Assembly (NCBI GenBank): GCA_002269645.1 | Contig: NIVC01000012.1 | Span: forward strand, 992,001-1,056,000 | Direction: 5' to 3' | DNA length: 64,000 nucleotides | From: Macrostomum lignano | Taxonomy: Eukaryota | Shown here: piece after piece, positions 1 through 64,000 of the stretch | How positions within the stretch are numbered: position 1 is the first letter of the stretch | How the letters are laid out: each line of letters starts with the position of its first letter | Program-made: the position numbers and the translations under genes | Notes under the pieces: model-generated | Databases searched by the model: none | What the model saw: the letters and a program-made list of their open reading frames with translations, nothing else | Told to the model about the DNA's origin: nothing

Positions 1-572
1 TTAAAACTCAGCGAACCACACCACCCCAAAAAGCTAGACACCCTTTATACGAGTGCACTGTTAAATGTGTACATTGTGTACACTAAGCCTAAATTCTCTC
101 TCCAACAACCACTGTTAATTGGTCAAGACTTTTCTAGCCTAGTCAAATTTATAAATAATTTAAAAATCTGTCTCAGAAAAGGCTCAGTCAATTTGTGCAG
201 CAATGTTGCATTCTGATTGGTCATATTTATATCAGGAGGTTTGCGGGTTTGTTAGCCTTTTATTATTATCAGTGTGCAGTGTACAGTGTCAGTGTATTTT
301 ATCGATTGCCTTTGCTTAGAAGCGATTAAGCAAATTATATTTTTTCTAGCCAGGGTGAGAGAACTTATTGTGTGCATTTAGGGGGCACCATATGATGCAA
401 TCATTATTCACTGTCACTCGGTTAGAGCAAAAGTCACACGAAGCAGTTCTAACACTATCAATTTCTCAGTCAGCCAGTATCAGTCTCTATTAATTTCTTT
501 TTTCTTACATTCTTACAATTCTCTCTTTGGATTCATAAATTTCACGCTATGCTAAATGGAAGGGGTGCACGA

Positions 573-885
573 CAATTGACTGCCACAATTTGACTGCGGT
601 CAATTTGACTGCGGACAATTTGACTGCCGAGCAATTTGACTGCCGACAAAATGACTGCGAACAAAATGACTGCGGACAAAATGACTGCCGACAATTTGAC
701 TGCCGACAAAATGACTGCCGACAATTTGACTGCCGACAAAATGACTGCCAACAAAATGACTGCCGACAAAATGACTGCGGAAATTTGACTGCCGACAATA
801 TGACTGCGGCAATTTGACTGCCGACAAAATGACTGCGGCAATTTGACTGCCGAGCAATTTGACTGCCAGCTAAATGACTGCTGGC
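573..885. repeat. 15-bp tandem repeat (AATTTGACTGCCGAC / AAAATGACTGCGGAC variants)
   Basis: Direct visual periodicity; the overlapping repetitive ORFs are by-products. Confidence 0.9.
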
Positions 886-2287
886 AGCTAAAAGAGTCTG
901 GGACATCAAATCCCGTCGAGATCCATCAAGATGAAGGGGCATTCTGAAATCACTTTGCCACCTGGTGGGGGGTCTAATAGGGCATGTCTGTAGGTCATTT
1001 TTTAGCAACTTTGCCAGCGCACCATTTCGAAACGGCTTGGTCTGGAAATGAGAGACTTGCATCATCGCATAGGGCAACTATTGCCGCTTCAGATGCCGTT
1101 TGTCGCGTCGATAGATTTGCTACCATTCTGCCCTGGCGAGCATTGCCGTAAAGTGTAATAATCTCCTCAGCGGCTATCAGAGAGTGAGTACCCTTAAACT
1201 TTAGATGCACTTTGCCAGCCTTCTGGTGGGTATTTCTCGACGTTCTTGGTGCCGTTGGAAAGCTCTAGAGATGCTCTATCGATGTCATTTTGTCCGCAGT
1301 TGATACTACTTGTGATTAGACAGTTGTATCTTGCGGCGTGACTTCCTGAAAATGGCCAGCCAATTCCCTAGACCCCTGACTACAGACTTTGGCCAGAGGA
1401 CCTCAGAAAATTTCAAAGCCACCTAATCCGATGCCCATAGAGAAGTGCGTAGAAAATTACACTTTGGCTTTATGCCTGCCTTTCGACGAAAGAAAAAGGT
1501 AGTGAAGTTTAAGAGAAAGGGAAATCGATTTTTATTATTACAGAAAACCATAACCAAAACCAAAAATACAATGATATGAAAAATTTAAATGAAGCCTACT
1601 TCTGCGCGGATTGTTGAAATACGATTTGAAGCACAGGAAACACATGAAACACAAAGTATTAACAAAGTATTGAAATGTGTTAACAAAGCATTAAAAAGTG
1701 TTAACATAGCGTGAAGAAAGTATTCACAATTTCCCCAAATCCAAAAGACTCTCTTAAAGTCTTTAGGAGGGATACAGATGTTATAAAACTCTGAGTACCT
1801 GTAGTTGTACGGTTTTTGTGTAAACTGCGTCATTTACTAAAGCGACACAAACCTAATTCTTGGAGGTGAGGCACAGTGCCTACACTGCAACCTTTTCGGG
1901 CTGGGTGACTTCTGGGGGGGGTCCATTCACGTCCCAGGTTCACAACTTGCCCAAAATAGTGCACAATAATTAAATTTTCTTAGGCCTCCAATTGAAACTA
2001 TTAGTTGATATAGGAGGCCTATATAAGTTATAAAAAATTATCTAAAAATAATTAAAATCATTAGATAATTAGATAATATGCATATTTAGTACAACATGAA
2101 CATGAACTAAGTATCGAAGTGAAATGGAAAAAGTGATAATGATGATGACGATATTATTATATGGATTATGTATATTACAGAAGTCAGAATTATGATGAGG
2201 ATAGATACATGATACATACCTGATGAAGATACATTACGTTAAAATGGCAAAACATTTCACTGGTCTTTAGTCCTTCGGGGTCATGAG

Positions 2288-4200
2288 TCAGTCATGAGTC
2301 ATGGGGTCTGTCGCCCAGAGCACATGAAAAAAATGAAAAATTGTCGATTTCTTCAAGCACGGGTACTCCCGGAGCGCGTCCGGGCGCCTTTCACCGTAAT
2401 CGTAGAGGACCTCCTCGTCTTTACGGACGGTCCGGAGCGCTTGGAATGCAATGCGCAGCAGGCTGCCCACCTTAACGACGATGGGCCTTATGTTAGCATT
2501 CTGCCGGCTGTGGTTGATGTATTTTCCAACATAACATTCGTAAGAAGTGGCGTCGACGCAGTAGGCTCTTTGTTGCCAGCTGAAGAAGAATAGGAAGCAG
2601 CAGGGCTTCCCATCTTCTTGCAGCTGTGCCTCGCGTGCTCGCCTCGCCCTGTCCCCTTGAATGAGTTCGCCACCATACCAACAAACGATCTCGCCCTGCG
2701 CCAAATCCACTCGGGCAAAGACACCTTGGCCGTCCGGGTCGACGCTGTTGCCCCGGACAACGACTTTACCCGATTGAATTAGCGTGGCGCGATGCAGATC
2801 TGCTCCTGCAGACATTGGCCTGGATGGCGACACTTCTGGCAGTTCTTGGCCATGGCTTGTAGCTTGGCTGGATCTCCGGATGCGAGGAGTGACCAGTGCG
2901 ATCTGCATCTCGCCAGTTGGCGTCAGCTCCCTCTCAGGGATGATGATTGAGGCATTCAAGAAGGCATTGGGTGTACTTGCGATAGCAGCCATACCGCCGA
3001 CAGGGTCGTGGGCAGTCGCCAGGTCTGCCTGCTCCACTGCAACCAGCTGGGCCTCCCTCCGGAGCCACTTTTCATATGGCACCTGATCATAAAAACGAAA
3101 CGGAAGCGAATTAAAAATAATATTTGTTTTAATTAATGTTCTTGTAATAATAAGTTTCTTTTATTTATTTCCATTTATTTTTAATGATTTTTTAAACTTA
3201 TCAATATTATAAATTCATAATAAGCTTAGCTTAGCTTACCTCAATGTCGGCAGCAGCAGTTGCCGAAGCCGAAGCTGCACCGGGGTATTCAAAAGACCCG
3301 TGGCAAGGATGCGTGGCATCGGGGTCATTCGATTGCGCAGGCAGCTGAACCTCGCTGCAGGTGGCCGCATGACGGGCAGCAGCAGGCGTGCCGGGTGGTG
3401 AAATGTCCTCATAGACCGGCTGGTGATACGATTGCGCAGGCAGCTGAACCTCGCTGCAGGTGGCCGCATGACGGGCAGCAGCAGGCGTGCCGTGTGGCGA
3501 AATGCCCTCATGGACCGGAGGCGCAGCAGAGGCTTCGGGAAGGCGTTCGAGACTGACTATTGGGCTGAACCGGGCAACAGGCAGCTGCAGCTCCTGTGGC
3601 GTGGCGTGAGGAGTGGCGCAGGTCGGCAGCCGACCAGAAGCCTGTTAATAAATTTCATTAAAAAGAAGCGAATTACAAGCGAATCCAGTGGCACACTTCC
3701 AGTAACGAGTAAACCAGTAACAAGGCCCTGTCAGCAATTATTCGGTCAGCAATTTTTCTATTAAATATTCTGCAGGTCTAACTTACCTCATTGCGGGTTG
3801 CCGGCGTGGAGGTAGCCTGTGCGATATCCTGTCCTGGAAGGCGCTCGAGAGTGACAACAGGGTTGAGGGCCCGAGCATCCCGGATGCCGAACTGGGCAAG
3901 CAGCTGCAGCTCCTGCATTCTCTTGGCTGCCCGAGCCCTGGCCTGAGCCACAGCTGCTCGCCCGACGGGATGCTCGACCCCGAAATGAAATTGTTGATAG
4001 TGTTCACGCAGATTGCTCGAAGCAAGGGCGTCACATAGGTGACACAATTTTAAATCTTCCTTGCCAATCCAGCGGTTGTAGATTATTGAAGCATGGATCT
4101 GGTCCATATTGGCGGCATGCTTTGCCATGCCATGTCGAATTAAATTGTCCGTTCTAGCAGTCTGATAGTCGCAAACAGGGCAACGAATGTTAGAATCCAT
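2288..4200 (-). CDS. C2H2 zinc-finger + PR-Set7/KMT5A(SET8)-like SET-domain protein; exons 4200-3787, 3641-3240, 3082-2288 (~536 aa)
   Basis: Exon 1 has CPVCDYQTARTDNLIRHGMAKH and CHLCDALASSNLREHYQQFH. Both introns are phase-0 GT-AG (GAG|GTAAGT, AACAG|GCT, GAG|GTAAGC, ATCAG|GTG) and exon 2 is open. Exon 3 has SET8-type motifs GQGVFA, YGGELI, YCVDAT, GKYINHS, EEVLYDYGER. Confidence 0.8.
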
Positions 4201-4476
4201 TAGACCAGAAACACGTGTGCTAATTATTATTTTTAAAAATTGAATTTGAAGTCAATCGAAAACTGACAAAAAAATAAACTATGAAATACAAAACTTTTAA
4301 GCTCTCTATTTAAATACAAAACCAGTTAGGGAGAGAAATACATAAAAATGAGGATAAACATACACATCTTAGGCTGTCAATACACTTAAAAGTGTATCAT
4401 ACAGTAAAGCGTATGCTTATCCTAACAGGTGTATGAGCCTCCTACAAGGAAGTGTATGTAATGCCTCGTGTCCGAC

Positions 4477-4512
4477 CCCTAACCCTAACCCTAACCCTAA
4501 CCCTAACCCTAA
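4477..4512. repeat. Interstitial telomeric-type repeat (CCCTAA)6
   Basis: Six perfect CCCTAA units read directly. Confidence 0.9.
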
Positions 4513-4519
4513 GTAATCC

Positions 4520-5280
4520 TCTCCAATAGTCATTATAGCACTACAGCATTATAGCGATTCCCTGCAAGCCTCGACATCGTAGGGATTCCCAAATGAATCT
4601 CTTAACTTCGACATGAAGCTTCTTTTATTTTTTACATTACGCTTTTTCTATCAGCGATCCCTCCCGTGAGGAGCCAACAAATAATGAAAAGAAGTTTTCA
4701 ATAGACTACATGTAGCTTCTGACTTTAGCCTTGACATCTCAATTATTCCCCCATGAGCCTTGACATCTCAGCTATTCCCCCGTAAGCCTTGACATGTCAG
4801 GAATGCCCCCCATAAACCTTGATATCTGAAAAATCCCCTGTTAACCTTGAAACCCGCTAAAATCTAACCCTCAACCCAAACCTGACCTAAACCTAACTTT
4901 AACCCAACCTAAAGCCTTGAAATCTCAGCAATTCTTCTCCCCTAAGCCTTGACAATTTAGTGATTCTTTCTTCAAGAATCACAGCACTATAGCGATTCCC
5001 TCCAAGCCTTGACATCGTAGCAATTCCTAAATGAATCTTTTAACTTCGACATGACTCTTCTTTTATGCATACATAGTGCTTCTTTTCTTTTTTAAGTGAC
5101 TCTTTTTCTATCAGCGCCCCCCCATGGCAAGCCAACAAAAAATGTAATAAAAAAATGAGTAAAGTACATGTACTTTGACGTTGCTTCTGACTTTTGCTTT
5201 GACATCTCAGAAACCCCCCCTTAATCTCAGTTATTCTCCGTGAGCCTTGACATCTCAGTAAGTCTCGCCAGCACAGCACA
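4520..5280. repeat. Dispersed repeat with degenerate AGCCTTGACATCTCAGCAATTCCCC units and CTAACC tracts; possibly a non-autonomous Helitron/Helentron-like element
   Basis: Shares its unit with the 7140-7760 array; 4540-4660 is repeated near 4980-5120. The element class is inference. Confidence 0.45.
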
Positions 5281-5354
5281 ATAGCTTCATTTAATTTTTA
5301 CATGACACTTCTTTCATGTCTGACATTTTTTATTGTCACTTGATTTTTGATGTC

Positions 5355-5995
5355 AGTATGATTTTTTTACATTACGCTTCTATGATTTTTTACATGACGC
5401 TTCTATGATTGTTTACATGACACTTCTATGACTTTTTACATGACGCTTCTATGATTTTTTACATGACGCTTCTATGGTTTTTTTCATGACGCTTCTATGA
5501 TTTTTTACATGACTCTTCTATAATTGTTTACATGACGCTTCTATAATTGTTTACATGACGCTTCTATGATTTTTTACATGACGCTTCTATGATAGTTTAC
5601 ATGACGCTTCTATGATTTTTTTACATGACGCTTCTATGATTTTTTACATGACGCTTCTATGATTTTTTACATGACTCTTCTATAATTGTTTACATGACGC
5701 TTCTATGATTTTTTACATGACGCTTCTATGATATTTTACATGACGCTTCTATGATTTTTTTACATGACGCTTCTATGATTTTTTCATGACGCTTCTATGA
5801 TTTTTTACATGGCGCTTCTATGATTTTTACATGACGCTTCTATTATTTCTTACATGACGCTTCTATGATTTTTATATGACGCTTCTACGATTTTTTTACA
5901 TGACGCTTCTATGATTGTTTACATGACGCTTCTATGATTTTTTACAAGAAGCTTCTATGATTGTTTACATGACGCTTCTATGATTGTTTACATAA
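5355..5995. repeat. ~23-bp minisatellite (TTTTTTACATGACGCTTCTATGA)
   Basis: Direct periodicity. Confidence 0.92.
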
Positions 5996-6054
5996 CGCCT
6001 TTTTTGTCCTTTATTATTTTTTTAATAAAAGCTTTTAATAAAAAAATTTTCACT

Positions 6055-6115
6055 ACTAAGATTCGAACCCAGGTCGCTGCATTTGCAGTCCAGTCTGTTC
6101 ACACCTAAGCTAGCT
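6055..6115 (-). other. Degenerate tRNA-like / SINE-head sequence
   Basis: Minus strand reads TAGCTTAGGTG...CTGCAAA...GGTTCGAATC (A-box and B-box like); the stems do not pair fully. Confidence 0.35.
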
Positions 6116-6169
6116 CTTATCGAATTTTTAAATGAAATTGTAGCACTTATATAATTCAACACTCCCTCA

Positions 6170-6520
6170 CGAAGCAGTTATGACATAATCAATTTCCCAG
6201 GCAAGTCAGTATCAGTCTCAATTAAAGTTGAGAATATGGTTACGCAATCTAAATCAAGTCTGGTGCTACGCTTCCACACTGCATTTTCAATACTGTGACG
6301 CAATTCAAGTTGGAGTTACAATTCAGTTATGATGCAATCTATTTCAGAATCAGAATTCAACCAGTCAGTTTTTTCTCTAGCATTCTTACAATGCATTTCA
6401 AGTCGAAAAGTTTGCTTGACCTTTGCAAAAAAGCATGTTTTTCGAATATTTAATGCCTTTAGCATCGAGCAATTTCTTAGCCACGATGCATGTACCGTCA
6501 CGGGAAAATTTCTGATCGAA
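6170..6520. repeat. Dispersed repeat, copy 1 (copy 2 at ~10498-10800, partial copy at ~10250-10430)
   Basis: Shared blocks CACGAAGCAG.TATGACATAAT and TCAGAATCAGAATTCA.CCAG.CAGTTTTTTCTCTAGCATTC. Confidence 0.75.
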
Positions 6521-7139
6521 CAGTGCAAGTCTCATGAAAATCGGTTAAGCCATTTTTTCTCTAATCGATTACAAGCAAGCAAGCAAGATTTTCATTTTTA
6601 GTATATAGGAATAGCCATTTAGCCCCCCGCTGGGGAGCCTTGAAAATGACACCAATTGGTTTTTATTTTGGCACAAGAGTAACCTTACTATAATCATCCA
6701 AAGTTTTGATTTCCAATAATCAAAAATTACCTTTTCTCATTTTGGCAGAAATAAATTGTCATCAATCCGAATTTATTAGCCAAAAAAGTTTCGTTTATCA
6801 GCTCAAAACCCTTTCTAAATCAGCAAATAGTGCTTATCCTTTCAAGCACAAACTCTTGATGCATATCGTCACTGGCCGGGGCATATTCTGATCCGCAGCA
6901 GGAGCTCAATATGCAAATCCCTGACGCCCTTAGACCCTCTCTCTATATTAGCCTAAATCAAAGGATCAAACCAGCGCAAAGGATTAAATGCGCTGGTATT
7001 TCCTATTAGCAGAAATCAGCATCACTTGTGTGTACTTTTTCATTATCTGAATTACATGAGCTACTTGAGCCGTACTACCTGACCATTTGACAATCGCCCA
7101 ACAACCTAACACCCCCCAAAAAAATTCAGCCATCGTCCA

Positions 7140-7760
7140 TGAGCCTTGACATCTCAGCAACTTCCACAGTAAGCCTTGAGATCTCAGAAATTCCCCCAGT
7201 AAGCCTTGACATCTCAGCAATTCCCCCAGTAAGCCTTGAGATCTCAGCAATTCCCCCAGTAAGCCTTGACATCTCAGCAATTCCCCCAGTAAGCCTTGAA
7301 ATCTCAGCATTCCCCCAGTAAGCATTGAGATCTCAGAAATTATCCCAGTAAGTTTTGAGATCTCAGAAATTCCCCCAGTAAGCCTTGACATCTCAGCAAT
7401 TCCCTCAGTAAGCCTTGACATCTCAGCAATTCCCCCAGTAAGCATAGAAATCTTAGCAATTCCCAGTAGGACTTGACATCTCAGCAATACCCCCAGTAAG
7501 CCTTGACATCTCAGTAAGCATAGAAATCTTAGCAATTCCCAGTAGGACTTGACATTGTAGCAAATCCCAGAAAGCCTTGACATATCAGCAATTCTTAGTA
7601 GGACTTGACATCTCAGCAATTCCCCCATTAAGCCTCGACATTGCAGCAATTCTCCCAGCGCAGTAATTAGCCTTGACATCCCAACAACCCAACTCCCCTC
7701 TCCCAAGAATTCAGCAATCCCCTTATAAGCCTTGATAACTCAGCTATTCCCCCATGAGCT
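7140..7760. repeat. 30-bp minisatellite (AGTAAGCCTTGACATCTCAGCAATTCCCCC)
   Basis: Direct periodicity; degenerate units continue to ~8400. Confidence 0.9.
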
Positions 7761-8817
7761 TTGATATCTTAGCAAGTCTTTAATTGATTGTTGACAGCGG
7801 TTAATTTATGATTGAACAAAAACTGACCCTAAGCCCCCAAACCTACCCATAAGTGAGTCTTGGCATGTTAGCAATTTCCACTATGAGCCTTGAGCCTCAG
7901 CAATAAAGTAACTTCCTCATAAGGTTTGTAATCTGAATTTCACCGAAAGCCTTGACCTATCAGCAATTTCCCGTAGAGCCAAAGCATTTAAGTAATTCGC
8001 CCCAAGAGCCTTTAATCTTAGCAATTCCTCGATGGATCATTGATGGTTGTCACGACGATCGCTCTATAATTTAACCAAAACCATAACCCTTAACCTGTAG
8101 TCGAATTTCAGCAATTCCCCAATGAGCTTTGGAAATGTTAGCAATTTCCCCATGAGCCTGAAAATTGAGTGACCAACCATTTGATATCTTGGCACTTGCA
8201 TTTCAACAATTAATTTCAGCAATTTCACAAATGAACCTTGAATTCAAAGCAATTCTCCCCAGAATGACATAATTATAGCAATTCCCCTTTGTCTTGATAT
8301 CTTAACAATCCTTCCATGAGTATTGATATATCACAGCAATTTGCCATACCAGCATTATGCTCGTAGCAATAGTCTTAGCAGTCTTAACAGTCTTAGCAAT
8401 TCCCAATGAGACTTTTACTTTCGACAGGGCGCTTTTTTATGATTGACATGATGATTCTTGTTCGTTTTTTCTTGCCTTTGCGTTTTCTTCTCTTTAAAAG
8501 AAGTTTATATTAAAAAATACAATATTTCACTATAGCTTTCTGCAGTTTATCAATGGTTCACCAGCAGTTTAGCAATGCAGTTTAGCAATGCTTCACCAGC
8601 AGTTTAGCAATGGTTCACCAGCACTGTTTTGCACAATCAGTGAGCAGATGGCCACTAATCTTTGCATATGGCTATATTGCTTCTGCATAATCAAAACCAT
8701 TTAAGATGTTTTTGCAACTTGCAGGGTAAATTTAATCTCCTTACATATTTATTATTTTATTATATGCGTCGACAGATTAGCACTGCTCTCCCCGATTAGC
8801 GCTGCTAACCCAGATTA

Positions 8818-9137
8818 GCAATACCCTTTGCAAATTAGCACTTACAGCAGATAAGCGCTGCTCTTGAAGCTTAGCGTAGCCCCAGCGAAAGTATATATAA
8901 AATAAAATGTTAAAAATTTGCATGAATTCCCATAGGAAACAATACCCTTTGCAATACAATGCAAAGTATTGCAATGTAATACAAATGCACCCTTTGCAAC
9001 AATGCCCTTTGCAATACCCTTTGCAAATTGGCACTTACAGCAGATAAGCACTTTGATTGAAGCTTAGCGTAGCCCCAGCGAAAGTATACATAAAATAAAA
9101 TGTTGAAAATTTGCATGAATTCCCATAGGAAACAATG
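8818..9137. repeat. ~125-bp direct duplication (8818-8943 and 9012-9137)
   Basis: Near-identical GCAATACCCTTTGCAAATT...CCCATAGGAAACAAT blocks. Confidence 0.8.
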
Positions 9138-9868
9138 ATTATTTTCACAAAGATAAATTCGCTGCTTCAATGTAGACTCGAACTGCCGACCTTCTACTAA
9201 AAGCCCTATACTATTCTAGAAGTTTAGTAGCTAACCTGAAATTAGCTATCCCTTCGAATCCCGCAAACAGACTGCAGTCATACTCTTAGCAGCCTGCAGG
9301 TACTACTGTCTACAACTTTCATTAGCATCGGCAAACTACAATAATTCACTCAGCAGTCCGCAGTTACTCGTATCCCCTCAACAACTTGCTCTGCTATACA
9401 CTCATAAGTCTGGAGGAATACCTCAGCAGTTTTTTTCAATTTTTCCCATTGCAGTCTGCATGAATGAGTCTTCTGAGCAATGATTCTTTCAGTATTCTGA
9501 AAATTTTCTCAGCATTTAGTAGGGCTCACTAATCAATTTTCGATACATATCGGCAGTCTTTTGCGCAGCTCAGCATTTAGCAGTACCTTCAGCTGTTTAG
9601 CTATTTAGCAGCATCGTCTGCAATTCGGAAGCAGTAATACACGAATCAGTTTTTTACAAATCAAATTTTAAAATGCACTGGCTGAAATCAAATCAAATTC
9701 AAATTGACAAAATCAAATTTGTTTAGCAACTTGTGCTGAATAGCAAAAATATTGTGCTGAATAGCAAATACAATTCATTGAGTGTGGCTTACTAATTAAT
9801 AAAATTGATTCAATTAATTTAGGCGCTAGGTATAAATGAACTAATTTATTTCATATTAATTATCGGCC

Positions 9869-9945
9869 GGCGAGGCGGACTCGAACCTTGGACCTTACGC
9901 CTAGCCTAAACCTAGTCCTAGTGCCTACACTGCGGCTATTCCGCC
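9869..9945 (-). other. Degenerate tRNA-like / SINE-head sequence
   Basis: Minus strand reads GGCGGAATAGCCGCAGTGTAGG...GGTTCGAGTCCGCCTCGCC (A and B boxes, partial acceptor stem). Confidence 0.35.
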
Positions 9946-11407
9946 TACTGATGGGAGGGCGCAAAAATCAGCCATATATGCTTTGACATTGCGGTCAAAT
10001 ACATGGCAGTGATAGGCTGCTCAGTGTGCACAGGTTTGGTGCCGGCAGAGCCGTTCAGCCAAGGTCAGAAGAATGTACACACGCAGCCACTGAGCATTAT
10101 TTTATTTCAATAGTTTTAAAATGCACTGGCTGATTTCGCTCTCCCTCCAGAGTGCCTGCGCAATGCTTGGCACACTGCCTCCACCTAAAAAGCTCAGAGT
10201 CAGTTTATAGCGAGGATATGCAGTACGCAGTTGTGGCGCAATCATAATTAGAATTGGAATTCAGGCAGTAAAGAATTCAACCTTGCTTGGCCTTCTATTA
10301 AAAGCATTAGAAAAACTCGTTTTTCGAATATTTAATACCTTTAACATTGAAGCAGCTACAAGAAATTTTAACTGTCTTCTTTCCAGATAATTACAAATCT
10401 TTTGGCAAAAACGCAATTAAAATTGGTCAATTGGTTCGATCTCTAGAGCGCTACACGAATACACGAATACAAACACAAAGTCTGTTCGAGTGAACGTCAC
10501 ACGAAGCAGCTATGACATAATTAAATATGCAGGCAGTCAGTATCAGTCTAAATTAAAGTTTGCTATATGGTTACGCAATTTCTGCCTTTTAACTTGGCAC
10601 AGTGTTTTCAAATTGTTGTTATGCAATCTTTATCAGAATCAGAATTCAGCCAGCCAGTTTTTTCTCTAGCATTCGTATAGTGCACTTCAAGTCGAAAGAG
10701 CTGCTTGACCTTTGCAAAAAACATGTTTTTCGAATATTTAATCCCTTTAGCATTGGAGCAGAGTAAAGAAATTTTAACTGTCTTCTTTCCAGACAATTTT
10801 GAATCTTTTAGCAAAAACGCGATCAAAATTGGTGAAGAATTGCAATCTCTAGAGCGTTATGGACAAGCAAGCATACAAATATTAGAGATTTAGTATATTT
10901 AGAAGATTAGAAGATAGATAGAAGAAGATAGATAGAAGAAGAAGATTTGAAGATAGAAGATAGAAGATTATTTTTTGTCGGCTTCAAACGGATATTAAAC
11001 GGACTATGGTAAAAGCGAAAATCTGAGAGAATAAACCACATAGAAACCTTGGAAAGGGCCCTTTCATCTTTTTTTACTTTTAAGACCCTTTTTTACAACA
11101 AAAAAAATTGAAGTCGTCCGATCGAATCGGATCCGTCGGTGTCCATCGGATATCCTTCGGACACATGGTTTAAGGCTGGGTATAGTTTGCAAAAGAGGTG
11201 TAAAACAAAAACAAATTAATAATGAATGCACCCTGTCTGTCATCGTGTCCTTGTACCCTCTTACCCTCTTTGGTTGCTCTAATCCATCTTCCATTAGTTT
11301 ATGACTGGTTATTGAGTATCTCAGATGAGTATCTAAGCAAGAATTCGTTTTTGTCTATGGTAAAATCTTATAACTCGCTTATTATAAAAAAACGAACGCA
11401 AAGGATT

Positions 11408-13550
11408 TTAATTTTTTCTCTCATGGAATCTACAATACCTGGAGAGTCGATTATGACAAAGAACTTCTCTGGTGAATTTTTTTTGCAAATTTCCACGCGT
11501 AGTAGCACCGTGCGAAGCAATGCCGCCCCACCAGAGCCAGGCGACATCAGTTGCCTCGACGCCGGAGGTGCTGCAGCCGCTCCACCATAGCCAGGCGACA
11601 TCAGTTGCCTCGACGACGAAGATGCCGCAGCCACCCCACCAGAGCCAGGAGCAATTAGCTGCCTCGACGCCGGTGCTGCAGCCGCTCCACCTGAGCCAGA
11701 GGACATCCGTTGCCCTGCCGTTCGAAGCTACCCTAATGCGCTCAGGGTCTAAGGCATGCTTTAGGCAATCTTTGGTAGCATCCTCAACATCCTTTTCAGT
11801 CGTTCGTATTGACAGCATTGCTGCACCTCGCACGACTGGCCACAGTGGAGTATCTTTGAATGCCATCTTTGCTCCTCTTCCACAGAAATTAAAGAGTGCG
11901 GCCACTTCATGTGTCAGTAGATTGCGAAGTATTCGCCGCACAACATCCCGCAGGTCATTGTCACCAGCACATGATAGCTGCCTTTGCTAAAAAAGAACAT
12001 AAAATCACCATGTACAGATAGATTAACAGGTACATAACAATGAAATGCGTAAGTCAAATAAAAGAAAGAGTATAGTTGTAAAATTATCAAGATAATTGTA
12101 GTATATACTGGAAATTGCGACAATCGAGCATACATTAAAGTGTCTCACTAAATCACTCAATCCACAATTTATAATTCAAAACAAGACACGACTCGGAGTA
12201 TTATACAATATAACCCAGCGAATAGCCAAATACTCTTACCAGATTTTCAGCGTTTGCTTCAGTAGTAACGAATTCAGAGTCTCTAAAAGTCTACTTCAGA
12301 GCGACACGACAATGAGATAGGCATGGCAATAACGACACCCCGACGGCTGGTCAAGTAGGCCAGACTCCGAGCAATTTCACAGTTTTGCTGCCGTGTGGCC
12401 GCCAGCTCTCGCAGTATGATCCGCTCAACTCTTGCAAAACATATTATTTTAATTTTTGCCTCGCATCAGCGATACAACTTTCCGCTAATAAATGCTTACT
12501 TGTTGGCTGACTCTGTAAGCTGGAGCTTAGACCAAGGTCCCAAACAAATCATTTTGTTCTCTGGCGGCAATGTTTTGATCGTCGACATGCAGCTGTTCGG
12601 AAACCATTTGGTGTTCACCAGAAGTGGCAATGTCGGCTGCTAAACAAAAAGTAATTGAGCATAAACCAGACTGAAAAATCACAGGAAATTGTAACAAATA
12701 TATACTTACATGTGTGTTGAGCTGTCACAATTGAGCTGGCACTTTGCCTGTGACTGCCATCATCTGCATAAAGCTCAGATACAAATCCGTCTGGATCTAT
12801 GTTAAAGGGGTGGGGGAGGGTAGTTTCATTGTATACAACTATCATATCTATACAAAATACAAACTGCTTGCTGGTATAATTACCTGAAATAGTTTTTCGT
12901 TTCTTTACCATGCTACTGTATGGCCAAAAATAAGTGTATTAAAAACCTATAAAAATATTCTACTAGATACATATACCTTCCTGTCCATAGGCAAAATTCT
13001 GCTCAGCAGCCAGAAAGTCTGAGTTTAACTCGGACTGTAAACCATAGTCAACAGCACCTGCGTCAATGCCAGCAGGTTATTCATGTGGAATGGAGGCTGC
13101 TGAAAGCATTTAAATTTGTTTAAAATAAAACTATGCAAAAACACACCAATGCCAATTAAAAAGCATTGAGCACTTACAAGCAAGTCCAGAGTGTGTGTGC
13201 AACACCAGATTTGAATTAGCAGAAATATGTGGCTGATTGACACTAGCAAACCCAGGATTGGAAATTGTTGAGCAGCCTTGATGAAAAAGTGGAAACGACT
13301 TTGAAATTACAAGATGTAATAAATATATGGGAATATACCATTTTTTACATACATGTCAGTTCATGAAATGGTGGAATGAAATCATTGACCATGTCATCAG
13401 CTTTATTGTAGCTATCAGAGTCAGAATTTACAGCTGGTACATGTGACTTTTTGCTAGGACCCTGCCTGCTAGTAAAACTCGTTGGCAAATCTTTTTGGTG
13501 GCACAGAGACCCTTCTCTTTTCTGTACTTGTGGACAGGTCATCATTTCCG
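11408..13550 (-). pseudogene. Multi-exon DUF4806-like gene, companion ORF of an EnSpm/CACTA-like element; probably disrupted
   Basis: Last exon reads QRQLSCAGDNDLRDVVRRILRNLLTHEVAALFNFCGRGAKMAFKDTPLWPVVRGAA...TEKDVEDATKDCLKHA, matching the DUF4806 pattern. Upstream GT-AG bounded exon fragments lie near 12240-12440, 12495-12640 and 13380-13545. There is an apparent frameshift near 12290. Confidence 0.6.
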
Positions 13551-13680
13551 CTCATTCGGTCATTGTGCCGAATATCCGCTCATCCGCTCATTCAGAAAGA
13601 ATGTGACAATTAAAGACAGATTATTTTGCTGACAAATAAGCATTGCCTGCTGGTTAATACATTAGTCCATATTAGTGTTA

Positions 13681-15616
13681 TGGGTAGGCTGAAGCGCGGA
13701 CGCACAACGCGGTTTCACGTCCACAGAAACTATCTATGGTTGAAAAAGCTTTAGCTATATGCTTCGTGGCGGTTTCGCAGTCCGCGGAGACTGTCTATGG
13801 TTGAAACCCAAATAGAGTTTGAAGCATTCTTCTCTTGGTGGGTGGGAGAGAAAATAAGATTTAAACAGCTTTAAGGTTCGGAATTAGCCATGTTTCACTG
13901 GGAATCAATACTAGAGGAAGATGTTAGCGGTTTAGAAATGAATGAGATTGAGTTTCTGCAGCAACTTGGACATCGTGATCCTGGTGAAGAAGTTAGTCAG
14001 TGGACCGGTCTGACCGTAAGACAGCAGGAGTTGATTGACGCAGAATTGTCCAATCCAAGCATTCTGAATAATGCCGAGCTTCTGCGGGAACTGACGGAAG
14101 AAGAGGAAGCTGCTGTGCAAGACGTCGAAGAGGCTGCCAAACCCAAATCGACCACGGATCAAACCGCTCTCCATGTGAAGCGCTTCAAAAATATCTGGTG
14201 GGCCAGAAACTGCCAGACAACATCGAAACAATGCCGATCCGCTATCTTTGTGCCTATATGCGGCTGTGGTTTGTGTCACTGAGGACTCAGGAAGGCAAGC
14301 CATACGCTGTCCGAAGTCTGGTGTGCTTCAGGGCGTCTATTCATCGGTACGTGCTGGAGACAAGGAACGTCGTGTGAATTATAGGTAACACCGAATTTTT
14401 GTCGTTTGAACGGACGTACAAGGCATGCCTGTTGACGGCTCTGAGGGAGAAAAAGTCTATTGGCAATGCGTCTACGTACTGTCCAATTGATGACTCTGAC
14501 TTCCATCGGCTGCGTGTGTATTTCGACCGTACGACACCGACGCGTCTACAATTCGAGGTTCTGTTTAAAATCGTGTATGGATTCGACTTCAAGGGCCGTG
14601 AGTGGCTGAGGGGATTGACGAAGGCCGACGTGAGGATTGACGAATGCGATGGAGTTCGATATATCCACTTGGTGAAGGATGGTGTGGAGAAGACAGTAAC
14701 GGCGGACGACCCAACCACACGAAAGTCGATCATTTTGGCCGAAACGCCGACTGACCCAAATACGTGTCCGGTTCGTGCGATGGAGATGCACCTGGCAAAA
14801 ATACCAGATGACGTCGGTTGTCTGTGGCCTAAACCGCTGGAACGAGGGTTTTCCATGGAAGGTTTCTGGTATCACAAGAGCCTTGTACTCGGCAAACACT
14901 GGCTTAATGAGTTCATGAAGAAATTGTGAACTGGCGGGACTGAGCAATCGTGCGCACACCAATCATTGCATACGCGCCTCCGTTGTAATCAACTTGATGG
15001 AGGATGGCGTCAGCGTTTCCGAGATTCAAGCCGTGACCGGTCACAAATGAGCGGAGAGCGTTGAACATTACAACAAGAGATTTAAGTTCTCCAAAAAAGT
15101 CAACCTGTCCCGAGCAATCAGTGGGCGACTCTCTGGCACTGCGGAAAAAACCCTGGCATCGGCTGGTCAGAGCGCCAGCAACGCGGGAACAAGTTCGACT
15201 GCTGGATGCATCGTACTGTCACAAAATACGACTGCGTTGGGCATGCCTGGGTCAATTGTAGCTAACCAGGGCGTATCGATTGGTGCCAACCAGGCGAGCG
15301 TTTTTGAGAACTGCAAATTTGAGAATTGCACATTCAACATTACACCACGCTATCTGACAGATGTAACTATTGAGGTAACTATTGATGAACTCTCCAGCCA
15401 CATATCATTTTGAGCTTCCAAGCGTTATTTACTGAATTATTTCGTTTACTTCGTGTTTCATTCCTGTTGTGTTTGGTCTTGTGTTTGTTGGCAGTGAAAT
15501 ATACAGTGGCTATAAGTGATGAATTGAATATAATTGAAATATGCTTCAACCATAGACAGTGACGGCGGAAAAATGCAGAGCGTTTCAATCGCGTTTCAAC
15601 CCAGGCAGCCTACCCA
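13681..15616 (+). mobile_element. Crypton-like tyrosine-recombinase element, copy 1, nested in the EnSpm-like element
   Basis: Perfect 14-bp inverted repeat TTATGGGTAGGCTG (13678-13691) / CAGCCTACCCATAA (15606-15619) with TA at both junctions. Subterminal TCTATGGTTGAA at 13733 and 13794 (+) and 15545 (-). It interrupts the transposase locus. Confidence 0.7.
13890..15413 (+). pseudogene. DUF3504-like (Crypton) tyrosine recombinase, with frameshifts and premature stops
   Basis: Reconstructed segments FDFKGREWLRGL, PNTCPVRAMEMHL, HTNHCIRASVV, AVTGHK*AESVEHY and C-terminal FENCKFENCTFNI. Frameshifts near 14190 and 14927; stops near 14375 and 15048. Confidence 0.8.
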
Positions 15617-15619
15617 TAA

Positions 15620-17171
15620 TATTAAGTATTTTATAAAGGATTCCATTCTTATCTTCAATATTACAATCTCTTTGAGAAGCAGAAAGTCGATACGGATTTG
15701 TGCACATAGCATGGTATTGTTGAGACACAAAGTTGAAGGAAACATTGTTTGGGATAGGTCCATTAGAATGTTGCTTAATATATTTTAGGTTTGAAGTTGT
15801 GATTTTATCTTTAGTTGATTTTATCATATTAAATTCTTGCAACCTGCCACCAATTTGTTTTAAAGGACGATAACTGGAACGAAGCATTCTGTTTATTTTT
15901 TGCATGAAATTTTCAAACTTGAATGCTGAGAAACTATCTAAACTGCCATTGCTTTTGACATCATCAGCAATGTGAATAAGATTATGCACATTGTAGGTTA
16001 GAAACTGTACACCATAAATATTAATACTTGTTGACACAAAAGTTTGAAGCAGTTTATTAGCATATGCATAGATTTCATTACACAAAATAGGGTTACATAA
16101 AATTGTAATTGCTGTGCTTAGATGCAGAAAGTTTTTGTACAACTTAGTTTGGAATAGCTGACTTTAATGCTAATAATCCAGAATAGAGCAAAAAAGTACG
16201 GAATTCAGTTGCCTTCCAAAACTTTAGATCATTTATTCCTCTTGGATTCCTTGAAAATTCAGATGGGGAAAAAGGAAGACATGGCTTGAAGATTGTCACT
16301 AATATGACAATCTAATATGACCCTGTACTGAAGTCTATAAGAAAGAGGTCCACAAGTCCATAGCAACAAAAGCCGCTTCATAACTCCAATACAAACTAAA
16401 TACATATAGTCCAATGGAAATGCCAAAATCATTTTTACTTTTAGTAAAATTAGTGGACTAATACCAGTATGATGATCTTCATCAGTTTGGGCTCGAAAGG
16501 ATTGGTCTGTTCGCAATGCTGCATTGGTCTCATCAGAATAACATGTTTTTCAAAAAAGCCATGAACTATGCACCTTTCACAAGAAGCATAGCCACTTAGA
16601 GCCATATAATGCTCCAAGAATAGGCCAAGATGCATCTTGAGTACTTTTTGAAATTAGGAGACCATCTATACTAATTTGAAGCTGTAGCTTAGATGTTGAC
16701 AACTCATGGGTTTTACTAATACAATCAAGTCCAAAATATAGAAAACTACCGGATCCCATTGGTTCAACCTTGATATTACGAGGAGTTTGCAAGAGTTTTA
16801 TAGCACACCGTGGAAGAAAAGTAAAGTAGCAGACAAGGATCTTTAAAAGAGCAGTTATTGCTGTTAGTGTAATGTTGTAAGCCTTTGCCCAATCTCGTAG
16901 CTGTTTAATTAAAGAAGCTCCACTTGAATATCTGATGATTCATCAGATGATTCAAAGTCATCTAGATCAGTAGCAAACATTGAATCAACATCCATTGCTC
17001 TACAGCATTCATTGTCAATGGCAGAAGTGGTTATAGTATGAACATGCTCACTAGTGACATCATAATCATCATCATAGGTTCATCTTCATCAACATCAGAT
17101 GTTGAAGCTAACTCTTGAAGCAATTCATCAAACTTTATTTTTGTATGCCGTTGAGACGTTCTTTTAGACAT
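15620..17171 (-). pseudogene. EnSpm/CACTA (CMC)-like DDE transposase, degraded
   Basis: Motifs LRDWAKAYNI...LLQTPR, LQISIDGL..SKS...WPILG, GYASCERC, FPLDYMYLVCIGVMKRLL..W and YNVHNLIHIADDV..NGSLDSFSAFKFENF, spread over several frames. Confidence 0.8.
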
Positions 17172-17739
17172 AGTGTATCTATAATATCTTGACTGATGCT
17201 TTTAAATTTAGTTATATAAGGTCTGATTTTTAGCATAGGGGATGGATGCCCGAAGCAGAAATATAAAGCTCGTGTATATTAGGCCCTAGAACATTTAGAT
17301 TTACTTTAAAAAGAACAAAAATTGTAAAAAAAAGCAAGTACCAAAATCAGATAAATTAGCTCGAATTGGCTTTAGAAGCGTTTTGTGTTTGTACTAAAAG
17401 AAACAAAATCAAGTGCGCTCAACAATTAAGTTACGAAGCGGAGTGCATGTCTAGACCATGTTACTGCAGTTCCGTCAAAGCAAAATACATTTCTTAGATT
17501 TAACAAATCTGTTACTGGATTGCACAAAAAGGTTGTATTATCTTTGTGCTGCACTATTTCTTTTTTTTCTCATTTATAAATTTATGAATGCTTATTTTAA
17601 TTTTGCGATGTTAACACCAAGTATTTTAATTTTTTTCTTTCCTGACGTCGCGTAAACGTCAAAATGCGACCTATGGCGACCTGAATTCGACGTCGAAATG
17701 ACGTATGGTGTTTGCCAACAAAAGCGAAAAGTACACCTG

Positions 17740-18200
17740 GTTCCCAGCTTCATTTAACTGATCGTCCATCGTTCTCAAACAGCTGGAAAAGTACCAGTTC
17801 TTACAAAGGTCGCACACAAGTTAAGTCATATGGAAATGTGGCGTTCTGCAGTCATAGATCAAGTCTGCGCGAAAAGTCATTTTCAGCGTTTTTTATCATC
17901 AAATTATCGAATAAGATGCTGTCGTAGCTTCGTCGTAGCAATTGGTTGGATCGGTCTGTGTCTGTATAGCTATCGCTGCGACATAAGCAATAGCATACAG
18001 GCACAGTCGTGAGCGCCTGTCTGGTGAGCCACATTTGCATACGGCAAAGTGATGACTGCATCTTCTTTGGTGGATGCGAGTCACAAACAGTAAAACCTTC
18101 TGAATAATTTGACAACAGGACCCAGTGATACCGAACAGCTTCATGGAATATCTGGACAAAAGTCTTCTGAGATGAAGTCATTTAGTTACAAAAATGTTAA
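17740..18200 (-). pseudogene. Degraded Ulp1/C48-like peptidase plus PHD-finger fragment (transposon cargo type)
   Basis: FVQIFH...YHWVLLSN...VCDS; after a frameshift QTGAHDC..LYAIAYVAAIA...DPT; then CRTP...CDLCKNWYFSSC. Confidence 0.5.
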
Positions 18201-20449
18201 AATTACAAAATTTAGTCTTTTAATTTACAAGTACTCTAGAAAAAAGCCAAACGATCAATACATACTTAGTTAACATACAATTCCAAACGCACTACATATA
18301 AGTCATTGACAGTAAAAAGTGGATATATCCAATACGACTAAAAGTAAATTCACTAGTGTCAGTGCAATTAAAAGGGGCTAATCAAGACGCTAAATTTGGA
18401 CAAAAATTGCAGAACTATTTTAAAAACACTGGCACATATTGATATGATTTTGTTATGTTAGAAGTAAGTTCTACATTTTACGGGAGTTGACTGCTAATAC
18501 TCACCCGGTTTGACACGGAGGTTACGATTATTCAATAAGGTCGGTAAAAGTAGGCCAGCAAGATGTGGCCACCTTGATCTGAGGCTAGGCAAGGCAAGAT
18601 GCTGCCGCTATGACCTCCCTGATCAGCTGCCCATGGGGAAGTTCAATTGACTGTCTGAAGCAATTAAACACGTCAGTTAAATAGTTTTAAGGCTTATACT
18701 CGTAGTTTTAGTGAAGGTATATAAAGTTGATAAGAGAAGCCGAGTGTATCAGACTTTTCAAAATTGTCCCAGAATTGGAATCCATGCATCGCACTCGGTG
18801 ACAAGGACATCTGGCCCCATGAAGTCGATTCCAGAGATTGAGCCAACTGGCAAAACCTGGTATCGCTACACAAAGCCTCCAGCCAACCACATTAGCGATT
18901 TAGTGCCAAGAATCGCCGATTGCAATTTTATTCTTAACTGTATATTACTCACTTTACGAATCAATCGACTAAGCAATTTTAAAATTTGTTCGGGTTGTAC
19001 AACTAAGCTATTTGTACCATACTAAGTTGGCTAAGCAGTAAAATAGAATCCCACTATTTCTACCTAAAACTTTTCTGTCATCATCATTCATCATGTAAAT
19101 GTGTATTTCTTTGTTTTAGCATGATGTGACTGAACATATGGTGCACAGCAAACGCAACAGCTATCGATAGCTCGTAACTATTATTTGGTTATTCCTTAAA
19201 GTCATTTTTAAACGATGCAGCACTAGTAATTTTTGGGTTTTATTGATTAGCATTATTACACCTCTTTCTGCTGCGATTCTTACTAATGCTAAAGTTTGTT
19301 TGTACGAGCGTATGATAAACACAATACTCATTTAATTCGTGTACAAAATTGCGTATTCACAAATTTTATTTTACAAATCGTCGAGTCACACAGGAAAACT
19401 CTGCTATCCATACATTTTGCTGTGTGTATAGCTGACAATAATCATGTAATGTTATGCTATGATATAATATATGTTCCATCTACTACGTTGATGTATCTGT
19501 TTGTACCTTAGTAATCTGCACCCCTCGTTCAAAATTTTCTGGATCCGCGCCTGCGCCTGCACAGCAAATAAAGCACACTTATTAACGGTAGATTGACTTC
19601 AAGTTGGAGTTGCTTGTAGATTCGCAACATCGTTGCATTGATAGGTTTGCTGATTTCAGTGAAGGCGGTGATGGCGGCAATACGAGATCGTAGTGGCATT
19701 GAAGGCATTGGAGCAGGAGTCAATCTTGACTCAGCATGATATTTTCATAAAGTGACAGGTGCACCAGCAATTAAAAATTGGGCTGCAGAAATTTGAAATC
19801 GCGCTTCTATATCATTCTCACTAGAACATAAGCCTCGGAGTGAGTGGCGTGAGTTATCTCTTCACAGTCTTTCTAACATCGGTGACTGTCTGATTTATCA
19901 CTTACAATCGTTTTCAAAAGTGGATATATGAACGCAACCCTGCCAACGATCAGAAATCCTGCCAATATAGTGCAGCTCAAGGAGCATGCGCTCAATGGTC
20001 CATCTTTTGTATGTCTTGTCTTCAGTCAGATCAGATGATTCATAACAGGGAGAAAGCAAGCACGTTCTGGGCTAGCCTGAATTACAACTGCTGCTGAATG
20101 GTTCTTAACAGTCGTATTTTTGCAATAATAAGAACAACTTCCGACTGATCTTAAAAGGCTTGTCACTTGGAAAATATAGCAGCAGAAGCTTAATTTGATC
20201 GAAGCTGTAGAGCTGGGCCTGAAAAGAGTGAGCTGTCGCTAAATTGTTATTGTTGGTGCGCCTGCACTCGCTCCCCTCTCTCATTCTTTTTGCTGTCTGC
20301 CTAACCATCCATCTTAAATTTAATTGCTCAATGCCTCGGCCCTCATGTGGGCCACCCCCGTTCCGCCCGTCTCTTATCTATCTCTCTCCTTATAAATGCA
20401 CACTCAACCCCCCGCTTCTCTTACCTATGAAGCAAAATTGATCAAGGGG

Positions 20450-20760
20450 CTTCCCTTGCATCTGACGGCGTTCGCGCGGTCGCTGTCAAGATCGTCTGAC
20501 AAGTCGTTGGTGATCAGCATCGATCCGCGAGCTGGCGGTGGCTGATGATGGTTTGGGGTTGTTTTCTGCGCGTCGATCTCTGCCTGGAATGCCGTCTAGT
20601 CGGCTTTGGCGAAGAACCATTTGGCTTTTTGTTGCTGTTTGGCGGCTGTCTTAGTCTTAGTCAGGTCAAAAGCAATAGGCAAGTGGTCGCTGCCGATGTC
20701 TTTGAGGGTTCGCCATGACACCTGGGATTTGACAGGGTCAAAACTCGAGCGGGATCTCCG
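20450..20760 (-). mobile_element. LINE apurinic-endonuclease C-terminal fragment
   Basis: Minus-strand translation WRTLKDIGSDHLPIAFDL...KWFFAKADWTAF (SDH motif followed by the W-x-F-x-KADW linker). Confidence 0.6.
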
Positions 20761-21972
20761 CGTGAACTGGAGCTTCCTCTGCGGCTCTTCCCTTAAGGCT
20801 AGCCAAATCTAACCTGACCTGCTCTGGCAAATCAACGTCAGGTGGAGGATTGAAAAAGTAGGCGTACTTTAACGCCCCTTAACACGCTGCCTCTTTATCC
20901 CGATCGTATACTTCCTGAAAAACTGGGTCAGATAAAACACACATTGCCATTACGTCTCGCTGAGACTCCGGAGACTCTCACTCGGCAGGACCGACGCAAG
21001 GCCGCTTTGAGTACAGACGACTACACGCTATCTCAATTTGCGCGGAATTAGCAGACCGACCCACGCCTATTACGCCATACAAATCAGTCAGTGTCCCTGG
21101 CGACGACATGGTCCTCCTGCTGAAGTGACACATTTTGGCTCTAAAAAATTCCCATCCAGATTGAATGTAGTTTAACCAATGAATGCGCTCCAACTAGCAA
21201 AAGCTGAGGACACGACCCCAACCAATGAAAAGTAGTTATGTACCATCCAATGCGATCAAGACTAAAGGTACTATAAAAGCCCATGTTAACCAAGCAAGAA
21301 GCTCGCCCTCTCCCTTTCGCCTCTCTTTTCCCTCCTCGCCATTCTAGCCTACCTCCTTTGACCACTTTTGATTGACACAGTTAGGGTCTTAACCCAAACA
21401 CTAAAACTGATAAATTCACTCACTAAACTAAACCAACAGCCAACCCACGTTCCACAATAGACTGAACCTTCGGTTCACCCGTACAATTAGAAACCCCTTG
21501 TAACTTGAATTGATCGAACTTCTTATTTGGAATTCCATCTTAGACATTATATTTTGTAAGATAACATCTCGAGATTGTGACCATCAAATACAGCGGTCTG
21601 TAAGTTACTATCAAGCGTTTGCATCATCAAGAAAAGTCAGTTGAATCCGCCGCCTCAGTTATTTGGCTCTCACATTGATATTTGAAGTAGACCTAGAGCC
21701 ATAGAAGTGAGAGACCAGAAGAAAAATAACATATTTCAAAGTATTTCACTGAAATGATGACATTTAAACCCAATCACTACCTAAGTCTAGCAAACTAACA
21801 ACCGTGACCCTGGCCTGACCCATCCCCTAACATGTTATTTTTTACCAAACGATTGACAACGCAATGTGTCCAGTATTTTTTGTTTTTTTTAATGCAGTCA
21901 ATGTTTTTATGTGCTTTTCATGTATTCAATTTTTGCTTTTTTTGTACTTTTGTGCTTTAAGTTTTTTCCATT

Positions 21973-22727
21973 TGATGTAACCACCTTTGTCGCCCGTCCG
22001 CTCCGTTGAGAGACGAACGCATGACCAGAGGGGGCAATGACCGTAGGCTGCCTATGACAGAGCAATGACCTGACGGAACTCCCGCACCAGACTGGAGAAA
22101 ATTGCGCAATGCAGAGGTGGGCTGGGGGATAATTGGCGCAGCGGGAGGTCGAGAAAGTGTTGCGCAAGCAAACATTGAGAACAACGGGGCTGGGGTCGAG
22201 GAAAAAGGAAATGGAAAACGGGGATAATTGGGAGAATCTAGAACAATAGAGCAGCAAACACTGGAGAAAAGGTGATAATTGGGTGTGAAAACGAGAACAA
22301 AAGAAGGAGGGCAGGAGGGGTCACACGACTTGCGTCACCGTTTGGGAGTTTGAGAAGGGATGGGGGAACGGTGAGCGCACGAATTGCTGTAAGTAGACAC
22401 TGAGAAAGGAGGAACAGCGCAGGAAAATAGTGCAAAAAGAGACAAAAAGATGGGGGACAGAAGAGGTACATAACGAATAGGGTAGAGCGCATAGGAGATA
22501 GGGTAGAGGGGAAGGTACAGAGAGGGACAGGGAGCTCCGGAAAGGCATGTGTGGTGGCCGGGGAGACGGAACCGAGGCAGCAGGAGGTGCAGCAGAGCGG
22601 GAGTCTGCAGGCCTGGTCAGAGACCTGGCCCAGTCTCGACGGCTCTGCTCAGGAGGTGCACGGTGATTGGAGGTACTTCCGAAAAAGTTCCCCTGCCCTA
22701 TCCCGCGACCAGAGCGTGGTTACATCA
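21973..22727. mobile_element. Solo LTR (755 bp)
   Basis: TG...CA ends with a 12-bp inverted repeat TGATGTAACCAC / GTGGTTACATCA, flanked by a 4-bp target-site duplication CATT (21969-21972 and 22728-22731). Confidence 0.75.
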
Positions 22728-23149
22728 CATTTTATATAATTTTTGGCTTTCTACCATTGACAGCAGCGTGAATGCAGATAAAGATGGCATGCATTAATAC
22801 AAGTGCATATTAAAAATCAATTTGGACATCCACCTTGTGAGCCAACTGCGAAGTAACAATACAGCACCGGATTCCCGTAATACGCAGGGGGCATCCCCGA
22901 CGCCCGCACAGTCAGCGCAGAGACGGCTGGCACTGCTCGAGCTACTGGCGCGCCTGGCGCAACTGGCGCCCCCGGCCTCACTACTCCCTGCCGAGGCCCT
23001 ACGGCAACTGGTGGCACAACATACGAGAAAAACTCCTTCTCCTCCTCAAGTTCCGACTCTGTAGTCTCCGGTCCCGTGGGCTCCTGTCCGCACCCCACCG
23101 GCTCAGGCGGATGCGCCGACTGGCGCTGCACTGTCGTCTGCCTACTAAT

Positions 23150-24200
23150 CAGCTAAAACTGCTCAGGCCGCTCGGCACTTTTCGGAAGTTATTATAGTGC
23201 ACTATTTTGCTCTTTCCTTAATTGGCGTGCTTAACCCGGTAGTTCAAATCGGATATCTTCTCTATTACCCTTGCCGGCCTCTTTCAATTGCAATGGAACT
23301 TGGCTGCCTCCTCGGCCTGCAATGCAGGTGAATATTCTAGGTCGGCATCCCCAACTTCTATGGTTGGACCCCGCACCCTCGAGTCGTAAAGCACTTTCTG
23401 CTTCCTCTGGTACTGCTGCAGGTTGGACCGCACCTGCAAATGAGCCTCAGTCAGACTGTTACCTAACGACTGAACATACGACGGAGCACGGTAATAGACT
23501 TAGGCAAGGTTCCGATGTCTACTGGAAGCCGCAATTTCTGGCGTATAGCATGTAGTACGGGGTGTACCCCGTGCCTCTGTGAACGCTGCTACGGTACGCC
23601 ATGAGAGACGGGTGGATCAGATCCTCTCAGTCTCCTTCCCCAGCCAACGCACTCATCCTGCACTTTATCAATCGACTTCAATGTCTTATTAAAAATCTTG
23701 GCCTGACCATCAGCCATCTGGTGCTAGGACGACGTCCTGCATTTCTTGACCGCCAGCAGCTGACACAACTGCTTCATCAAACCTGACTCGAAATTGGTGC
23801 CCTATTGGTGACTAGGAATTCAGGACAACCAAAGTGTGCAATCCAGTGGTCAAAAATCGCTCGCGCCACCGTGGGGGCTCGCTGATTCGACATGGGCACA
23901 GCTACCGGCCACTTGGTAAAAGAATCCTGGATTGTCAGCACGAATCGATTGCCCCCCTCTGGATCTGGGCAGCGGCCCGACGATGTCACTCATGATCCTC
24001 TGGAAAGCTCCTTCAGAGCGGATTGGCTGCAGAGGCGCCCGGTTGCCGCGCCCGGTTGCCGCGCCCGGTTGCCGCGCCCGGTTGCCGCGCCCGGTTGCCG
24101 CGCCCGGTTGCCGCGCCCGGTTGCCGCGCCCGGTTGCCGCGCCCAGGCTTTGCCTTCGCGCAGTGGACACAGCTCCGGCAATACTTGTTGTGGCGTGAGT
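23150..24200 (-). mobile_element. Gypsy/Ty3 LTR retrotransposon integrase remnant
   Basis: CRSCVHC zinc-finger end; FQRIMSDIVGPLPRS..GNRFVLTIQDSFTKWP core; C-terminal RVIEKISDLNYRV...KIVHYN; stops and frameshifts present. Confidence 0.85.
24035..24144. repeat. 13-bp tandem repeat (GCGCCCGGTTGCC)x8 inside the integrase
   Basis: Eight units counted directly. Confidence 0.92.
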
Positions 24201-27144
24201 ACTAAGTACAAGTATTGAGTACTTCAGTCGTACCGTATTTATGTTTCAACAGTATGGTATTTAACTCAAATCATTGCGTAACATATAGCCAATCTGCCAG
24301 GTGTATACACCCAACGTTTACGCTTCATTTACTAACAAATATAAAGCGGCGGAGTCAGTCGAGACTCCACAATTCTTATTTCTCAACTCTCGCTCGCACA
24401 AAAACCCACGCGTTTAATACACAACAATACTCTTCCATGGAACGATTCAGTCCCGGCCACCAGTATCTTGATCTTTGATCGAGACAAACTTTAAACTATC
24501 CATATAGTATATATATATATCTACGCAGTTATCGAATTGGATCTCGGCGGTTTTATGAAAATAATGAGCGATTCTGTGCAACTGCATGATGAATCAGGCT
24601 ATTAGAGATTAATTATGGAATGGGCGTGATTCCTGCGGTTTAGTCTACTGGTTTTCTGCTTTAGTATTTTTAGAAGTTAGTGGATTATTCGGGGTAGTTG
24701 GTAGATTTCGCTGCCACCAGGCTTCCTGTTCCCTAAATCATACATTCGGTAGCTAGTGATTAAAGGAGCAACACAGGAAAACCATTATTTAACAAAGAAA
24801 AATAAAAGAAAATTATTAAGCATGCAATGGTTACTGCTACTTAGTTATTCGTGCGTAAAACTTAGGCATAGACTACCTTGGAGTGCAATGTCTCGGCATT
24901 GAGTTAAGTTAGAACTAACTTCCAGGACGCTTTTCCTGAGCCCCAACTGCTCTGTGAATGTAATGAATCCCCAAAATTAGCGACTTACCCCTGTTCTAAT
25001 TACTTCCCCTAGCTAAAACAACTAACAATGGTCAAAAAGAATATTTGTCCCGTGACTAATTCTACCCCTAAATTATGCCCTACTACAAATACATATGAAT
25101 AGCTGGTGTAAAATTCCTGCCCAATTTCTATATCCCTCTATTCCCACTATATCCCTTTGATATAAGCGCTACTATTTTAGTATTTTAGTATCTACTTCGA
25201 TACCACAAATATTAAAATGATAAGAAAAAATGAATGCAAAACGCATCACAAAACTCATATTTGTTGATTTATTTGCGCCAGCTGTACATGATTTTTACAA
25301 AAATATCGAGGAGAGAACAGCATTTACTCAAAAAAGTCTGTAACGACTACTCTCTTGACTTGATCTGCTCGCGGCTGGTGCAACTGCAAACGCCTTAGAC
25401 AAATTAATGGAGCATGTACCGACAAAAATCGAATTAGCGTCTATCTTAATAGGAAAGCTGCTTTGCACACTGGACCAGTTAGAGCTATTTGGAACTCTTC
25501 CATAGTTTCAGTCTAGACACCCAGCTGTGCTAAACAATATGGTTGGCTGATACATGTTTCTAAGCGTCAAATATGACGATAGAATCATTCAGCCTGTTGA
25601 CACACTAAGCAGCTGTGACGGACTACATGCCAGTGGTAGTCAAACCTCTCTCACACAATCAGGGCGACACAATTTTACAATTGAATAAACAACCTTTTGT
25701 CTTCTGTACGGGGGATGGGCACAGCGCGCAATACGGACGCTACAGTACCGCCGTGAAGCAGATCAATTGCAGAGAATTAGAGAATGGAGAGGTTTCGCGC
25801 CGCAGTTCGCGGATGCCAGGGATTGCGTGACGGGATAGTATGTGTGCCTTCCGTCGGACGCACTCTCCGTAAACCCCATAAGCGCTGTTTCATAAGCGAT
25901 GAAACTATCGGGTCAGCTGAATTATAGTTAGCCAGGTATCAAACTCTGATCTGCTGACTTTATTGTTTCCAGCAAGTTTGGGCCACGTTATCTGGTGCAA
26001 TTCCGATTCAAACAAGATAACGGAGAATTATCTGGTGGCGAATCTTGTACTGTTATCTGTTTTTCAAACAAGATTCGCGCCATGTTATCTTGTGAAATTC
26101 AGATAAATCACCAGATAACAGTGAAACCAGATAACACTAAAATTACCTGGAGACTAATTTAGTGGTTTCACCAGTTTCGCACCCCAAACAAGTGAAGTGC
26201 TTGCTTGTCGCTTCCCAATCAATCACTGGAGCTGCCTACCTTGAACCCTTGGTAGATTCTCCTACTAAGTTGCTCTTAGTAGCGTTGGTAGATGCTGCCA
26301 CCAGCTCGCTCGGATCTTGTCCTTCGATGAAGAAGACTCCGGGCTGAGCGAAATAAACGAGACACGAGAACTCAGCACGCCGTGCAGATTTGACAGTTCG
26401 CACCGGTGCACACCTCGTCAGCGGTCCTGCAGGGCTTAAGTGCGGGGATAAGGAACTGTGCTAGTTTCTTGTTAGCTTGGTCGGGAGTATTTCCACAAGC
26501 TCAGTCACACAGTCACAGATGGTTCAGAAGTTAGATTAAAGTTGGCAGAGGGCAAGCGCGAACTGCGCAGGACTTACAAGCTAGCCCAGATCAGAGACTG
26601 AGTTAAACGAACTGATAGACGAAGGGAGTTAGCGCCAACCAACGGGTTGAAACGCAGAGCGCAAAGAGCGGTTGCCAAACAGAGGCTCGTACTTATAGGA
26701 TAGCGGATCGATTTCACCATACAGTGAGCACAGCCAGAACGGGCTGAACTCGGAATAAGAAACGCAGCCACACAAAAGGGAGAAAAGGTGGGGGGCAGAC
26801 AGACAATGAATCAAGAACAGGCTGAGCGGAGAAGCTCAGACACTGGGAACGCAAACGAACCGGAAACCGGGAGCGCAGGCAGCCAAAAGTACAACGGGAC
26901 GGGGAGAGGGAGAGAGAGAGGGAGAGGGAGAGGGAGAACGGGAGGGAGAGGGAGAGGGAGAGGGAGAGCTGCGGCCAGCAGCAGCCAACAGCTCAGAGGG
27001 GCGCAGAAGGCACAGCTGACAAAAGGGGGCACCTAACACTAAACTAGTCCTCACTTCACAAGGAAATCGGTAGTGAATCTGACAAGATTTGCAAATTACC
27101 TCGTGTTATCTGGTTTATTTACCAGAGGGGGGATAAAATACTAG

Positions 27145-27515
27145 ACGAAATACCGGAATAACTAGCTCGAATCGTCCAACCGGACTGAATACGGACGAAA
27201 TACCGGATTAACTAGCTCGAATCGTCCAACCGGACTGAATACGGACGAAATACCGGATTAACTAGCTCAAATCGTCCAACCGGACCGAATACCGGACCAA
27301 CTAGCTCGAATCGTCCAAACGGACTGAATACGGACGAAATACCGGATTAACTAGCTCGAATCGTCCAACCGGACCGAATACCGGACCAACTAGCTCGAAT
27401 CGCCCAACCGGACCGAATACCGGACGAAATACCGGATTAACTAGCTCGAATCGCCCAACCGGACCGAATACCGGACGAAATACCGGATTAACTAGCTTAA
27501 ATCGTCCAACCGGAC
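27145..27515. repeat. ~41-50-bp tandem repeat (GACGAAATACCGGATTAACTAGCTCGAATCGTCCAACCGGAC...)
   Basis: Direct periodicity with internal deletion variants. Confidence 0.85.
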
Positions 27516-28789
27516 ACAGTGTCCGACCTTGGTTAGGAACCTTAATTTCTCCATTTTCATTGCGAACGTTCTTTATTTCTGAGTTATACTTCTGAATTAA
27601 GGACTTGCGCGCACATTTAATTGTTTTAATAATGAAAGTTCGTTAATTACCGCGACATATTCATGGCAGCTTGCAGTGTAGCATCAAGCTATATATATGC
27701 ATAACCTTCTATTCGCATTGGGTGCTGATGTTTTCATATTTATCATTTCTGTTAACCGATTTTAGATTGCTCTAGCAAAATGTTGAAAAGAATCTGCAGC
27801 TGCTACAGGTGACGTGAATATTGCAGTGAAACGAAATGTTATAGCTAATTATTGAGGATACATTGAGTTATTAAAGAGTAACTAACACTTTTAACCATTG
27901 TAAAGTATAAGTATTGCAATGCTAATATTACTCACAAATACTTTTATACTAGCATAGGTTTAATATACTCGTACGACCGAAATGAAAAGTGAAAAACTAC
28001 GGTAGCAGCTCTGGCAGCAAAAAACCGACTTTATTGACTTCAAGAGATGTGTACGTTTCAATATTGAGCATATGCTGCAGCTACATGATCTCTAGCATTT
28101 ACATCTACATAGACGGTAGATGCTAGTAATCTCTAGCATTTGTACCATCTATATACTCGTATATATTCGCTATCTAAAGCTGCGACAGCAGATCTGAAAA
28201 CAGACGCAATCGAAGATATATATTCGTATGCAGGACTGTACGTTTCACCCCCAAAGCCAGAAGGCAGAAAAAACCTGCCCATATAGCATGCACATGCTGT
28301 TATGAATTGCTGATCAGTCCCATCGAGGCATGATCGTAAGATTGTAAGATCTTATCGTAAGCTATGATCATAATGATCAAATGAACATATGATCTTACCA
28401 TCATAACGTTGCATTATTCCAGCGAATAGCTGCCGGCTGCAGTACGCCACGTGGCTAGCTGGACCTGCAGTAGGACGAGCAGGAGCCTGCTCATCGTCGT
28501 GACTTATAATGCGTACAACCGACGTTATTCCAGAAGACGAGCCGAGGTCGGGTTGCACCCCTTCGCGGTTGCGCAAGGGCGCCTTTTAGACAAATTATTC
28601 TCCTGGCCCGAACGCTTCGGACGGTGGCGCTTAGAGACGCCGAGGCGTATGCGAGCAGTCTCAGTGCACCTGATTACGATGTACAGTAGGGAGTCTTTAA
28701 ACTATGTAATACAAAATTCTATCCCCAATCAAATCATCGGGGTCCTAACATGTTAGAGAGTTTGGGAAGACAATCCCCATTATCATGAT

Positions 28790-29190
28790 CTTTAAAGAAC
28801 TGAACCAAGAACAGGCGTAACTAGGAGTTGAGATACCTCACTGGCATATTCTCGATGTGATCAGGTAAATTCTCCGCGCGTAGAAACTCTTAGTTTGCGA
28901 ATATGCAATTCAGTTTGCTTAACCGTCGACTTCCGTTTACTTTCTTGCTCCACATGATGTAGGCCAGCTTCTTCTTCTGTCAATGCACGAAACAGGTTTC
29001 CAACCTGATCTTCCGGCGTAGGATTGCGTAGTTCCTCATCAATTAGCCTCTCTTGCTCATCCGTCAGCCCTGTCCATTGACCGATTCTGTCGACATGGTC
29101 CCGAGGATCGAGATGCGTGATGAAATCGAGCTCATCTGAGCTCAATCCACTAATTTCGTCTTCGCGTATTGAAGAATAACGCAGCTTCTA
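28790..29190 (-). pseudogene. N-terminal fragment of a Crypton-like recombinase (copy 3), related to copy 1
   Basis: EDEISGLSSDELDF...QWTGLTDEQERLIDEEL...RALTEEE...KSTVKQTELHI aligns with the 13890 ORF (EEDVSGLEMNEIEF...QWTGLTVRQQELIDAEL...RELTEEEE...KSTTDQTALHV). After a frameshift, LPDHIENMPVRYL matches LPDNIETMPIRYL. Confidence 0.75.
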
Positions 29191-29399
29191 CCCCATTTGG
29201 CCGCTCCATATATATCTATGGTTCAATGCAACAATTCTTTCTTTGGCCCGGCCAAAGAAACAGCGGTCCGGGCCAGAGAAATCAACTCAACAACAGTATA
29301 TTTATTATCAGAAAGTGATGTAATAAAACAACATTAACAATGCAATATTAAAGGAAGAAATTTTTTACGATGCTGTATTTTGTCACTTCAATCATTCAA

Positions 29400-30761
29400 T
29401 CATTCGAAATAGATGCTCACTTTGTTTGTATCGCCACACACCTCCAGGCGCATTCTCTTCACCCTTGGTTGACCACTGCCAACGCCACCGTCCATCTCGT
29501 CTCCAGCCCCGGCCGGCTCGGTTTTTGCTGCACTTTCCGGTTTCGTTTCAGCAGCTGCAGATCCAGCTAGGATGGCGCTGGAAGTTTTCTCTTGACTCAT
29601 TGAGATGCCAATGTAGCGCTCTAAAGCGTTGCTACTGTGCCTGGTCACACGTGCTATGTCAGCTCGTTGCACGCCAGCCTCGTTCAGGGTGGTAGCGCAG
29701 GTCTTGCGTAGACTTTGATTAGTGTAGCGTGTACCATTACCAGGCGAAACATCGTTCACTAAAGTCTTGACAGTGTCAGCCAGGGTGTGCCGTCCCATTG
29801 GCGTCCGCATAAACCACTCGGCGCGGCTGTCTGGCTTCCACTGACGATTGCATGACAAGATAAGAGCTTCATGGCACTCACGTGGCCGACGCGCGCAGTA
29901 GTCCGTGTACACACAGACAATGCACCTGGCATGATCTTCGGTGTGGAAAGCTCTGACAACCTTGGGTTCGCGACGAAGGCCCTTTAGGCCGCCTTGATTG
30001 GATTTCGTTCCAGCGTTGTCTCTATAAACCAAGCAGAATTCATTGTCTACCTTCTCCAGTTGGATTTGGCGGTTGTACACCAGACCACGCAGTTCGGATC
30101 CCCCGCGGAGAGCAAAGTGCTTACCGACGCACCAGATCAGAGCACTCACTAGCTGTTTTGGCGTATCCCGACCAAGCATGCCACTTTGCCACAGCTTGTC
30201 TTCTATGCTGGCAGGAACAGGCTCAGCTCTACGCAGTCCACTACCTCTGCCCTCTCGAGTACTCATCTTTATTGAAGCGTCCAACGCCCGTCGACTCTCA
30301 GCGAATTCCACATCCTTCCACAGGCTAAACGGTTTCTTGCAGTCGTTGACTAGGTAGTACTGCAACATACTGAAAAAGTCCTTCAACGTAGAAGCAGTGT
30401 ACCGAGAGCCACTCTTTGTACGCACCTCCAGTATGAACCATTTAAGTAGATAGTTAAGGTCCGATTTGCTCATGTCGGCAAGATCGGCAAGAAACATCAG
30501 AGCAGGACCACCATTAGGTTCGGATTTTGCCCACTGTTCCTTCTTCTTGTCGTGCCAGCGTCGAAAAACTTCCACCATCCATTGACACTTCTTCTTTGTT
30601 CCCTCCGGAATAACAGATTTAATTATTTATTCTAGCCTCTGCTCCTCAATAGCAAACTCCAATTCTCCATCTGTAGGAACGCCTGTAGCACTCAATAAAT
30701 CGTCGATTGTCGCAAAGTCGAGTGGCATAAAGTCGATCCCGAGATCAAAATCTAAATCCAT
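29400..30761 (-). pseudogene. DUF3504-like (Crypton) tyrosine recombinase, copy 2; near-intact with one in-frame TAA at 30627-30629
   Basis: ORFs 30627-30824 and 29400-30578 are in frame (RLE*IIKSVIPEGTKKKCQWMVEVF). Catalytic-type motifs HFALRGGSELR, YTNQSLRKT (H to Q), RVTRHSS and ALERY. Confidence 0.82.
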
Positions 30762-31307
30762 GCTTGTGATTGTTGCGTTGTTCAAATAAAGTTGCAAACT
30801 AAAGAGTAAAGAAAGATCGTGCATGGGTCTTCTCTAGGCGAGGACCTATACTAAAAAGAAGTCTTGACCATAGACACTTACAACACGACTCTGACGGACT
30901 GACCAAATGAGGCAGAAATATATTCTTTCCGTTTCTACGCCTCGGCCAAGAAACGAGTTCTCAGCCAAGCGGTTTGGACCAAAGAAGTAAAGAAACGGAA
31001 AGAACTTATACATATTCGACAAACAGTAAAGTAATAAAAACACGATGGATTTTTCTTTCTAACATGACTTCAACATGACTTAATATGACAGGTCTCGAGT
31101 GCTTAGGCCATAGACAAGTCAGGAAGAAGCGGGCGAGAAACGAAGCCAATAGCTTACTTCAAATGGAATTTGACCATAGAATGGATTCAGCGGGCGTGAA
31201 ATGGTATTTCTCGCCCGCTGCGTTGGCAGGCTTAGATTGGCTACAATACTAATATAGTTAGGCTGTTAAGGGCAGAAATGAGCGAAACAGACTATATTAA
31301 TATATTA

Positions 31308-33052
31308 TTGGTTTTGTCAGCCTAACTGAGAATAAAGCCATCCAAAGTGAGAATCCTGCCTACGCTGACTGCGAAGGGCCTGGCTGCGTGCAGCCTTAGT
31401 CTATGGGCCATAGACAATAAAGGACAAGCAAAGTGATAAAAAGCCATCATATGTGAGAATCGATTGGTCTATGCGTCGTATTCTTTTATTTTTATGCCTT
31501 CTGAGCCATATGAATAGCCAATAGCTTGAACGGAATAACGGAAACAGGAACACACTGGATGATACAGTACAGTAAAGTAAAGAGTTAAAATAGCCGTCCC
31601 TCAATGCACTGCCCAAAGAGTCGTCTGCAATGCAGGTCCCACGCGGCAGCCTTCCCAGCAGTGACTGTGTCGTCAATCGCTTCGCGCGCCTCCCTCTCTA
31701 ACAGCATGAATCGCCACTCCTCTTGGTTGACGCCATCTGGAGCAACGGCCTCCTCGTTGACTAGTCCAGCGTCTGCCCGGCGGCTTTTGATCCGTGCCTT
31801 CAGTGCACTGTTGGCCAGTTCCGATGGGTTGAGAAAGGGTGAGTATGGCGGCAGGATGCGAATCGAGATTTCTCTTGTAGTTGCTCCGGCACCCTGGCTC
31901 CCCTGTGGAAGTGCGGGCCGTCCATCACAACCAGCCAGCTTCCATCGGCATCGAGCTCATTGCATCGCTCTGCCAAGAAGTTGATGAACTCCTGGAAGCG
32001 AACCAGCGTCTGACCACCCCGCTGCACGGTCGAGTGCACCAGGCCAAACTCTGCGCAGATAGCCATGCAGACGGTCACGTTTGGGCCTCTTTGTGTCGTC
32101 ACAGTCCGCTTAACAGGGCGACCCCTGATAGCACGGCCTTGCGATCGCCGTAGCCACAAGTTGAATCCAGTTTCGTCCAAATAGACGATGTGTACGGAGG
32201 CGTCAAGGTGCAGCATGAAGTTGGCATATTCTCTCCGGGCCTCGATGTTTTCAGGCAGATTGCAGCTCGCTCTGGTGTCACTGCCCTTCGTTCCGAGCTT
32301 CAGGGTGTATAGCATCCCTTGGAGCATCCGATCGACCGTCTTGTACCCCACTTGAGGCTTCTCCGGAAACTGTGCAGCCATGCAGTTGGCCATCTCTTTT
32401 AACGTTAGGAAGGGGTTCTCTTGCAGCTTCTGGTTCAGAAATTGCCGCATTTCATCATCAACTTTAAGAAGTCGTTGACCACCGCGAGGAAGCGCCTCAG
32501 TTCTTCCTTCTAGGCGATGCTGACGGGCAATTCTATAGGCAGTTGAGAAAGGCAGTTGCAGGACGGCTGCTGCTTCCCTTAGTGAGCTTCCATTTTCAAT
32601 GGCCGCAATGAGTCGCTGGTGGTCCACAGATGAGGCGGGCATTTTTATTGCAGTGGTGAAGACTGAACTCTGTTAATTCTAAGTGTTGGATAAATAGGCA
32701 AGAAAGCAACGAGACTGTGGGTGATGGAGAAGCAGTGATGGAGTGTTGCGCTTGGAGGAGTAGAGAGAGCTGGGGAAAAGAGAAAAAGCGATCGATTCTC
32801 ACATTGGATGCCTTTTTAAAACTTTGCTTGTCCTTTATAGTCTATGGCTCATAGACTAAGCTGGACGCAGCTAGGCCCTTCGTATTTAGCGTAGGCAGGA
32901 TTCTCACATTGGATGGCTTTTTATCACTTTGCTTGTCCTTTATTGTCTATGGCCCATAGACTAAGGCTGCACGCAGCCAGGCCCTTCGCAGTTAGCGTAG
33001 GCAGGATTCTCACTTTGGATGGCTTTATTCTCAGTTAGGCTGACAAAACCAA
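31308..33052 (-). mobile_element. Tc1/IS630-superfamily DNA transposon with ~150-bp TIRs and TA flanks
   Basis: TA|TTGGTTTTGTCAGCCTAACTGAG... at 31308 and its reverse complement ending at 33052|TA. The right end carries an extra ~108-bp subterminal duplication. Confidence 0.88.
31585..32642 (-). pseudogene. Tc1/IS630-type HTH + DDE transposase with one frameshift near 31865
   Basis: N-terminal HTH; VYLDETGF; VVMDGPHFH; in the shifted frame IRILPPYSPFLNPSE (D-to-E spacing about 33-34). Confidence 0.85.
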
Positions 33053-33867
33053 TACTTTGTGAACGCTCGAAGAATGGGCCGAAATTGGACTGACTCGATC
33101 GTCAACCACAACTTTGCGGCCACGATTTTGGCCGGGTTGGCTGCCACGCATCTATGACCGTTAGTTTTTCGTCCAGAGACGGTGCTCGAACTGAACTCCT
33201 CGTCGTAGAATGAAGTTCGTAACAGAGCGCGAATCGCTTTTCAAAGTGCAGCTTCGCAGACGTCCTCGGATTGCTCTATGTCGACCTGTGCTTTATGCAG
33301 AGCTGCTCTGTACATGTAACTCTGCAAGGCTTCTATAAGATGCATTCGACGATCTTCTGGAACCAACAAATACGCCTGCTGTTCCGGCAATGTTACCATT
33401 CGCGCAGCCTTGGAGGCGGTTGAGGCGTTAGTGCAGTATGTGCTCAATAAGGCGCGGGTCTGGGCAACCGACATATTTCTGTCTGTCGATATTTCCAGAA
33501 CCTGCTCCTCCATCTGAAGTTCTCCAGCTTCTGGTGTTGAATTTGAATCGACCTCTAAGCCAGGACTCTCTGTCACAATGGCGCTCGACTGCATTGCGGA
33601 GGTGTCGCGGAGCTGATCAGCGTCGTTGCTCGTTTCAGTTGCAACTGGAGCACGACTAGTACTGGCGTTCACGCCATCGAACTTCTCAGCGCTTCTCGTC
33701 AGTGACTTCTTTTGTTCATTTCTTTTCATTTTTTCACGTGTAGAATGCTTATCCACTTTCTTTTGTTTTCTCATTTCTTTCAACCGCAAACCATCTTGCT
33801 CTGTGGCTTCAATTTCTGCAGGTGCAAATGCAAATACTATTGTAGAAGTGCAAATACGATTGTGCAA
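33053..33867 (-). pseudogene. Putative BEN-domain-like ORF with one in-frame stop
   Basis: Reading through the TGA at 33241-33243 gives KAIRALLRTSFYDEEFSSSTVSGRKTNGHRCVAANPAKIVAAKLWL, reminiscent of the BEN consensus. The frame ends at the Tc1 TA target. Confidence 0.4.
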
Positions 33868-34613
33868 GTGAAAATACTATTGTGTAAAAACTATTGTGAA
33901 GGAGCGTCTGTCAGGTAGCGGCGCCTCATGCAATCGGAACGTACTACGACGACTTTAAGGATCATAGTGATTCCAAAATATAAAAGGACTTTCTCTAGAC
34001 GATCAAATGAATGATGAGGATTAGGGATTGTGGAATGTGAGATTATGAATAGCCTGACTATTGCTTGTCCACGATGTGATACAAAGCTTGTAGGTAGGCT
34101 GGTCACTTGATGGCAGCCTTATGATAGCAGCATCGGGGAGACACGATCGCCATGTGCTGGAATAGGGAATGCACGAAAAGACCCATGATCAAGATTAGGC
34201 AGAAGTCAAGAATACACAAGGAAATCAAGCTTATTTTCTAATCTTACCTGCTTACCTGCTATCTTCCGAGCAAACTGTTTTGTTTAGTAGGCAACATTAA
34301 TTTAGAAACCGAGACAAAAGCACATTTTTAACTTTCCGGTGAAGGGAAGTTCGAAGTTGAGTCAAATCTGGGCAAGGTGCAGAAAGTCGGCTGTTTTGCA
34401 CTGAAAAAAAGCTAAAATAAAATTTAGATAAGATTTCAAGCTTGAACAGCTGGCCAAATTTAGAACTGCGATTTCATGTTTTTCCGGTCGATCTTGAACT
34501 GCTTGTGCATAAAAGCAGTCCTCGAACGGGAATGACTGTCTGCCTGCAAGACGACACAAATTGATACGATCCTTGTCGCAGTTAGGACAGACTGAAACAA
34601 TCCTGCTGACAGA

Positions 34614-36300
34614 ATGCGGCTTATCTTGCTCATCACACTGGCTCTGCTAGCTGCAGTGACTATTGGTGAGTGACCGGTTTTGAATACAAAGACAGAGAGT
34701 GACTGACCAGGTGTTTCACTTTATGAATGAGTGACCTAGCGCATGACTGACTGAGTGTGAGACTTAATGAGTAATCGACTGAGTGACGTAGCGAGTAACC
34801 GAGTTAGTGACCCAGTGAGTGCATACATGTAGTGAGCGTCTGAGTTTGTTTCCAACTTCGGAGGCAATGTTCGCAGCAAAAAATAAGCGCATTCGAAAAC
34901 GCCGCAAAAATCGCAGGTCAAGGCGCTTCGCTCAGCTGCTCAGATGACTCAGACTGCCCAAACCACAGGCTCTGCTGTCACACCGAAGATGACACAGGAC
35001 CATTCGAGAACCGCGACTTTGGAGTTTGCGCAGCTCGTTGCTCGGTTGAGGAAACTCCCAGGTGAGTCGCTACGCTCGTACCCGAGTTCAGCTGCAGTTT
35101 TTGCAGAAACATTGGACTCGCAACGCATCAAAGTCAATATTTCAGATACTTTGAGTGCAAAATAATCTGCCAAACCGCAGACACACAGCACAGCAAACAC
35201 CCGTCCGCAGACACACAGCACATCAAACACCTATCCGCCGACACACAGCACATCAAACACCCATCCGCAGACAAACAGCACATCAAACATCCGTCCGCAG
35301 ACACACAGCACATCAAACACCTATCCGCAGACACACAGCACATCAAACACCCATCCGCAGACACACAGCACATCAAACACCTATCCGCAGACACACAGCA
35401 CATCAAACACCTATCCGCAGACACACAGCACATCAAACACCTATCCGCCGACACACAGCACATCAAACACCCATCCGCAGACAAACAGCACATCAAACAT
35501 CCGTCCGCAGACACACAGCACATCAAACACCTATCCGCCGACACACAGCACATCAAACACCCATCCGCAGACAAACAGCACATCAAACATCCGTCCGCAG
35601 ACACACAGCACATCAAACACCTATCCGCAGACACACAGCACATCAAACACCCATCCGCAGACACACAGCACATCAAACACCTATCCGCAGACACACAGCA
35701 CATCAAACACCTATCCGCAGACACACAGCACATCAAACACCTATCCACAGACACACAGCACATCAAACACCCATCCGCAGACAAACAGCACATCAAACAT
35801 CCGTCCGCAGACACACAGCACATCAAATACCTATCCGCAGACACACAGCACATCAAACACCCATCCGCAGACACACAGCACATCAAACACCTATCCGCAG
35901 ACACACAGCACATCAAACACCCATCCGCAGACAAACAGCACATCAAACATCCGTCCGCAGACACAAGCGCAGCCTCGGGGTCTTAGCCAGAGCCCTAGGC
36001 ACCATCATTCGGAGACTCGCCCGTTGGTACCGAAGCCGCGGTGTTGGCTCTACAACCAGCACTGGACTTCGGGTCATCACCCGCCGAGGCGGCTTCAGAC
36101 AGGCCAACAGAGACTTCGACAAGTTCGTGAGGCGATCGGACATCGAATCGGTGCGCCCAATTCCGGGCGTCGGTCGAGTCGCAATCGGCAAAGACGGCTA
36201 CAGGATGATCGTCAGGCAGCGAAGCAAAGACGGCAGACCGACGTTGGAACTGCAGAATAGCTCGGGCAAGTCCATCATCAAGTACCGGTACGAGCCATGA
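34614..36300 (+). CDS. Secreted prepro-protein A: signal peptide + 6-Cys acidic pro-domain + RHKR site + bacterial-toxin-like C-terminal domain; exons 34614-34665, 34917-35061, 35961-36300 (178 aa)
   Basis: MRLILLITLALLAAVTI|G (GTGAGT donor); exon 2 CSDDSDCPNHRLCC...VCAARCSVEETP ending in phase 2 (CCCAG|GTGAGT); CCGCAG|ACACAAGCGC restores RHKR and an open frame to KYRYEP*. The same structure is conserved in paralog B. The splice model is inferred. Confidence 0.72.
35176..35960 (+). repeat. 30-bp tandem repeat x26 (CGCAGACACACAGCACATCAAACACCYATC) containing the exon-3 acceptor
   Basis: 26 ten-residue units in ORF 35155-36300; each unit contains CCGCAG|ACA or a close variant. Confidence 0.93.
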
Positions 36301-36644
36301 GTTCTAACTCCTGCTTGTGTTTGTTGATAACCTTATTTACAATCTTTTCCGGAGAGGTGCGAACAATTCGTTAAAACAAGCAAATTCTTTCGTTGTGTTT
36401 CAGTAAGTGCTCCTTGTAGTAGTACAATCCGAAAATTATTCGCCAACTGACTATGAATGCATTATTTTTATTAAATGTTGATTGTAATTTTTTCTATTTG
36501 ACTGTTTCAAATATACCGAACTGGCAGTTTTTCTGACTGCGAATGGCTTGGCTACGTATTTAATGATGAGTTGAAACAGTTAGATAACTTCATTATATGA
36601 ATTAAGTATTGTTAAATTTACCCTGCCTGCACGATCAACATGTA

Positions 36645-37639
36645 CGAGGGGTGTCCAAAAAGTAGTGATACTTTTAACCGTAGCTCTCGTTCTGTAGCTT
36701 CCTGTGATTTAAAATTTTATGAACTGATAGCGGAAAATCTCTTCTACAGACTGCTTTTTGAATTTTTAAAATTGATACCAGAGAACAAAAGTTATACCCA
36801 CAAAAGTAACAGTACCTGTACCATAGAGTTACACAAATTATAGGCTGAGCTTCACGAGATCCATGCCGAGTAAGCTTCGATGAATTGTTGATTTCGGCTT
36901 GTCCAACCTGTCAGCGATCTCTCTAATGGTCATTCGGGAGTCCTCGTCAAGAAGATTCAGAATGGAGTCCGCCAGTACATCAGGTCGATGAACGTATGGC
37001 CGCCCCGTCCAATGCTGATCTGCCAAGTCAATCCTTCCCTCGCTGAACTGCTCCATCCATCGATAAACTGTCATTTTGCTGACCGCAGAGGATCCGTGCG
37101 CAGAGCAAAGTTTTGCGTGAATTTCTGAGGCACCATGGCCAGCGCCCCAAAGAGTGAAGATAGTACTTTGCTGAGCAACAACTGAGTGCACATTCATGTG
37201 TGTTGTCGAGTATGGGCAATGAAATCATGAACGAATCGCAAAATGCAAGCGATCCTCTGTTTGCAAGTAAAGTAATGCATTTAATGCTTTATTTTTTCTG
37301 CGCCTGATCCCGTCCATAGATAAATTTCAGTCAGTCACAGTGAGCATCATTTTGCAATTGGGGTTTGGTATTGCTTAAACAAGACATTTATCGATGCCTT
37401 CTTAATGAATGAGTGCAGAAGTCAACTATTATAAATTTCGATATAATTTGTGTAACTCTATGGTACAGGTACTGTTACTTTCGTGGGTATAACTTTTGTT
37501 CTCTAGTATCAATTTTAAAAATTCAAAAAGCAGTCTGTAGAAGAGATTTTCCGCTATCAGTTCATAAAATTTTAAATCACAGGAAGCTACAGAACGAGAG
37601 CTACGGTTAAAAGTATCACTACTTTTTGGACACCCCTCG
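36645..37639 (-). mobile_element. Internally deleted mariner element with ~198-bp inverted ends and TA flanks
   Basis: TA|CGAGGGGTGTCCAAAAAG ... CTTTTTGGACACCCCTCG|TA. The internal ORF 36838-37197 is a mariner N-terminal HTH (ASEIHAKL...SKMTVYRW..QFSEG...GRP), truncated before the catalytic domain. Confidence 0.9.
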
Positions 37640-37689
37640 TAGCTTTTCACTCAATTGTCTCAGTTTTTCACTCACTCGTTTAATCACTC

Positions 37690-39400
37690 TGTCACTCACT
37701 AATTTAATCACTCACTCCGGAGTCCGGCTCCAGAGCAGAGACTGCGAGTCTGTGGCGCAGCGGAGCTCACCGCTGCTCGGCCATCGCAGGATTTTGAGTG
37801 CCGCTTGAAGGCCCAGCCGGATTGCGCACTCCTCGGCTCTGAAGGACGAGGTGCCGCGGCCAGTCGGGGCCTGTAGCCGTTGTGGTGGACGGCCGGGGAC
37901 GATCAAGACGGCGTCCTCACCGCCGCGCAGAGTGCCGCCGGTCGCAGAGCCGTCAGTCCAGAGCTGCAAGTCTGGCTGCGGAAGAGCGGCTAGGGTTTCT
38001 AAGGCCTCCCTTAGCGCGCCAAGACTCTCCTCCTGTACATCATCAACCTTTCGTGAAGAAAGGCGGAGAGAGGCGGCTCGGCGACATCCGCCCGATTACC
38101 AAGCCGGAAAAATCACCGGACCTCACCGCCAACTATCGCCCCATCTGTCTTCGTTCCTGCGTTGCGAAGGTCGCTGAAAGGATGGTCAACGAATGCCTCA
38201 CACACTTCCTTGAAGAGGGCTGCCTGATCAACCCAACATAGGTCGGCTTCCGTAGGTACCGCTCCACTGAGGAGAAAATCACTGCCGTCATACAGTACAT
38301 CTTCGACGGCCTGCAGACGAAGAAGCCAGCAAAGCGTTCAGCTCTCCTCCTCGGTGTTTTTTCGAGAGCCTACGACCGCGTGTGGCGAAATTCCCAAACC
38401 GTCAACCTTCACCGCAAGAGGGTCCCCACCTGCATGAACCGATGTCTCAGAAGGTTCCTCTTGGATAGACGCGCCTGAATCATCTGGAATGGAACCAGAA
38501 GCCGGATCCTTACTCCGATGGCCTTCCGCAATGCTCGGTCCTCGCCCCGACCCTGTGGATCGTCTTCATGGACGACCTCCTGCATGGCGCGACTAAGGAC
38601 GTCCTGACAATGGCATACGCCAACGACAGCACCTTTAGAGCTCAGGGGACGACTGCCCGTGACTACCCGTGAGTGCGAGGTCCACCTTCCAGACCTGGAA
38701 GGTGGACCTCAGCAGGACCAAGTCGGTTTGTCGCGGACTTCTGTCTCGACCCGCGGGAGCCACGCATCATGCTCGAAGACTCCCAGGACCCCTTCGAACT
38801 GCACCCAAAACTGCTTGTGTTTATCTGGATCCGCAGCTTATCTTCCGCCACCAAGCCTCAATTCAGCGCAGGAACCTGCAAAAGCGCACCAGTGTCCTGA
38901 GGTGCCTCACCGACCGTGACTGGGGTCAGGACTCGCACACTCTCACGCTTGCATCGCACCTATGCCTAATCTGCTGTCCTCCATGGCGCGGCAGCCTGTC
39001 TAAACTTCGCTTCGGACTCATGCCGCCAAGGAGGTGGAGACAGCACACAATTCGGTCGCCAGGGTCATCACCGGCTGCTGCCCGCGGTCCACACCTGTTG
39101 CGGCACTCCTTCAAGAAGCCAAGCTCCAACCTCTTACCCCGCGCGCTGCGACCGCTGGCGCCACCCTCCTTGACAGGATTCTGAGGCAACACCAGCTGAC
39201 TCCACTCCGCCGGCTAGCCGAGCTTACTTGTAACATCGCTCCGAGACTACGCGCCCATGGCGCCAACGGCAGCTTCCACGCCGGCGTCGAGGATGCGCCG
39301 AGAGAGATGGACAACGCGCCAATTCCGCACTGGCATGCCGATTGCCGGGTCACCATTGCCCGGACCTCTGCGGCACGACGTCCCGCGAGGACCCACCTGT
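37690..39400 (+). mobile_element. Decayed I-group-like LINE: reverse transcriptase on plus (~38045-39400), RNase H fragment on minus (~37700-38040)
   Basis: Plus strand: NYRPICLRSCVAKVAERMVN, GFRRYRSTEE, SRAYDRVW, LPQCSVLAPTLWIVFMDDL, AYANDS. Minus strand: LWTDGSA...SSFRAEECAI...ATDSQS. Confidence 0.8.
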
Positions 39401-39559
39401 GAGTCGGGGTCGCATGTGTACTTTACTTCAGGTCAGGTGATGCACCTCAAATATATATTCACCGGTTGCGGGCTCTTGTGAGATCCGTACTATTTTTCCA
39501 CCTCGCGGTAACCGTCTGAGTTTACTCACTACACCACCGCATATCCTCAAAGTGCATGA

Positions 39560-39850
39560 ATATCCGTTGTAGCCTAGTGGTTACAGCGTCGGACTCACTA
39601 CTTAAGGGTCGGCGCCTGGTTCGATTCTCGATGCCACTGAACGTTTTTGTCCGTGAGCAAGTCACTTACGAGCGTAACTCTGAATTAATTCAGCTCACAC
39701 AGCTGTAAAATAGGTGCCAGCATTAGCTGGGGTAATTGAGGGTGTGTGGCGACCCCCCCCCCCAGAATCCTTGGACTGAACAGCCCTGCGCAGCCTTCAG
39801 ATCGCCGCGCAATAGCTGCAGCTGAGCTGTCGGTTGCACATCTGCCCATT
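39560..39850 (+). mobile_element. tRNA-derived SINE
   Basis: A box TAGCCTAGTGG (39570), B box GGTTCGATTC (39618), followed by GAGCAAGTCACTT and CAGCTGTAAAATAGGT body motifs typical of conserved-domain SINEs. Confidence 0.65.
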
Positions 39851-40419
39851 AGGGCAGGTGAAATCGCTCATAAAAAATGAATACCGCTTGTCCACGATGT
39901 GACACAAAGCCTTGCGACTAGGTGCGGCTGGTCACTTGATTACAATATTGTGATCAGCATCGCGGAGACACGGTCACCATGTGCTGGAAAAGGAAGTCCA
40001 CGAAAAGATCCCACGCGATCAAGATTGAGAAGAAACCAGTAATACTGTTCAAGGAAATCATGTTGACTTTTTAATCTTACCTGTTTAAACAAATTGCTTT
40101 ATTTGGTAGGCATGTCAAATTTATAGACACCGAGATAAAAAAAACAGTTTTCAACTTTCCGGTGAGTCAAAACTGGCAAGTTGCAGAAATTCGACTGTTT
40201 TGCACTGGAAATAAAGCAAAAATATAACACAGATAAGATTTTAACCTTCAACAACAGACCAAATTTATAACTGAGATTTGGATCGTTTTCCGGTCGATCT
40301 TGCACTGCTTGGGCATATAAGCAGTCAAACTTGACTGTCTGCAATTAGACGACATAAACTAATACGATCTCTGTTCCTTGTCACACGTTAAAACAGACGG
40401 AGACAGTCCTGCTGACAAA

Positions 40420-41567
40420 ATGCGACTCATCTTACTCATCGCACTGGGTCTATTAGCTGGAGTGACTATTAGTGAGTAAATGCGGTTTTGGAGACCAAGA
40501 CAGAGAGGTTGACGTTTTTCATGTTTGGAGTGACTGTGTGAGTCATTGGAGTCCAGGATTGAATGACTGACCGAGTGTTTACCTTCATGAATGAGTGACC
40601 CAGGGGATGACTGAGTGTGAGGCTTGGTGGGTGCCCCGTTGAGTACCGAGTGAGCGACCGAGTGGGTGTCCAGTTTCGGAGGCAATGTGCGCAGCAAAAA
40701 AGTAAGGCGCATTCCAAAACTCCGCAAAAATCGCAGGTCAAGGCGCCTCGCTCAGCTGCTCATACGACTCGGACTGCCCGAACCGGAGACTCTGCTGTCA
40801 CACCGAAGATAACTCAGAGCCATTCGAGAACCGCGACGTTGGAGTTTGCGCAGCTCGATGCTCGGTTGAAGAAACTCCAAGGTGAGTTGCTACCTAAGTG
40901 CAGCTGCAGCTTTTGCAGAAACATCACCGGACTCAGCACATCCAAGTCAATCCTTCAGATACTCTGAATATAAAAAAATTGCCAATCCCCAGACACAGCA
41001 CATCAAACACCCATCCGCAGACACAGAACACATCAAACACCAATCCGCAGACACAGAACACATCAAACACCCATCCGCAGACACAGAACAAATCAAACAC
41101 CCATCCGCAGACACAGAACACATCAAACACCCATCCGCAGACACAGAACACATCAAACACCCATCCGCAGACACAGAACACATCAAACACCCATCCGCAG
41201 ACACAGAACACATCAAACACCCATCCGCAGACACAAGCGCCACATCGCGGTCCTCAGAGGCCTGGGAATTATTGTTCCGAGACTCGCCCGGTGGTACCGA
41301 AGCCACGGTGTTGGCTCCACAACCAGCACAGGACTTCAGGTCATCACCCGCCGAGGCGGCTTCAATCAGGCCAACAATTACTTTGACAAATTTCTGAGGC
41401 GATATGACATCGAGTCGGTGTTTCCGATTGCGCACGGCGGTCGAGTCGCAATCGGCAGAGACGGCTACAGGATGATCGTCAGGCAGCGAAGCAAAGACGG
41501 CAGGCCGACGTTGGAACTGCAGAATGACTGGGGCAAGTCCATGATCAAGTATCGGTACGATCCATGA
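40420..41567 (+). CDS. Secreted prepro-protein B (paralog of A); exons 40420-40471, 40737-40881, 41231-41567 (177 aa)
   Basis: MRLILLIALGLLAGVTI; exon 2 CSYDSDCPNRRLCC...CAARCSVEETP, phase 2 (CCAAG|GTGAGT); exon 3 RHKRHIAVLRGLGIIVPRLARWY...GGFNQANNYFDKF...DGYRMIVRQRSKDGRPTLELQNDWGKSMIKYRYDP*, open with no stops. Confidence 0.7.
40990..41230 (+). repeat. 30-bp tandem repeat x8, homologous to 35176-35960
   Basis: Unit CGCAGACACAGAACACATCAAACACCCATC. Confidence 0.92.
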
Positions 41568-43425
41568 ATCCTGGATACTTCTGCTGTAGTGGTACATTTT
41601 GTAGCTACATGAGACTATTCAGTTTTCAGCCATAAATTGTCAGATTCCTCGGCGTATTGAACTGCCAACACATTCTTTCAGTTGTTTTTCGTTTTTTGTA
41701 TATCATTTGAGATACCGAGAACACTTCGTTAAATAAACAAAAAAATTCCGCCTTTTCTGAGTCACTACTAGTGCTCCCGATAGTAGTAGTACGATAAGAA
41801 AATTCAAATTTGCCGATTGTCAACGAATTTATAAATTTATTAAATATTGAATTTTCATTTTCGTTCAAATCCGACTGTTTCGAATATAATGAACTAGCAA
41901 TTTCCCTAACTGGGAATAACTTTTCAACGCCTTCAATTAAATCAGTAAGATAACTTTATCGAATTGATAAAGCTTTTCTTTAATAAATTCAATATACATG
42001 TACCAATCAGTGAAAATGTCCATTCACTTTCAAATGGAGTTTATTTTTTCGGAGTTTTGGTAGCAATTTCTGTATCTAACAGAACCGAACGAAAGTATCG
42101 GCTAAGACAGACGACTTCGTGACTGCTAGTAGTTTGTTGTGCGGCCAGTGCGGGTTGTTAAAGTTGGTGTGCCAAGGCAAAGATTTTAAGGTGACACCAC
42201 ACCATCGACAACTGAAGTATATAGATGGACGATGGACTCGAGCGTATTAGAAATTTATACTCTTCTATCGCTGGAGAAATCGGGTTTCTCTCGATCGAAA
42301 GGTCTATAGTCGATGACACACTGCACTTCTACGAACAGTGGATTCATATTACGAGCGTACTTACTAAATAACTAGCTAGTTACTTGAAGTATCATAGAGA
42401 CATTTCCCTCTTGATAAGAAAGCATTGATATTTTAATCAATTATAGGCGTCTATAATGTTAGTAGGTGGCGTCTATAATGTTTAAAAACTCAAAATATGT
42501 ATATTAAACCTAAGTTAATCACAACTGCCGAAGCAATTTAGCGGAAATCGTACAAGAAAATCCTATCAGAATTTGGTCGGAAAGTACTAATCCCGAATCG
42601 ATAATCAAATTTGAACCCAACCAACTGTATACGAGCGTATACTATGCTATATATACTAGTGCATGTTTGAATAGTTCAGCTGCAAGCTGTGCTAACACCG
42701 CAGCAACTATGCAGTGAAATTAGGCCTGAAAAGTATAAGAATTCATTGATTGGACAAGTGGCTGAAGTGAGGCCAGGCCGGCAAAGGGAAATGTTGAGGG
42801 AGACTCTGGAAGCCCCCCCCGCACGCGATCATGTCGCTCCATGTCGGCTCCGCGGGCTGCCACCACACCAACCCAGAGTTTAAAAAGTGCAGACATTTCT
42901 GAGGAAAAAACAGTGACCAAGAAAATATGAGGGACTGTTGGGGTTCGGGGGAAGAGAGAAAATGAATTGGAGGGAGGGGAGCAGCCTCGGTAGCCTGCTG
43001 TACGCACAGGGCAAGTTGAAGAGGGCCTTCAAACCCCTCCTCCCTTCTCTGCCTGTCTCTCCGCTCCTGTCAACTCCCCGGGCCTTGCACGGGGGGGGGG
43101 GGCAACAAGACTTACCGTTTTGCTTAAGGCCGGCCGGCAGGGCTTGCCAGGCCAGTCCAGGGCTTGCTTGCTTGCCATGGCTTCTCTATTGGTCGGGCCA
43201 CATGGTCCTTAATGCGGACGCTTCTTCCGACCAACATTGATTCGCGCATTCGCATGTTTGGCCACACCCACCACACAGAGGAAAAAATTATAAGAAAGGG
43301 AATCTTAGCCTAGCCTAGAAAACTATCAGGCGCAGACAGAGAACAGCCGTGGACGTAGATGGTTTAAAGACAATTTGCTTTGTTTGATACATCAGCCGGA
43401 CTGACAATATTTCCTAGAATCGGGA

Positions 43426-44871
43426 ATGCACTTTCTCGGCGGGATTCTCTTGACAATGGGAGCAGCATTCTGCTGGCTGCCCAACTCTGCGAGTCAGGCG
43501 GCTCCACCTCAACCGAAAAAGACAATCTACGACAGCTTGCTGACTCACCTATTTGACAAATACGCCCCGAGCGCCATGCCAATTTGTAAAGTTGGCGATA
43601 AACTCGAGGTCAGCCAGGACATGCTGCTCTACCAGCTGTTCGACTTGGACGAGCCAACCCAGATGCTCAGCGTGGACGTGTGGGTTGAATCAACCTGGCA
43701 GGACTGTCGACTGGTCTGGGACCCCGCCAGCTTCAATAATGTGACCGAGTTCGCCATCAAGTCCGAACAGATCTGGTACCCCGATCTCATCTTCTACGAG
43801 TCGTTGCACGGCAACTTCGAGGAGGGCATGTTCATCTACGGTGAGTCCACCGCTAGGGTGCGCCACGATGGCTGGGTGAAGCTCGGTGCCCAAGCCCTGT
43901 TCAAAGCCTTCTGCCGGGTCAACATCCGGCAGTTTCCCTACGACAGCCAGCGCTGCAACATCACCTTCAGCAGTTGGACAAAGGACGCGCGCACCTTCCG
44001 GTTGAAGCGGAAGAGCGGCGAAACTGGCGACAAGAAAGATCACGCCTTCGCAGAGGCCAGCAACGGCGAGTGGGAGGTGACGGGATTCCCGTCCTACAAC
44101 CGGATGACGGCCAGGAACATCGGTGTGCTCGAGAACGAAACCGCCGAGTACACGGAGGTCGTGTTCCAACTGCGGCTGCGGCGCAAGTACCTGTTCCACC
44201 AGACCTACATGCTGTTCCCCTGCATGCTGCTCACCTGGCTAGCGGCTTTCGCGTTCTTCCTGCCAACCGAGTGCGGCGAGAGAATCGCCTACATCACCAC
44301 CATACTGCTGTCTCTGGTGGTGTTCCTGCTGCTAGTGGCCGAAAATATTCCACGATCGGGCGACGCCGTGCCCATACTAGGGGTGTACTTCTGCCTCGCC
44401 GTCTGCCTGGTGAGCGTGGCCAATCTCATGGTCATTGCGTCCTACAATGTCAGCCTGAAGCCCAACGACTTCTGCCCGCCCGAGTGGCTGCGCCGGTGCT
44501 GCTTCCGCCTCGGCCCGCTGGTGGGCTTCCTGCCCACGCACCACAACGGCCGGGCGAAGCTCCTGGCGTTCCGGATGAACCCGCGAAATCCAACGACCTC
44601 TTCGAATGCCGAGGCGGCGACGGCGGCGGCGGACGCTGACGGTGACGAGTGCCGGACAGCCGACGCGCCGCTGGCCGACGAATCAGCGGACGACAAAACC
44701 GCCAAGACCGCAGCCGCCGCCAGGCCGGGCAACGCCAACACGTGGCGCTACCTGGGCATCGTGATGGACCGGCTATTTTTCGGCCTGTACCTGGTGGCCA
44801 ACCTGATTGGCACCGTGTGGATTCTGGCCGCCGCGTCGGCTGCCACGGCAGGTGAAAGCGGCACCAATTGA
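43426..44871 (+). CDS. Intronless Cys-loop ligand-gated ion channel subunit, nicotinic acetylcholine receptor-like, non-alpha
   Basis: Signal peptide; WQDCRLVWDP; IWYPDL; Cys-loop CRVNIRQFPYDSQRC; four TM segments; ECGERI before M2; no vicinal Cys-Cys in loop C. Confidence 0.92.
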   Translation: MHFLGGILLTMGAAFCWLPNSASQAAPPQPKKTIYDSLLTHLFDKYAPSAMPICKVGDKLEVSQDMLLYQLFDLDEPTQMLSVDVWVESTWQDCRLVWDPASFNNVTEFAIKSEQIWYPDLIFYESLHGNFEEGMFIYGESTARVRHDGWVKLGAQALFKAFCRVNIRQFPYDSQRCNITFSSWTKDARTFRLKRKSGETGDKKDHAFAEASNGEWEVTGFPSYNRMTARNIGVLENETAEYTEVVFQLRLRRKYLFHQTYMLFPCMLLTWLAAFAFFLPTECGERIAYITTILLSLVVFLLLVAENIPRSGDAVPILGVYFCLAVCLVSVANLMVIASYNVSLKPNDFCPPEWLRRCCFRLGPLVGFLPTHHNGRAKLLAFRMNPRNPTTSSNAEAATAAADADGDECRTADAPLADESADDKTAKTAAAARPGNANTWRYLGIVMDRLFFGLYLVANLIGTVWILAAASAATAGESGTN

Positions 44872-45134
44872 GAGGCTGGATTTGGCAGTTGGTAAATTTT
44901 CCTTTGTTGATGAGGTTAGCTGTTAATCAAAAATAGTATCTGTCTTCATTGTACTCAGCATTGTATGATTCAATAAATAGATTAATTACCCAATCTTCAT
45001 CTTCAGCTATCTTTAGTAATTGTTTGTACATGTACATGCGTCTGACATTTACAAACGTATGTATGAAATTTTTGCATGCATGTATATTCGAGGGAAGGAG
45101 CAAAGACTTTAAAATAACAGGAGGCTCAATGCAG

Positions 45135-45358
45135 GGACTACCCAATACTCGGGACTTGAAACTACAAAATTTGTAGGCCGATCTACGAGCTATTAATAAC
45201 TGAGTCTTCGAAAGGCATTACTTGGATAGGTTCCACCTTGCAGTCAGTGAGTTTGTGTCTGTGGTAAAAACCTATCCAAGCCATGCTTTCAAGGACTAAG
45301 TTATTATTAGATCGGCCTCCAAATTTTGTGGTTTCAAGTCCCGAGCATTGAGTAGTCC
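45135..45358. mobile_element. Palindromic foldback / MITE-like element (~224 bp)
   Basis: Arms GGACTACCCAATACTCGGGACTTGAAACTACAAAATTTG...TTGGATAGGTT and AACCTATCCAAG...GGTTTCAAGTCCCGAGCATTGAGTAGTCC; AG on both flanks. Confidence 0.7.
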
Positions 45359-47235
45359 AGCTGGCTCGATGCTTTAAAAAGTGACAAATTTACTTCGAAT
45401 TTTTGTAGTGAAATTCGTAGAGTATTTAGCGTTCAAGATTAGATCCTCGCATTAATTAATCCTGGAAATACGAGTATATATAGTCCAAATATAACATATG
45501 ATACATGCAGCTACTTAATTGCATGTCTCGATGACTAGGCTGAGGCTGAGGGAAGATCGTTATCGGGAAAGATCCAAACAGGAAAGAGGCGGAATGAAGG
45601 TTGACAGACAGCATGACTGATGCTAAATCTAGGCAGGCTTATTTGCATAGAAGCAAATCCAGTGCAGAGCATTGCAAACACAGCTAGATTGGGCCAGCAA
45701 CTCAGCTTTATAAGCTCAATGTAGTTTTTACCTTAGTCTAATCATCGCTCTAACCAAACAACCCTTTTTACCTGTCTGTCTCCCTCCCTTTCCCCCGGGC
45801 CTGCATGGCGCTAATTATTATAGAAGCCGCGGCCTTTTTGCTCAGCTCTTTGGTCTTTGATAGAAAAACTGATAATTTCACTTGCTTTCTCTGACTTTCG
45901 AGCCTCCCAGATCAGGGACTGCTAGATTTTGAAGTCCCATGGATTGGAAGCTTATGCCAATCAAAAGCAGTGCATTAATATAGTTATATTCAAATTATAA
46001 TAAGGACCCATTTAGCTAAAGATAAAAAGTCAATAATGTTAATTTGTTATAATGGTAATATATCTTATAAAGTTTTTGCTCTGTTATTAAATAGTATAAT
46101 AACTTTAATTGAAATCTTTACTTAAAAATTAAATACTCTGAAGTATCAAAAGGCATTTTCAGCTTAAAATGAGTCCTTACCTAATACAATTTCATCAACT
46201 GTTATAAAGTTCATCATACATGTAGGTGGCTATTCGTACCGTATCCCCTCCATTAAATACTCAAACGTAAAAAAGACTTTCTTGAAAAACAAAAGTTAGT
46301 TTCTAACAAAGGTCAAACGCCAAAAAAATCGGTAGTTTCTAAAATTAAATAAATCTTTATTTGATAAATGAGTATAGATCTTTTTGGTTGAAATTTCAGG
46401 TTTAGGATTATCGCTACCGTACGAAAAACCTCCATTAAAGTGCATTGCGTTATGCGTTACTCATATTGTTAAAAACTAACTACGAAATTGTATCTGTTTC
46501 TATAATATCTAATTTAAAAAAACTAAACGAGAAGGCTATGGTGAAACATATATTACCTTTCCTGTAGACAACAGTAAAAGTCTAGGAGCCCCCGCGGCCT
46601 GATCCGTGATTTATGATCGTGTTGGAGCAAATTTATGACAGTGACAACTAGGCTTAAATTTGCAGTAAAACAAAACAATAACGACTGTGTTCGAGACATG
46701 AAATATAAAGAATTTTTTGCTGCTTAAAGCAATAAGCTGCTGTTCATTAATCAATTTTAGTACAATTCAATCGCTTAAGGAACTTTAAATAATCATCTTT
46801 TTTAATTGATTTAATTGTTGTACCTTTTTGTTTAAATATTGTTGCACCTTTGGCTTACCCGAATAATTACGTCCTGTCATTATAATTGTCTAAATTTGTT
46901 AAAATTTGCTATAAATTTGCTGTTCTGTACAAGGCAAACGTACGAATATACGAATGTACGAATGCAATTTTACCAATAAATATTAACGCCATGTTCGTTA
47001 CAGATATATTTTATTTATTTAAGCCTACCAAAACAGCTTTTTCTAATCAGCTTTAAAATCACCTGTTTTATCCATAATTCTTGTTGCATATACATATTGT
47101 CTGATTGATGTCTGTGTGCTAAATAAAACTATTAATTATAAACACGAGGCTCGTCTGTTCCTTTTTGCTTCCGTTTATTCAGGTCTTTAGCAAAATAAAA
47201 TTACGAATGTTACTTATGTAAGCAAGGGTTTGTGT

Positions 47236-48848
47236 CACCTGTGTTAGACAGGGCTGGGTGTGTCACTTGGTGTTAGACAGGGGTGAAAGTCACCTACTAG
47301 TGTTAGATAGGGGTGTCATCTAGTGTTAGACAGGGGTGTCACCTAGTGTTAGACAGGGGTGTCACAGAGTGTTAGACAGGGGTGTCACCTAGTGTTAGAC
47401 AGGGGTGTCACAGAGTGTTAGACAGGGGTGTCACATAGTGTTAGACAGGGGTGTTACATAGTGTTAGACAGGGGTGTCACAGAGTGTTAGACAGGGGTGT
47501 CACATAGTGTTAGACAGGGGTGTCACATAGTGTTAGACAGGGGTGTCACATAGTGTTAGACAGGGGTGTCACATAGTGTTAGACAGGGGTGTCACTTGGT
47601 GTTAGATAGGGTGTCACCTACATGTAGTGTTAGACAGGGGTGTCACTTGGTGTTAGACTGGGGTGTCACCGACAGGGGGTGGACGTCACCTACAGTCTTA
47701 GACAGGGGTGTCACCTAGTGTTAGACAGGGGTGTCACCTAGTGTTAGACAGGGGTGTCACTTGGTGTTAGACTGGGGTGTCACCGACAGGGGGTGGACGT
47801 CACCTACAGTCTTAGACAGGGGTGTCACCTAGTGTTAGACAGGGGTGTCACCTAGTGTTAGACAGGGGTGTCACCTAGTGTTAGACAGGGGTGTCACCTA
47901 GTGTTAGACAGGGGTGTCACTTGGTGTTAGACTGGGGTGTCACCGACAGGGGGTGGACGTCACCTACAGTCTTAGACAGGGGTGTCACCTAGTGTTAGAC
48001 AGGGGTGTCACTTGGTGTTAGACAGGGGTGTCACCTACATGTAGTGTTAGACAGGGGTGTCACTTGGTGTTAGACTGGGGTGCCACCGACAGGGGGTGGA
48101 CGTCACCTACAGTCTTAGACAGGGGTGTCACCTAGTGTTAGACAGGGGTGTCACTTGGTGTTAGATAGGGTGTCACCTACATGTAGTGTTAGACAGGGGT
48201 GTCACTTGGTGTTAGACTGGGGTGTCACCGACAGGGGGTGGACGTCACCTAGTCTTAGACAGGGGTGTCACCTAGTGTTAGACAGGGGTGTCACCTAGTG
48301 TTAGACAGGGGTGTCACTTGGTGTTAGACTGGGGTGCCACCGACAGGGGGTGGACGTCACCTACAGTCTTAGACAGGGGTGTCACCTAGTGTTAGACAGG
48401 GGTGTCACTTGGTGTTAGATAGGGTGTCACCTACATGTAGTGTTAGACAGGGGTGTCACTTGGTGTTAGACTGGGGTGTCACCGACAGGGGGTGGACGTC
48501 ACCTAGTCTTAGACAGGGGTGTCACCTAGTGTTAGACAGGGGTGTCACCTAGTGTTAGACAGGGGTGTCACTTGGTGTTAGACAGGGGTGTCACTTGGTG
48601 TTAGATAGGGTGTCACCTACATGTAGTGTTAGACAGGGGTGTCACTTGGTGTTAGACTGGGGTGTCACCGACAGGGGGTGGACGTCACCTACAGTCTTAG
48701 ACAGGGGTGTCACCTAGTGTTAGACAGGGGTGTCACTTGGTGTTAGACTGGGGTGTCACCGACAGGGGTTGGACGTCACCTACAGTCTTAGACAGGGGTG
48801 TCACCTAATGTTAGACAGGGGGTCACCTGGTGTTAAACAGGGGGTCAC
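47236..48848. repeat. ~21-bp minisatellite (CTAGTGTTAGACAGGGGTGTCAC) with higher-order variants
   Basis: Direct periodicity. Confidence 0.93.
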
Positions 48849-49252
48849 ATGTGTAAGAGAAAAGTACAAAGATGTACTCGTAAGTGAAATAACGGCGCAC
48901 ATGTAAATTCACATGAAAATTTATTTAAATAATTATAACAGCCGCAGCGTACACAACATTTTATTACAGAAATTTTAAACATTAAATTCATTTGTCAAAA
49001 CTAAAGCTCATGATGTTTCCGCAAGTCCAAGTACAGTAAACACTGCGCCGCAAGAGTATGAAAGAATTTCAAATTCATTTTTACTAAATGCAGACTTTTT
49101 ACAGGAACACGTGACACAGTTGCAATAATAGTTAGTGTTAGCTAGGCAAAACATGCCTTTAACTAGGTCAGCCAGTAAGCATGCCAAGGAGTCGTTACAG
49201 AGAGAACTCCGGAGGAAGTCGCGTGAACTGTCTTTATTGTCTTTTATACACG

Positions 49253-50898
49253 TCTCTTAGTGGGCGCCCCTGTCTCTTGTTGGTTGCCCCTGTCTCTTAG
49301 TGGGCGCCCCTGTCTCTTGTTGGTTGCCCCTGTCTCTTAGTGGGCGCCCCTGTCTCTTGTTGGTTGCCCCTGTCTCTTAGTGGGCGCCCCTGTCTCTTGT
49401 TGGTTGCCCCTGTCTCTTAGTGGGCGCCCCTGTCTCTTGTTGGTTGCCCCTGTCTCTTAGTGGGCGCCCCTGTCTCTTGTTGGTTGCGCCTGTCTCTTAG
49501 TGGGTGCCCCCTGTCTCTTGTTGGTTGCCCCTGTCTCTTAGTGGGCGCCCCTGTCTCTTGTTGGTTGCCCCTGTCTCTTAGTGGGCGCCCCTGTCTCTTG
49601 TTGGTTGCGCCTGTCTCTTAGTGGGTGCCCCCTGTCTCTTGTTGGTTGCCCCTGTCTCTTAGTGGGCGCCCCTGTCTCTTGTTGGTTGCCCCTGTCTCTT
49701 AGTGGGCGCCCCTGTCTCTTGTTGGTTGCCCCTGTCTCTTAGTGTGCGCCCCTGTCTCTTGTTGGTTGCGCCTGTCTCTTAGTGGGTGCCCCCGTCTCTT
49801 GTTGGTTGCCCCTGTCTCTTAGTGGGCGCCCCCTGTCTCTTGTTGGTTGCCCCTGTCTCTTGTTGGTTGCCCCTGTCTCTTAGTGGGCGCCCCTGTCTCT
49901 TGGTGGGTGCCCCTGTCTCTTGGTGGGCGCCCCTGTCTCTTGTTGGTTGCCCCTGTCTCTTAGTGGGCGCCCCTGTCTCTTGTTGGTTGCCCCTGTCTCT
50001 TAGTGGGCGCCCCTGTCTCTTGTTGGTTGCCCCTGTCTCTTAGTGGGCGCCCCTGTCTCTTGTTGGTTGCGCCTGTCTCTTAGTGGGTGCCCCCGTCTCT
50101 TGTTGGTTGCCCCTGTCTCTTAGTGGGCGCCCCTGTCTCTTGTTGGTTGCCCCTGTCTCTTAGTGGGCGCCCCTGTCTCTTGGTGGGTGCCCCTGTCTCT
50201 TGGTGGGCGCCCCTGTCTCTTGTTGGTTGCCCCTGTCTCTTAGTGGGCGCCCCTGTCTCTTGTTGGTTGCGCCTGTCTCTTAGTGGGTGCCCCCGTCTCT
50301 TGTTGGTTGCCCCTGTCTCTTAGTGGGCGCCCCCTGTCTCTTGGTGGGCGCCCCTGTCTCTTGTTGGTTGCCCCTGTCTCTTAGTGGGCGCCCCTGTCTC
50401 TTGGTGGGTGCCCCTGTCTCTTGGTGGGCGCCCCTGTCTCTTGTTGGTTGCCCCTGTCTCTTAGTGGGTGCCCCCTGTCTCTTGTTGGTTGCCCCTGTCT
50501 CTTAGTGGGCGCCCGTCTCTTGGTGGGTGCCCTGTCTCTTGGTGGGCGCCCCTGTCTCTTGTTGGTTGCCCCTGTCTCTTAGTGGGCGCCCCTGTCTCTT
50601 GGTGGGTGCCCCTGTCTCTTAGTGGGTGCCCTGTCTCTTGGTGGGTGCCCCTGTCTCTTGTTGGTTGCGCCTGTCTCTTAGTGGGTGCCCCCGTCTCTTG
50701 TTGGTTGCCCCTGTCTCTTAGTGGGCGCCCCTGTCTCTTGGTGGGTGCCCCTGTCTCTTAGTGGGTGCCCCGTCTCTTGGTGGGTGCCCCTGTCTCTTAG
50801 TGGGTGCCCCCGTCTCTTGTTGGTTGCCCCTGTCTCTTAGTGGGCGCCCCTGTCTCTTGGTGGGTGCCCCGTCTCTTAGTGGGTGCCCCTGTCTCTTG
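49253..50898. repeat. 20/40-bp minisatellite (GCCCCTGTCTCTTAGTGGGC / GCCCCTGTCTCTTGTTGGTT)
   Basis: Direct periodicity. Confidence 0.93.
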
Positions 50899-51418
50899 GT
50901 GCGCATCTCTTGGCCTGGATCATCGCGTCTTGAAAAGGATAGTGTTCAGGGAAGGACCAGACAACTGGTTGACGATCTCCTTGGTCGAGGCAAGCAAGCG
51001 ACTAACTACAGTAAGTGCACTGAACTAAATGCAGATGACAGTTCAGTGTGCACAATTATGAATAAACAAATTCATGCAACAGCCAAAACCAGAACCATAA
51101 AACACATGTAGACCGACCGATAAATACACATTTTACAGCATGGGTCCAACACAGCAGCTAAACTCTGATTAAATGCAAATTTATTTTATTCTAATAGTTT
51201 TCTAATAATTTTATTCTAATACAAAAGATTTTAATCCACTGATAAATCAATATACAGTGTAGCTCAACCCATATACTCGCCGATGCATCTCGGTTTCGTT
51301 TTTCCTATCGCTGAGGATGAATATAATTTAGTTTATTGGTTCTAGGAAATTTACTTTAACTGAATTTTAAAGCTAATCTATACATCATGGATTAAAGATA
51401 ATACTGGTTAGAATATTC

Positions 51419-52398
51419 CAGTCCAGATGCTACTGTCTAGTTTCCGCGGTTCCAGTCCAGTTGCTACTGTCTAGTGTCCACGGCCCCAGTCTAGTTGCTA
51501 CTGTCTAGTTTCCACGGCCCCAGTCTAGTTGCTACTGTCTAGTGTCCACGGCCCCAGTCTAGTTGCTACTGTCTAGTTTCCACGGCCCCAGTCTAGTTGC
51601 TACTGTCTAGTGTCCACGGCCCCAGTCTAGATGCTACTGTCTAGTGTCCACGGCCCCAGTCTAGTTGCTACTGTCTAGTGTCCACGGCCCCAGTCTAGTT
51701 GCTACTGTCTAGTTTCCACGGCCCCAGTCTAGTTGCTACTGTCTAGTGTCCACGGCCCCAGTCTAGTTGCTACTGTCTAGTGTCCACGGCCCCAGTCTAG
51801 TTGCTACTGTCTAGTGTCCACGGCCCCAGTCTAGATGCTACTGTCTAGTGTCCACGGCCCCAGTCTAGTTGCTACTGTCTAGTGTCCACGGCCCCAGTCC
51901 AGTTGCTACTGTCTAGTGTCCGCGGTTCCAGTCCAGATGCTACTGTCTAGTGTCCACGGCCCCAGTCCAGATGCTAGTGTCTAGTGTCCACGGCCCCAGT
52001 CTAGTTGCTACTGTCTAGTTTCTGCGGTTCCAGTCCAGTTGCTACTGTCTAGTGTCCACGGCCCCAGTCCAGATGCTGCTGTCTAGTGTCCGGGGTTCCA
52101 GTCCAGATGCTGCTGTCTAGTGTCCACGGCCCCAGTCCAGATGCTAGTGTCTAGTGTCCACGGCCCCAGTCCAGATGCTACTGTCTAGTGTCCGCGGTTC
52201 CAGTCCAGTTGCTACTGTCTAGTGTCCGAGGTTCCAGTCCAGTTGCTACTGTCTAGTTTCCGCGGTTCCAGTCCAGTTGCTACTGTCTAGTGTCCGAGGT
52301 TCCAGTCCAGTTGCTACTGTCTAGTGTCCGCGGTTCCAGTCCAGATGCTGCTGTCTAGTGTCCGGGGTTCCAGTCCAGATGCTGCTGTCTAGCGTCCA
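51419..52398. repeat. ~37-bp minisatellite (CCAGTCTAGTTGCTACTGTCTAGTGTCCACGGCC...)
   Basis: Direct periodicity. Confidence 0.92.
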
Positions 52399-52675
52399 CG
52401 GATTTTAATTATTAATTTTTAATCCAAAAATTTCGTGTAGACTGTAGTTAATGACAATAAAAAAGCCGAGAAAAGACGGTATGCATGGATATAAAATAGA
52501 GGCATGGCAACTAACAATTAAGCTAGGTAAGTTATTTTTCAGATTTATTTTATTTATGCATACTTTTTCATCATGTTCCTCACAAAGATTGTTAAGACTT
52601 TGGATAAATTATTGTTTGTTTAGATTGATTGACAGATATGCATGTAGGAGATGAGATAAATTGGGATATGAAATG

Positions 52676-52930
52676 GGGATATTTAAGAAACGAGGAGATT
52701 TGAGAAATGGGGAGATATAAGAAATGAGGATATTTGAGAAATGGGGAGATTTAAGAAATGGTGAGATTTAAGAAATGAGGAGACTTGAGAAATGGGGAGA
52801 TTTAAGAAATGGTGAGATTTAAGAAATGAGGAGATTTGAGAAATGGGGATATTTAAGAAATGGGGAGATTTAAGAAATGGGGATACTTGTGTGAAATGAG
52901 GAGATTTAGGGACTGGGAAATGGGAGAAAT
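52676..52930. repeat. ~21-bp degenerate repeat (GAGATTTAAGAAATGGG...)
   Basis: Direct periodicity. Confidence 0.8.
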
Positions 52931-53010
52931 ACGAAAAGATACGAGATGAGATATGTCTGAGGACAGCGCATAATCAGGCATGGTAATCATAAGACCCTAG
53001 CGCACTGTCA

Positions 53011-56000
53011 TCAGGCTGCACCTGCTAAGCGGCCGCCGCCCTCCCTGGCCGCCACAGCGGCTCGCATGCGGCCAAACCAGGGCCTCAGCTTCGGACAGTT
53101 GTCCATAGCGTCCGAGAACGCGGCGGTGCCCTCCATGGCCGTGAGCACGCCGTACATGGACAGGTCGCTCAAGTCGGGCCGGTCGCCGCCGCGAAAGCGA
53201 CGCTTGCCGACGCCGTTAAGTAAGAAAGCGTCGAGCTCGTTGTAAAGCGACTTGCGCACGTCGCGATGGAGATTGTATTTGGAGCGCAGGCGCATGGATA
53301 CCAACCGCATCACGGCCGCGCCTGAGGGGTGGAGATGACGGATGCTTTATTTATATTAGGGCTAGGAAGCTGTAAGTTCGGGGTCGGAAGCTAAAATCTA
53401 ACAAAGTGGAAGCTGGAATCTCCGGATTGGAAGCTGGAATCTCGGAATGGAAGCTGGAATCTCATGCTTGGAAGCTGGAATCTCGGGATGGAAGCTAGAA
53501 TCTTTGGGGTGGAAGCTGGAATCTCAGAGTGGATGCTGGAATCTTAGAGTGGAAGCTAAATCTCGGGGTGGAAGCTGGAATCTCTGGGGTGGAAGCTGGA
53601 ATCTCTGGGGTGGAAGCTGAATCTCGGTGGTGGAAGCTGGAATCTCTGGGGTGGAAGCTGAAATCTCGGGGTGGAAGCTGGAATCTCAGAGTGGATGCTG
53701 GAATCTTAGAGTGGAAGCTAAATCTCGGGGTGGAAGCTGGAATCTCTGGGGTGGAAGCTGAATCTCAGGGTGGAAGCTAAATCTCGGGGTGGAAGCTGGA
53801 ATCTCTGGGGTGGAACTTGGAATCTCAGGGGTGGAAGGTGGAATCTCGGGGTGGAACTTGGAATCTCAGGGGTGGAAGCTGGAATCTCTGGGGTGGAACC
53901 TGGAATCTGGGGGTGGAAGCTACCAAGAAAAGCTACTGAAGAGGACTGTCAAACGGTAGGCAGCTAAGCTCACCAGTATAGATCACCAGAGCTCGCTCCG
54001 CAGGTGTGAAGCATTTCTCCCAATCGCCTGCCTTGTCAAACCAGCGAAAGCTGTCCAGAGCCTCCGGCAGGGTGCGGTAGATGTTGGGCGAGATGGTGTG
54101 CACGAACACATCGTCTACCCATTGCCGCCACTTCTGCTCTTCGCGTAGCTTCGACTCATCAAGTTTCTGACCCGGCTGCATGACGAAATACCTGCAGCGG
54201 CGTGAGGGTGACATGTCAAATTTCTAGTAACTCTCACCTGTCTGCTATCTACTCTCACCTGTCTGCTATCTACCCTGTCTGCTATCTACTTTTCTAACCT
54301 GTCTGCGATCTACTTCTCTACCCTGACTGCTATCTACTTCTCTACCCTGTCTTCTATCTACTTCTCTACCCTGTCTGCTATTTACTTTCTCTCCCCTGTC
54401 TGCTATCTACTTTCTCTCCCCTGTCTGCTATCTATCTACTTCTCTACCCTGTCTGCTATCTACTTCTCTACCCTGTCTGCTATCTACTTCTCTACCCTGT
54501 CTGCTATCTATTTTTCTCTACCCTGTCTGCTATCTATCTACTTCTCTACCCTGTCTGCTATCTAATTCTCTCCCCTGTCTGCTATCTACTTTCTCTCCCC
54601 TGTCTGCTATCTACTTTCTCTCCCCTGTCTGCTATCTACTTTCTCTCCCCTGTCTGCTATCTACTTCTCTACCATGCCTGCTATCTAATTCTCTCCCCTG
54701 TCTGCTATCTACTTTCTCTTCCCTGTCTGCTATCTACTTTCTCTACCCTGTCTGCTATCTACTTCTCTACCCTGTCTGCTATCTACCCTGTCTGCTATCT
54801 ACCCTGTCTGCTATCTACTTCTCTACCCTGTCTGATATCTACTTCTCTCCCCTGTCTGCTATCTACCCTGTCTGCTATCTACCCTGTCTGCTATCTACTT
54901 CTCTACCCTGTCTGCTATCTACTTCTCTCCCCTGTCTGCTATCTATTTCTCTACCCTGTCTGCTATCTACTTCTCTCCCCTGTCTGCTATCTACTTCTCT
55001 ACCCTGTCTGCTATCTACCCTGTCTGCTATCTACCCTGTCTGCTATCTACTTCTCTACCCTGTCTGCTATCTACCCTGTCTGCTATCTACCCTGTCTGCT
55101 ATCTACTTCTCTACCCTGTCTGCTATCTACCCTGTCTGCTATCTACCCTGTCTGCTATCTACCCTGTCTGCTATCAACTTCTCTACCCTGTCCGCTATCT
55201 ACCCTGTCTGCTATCTACCCTGTCTGCTATCTACCCTGTCTGCTATCTACCCTGTCTGCTATCAACTTCTCTACCCTGTCTGCTATCTAATTCTCTCCCC
55301 TGTCTGCTATCTACTTTCTTTCCCTGGTCTGCTATCTACTTCTCTACCGTGTCTGCTATCTACTTCTCTACCGTGTCTGCTATCTACTTCTCTACCGTGT
55401 CTGCTATCTACTTTCTCTACAACGTCTACCATTTACTTTTTATCCCCTTCCTTCTCCCCCAACTAAACGGGTAGAGGCCTAACAAAAAACTGGGTAGGCC
55501 CCTATTAAAATGACTCACCGATTAGGATAAGTCAGCTTGCCGCCTTCTTCGCCCACTATGCCGGGATAGCACAGCCGCAGCTGGGCCAGCGACTGGCTTG
55601 GATCGCGAATCCGACTTTCCAGAGCGCTCATGATTACAGATGAGTCTTTGAGCACCACCTGCATAGTTGAGGAAAGCCAGACAAAAAAATTGAGACTTCG
55701 AATATAAACTCAAGCTTAGAAATGACCGCCTGATCCCCAATTATTTAGCGCCAACTGACACCCAATAAACTGGCGCCAACTGACACTCAATAAACTGGCG
55801 CCAACTGACACCCAATAAACTGGCGCCAACTGACACCCAATAAACTGGCGCCAACTGACACCCAATAAACTGGGGCCAACTGACACCCAATAAACTGGCG
55901 CCAACTGACACCCAATAAACTGGTGCCAACTGACACCCAATAAACTGGCGCCAACTGACACCCAATAAACTGGTGCCAACTGACACCCAATAAACTGGCG

Positions 56001-56651
56001 CCAACTGACACCCAATAAACTGGTGCCAACTGACACCCAATAAACTGGTGCCAACTGACCCAATAAACTGGCGCCAACTGACACCCAATAAACTGGTGCC
56101 AACTGACACCCAATAAACTGGTGCCAACTGACACCCAATAAACTGGCGCCAACTGACACCCAATAAACTGGCGCCAACTGACACACAATAAACTGGCGCC
56201 ATCTGACACCCGAAACTGGCGCCAACTGGCACACAAAATTGGCGCCAGGAGAACAAGAAAACAAAGACTCAAAACGCAGCGCACGAACCTCATCCCCGCC
56301 AGCCGGAGAGTTCGCGGGTGCCGCGTACAACACCGGAACCTTCCGATAGTCGGTCATCCAACGAATCTGCTGTCTGGACACGGAGTTCACTTCCACAATA
56401 TTGTAGGCCAGACCGCTATAGTCTAAATAAGCGCGCACTTTGCAGCAGAACGGACAGGTCTGATACTGGAACAGGGTCAATTGAAGGTCTTTGTCCAGAC
56501 TGCGCCCGGAAATTTGGCGAATCGGCTGGCGAGCCCAGTGAGACGGTGGCAGCGGCTCGCCTGAGGTGAGGCTGCGGTACCACACAGCCAGGCCGGCCGC
56601 CGAGGCGGTCGCCGTGGCGCCCGTGCCCAACAGGAGGGTCTTGAGCCAGCC
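53011..56651 (-). CDS. PTGES2: Prostaglandin E synthase 2 (mPGES-2); exons 56651-56289, 55658-55519, 54191-53974, 53321-53011; 5' exon with the start codon not located
   Basis: LTLFQYQTCPFCCKVRAYLDY, EVNSV, YRKVPVL, LKDSSVIMSAL, EEQKWRQWVDDVFVHTISPNIYRTLPEALDSF, FRGGDRPDLSDLSMYGVL. GT-AG junctions with consistent phases 0, 2, 1. Confidence 0.92.
53406..53920. repeat. Intronic minisatellite (GGAAGCTGGAATCTC...)
   Basis: Fills the PTGES2 intron between 53321 and 53974. Confidence 0.88.
54230..55420. repeat. Intronic minisatellite (CTACCCTGTCTGCTATCTACTTCT)
   Basis: Fills the PTGES2 intron between 54191 and 55519. Confidence 0.92.
55746..56235. repeat. Intronic 25-bp minisatellite (GGCGCCAACTGACACCCAATAAACT)
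   Basis: Fills the PTGES2 intron between 55658 and 56289. Confidence 0.92.
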
Positions 56652-56744
56652 CTGTAGATGCGGGAATAGTAACGCTTTAATTAAATAGCACATTTAAATT
56701 AAATTAAATTAAATTAAATTAAATTAGGAGATTACCAAAAAACC

Positions 56745-57305
56745 TATTTACGCTACATATCGGTATCCGTAAAACTAAAAAGATTTTCTTTATAAAGATA
56801 TACATACGCTACATATCGGTATCTATTTAAAATATACACATTTTCTTCAGAAAGATACATACGATACATATCGGTATCTATTTAAACCAAACAGATTTTC
56901 TTTATAAAGACACATACGCTACATATCGGTATCGATAAAACGAAACATGTTTTTTATAAAGATAAATACGCTACATATCGGTTTCTATAAAAATATACAA
57001 ATTTTCTTTATAAAAATACATACGCTACATATCGGTATCCGTAAAACTAAAAAGATTTTCTTTATAAAGATATACATACGCTACATATCGGTATCTATTT
57101 AAAATATACACATTTTCGTCAGAAAGATACATACGATACATATCGGTAACTATTTAAACAAAACAGATTTTCTTTATAAAGACACATACGCTACATATCG
57201 GTATCCATAAAACGAAACATGTTTTTTTATAAAGATAAATACGCTACATATCGGTATCTATAAAATTAAATAGCGTTTCATGTAAAAATACATACGCTAC
57301 ATTTC
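56745..57305. repeat. ~60-bp degenerate tandem repeat (CATACGCTACATATCGGTATC core)
   Basis: Recurrent core with AT-rich linkers. Confidence 0.85.
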
Positions 57306-58062
57306 GGCTGAATTAAAAGCATTATTGTGGACAAGTAAAGCTAACTCCTTTAAAAGATAAAACAATTTGCATATAAACTAAGAAACACGAGTAGTATTGG
57401 GATGCACTGAACTAATTGGCTCGTGTCTTTTAGACAGAGAGTCCTCTTTTTTCTGTGTATTTTTCTTATGAGTGGAGAGGTATATACTGTATATATCAAC
57501 TCAAAGGCAGTAAGTTCCTCAAACTCTGTTATCTTATCAATATAGGCGGGCACAGCGGAAATGTCTGTCCCCCCCTCCATATTAAGCATGCAACGCAAAC
57601 AAGGAAAACACACATGCGGCAAATAAAAGAGAAATATGAGAAGGTTGGAGTTCATAGCAAAAGGAAAAAATGCTTCTGGGTCTTGGCATTTAGTTGCGCT
57701 TTCCTATCATACTACTAGCAATTTAGCAACAGTAAATAAGAGAGGAACATTAATTATGAAATGAGAAAAACCCTACATAAAATTTTGGCTCTGTAAAGTC
57801 TTCTACGCTACATATCGGCCGGTAATCAATTTCTCGTAATAAATAATGGGAGCCTAGGTAATATTGATACTGCAAACAAAGATTTAAATTAGTTTTTCTT
57901 AGTTCGAAATCTACAGCTTAAAATGGGTTAATCCTACTAGATTATATGAAATAATTTTAAGTCGAAAAGATCAGTCTTTTATTCACTACTTACTAAGTAG
58001 CTTGAAAGCATATTATTTGACTAAATTTAAATAAATAACGAGAAAACCCCATTATTGAGAAT

Positions 58063-59101
58063 TCATCTGCCAACTTTTCCCAATCGTTCGTCAGTCTTCG
58101 GGTCGGCTGTGATGGCTTGCACTTGCACAATGGCGTGATTGATCTGGGTCTGCAGGGTGCGCAAGTCCGCCAGATACAACAGGCGCAAAATGCGCGCCAA
58201 TTCGGCGCCGGCACGCGATCCGGGCGCCGTGTCGAAACCGATCGGCACTTCGTCGAGGCGAATTTTTTCTACTCTAACTTTGCCGGCTTCGTCGCGAGCG
58301 CGCGAGATCGACTCGGGACTGAGGCGCTGGGCTATGAGCAGGCAGCAGGCCTTGAGCACCTCCTTGTGGTCGGGGTGGTGCGGGACCTGTGGGGATTAAG
58401 GAGGGGGGGGGGGAGAATTGACTTCAACAGGTTATTCAGGGTCTCAGACTGTTATTGCTCTGCATAAGCCTGACTGCTACATTGCTAACTAGCAAATTCA
58501 CCAACACTAACAATCTGCCTACTTACTGCCTACTAATCTATTTACTCATTTACCTACAGAAAAATCTACCAACCAACCAACCAACCAAGCAACCAATTCA
58601 TCAAACCTACTAATCAACATACCACAAATTACCTCCCTACCTACTCGACTACTCACCCAGCCACCCAACTACCAGCCTACCTACCTTGAGCAGAGTCGCC
58701 AGCTCCTGTACCCCCCGTTTAAAATCGTCGGCCTCAAAGTCCAGCCTGTCCAGAGGATTCCGAACCGCAGCGGCAGTTGAATCGGCCGCCTGTTTAAACG
58801 TGTCACCAAACTGCAGACTGACAGCTCGACTGAGCAGCCATTCAATCACGGAGCCGCGATCATTCTCAGCCTCCGTGCCGAGCAGGGGGCACCGGATATC
58901 GGCCAGGTAGGTCCGCAGTGCCTCCGGCCAAGCAGCCGCATTGACGTCGAGCAGTTTGGCGCGGTCGGCCGCGGCGTAGTGCCGAATGCGCTGCTCCTCC
59001 AGCCAAGCCACCAGGCCGCGGAACGCAGACTCGTCTGACGGGCCGAATGTCTCGCAGCCAGGATAGGCCAGGGCGGTCAGCTTGGCGTGGAACTGGCGCA
59101 T
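58063..59101 (-). CDS. RTRAF: RNA transcription, translation and transport factor (RTRAF/C14orf166/CGI-99 homolog); exons 59101-58685, 58386-58063 (246 aa)
   Basis: N-terminus [11 protein letters not shown]; [13 protein letters not shown]; C-terminus [33 protein letters not shown]; phase-0 GT-AG intron. Confidence 0.9.
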
Positions 59102-59154
59102 GGAGAGGGCTGCGGTTGGCGGGATGGCGCTTCGTCTGACAGAATCTGCATGCC

Positions 59155-59185
<31 letters not shown>

Positions 59186-59186
59186 G

Positions 59187-59249
<63 letters not shown>

Positions 59250-59250
59250 G

Positions 59251-59317
<67 letters not shown>

Positions 59318-59342
59318 GTGTCTGTCTTTAGTATCTGTCTGC

Positions 59343-59422
<80 letters not shown>

Positions 59423-59567
59423 TTGTCTGTATGTGTCTGTCTGCCTGTCTGTCTTTAGTATCTGTCTGCCTGTTTGTCTGCCTGTCTGTCTGTGTGTCTG
59501 TCTTTCTTAGTGTCTGTCTGCCTGTCTGTCTGTCTGTCTGTCTGTGTGTCTGTATGTCTTGTCTGTG
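59155..59567. repeat. (CTGT)n microsatellite
   Basis: Read directly. Confidence 0.95.
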
Positions 59568-60145
59568 AAGTCAGTCGCTAAAATACAAACGCGCTTTTAT
59601 ATTACTGCAATACGATAGCTACTTAGACAGTTATAGAGCTAAGGAAAAATGCTAGTAATTAACATATTTATTAGCAAAAGCAATTAAAACAAACCGACGT
59701 TATACAAGAGCTGCATGGGTTCAATGCAACGTGCTATCGTATGAGTTAGTCGTCAGAGTTGATTTATTTATCAATAATTTGAATCGATGAAATGCAGCTA
59801 AGGCAATCTATAATTTCTTCAGCTACATAGAACTGCTATAAGAACTGCTACATAACATACTACTTCAAGTGGGGATGCTAGGATAATAAAAATGCTCGGG
59901 ACACGAGGGGCAGCTTGACGGATGGATGGTAAGGGACGATACGATATAAGCTTTAAATCCTTTAAAAACTGAATAAATAAAACTTGCGAGCTAATTCAAT
60001 TGATGAAGTGCTGTAACACAAAAAATATAACTAACTAAAGACTTGAGCTAGTTTGATGTGGATGACAAAATAGACAAAAATAGTATTTAGTTATAACTGA
60101 CGATTGAAAATTGACACATGGAAAAACTAGGAACCGGTGAGATCC

Positions 60146-61375
60146 GGGAGGCTGGCCCAGCAACTGAGGATCTGGGAGGCTGGCCCAGCAACTGAGGATC
60201 TGGGAGTCTGGCCCAGCAACTGAGGATCTGGGAGGCAGGTGGCCCAGTAACTGAGGATCTGGGAGGCTGGCCCAGCAACTGAGGATCTGGGAGTCTGGCC
60301 CAGCAACTGAGGATCTGGGAGGCAGGTGGCCCAGTAACTGAGGATCTGGGAGGCTGGCCCAACAACTGAGGATCTGGGAGGCTGGCCCAGCAACTGAGGA
60401 TCTGGGAGGCAGGTGGCCCAGTAACTGAGGATCTGGGAGGCTGGCCCAGCAACTGAGGATCTGAGAGGCTGGCCTAGCAACTGAGGATCTGGGAGTCTGG
60501 CCCAGCAACTGAGGATCTGGGAGGCTGGCCTAGCAACTGACACTCTGGGAGGCTGGCCCAGCAACTGACACTCTGGGAGGCTGGTGGCCCAGCAACTGAG
60601 GATCTGGGAGGCTGGTGGCCTAGCAACTGAGGATCTGGGAGGCTGGCCCAGCAACTAAGGGTCCGGGAGGCTGGCCCAGCAACTGAGGATCTGGGAGGCT
60701 GGTGGCCCAGCAACTGAGTATCTGGGAGGCTGGCCTAGCAACTGAGGATCAGGGAGGCTGGCCCAGTAACTGACACTCTGGGAGGCTGGTGGCCCAGCAA
60801 CTGAGGATCTGGGAGGCTGGTGGCCTAGCAACTGAGGATCTGGGAGGCTGGCCCAGTAACTAGGGATCTGGGAGGCTGGCCCAGCAACTGAGGATCTTGG
60901 AGGCTGGCCCAGTAGCTGACACTCTGGGAGGCTATTGGCCCAGCAACTGAGGATCTGGGAGGCTGGTGGCCTAGCAACTGAGGATCTAGGAGGCTGGCCC
61001 AGTAACTAAGGATCAGGGAGGCTGGCCCAGCAACTGACACTCTGGGAGGCTGGCCCAGTAACTGACACTCTGGGAGGCTGGTGGCCCAGCAACTGACACT
61101 CTGGAAGGCTGGCCCAGCAACTGACACTCTGGGAGGCTGGCCTAGCAACTGAGGATCTGGGAGGCTGGCCCAGCAACTGAGGATCAGGGAGGCTGGCCCA
61201 GTAACTGACACTCTGGGAGGCTGGTGGCCCAGCAACTGAGGATCTGGGAGGCTGGCCCAGTAACTGACACTCTGGGAGGCTGGCCCAGCAACCGACACTC
61301 TGGGAGGCTGGCCCAGCAACCGACACTCTGGGAGGCTGGCCCAGTAACTGACACTCTGGGAGGCTGACCCAGCAA
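60146..61375. repeat. ~28-bp minisatellite (GGGAGGCTGGCCCAGCAACTGAGGATCT)
   Basis: Direct periodicity. Confidence 0.93.
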
Positions 61376-61448
61376 CACAACGTTTTCCAATAAGTCTTCC
61401 AAACCCAATAGCCCAGTGTTGATAGGTCGGTCAGTGCGCACACGCTGC

Positions 61449-61712
61449 TCAGATATTGAACCCCAGATTCCGCAGGCAGAGCTTGTGCGCCTCAATCAAG
61501 TCGGTGCACTGGTCCTCGCCCTTGGCCATGATGCACTGGTCGCGCAATTTGCGAGTGTCCGGACAGGCGCAGCAGGGCTTCAGTTTGTTGCCATTGGCGT
61601 CAACTGGCACTTTGTCAGCCATCTGGGCTCGCTTGTCCTTCAGGGTGCAGCCGCTAGCTTGGCTGCCACCGCTTGCTGCGGAGGCAGCCATTGATGAGTT
61701 GTTGCTGTTCAT
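61449..61712 (-). CDS. COX17: Cytochrome c oxidase copper chaperone COX17
   Basis: [45 protein letters not shown] (CCxC plus twin CX9C). Confidence 0.93.
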
Positions 61713-61775
61713 TTTGCTTGGTTTCTCGCTTTTGCTGGAATAAGTGTTTCACTCTGATGATGTCACTTTTGGATT

Positions 61776-62730
61776 TTTTCAATGGGATTCTGAGGATAGG
61801 GATTTTTACAACTAATGGGATTCTGAGAATTGGGACTTTACAACTAATAGGATTCTGAGAATTGGGACTTTTACAACTAATAGGATTCTGAGGATTGGGA
61901 CTTTTACAACTAATGGGATTCTGAGAATTGGGACTTTTACAACTAATAGGATTCTGGGGATTGGGGTTTTTACAACTAATAGGATTCTGGGGATTGGGGT
62001 TTTTACAACTAATAGGATTCGGAGAATTGGGATTTTTACAACTATTAGGATTCGGAGAATTGGGATTTTTACAACTAATAGGATTCTGAGGATTGGGATT
62101 TTTACAACTAATAGGATTCGGAGAATTGGGACTTTTACAACTAATAGGATTCGGAGAATTGGGATTTTTACAACTAATAGGATTCTGAGGATTGGGATTT
62201 TTACAACTAATAGGATTCGGAGAATTGGGATTTTTACAACTAATAGGATTCGGAGAATTGGGACTTTTACAACTAATAGGATTCGGAGAATTGGGATTTT
62301 TACAACTAATAGGATTCGGAGAATTGGGATTTTTACAACTAATAGGATTCTGAGAATTGGGACTTTTACAACTAATAGGATTCGGAGAATTGGGATTTTT
62401 ACAACTAATAGGATTCTGAGGATTGGGATTTTTACAACTAATAGGATTCTGGGGATTGGGATTTTTACAACTAATAGGATTCGGAGAATTGGGATTTTTA
62501 CAACTAATAGGATTCTGAGGATTGGGATTTTTACAACTAATAGGATTCTGAGGATTGGGATTTTTACAACTAATGGGATTCGGAGAATTGGGATTTTTAC
62601 AACTAATAGGATTCTGAGAATTGGGATTTTTACAACTAATAGGATTCTGAGAATTGGGATTTTTACAACTAATAGGATTCGGAGAATTGGGATTTTTACA
62701 AATAATAGGATTCTGAGAATTGGGATTTCC
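61776..62730. repeat. 33-bp minisatellite (GGATTCTGAGAATTGGGATTTTTACAACTAATA)
   Basis: Direct periodicity. Confidence 0.93.
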
Positions 62731-63321
62731 CTACCCAGAGAATATAGTCCTACACACACAGGTACACATTAATACTTTAATCAGGTAACGAAAACAATAG
62801 TTCAAAGCGCTAAGTTTGCAAAGTAATACAAGCTAATATTATAATTTCTATTACAACATGTTTCTTATTGTCGCATGGAAATCTAAGTACTTTAAAGTAT
62901 AATATAAGCTGCTTAATAAAAATTCATAAAAAATGCGAGAACATACTGGTAACTACGATTTACAATAACCGACTCCGGTTTAACAAAAATAACACTAAAA
63001 CTCGTAATTAAATATAGAAAAAAATTCCATTAAAAATATTAGACAATAAAAAAGCGGTTCAAATGACTTTTAATCTGTCAGGCCAGAATTGAACACATAT
63101 CTAATAAAGGCAAATGGCAAGATTACAGCAGGCGCTATGATAGGCGCTATGATAAAAAAGTTGACAAGACGCGATCAGTTTTAGATTTAGTATATACGGA
63201 TTGTTGATAAATATTGAGCTGATAAAACTGCATTTAAAATTGGTCACAGAACAACACGCAACACTGAATCCAGGTGTTATCCTAAATTAAAAAAAAAACA
63301 GTTTCACTAAATTGGAAAACC

Positions 63322-64000
63322 ATCTGAAGGGTCAGGACACCTGAAGGGTCAGGACACCTGAAGGGTCAGGACACCTGAAGGGTCAGGACACCTGAAGGGT
63401 CAGGACACCTGAAGGGTCAGGACACCTGAAGGGTCAGGACACCTGAAGGGTCAGGACACCTGAAGGGTCAGGACACCTGAAAGGTCAGGACACCTGAAGG
63501 GTCAGGACACCTGAAGGGTCAGGACACCTGAAAGGTCAAGACACCTGAAGGGTCAGGACACCTGAAGGGTCAGGCTAGCCGAAGGGTCAGGACACCTGAA
63601 GGGTCAGGACACCTGAAGGGTCAGGACACCTGAAGGGTCAGGACACCTGAAGGGTCAGGAAACCTGAAGGGTCAGGACACCTGAAGGGTCAGGACACCTG
63701 AAGGGTCAGGACACCTGAAGGGTCAGGACACTTGAAGGGTCAGGACACCTGAAGGGTCAGGCTAGCCGAAGGGTCAGGCTAGCCGAAGGGTCAGGACACC
63801 TGAAGGGTCAGGACACCTGAAAGGTCAGGACACCTGAAGGGTCAGGACACCTGAAGGGTCAGGACACCTGAAAGGTCAAGACACCTGAAGGGTCAGGACA
63901 CCTGAAGGGTCAGGCTAGCCGAAGGGTCAGGACACCTGAAGGGTCAGGCTAGCCGAAGGGTCAGGCTAGCCGAAGGGTCAGGACACCTGAAGGGTCAGGC
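63322..64000. repeat. 17-bp minisatellite (CACCTGAAGGGTCAGGA), running off the window end
   Basis: Direct periodicity. Confidence 0.93.

Follow-up and report, generated by a model that had tools for sequence, protein, structure and literature searches.

Bacterial toxins that share exchangeable C-terminal tips are described within the polymorphic-toxin framework, reportedly established by Zhang, Aravind and colleagues in 2012. Toxins used between bacteria are also known from animal genomes; the Dae proteins are T6SS Tae amidases that are said to have entered the genomes of ticks, mites, and further eukaryotes, in work attributed to Chou et al. in 2015 and Hayes et al. in 2020. Dae proteins are cell-wall amidases and act outside the cytoplasm. 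Teneurins are animal receptors with a C-terminus derived from a bacterial YD/RHS toxin. They show that animals can put the ends of RHS-type toxins to new use (PMC6297184).

The locus described here lies in Macrostomum lignano DNA, within a window of 64,000 nucleotides (the whole stretch that was analysed). It carries two tandem genes that were probably built around a captured bacterial toxin and that would encode a secreted, convertase-released, RNA-cleaving antimicrobial precursor. The genes are read here as a domesticated bacterial toxin from a family without prior characterization. The flatworm tip is clearly homologous in sequence to the bacterial polymorphic toxins (RHS-CT, CdiA-CT, LXG, and MafB-type), and the bacterial members of its family show all the hallmarks of such toxins, namely an extreme C-terminal position, a link to T6SS, and a small ORF next to the toxin gene. 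In contrast to these toxins, the tip family is covered by neither a Pfam nor an NCBIfam model, and its structure has not been solved; the flatworm form lacks a delivery module and an immunity gene, and carries in their place a predicted signal peptide, a putative pro-region rich in Cys, and a site for convertase cleavage. As with Dae, an interbacterial toxin is found in an animal genome, the immunity partner has been lost, introns and a secretion signal have been gained, and a role in host defence is presumed. However, the flatworm tip belongs to another family and would need an entry step, because the toxins of this family act inside target cells; moreover, it is laid out as a proprotein with an RHKR site, and it occurs in a flatworm. 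Teneurins similarly represent the reuse of an RHS-type toxin end by animals, but they form an ancient, pan-metazoan group that has retained the YD shell, whereas the flatworm took the tip alone, in one lineage, and placed it in a small, presumably secreted precursor.

The preliminary description of this DNA had proposed two paralogous three-exon genes with conserved splice sites and phases, and such gene models are found at the following positions.

34044-34613 (+): 5′ flank and 5′ UTR of copy A, within the duplicated unit; 81% identity to 39876-40419, which lies 5′ of copy B
34614-34665 (+): copy A exon 1, with the start codon and a hydrophobic predicted signal peptide, MRLILLITLALLAAVTIG; GTGAGT donor at 34666
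34917-35061 (+): copy A exon 2
35175-35960 (+): minisatellite in copy A intron 2, 30-bp unit, ~26 units
35961-36300 (+): copy A exon 3, stop included
35961-35970 (+): start of copy A exon 3, coding for (R)HKR, with the R codon divided by intron 2
35971-36036 (+): predicted cationic amphipathic helix at the N-terminus of the mature part of copy A, SLGVLARALGTIIRRLARWYRS
36037-36297 (+): core of the copy A toxin tip (mature residues 23-109), with sequence homology to C-terminal domains of bacterial polymorphic toxins
36298-36300 (+): copy A stop codon
40420-40471 (+): copy B exon 1, predicted signal peptide
40737-40881 (+): copy B exon 2, anionic region with six Cys
40985-41230 (+): minisatellite in copy B intron 2, 30-bp unit, ~8 units, with repeated acceptor sites
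41231-41567 (+): copy B exon 3, coding for RHKR, the helix, and the toxin-tip core (from 41304), stop included

All four introns are bounded by GTGAGT...CAG, and exon 1 (52 nt) and exon 2 (145 nt) have the same lengths in both copies, so that the phases are also equal (1, then 2). A TATA-like CATAAAAG can be read from the sequence ~100 bp 5′ of the copy A ATG. The two copies share 81% identity in protein, 87% in coding DNA, and 81-84% in the introns and 5′ flank; this is a genuine tandem duplication, and chance is excluded. A list of ORFs hides both genes, as had been pointed out: the toxin domain of copy A forms the tail of a 381-aa repeat ORF (35155-36300), and that of copy B is visible only as a 49-aa GTG ORF. 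The spliced products of copy A (178 aa) and copy B (177 aa) are fully identical to two M. lignano database proteins, P0001 and P0002, respectively, the matching GenBank models being BOX15_Mlig025890g1 and BOX15_Mlig032647g1. The annotation behind these proteins derives from RNA-seq-guided transcripts (PMC5730564), and the splicing proposed for both genes is thus borne out by deposited models.

Both proteins have the predicted order of signal peptide, Cys-rich region, RHKR, and toxin part, and the motifs quoted earlier for the mature domain follow RHKR in both copies. The exon 1 peptide of copy A reaches a Kyte-Doolittle maximum of 2.2 over 19 residues. The exon 2 region of copy A, a putative pro-region, has a net charge of -6 and six cysteines (C25, C31, C37, C38, C55, and C59) with a weakly WAP-like spacing, which scores 17.3 bits with Pfam WAP, below the cut-off of 20.8. 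RHKR occupies residues 66-69 in both copies, precisely at the exon 2/3 junction, and R-x-K/R-R is the furin/proprotein-convertase consensus. The portion C-terminal to this site is cationic (109 aa in copy A, with a charge of +17, and 108 aa in copy B), and in copy A it begins with a helix (mature residues 3-21 in the AlphaFold model) with a net charge of +6 and a hydrophobic moment of 0.84, matched by 0.2% of shuffles. We infer that the precursor is secreted and that a furin-type convertase cleaves it after RHKR.

The toxin-tip core (~86 C-terminal residues) lies entirely within exon 3, and its suspected resemblance to a bacterial polymorphic-toxin tip is upheld by profiles run both ways. The flatworm profile retrieved 102 bacterial proteins at E <= 1e-3 from 1.84 billion proteins, with the tip ending at most 5 residues from the C-terminus in 88 of the 102. 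Conversely, an HMM built from bacteria only gave the flatworm protein 77.8 bits (E = 1.6e-16 in a 5.8-billion-sequence space), with copy B at 68.8 bits (E = 1e-13), and the flatworm sequences share 42-51% identity with the best bacterial tips. Judged by these profiles, the final ~86 residues share ancestry with a bacterial C-terminal toxin tip that has no name yet. No member of the family matched Pfam, NCBIfam, or PDB sequences, and the literature searched contained no described animal family or paper with such an architecture, in agreement with the earlier statement that none was known. The toxin-tip family is previously uncharacterized, and may or may not equal the recently coined 'STox' group.

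In bacteria, the tip is carried by RHS, CdiA (VENN), LXG/PT-TG, PT-HINT, and VgrG/PAAR-linked proteins. The domains found N-terminal to it are RHS repeats, DUF6443, and Fil_haemagg_2 with PT-VENN, further partners being Rhs core, PT-HINT, and LXG with PT-TG, and in Agrobacterium the tip belongs to a VgrG-PAAR-DUF4123-toxin operon. An ORF of 125-150 aa adjoins or overlaps the 3′ end of the toxin gene in 5/5 loci examined at full length, and homology among several of these ORFs is seen by blastp (5e-8 and 9e-5). This downstream gene is a putative immunity gene, and the flatworm window holds no homologue of the bacterial immunity ORFs. A hydrophobic segment immediately precedes the tip in 41 of 105 bacterial homologues, which fits toxins whose action in the cytoplasm requires passage through a membrane. 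In GTDB, 73 of 79 motif-matched species genomes were confirmed by HMM, and these genomes together with 202 database proteins give more than 270 bacterial members. At least nine phyla are represented (Bacteroidota, Bacillota, Pseudomonadota, Myxococcota, Actinomycetota, Spirochaetota, Cyanobacteriota, Acidobacteriota, and Ca. Babeliales), while the eukaryotic matches among 15 billion proteins are three M. lignano proteins only.

AlphaFold models of the tip show a small (~80 aa) alpha+beta fold, in which a helix is followed by an antiparallel beta-meander. Colicin E3, the CdiA-CT(ECL) 16S rRNase (PDB 4NTQ), and the BECR RNases (barnase, EndoU, colicin E5/D, and RelE) are likewise small alpha+beta domains with the same delivery proteins, and the conserved Arg, Glu, and Tyr of the tip would be compatible with metal-independent RNA cleavage. 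However, the tip has no significant structural match to these enzymes, no conserved His in the family alignment, and no match to the Pfam Ntox, colicin, EndoU, or RelE families. Foldseek searches with two confident AlphaFold models returned no match at E <= 1e-3; 4ntq_A appeared at rank 36 as a non-significant match (E = 0.65, TM 0.35/0.46), and BECR members were absent from the top 50 of either search. The BECR-fold RNase favoured in the preliminary description is therefore not supported by Foldseek, Pfam, NCBIfam, or PDB sequences. We infer a metal-independent RNase to be the likeliest activity, solely because the domain is small, lacks conserved His, Cys, and metal-binding motifs, and places Arg, Glu, and Arg-Tyr on adjacent strands.

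The core descends from a tip that RHS/T6SS, CdiA/CDI, and LXG/T7SS deliver into neighbouring cells in bacteria. The flatworm retained the toxin alone, leaving the putative immunity gene behind, and gained two 5′ exons (predicted signal peptide and anionic six-Cys region) and RHKR at the exon 2/3 junction. In the proposed mechanism, entry of the precursor into the secretory pathway would keep the toxin off the animal's own cytosol, substituting for the missing immunity protein. A furin-type convertase would then cleave C-terminal to RHKR and release the cationic (+17) 109-aa protein, whose amphipathic helix may aid binding to, or crossing of, the target membrane. The core would finally harm an intracellular target, most likely through metal-independent RNA cleavage in defence against microbes; membrane entry, enzymatic activity, and the antimicrobial or defensive role are all predicted steps.

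An active toxin might instead be aimed at eukaryotic cells, as a venom-like or sexual-conflict effector. Candidate targets would be prey (diatoms, for example), predators, parasites, and, via seminal fluid, mating partners. The layout, a secreted proprotein bearing a cationic amphipathic helix, is suitable for entering any cell bounded by a membrane, a bacterial target is itself a prediction, and other horizontally acquired animal toxins hit eukaryotes, for instance insect cdtB (10.1101/544197). This alternative is nevertheless unlikely, given that the bacterial family resides in interbacterial delivery systems with putative immunity genes, which argues for a target conserved in bacteria, and that no link of expression to pharynx, glands, or prostate was found, the gene IDs being absent from the searched papers and supplements, reproduction-related tables among them.

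It is also doubtful that the domain has taken on a non-toxic function, so that its toxin ancestry would be of historical interest only; it might then serve as a signalling ligand, as a binding module, or in a structural or adhesive secretion. Teneurins provide the precedent for such reuse of RHS-type toxin ends, and the model of a bacterial homologue gave Foldseek matches to teneurin-2 and teneurin-4, although these are non-significant (E ~0.1, prob 0.9-0.97). Both ORFs are intact, and comparison of the copies gives a dN/dS of 0.37 at dS 0.29 (0.53 across the toxin core), a value that is no more than moderately low and indicates moderate constraint only. Against a non-toxic role, both copies keep 13/13 near-invariant family positions, including R82, S85, E93, R106, and Y107, as expected if the ancestral activity persists, and the combination of anionic pro-piece, convertase site, and cationic product is one that cytotoxic or antimicrobial peptides kept in storage typically show.

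The secreted antimicrobial toxin is the preferred reading; bacterial contamination, an assembly artefact, or functionless decaying ORF relics are highly improbable. M. lignano assemblies are redundant and rich in repeats, and a third database entry, P0003 (M. lignano), is a garbled gene model. However, GT-AG introns join the toxin exon to two 5′ exons in both copies, the products agree with RNA-seq-derived models, and both ORFs are uninterrupted and show a dN/dS < 1. The host contig spans 1.72 Mb, and the genes are flanked by a mariner derivative, a Cys-loop channel gene, and a SET gene. GC3 of the toxin exons (0.69-0.72) is close to that of host ORFs, as against 36-39% GC in the nearest bacterial contigs. 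Introns, transposons, the ion-channel gene, and host-like GC thus make contamination unlikely.

Transfer of the toxin tip from bacterium to flatworm is clear. The horizontal acquisition that had been suggested agrees with homologues that are bacterial only, M. lignano aside, with a gene that sits in true animal DNA, and with the neighbour-joining tree, in which the flatworm pair is monophyletic (100/100) and, in 67-72% of bootstraps, clusters with two bacterial toxin-immunity cassettes of low GC. This tree, built from ~90 columns, is unrooted as it has no outgroup, and its resolution is weak past the nearest neighbours. That animals and bacteria both inherited the family from ancient times, or that it passed from an animal to bacteria, would fit a tree that cannot be rooted, but has a negligible probability in view of the many bacterial members and phyla with canonical toxin-immunity cassettes, the single animal species that is the sole eukaryote among the 15 billion proteins, and the nesting of the flatworm pair next to two such cassettes.

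The second introns of both copies are largely occupied by the minisatellites, which TRF delimits at 35175-35965 in copy A (26.4 copies, 92% matches) and at 40985-41235 in copy B (8.4 copies). Each copy A unit contains a 'ccgcag' 3′ splice site, and only the last of these yields the RHKR junction.

Region 34000-42200 of the plus strand contains one gene in two copies, referred to as copy A and copy B, whose exons are defined by the sequence and its spliced translation as follows.

34614-34665, plus strand: copy A, exon 1
34917-35061, plus strand: copy A, exon 2
35961-36300, plus strand: copy A, exon 3, with stop codon
40420-40471, plus strand: copy B, exon 1
40737-40881, plus strand: copy B, exon 2
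41231-41567, plus strand: copy B, exon 3, with stop codon

All four introns start with GTGAGT and finish with CAG. Exon 1 is 52 nt long and exon 2 is 145 nt long in either copy, which places the introns in identical phases. Splicing yields products of 178 aa (copy A) and 177 aa (copy B), and a word-index search among 5.8 billion proteins revealed hypothetical proteins identical to them, BOX15_Mlig025890g1 and BOX15_Mlig032647g1, which are encoded on one 1.72-Mb contig, as well as a third, poorly modelled relative (P0003). The GenBank annotation of the M. lignano assembly was built from an RNA-seq-guided StringTie/TACO transcriptome and not ab initio (PMC5730564), and the junction between exons 2 and 3 is therefore supported, indirectly, by transcripts; the two identifiers are absent from the supplements of the M. 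lignano expression papers that were searched. The two-paralogue, three-exon gene of the preliminary description is thus borne out in every detail, and the ORF track does conceal it, as had been proposed: the domain of copy A lies at the end of a 381-aa repeat ORF, and that of copy B is seen only as a 49-aa GTG ORF. The copies are 81% identical as proteins and 87% identical as coding DNA, and the figure is 81-84% for their introns and for 570 bp of 5' flank; the copies represent a tandem duplication with units of ~2.5 kb, 5.8 kb apart. Both ORFs are unbroken, with a dN/dS of 0.37 and a dS of 0.29 between the copies.

The encoded precursor begins with the following segments.

Residues 1-18: signal-like hydrophobic segment, in both copies
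Residues 19-65: acidic segment with six cysteines, net charge about -6
Residues 66-69: RHKR, in both copies, with its first codon split by intron 2

The RHKR sequence is an R-x-K/R-R site located C-terminal to the signal-like hydrophobic N-terminus in both copies; the flatworm protein is somewhat more likely than not to be secreted and processed by a convertase. The cysteine spacing in residues 19-65 weakly recalls half a WAP domain; a WAP four-disulfide core was rejected, as the Pfam scores of 17.3 and 18.4 bits fall below the cut-off of 20.8 and six cysteines are present versus eight in that core. The mature part that follows RHKR (109 aa in copy A, 108 aa in copy B) is strongly basic, with a net charge of ~+17 in A and ~+11 in B. 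Its residues 1-22 constitute an amphipathic helix with a hydrophobic moment of 0.84, matched by only 0.2% of shuffled sequences, and this helix takes the position that an acidic "TVDDLI" helix occupies ahead of the core in bacterial members.

The remainder of the mature part, the last ~86 residues, is homologous to the C-terminal tips of bacterial polymorphic toxins. An exhaustive HMMER search of 1.84 billion cluster representatives with a profile of the two flatworm domains produced 103 matches at E <= 1e-3, comprising the flatworm paralogue and 102 others (best 6e-10), and in 88 of these 102 the match ends within 5 residues of the C-terminus. In the reciprocal direction, a profile constructed from 178 bacterial tips only recovers the flatworm proteins with 77.8 and 68.8 bits (E = 1.6e-16 and 1e-13 in a space of 5.8 billion sequences). 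The flatworm tip is 42-51% identical to individual bacterial tips, and the near-invariant positions of the family (G40, G41, A45, F49, G76, R82, S85, G88, P90, T91, E93, R106, and Y107 in mature-domain numbering) are all kept in both copies. The resemblance to a toxin tip, originally recognized from motifs alone, is thus upheld by the 102 bacterial matches and by the bacteria-only profile, and no eukaryote other than M. lignano was found to carry the tip in any search, including those of the 5.8 billion proteins and the 1.84 billion representatives. It is very probable that the mature domain is a polymorphic-toxin tip derived by horizontal transfer.

In either copy, splicing joins the toxin-coding exon to the two exons upstream of it, and the surrounding DNA contains the following elements.

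2288-3082, minus strand: 264-aa SET methyltransferase-domain ORF (E = 1.2e-15)
29400-30578, minus strand: Crypton-like ORF upstream of copy A, with DUF3504, QRICH1, and a weak tyrosine-recombinase match
31800-32642, minus strand: Tc1/mariner DDE_3 transposase ORF upstream of copy A
43426-44871, plus strand: Cys-loop neurotransmitter-gated ion channel, uninterrupted ORF of 481 aa (Pfam ligand-binding E = 7.5e-46, transmembrane E = 1.2e-21)

The channel ORF appears to be intronless. Directly 3' of copy A, at 36643-37641, lies a non-autonomous mariner-type element with 200-nt terminal inverted repeats that are 99% complementary and a 119-aa ORF that has Mos1-type HTH domains only; the element looks like a recent insertion. 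The toxin exon has a GC content of 0.56-0.60 and a GC3 of 0.69-0.72, within the GC3 range of 0.62-0.81 of neighbouring host ORFs; the nearest bacterial contigs, at 36-39% GC, are far removed from this. Contamination, an artefact, or transfer from animal to bacterium is very unlikely, because of the splicing, the flanking transposons, the animal ORFs, the host-like GC3, and the intact ORFs with their dN/dS of 0.37. The spliced exons, the host transposons and genes in the flanks, and the host-like composition confirm the earlier assignment of the toxin gene to the animal. Neighbour-joining trees were built from 180 and 247 tips; in them, the flatworm pair is monophyletic (100/100) and groups in 67-72% of bootstraps with P0012 and P0030, which belong to metagenomic low-GC bacterial cassettes; no named species is especially near the pair.

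In bacteria, database proteins bearing the tip range from 59 to 2126 aa and include RHS, DUF6443, Fil_haemagg_2, and LXG proteins, the RHS-repeat and DUF6443 hosts being the longest (2126 aa), and in the genome scan the longest stop-to-stop ORFs measure ~2500 aa. Polymorphic toxins employ pre-toxin or release modules such as the DPxGL end of the Rhs core, PT-VENN, PT-TG, and PT-HINT. Correspondingly placed modules occur among the tip hosts: Rhs core ends (Rhs_assc_core) are present in bacterial members, CdiA-type hosts contain haemagglutinin repeats and a PT-VENN module before the tip, a Bacillus host combines LXG with PT-TG, and PT-HINT (PF07591) proteins are also represented. In Agrobacterium, the tip resides in a 182-aa effector (P0151) within a VgrG-PAAR-DUF4123 operon that is organized as follows.

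Loci L002-L004, 260-7002: VgrG, three unknown ORFs, PAAR, DUF4123 adaptor, toxin P0151, 150-aa ORF

In all five loci that were examined along their whole length (L001, L002, L005, L006, and L008), the toxin gene is followed at its 3' end by an abutting or overlapping small ORF of 125-150 aa, and in a sixth locus on a truncated contig (L007) an ORF begins 21 nt 3' of the toxin gene. The downstream ORFs of L005, L006, and L008 are homologous to each other (blastp 5e-8, 9e-5, and 3e-3), that of L001 shows marginal similarity to them (E ~0.02), the L007 fragment opens with residues nearly those of the L008 ORF, and the L008 ORF is equipped with an AAGGAG ribosome-binding site. As expected for polymorphic toxins, these ORFs are putative cognate immunity genes; Pfam assigned no family to four of their products, and no relative occurs within the 64-kb window. 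The ORF downstream of P0151 is dissimilar to the L005/L006/L008 family, and the toxin family may therefore be associated with at least two immunity types. In Aureisphaera (L005, 1-5858), an orphan tip and its putative immunity gene lie 3' of a DUF6443/RHS gene whose own terminal toxin is a different one, Toxin-JAB1, as is usual for arrays of displaced toxin cassettes.

GTDB species genomes were scanned with a degenerate DNA pattern encoding VRxxSxDGRPTLE, which yielded 79 loci against ~9 expected by chance on a rough estimate, 73 of which were confirmed by the bacterial HMM. The confirmed loci belong to Bacteroidota, Bacillota, Pseudomonadota (among them Yersinia, Serratia, Erwinia, Neisseria, and Moraxella), Myxococcota, Actinomycetota, Spirochaetota, Acidobacteriota, and Ca. 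Babeliales, together with a Prochloron MAG. On each structural and contextual count, the tip qualifies as a genuine family of polymorphic-toxin C-terminal domains, and it is without a Pfam or NCBIfam model: Pfam assigned no family to it in the flatworm proteins or in any of the 89 aligned members at E <= 1, a scan in which no Ntox, colicin, EndoU, or RelE family was matched either, and NCBIfam returned nothing for the tip in seven members. PDB sequence searches with a single sequence and with a profile gave matches to ThreeFoil, S9, and PPR/TPR proteins only, all spurious. The family may coincide in part with one of the "STox" groups, a term coined in a 2026 survey of Salmonella T6SS (PMC12994826).

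The flatworm mature part was modelled by AlphaFold2 from an 89-sequence alignment (pLDDT 86.5, pTM 0.78, core >90). The model consists of a helix at residues 3-21, a hairpin (25-28 and 34-39), a helix at 41-55 that bears GGFxQANxDFD, and a five-strand meander (58-64, 68-73, 78-82, 91-95, and 101-108), and the model of the Aureisphaera homologue (pLDDT 81) displays the same core. The preliminary description favoured a BECR-fold RNase, a guess that is not confirmed, because Foldseek searches of the PDB with both models gave no match at E <= 1e-3 and no BECR protein among the top 50 of either (barnase, EndoU, colicin E5/D, and RelE are all missing from them), and no BECR-family profile was matched. 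The sole toxin-like match of the flatworm model among the top 50 is CdiA-CT(ECL) (4ntq_A; rank 36, E = 0.65, prob 0.47, TM 0.35/0.46, the latter on the target), a weak match to an rRNase that shares with colicin E3 an Asp/His/Glu catalytic set, whereas the tip family lacks a conserved His. The bacterial model weakly matches some region of teneurin-2 and teneurin-4 (E ~0.1, prob 0.9-0.97).

The bacterial tip probably acts in the target cytoplasm, since its carriers include CdiA and Rhs proteins, and it follows a segment the size of an entry domain in the CdiA hosts and a hydrophobic stretch in 41 of 105 homologues. The tip contains no conserved His or Cys and no HNH, PD-(D/E)xK, Zn-motif, ART, or NADase signature, and the conserved R82, E93, and R106-Y107 are located on three consecutive antiparallel strands of the model. 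The small size of ~86 residues, the lack of His, Cys, and metal motifs, the placement of these residues on neighbouring strands, and the probable cytoplasmic action make a metal-independent RNase of the RelE or colicin E5 kind the most likely of the toxin chemistries to suit the pattern. The chance that the tip is an RNase is nevertheless put slightly below even; another enzymatic activity is given roughly one chance in three, and a non-enzymatic inhibitor is rather unlikely.

In the flatworm, the signal peptide would route the precursor to the ER, where compartmentalisation, perhaps together with binding of the acidic Cys-rich pro-piece to the basic toxin, would do the work of an immunity protein and shield the producer. 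A furin-type convertase would cleave after RHKR, the cationic product would be secreted, its amphipathic helix would aid binding to or entry through the membrane, and the conserved core would knock out an intracellular target in microbes. The flatworm protein is on balance expected to be still toxic, and an antimicrobial role is a reasonable possibility, put a little below even. The toxin might instead be directed at eukaryotic cells (prey, parasites, or mates), which seems unlikely, and a co-opted secreted protein devoid of toxicity is less likely still. The complete antimicrobial scenario, in which an unnamed toxin fold of T5/T6/T7 secretion systems was captured by a flatworm and remade as a self-delivering, convertase-activated antimicrobial enzyme, with the helix replacing the injection machinery and secretory compartmentalisation replacing the immunity protein, is a speculative proposal whose joint truth is doubtful.

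Among animals, the closest precedent comes from Dae, a family of T6SS amidases reportedly domesticated by ticks and other eukaryotes. Dae acts from outside on the bacterial cell wall, whereas the bacterial relatives of the flatworm tip probably act inside target cells. Further precedents are HGT-derived toxins such as cdtB and the aerolysins; the flatworm gene differs from these precedents in its toxin family and in its architecture of signal, Cys-rich pro-piece, RHKR, and amphipathic helix. A literature search found no paper on the gene pair or on polymorphic toxins in Macrostomum. If the antimicrobial scenario is correct, a polymorphic toxin with an intracellular site of action would, to our knowledge for the first time, have been domesticated by an animal, and it would offer a natural template for unaided cell entry. 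If the findings stand, the gene pair would add a clear, intron-bearing, duplicated example of an interbacterial weapon passing from bacterium to animal in a tractable model flatworm, for which transgenesis and RNAi are available. As this type of toxin is normally intracellular in action, the animal version poses the question of how delivery and self-harmlessness are achieved without bacterial machinery. On the bacterial side, the findings would define a widespread toxin-immunity family of at least nine phyla, the toxin being carried by RHS, CdiA, LXG, and VgrG/PAAR-linked proteins, that is without a name, structure, or known activity and hence a ready target for toxin biochemistry.

Intron 2 is filled by a 30-bp minisatellite of ~26 units in copy A (35175-35965) and ~8 units in copy B (40985-41235), each unit being a duplicate of the boundary between the intron and exon 3 and containing a "ccgcag" acceptor. 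Since a unit has 30 nt and no stop codon, splicing to an upstream acceptor would insert in-frame RHTAHQTPIR-type decapeptides before RHKR; the deposited proteins of both copies are spliced at the last acceptor. The open frames were rejected as evidence of coding, because by inspection the unit is stop-free in all three forward frames.

Between the copies, 37700-39400 is GC-rich (55-65%) and contains frameshifted ORFs whose translations (e.g., "YRPICLRSCVAKVAERMV") resemble the reverse transcriptase of a decayed non-LTR retrotransposon; one of these ORFs gave no match in Pfam. The stretch 39560-39645 resembles the head of a tRNA-derived SINE ("tagcctagtggttacagcg...ggttcgattctcg"), and ARAGORN called no tRNA in the tRNA-like stretch at ~39560-39640. 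An interstitial telomere-like repeat of six perfect CCCTAA units occupies 4477-4512. Long minisatellite arrays predominate in the last quarter of the window (47297-63999), their periods being 17-34 bp and their copy numbers up to 83; the following are examples.

49252-50901: minisatellite array
51418-52401: minisatellite array
60141-61376: minisatellite array
61781-62728: minisatellite array
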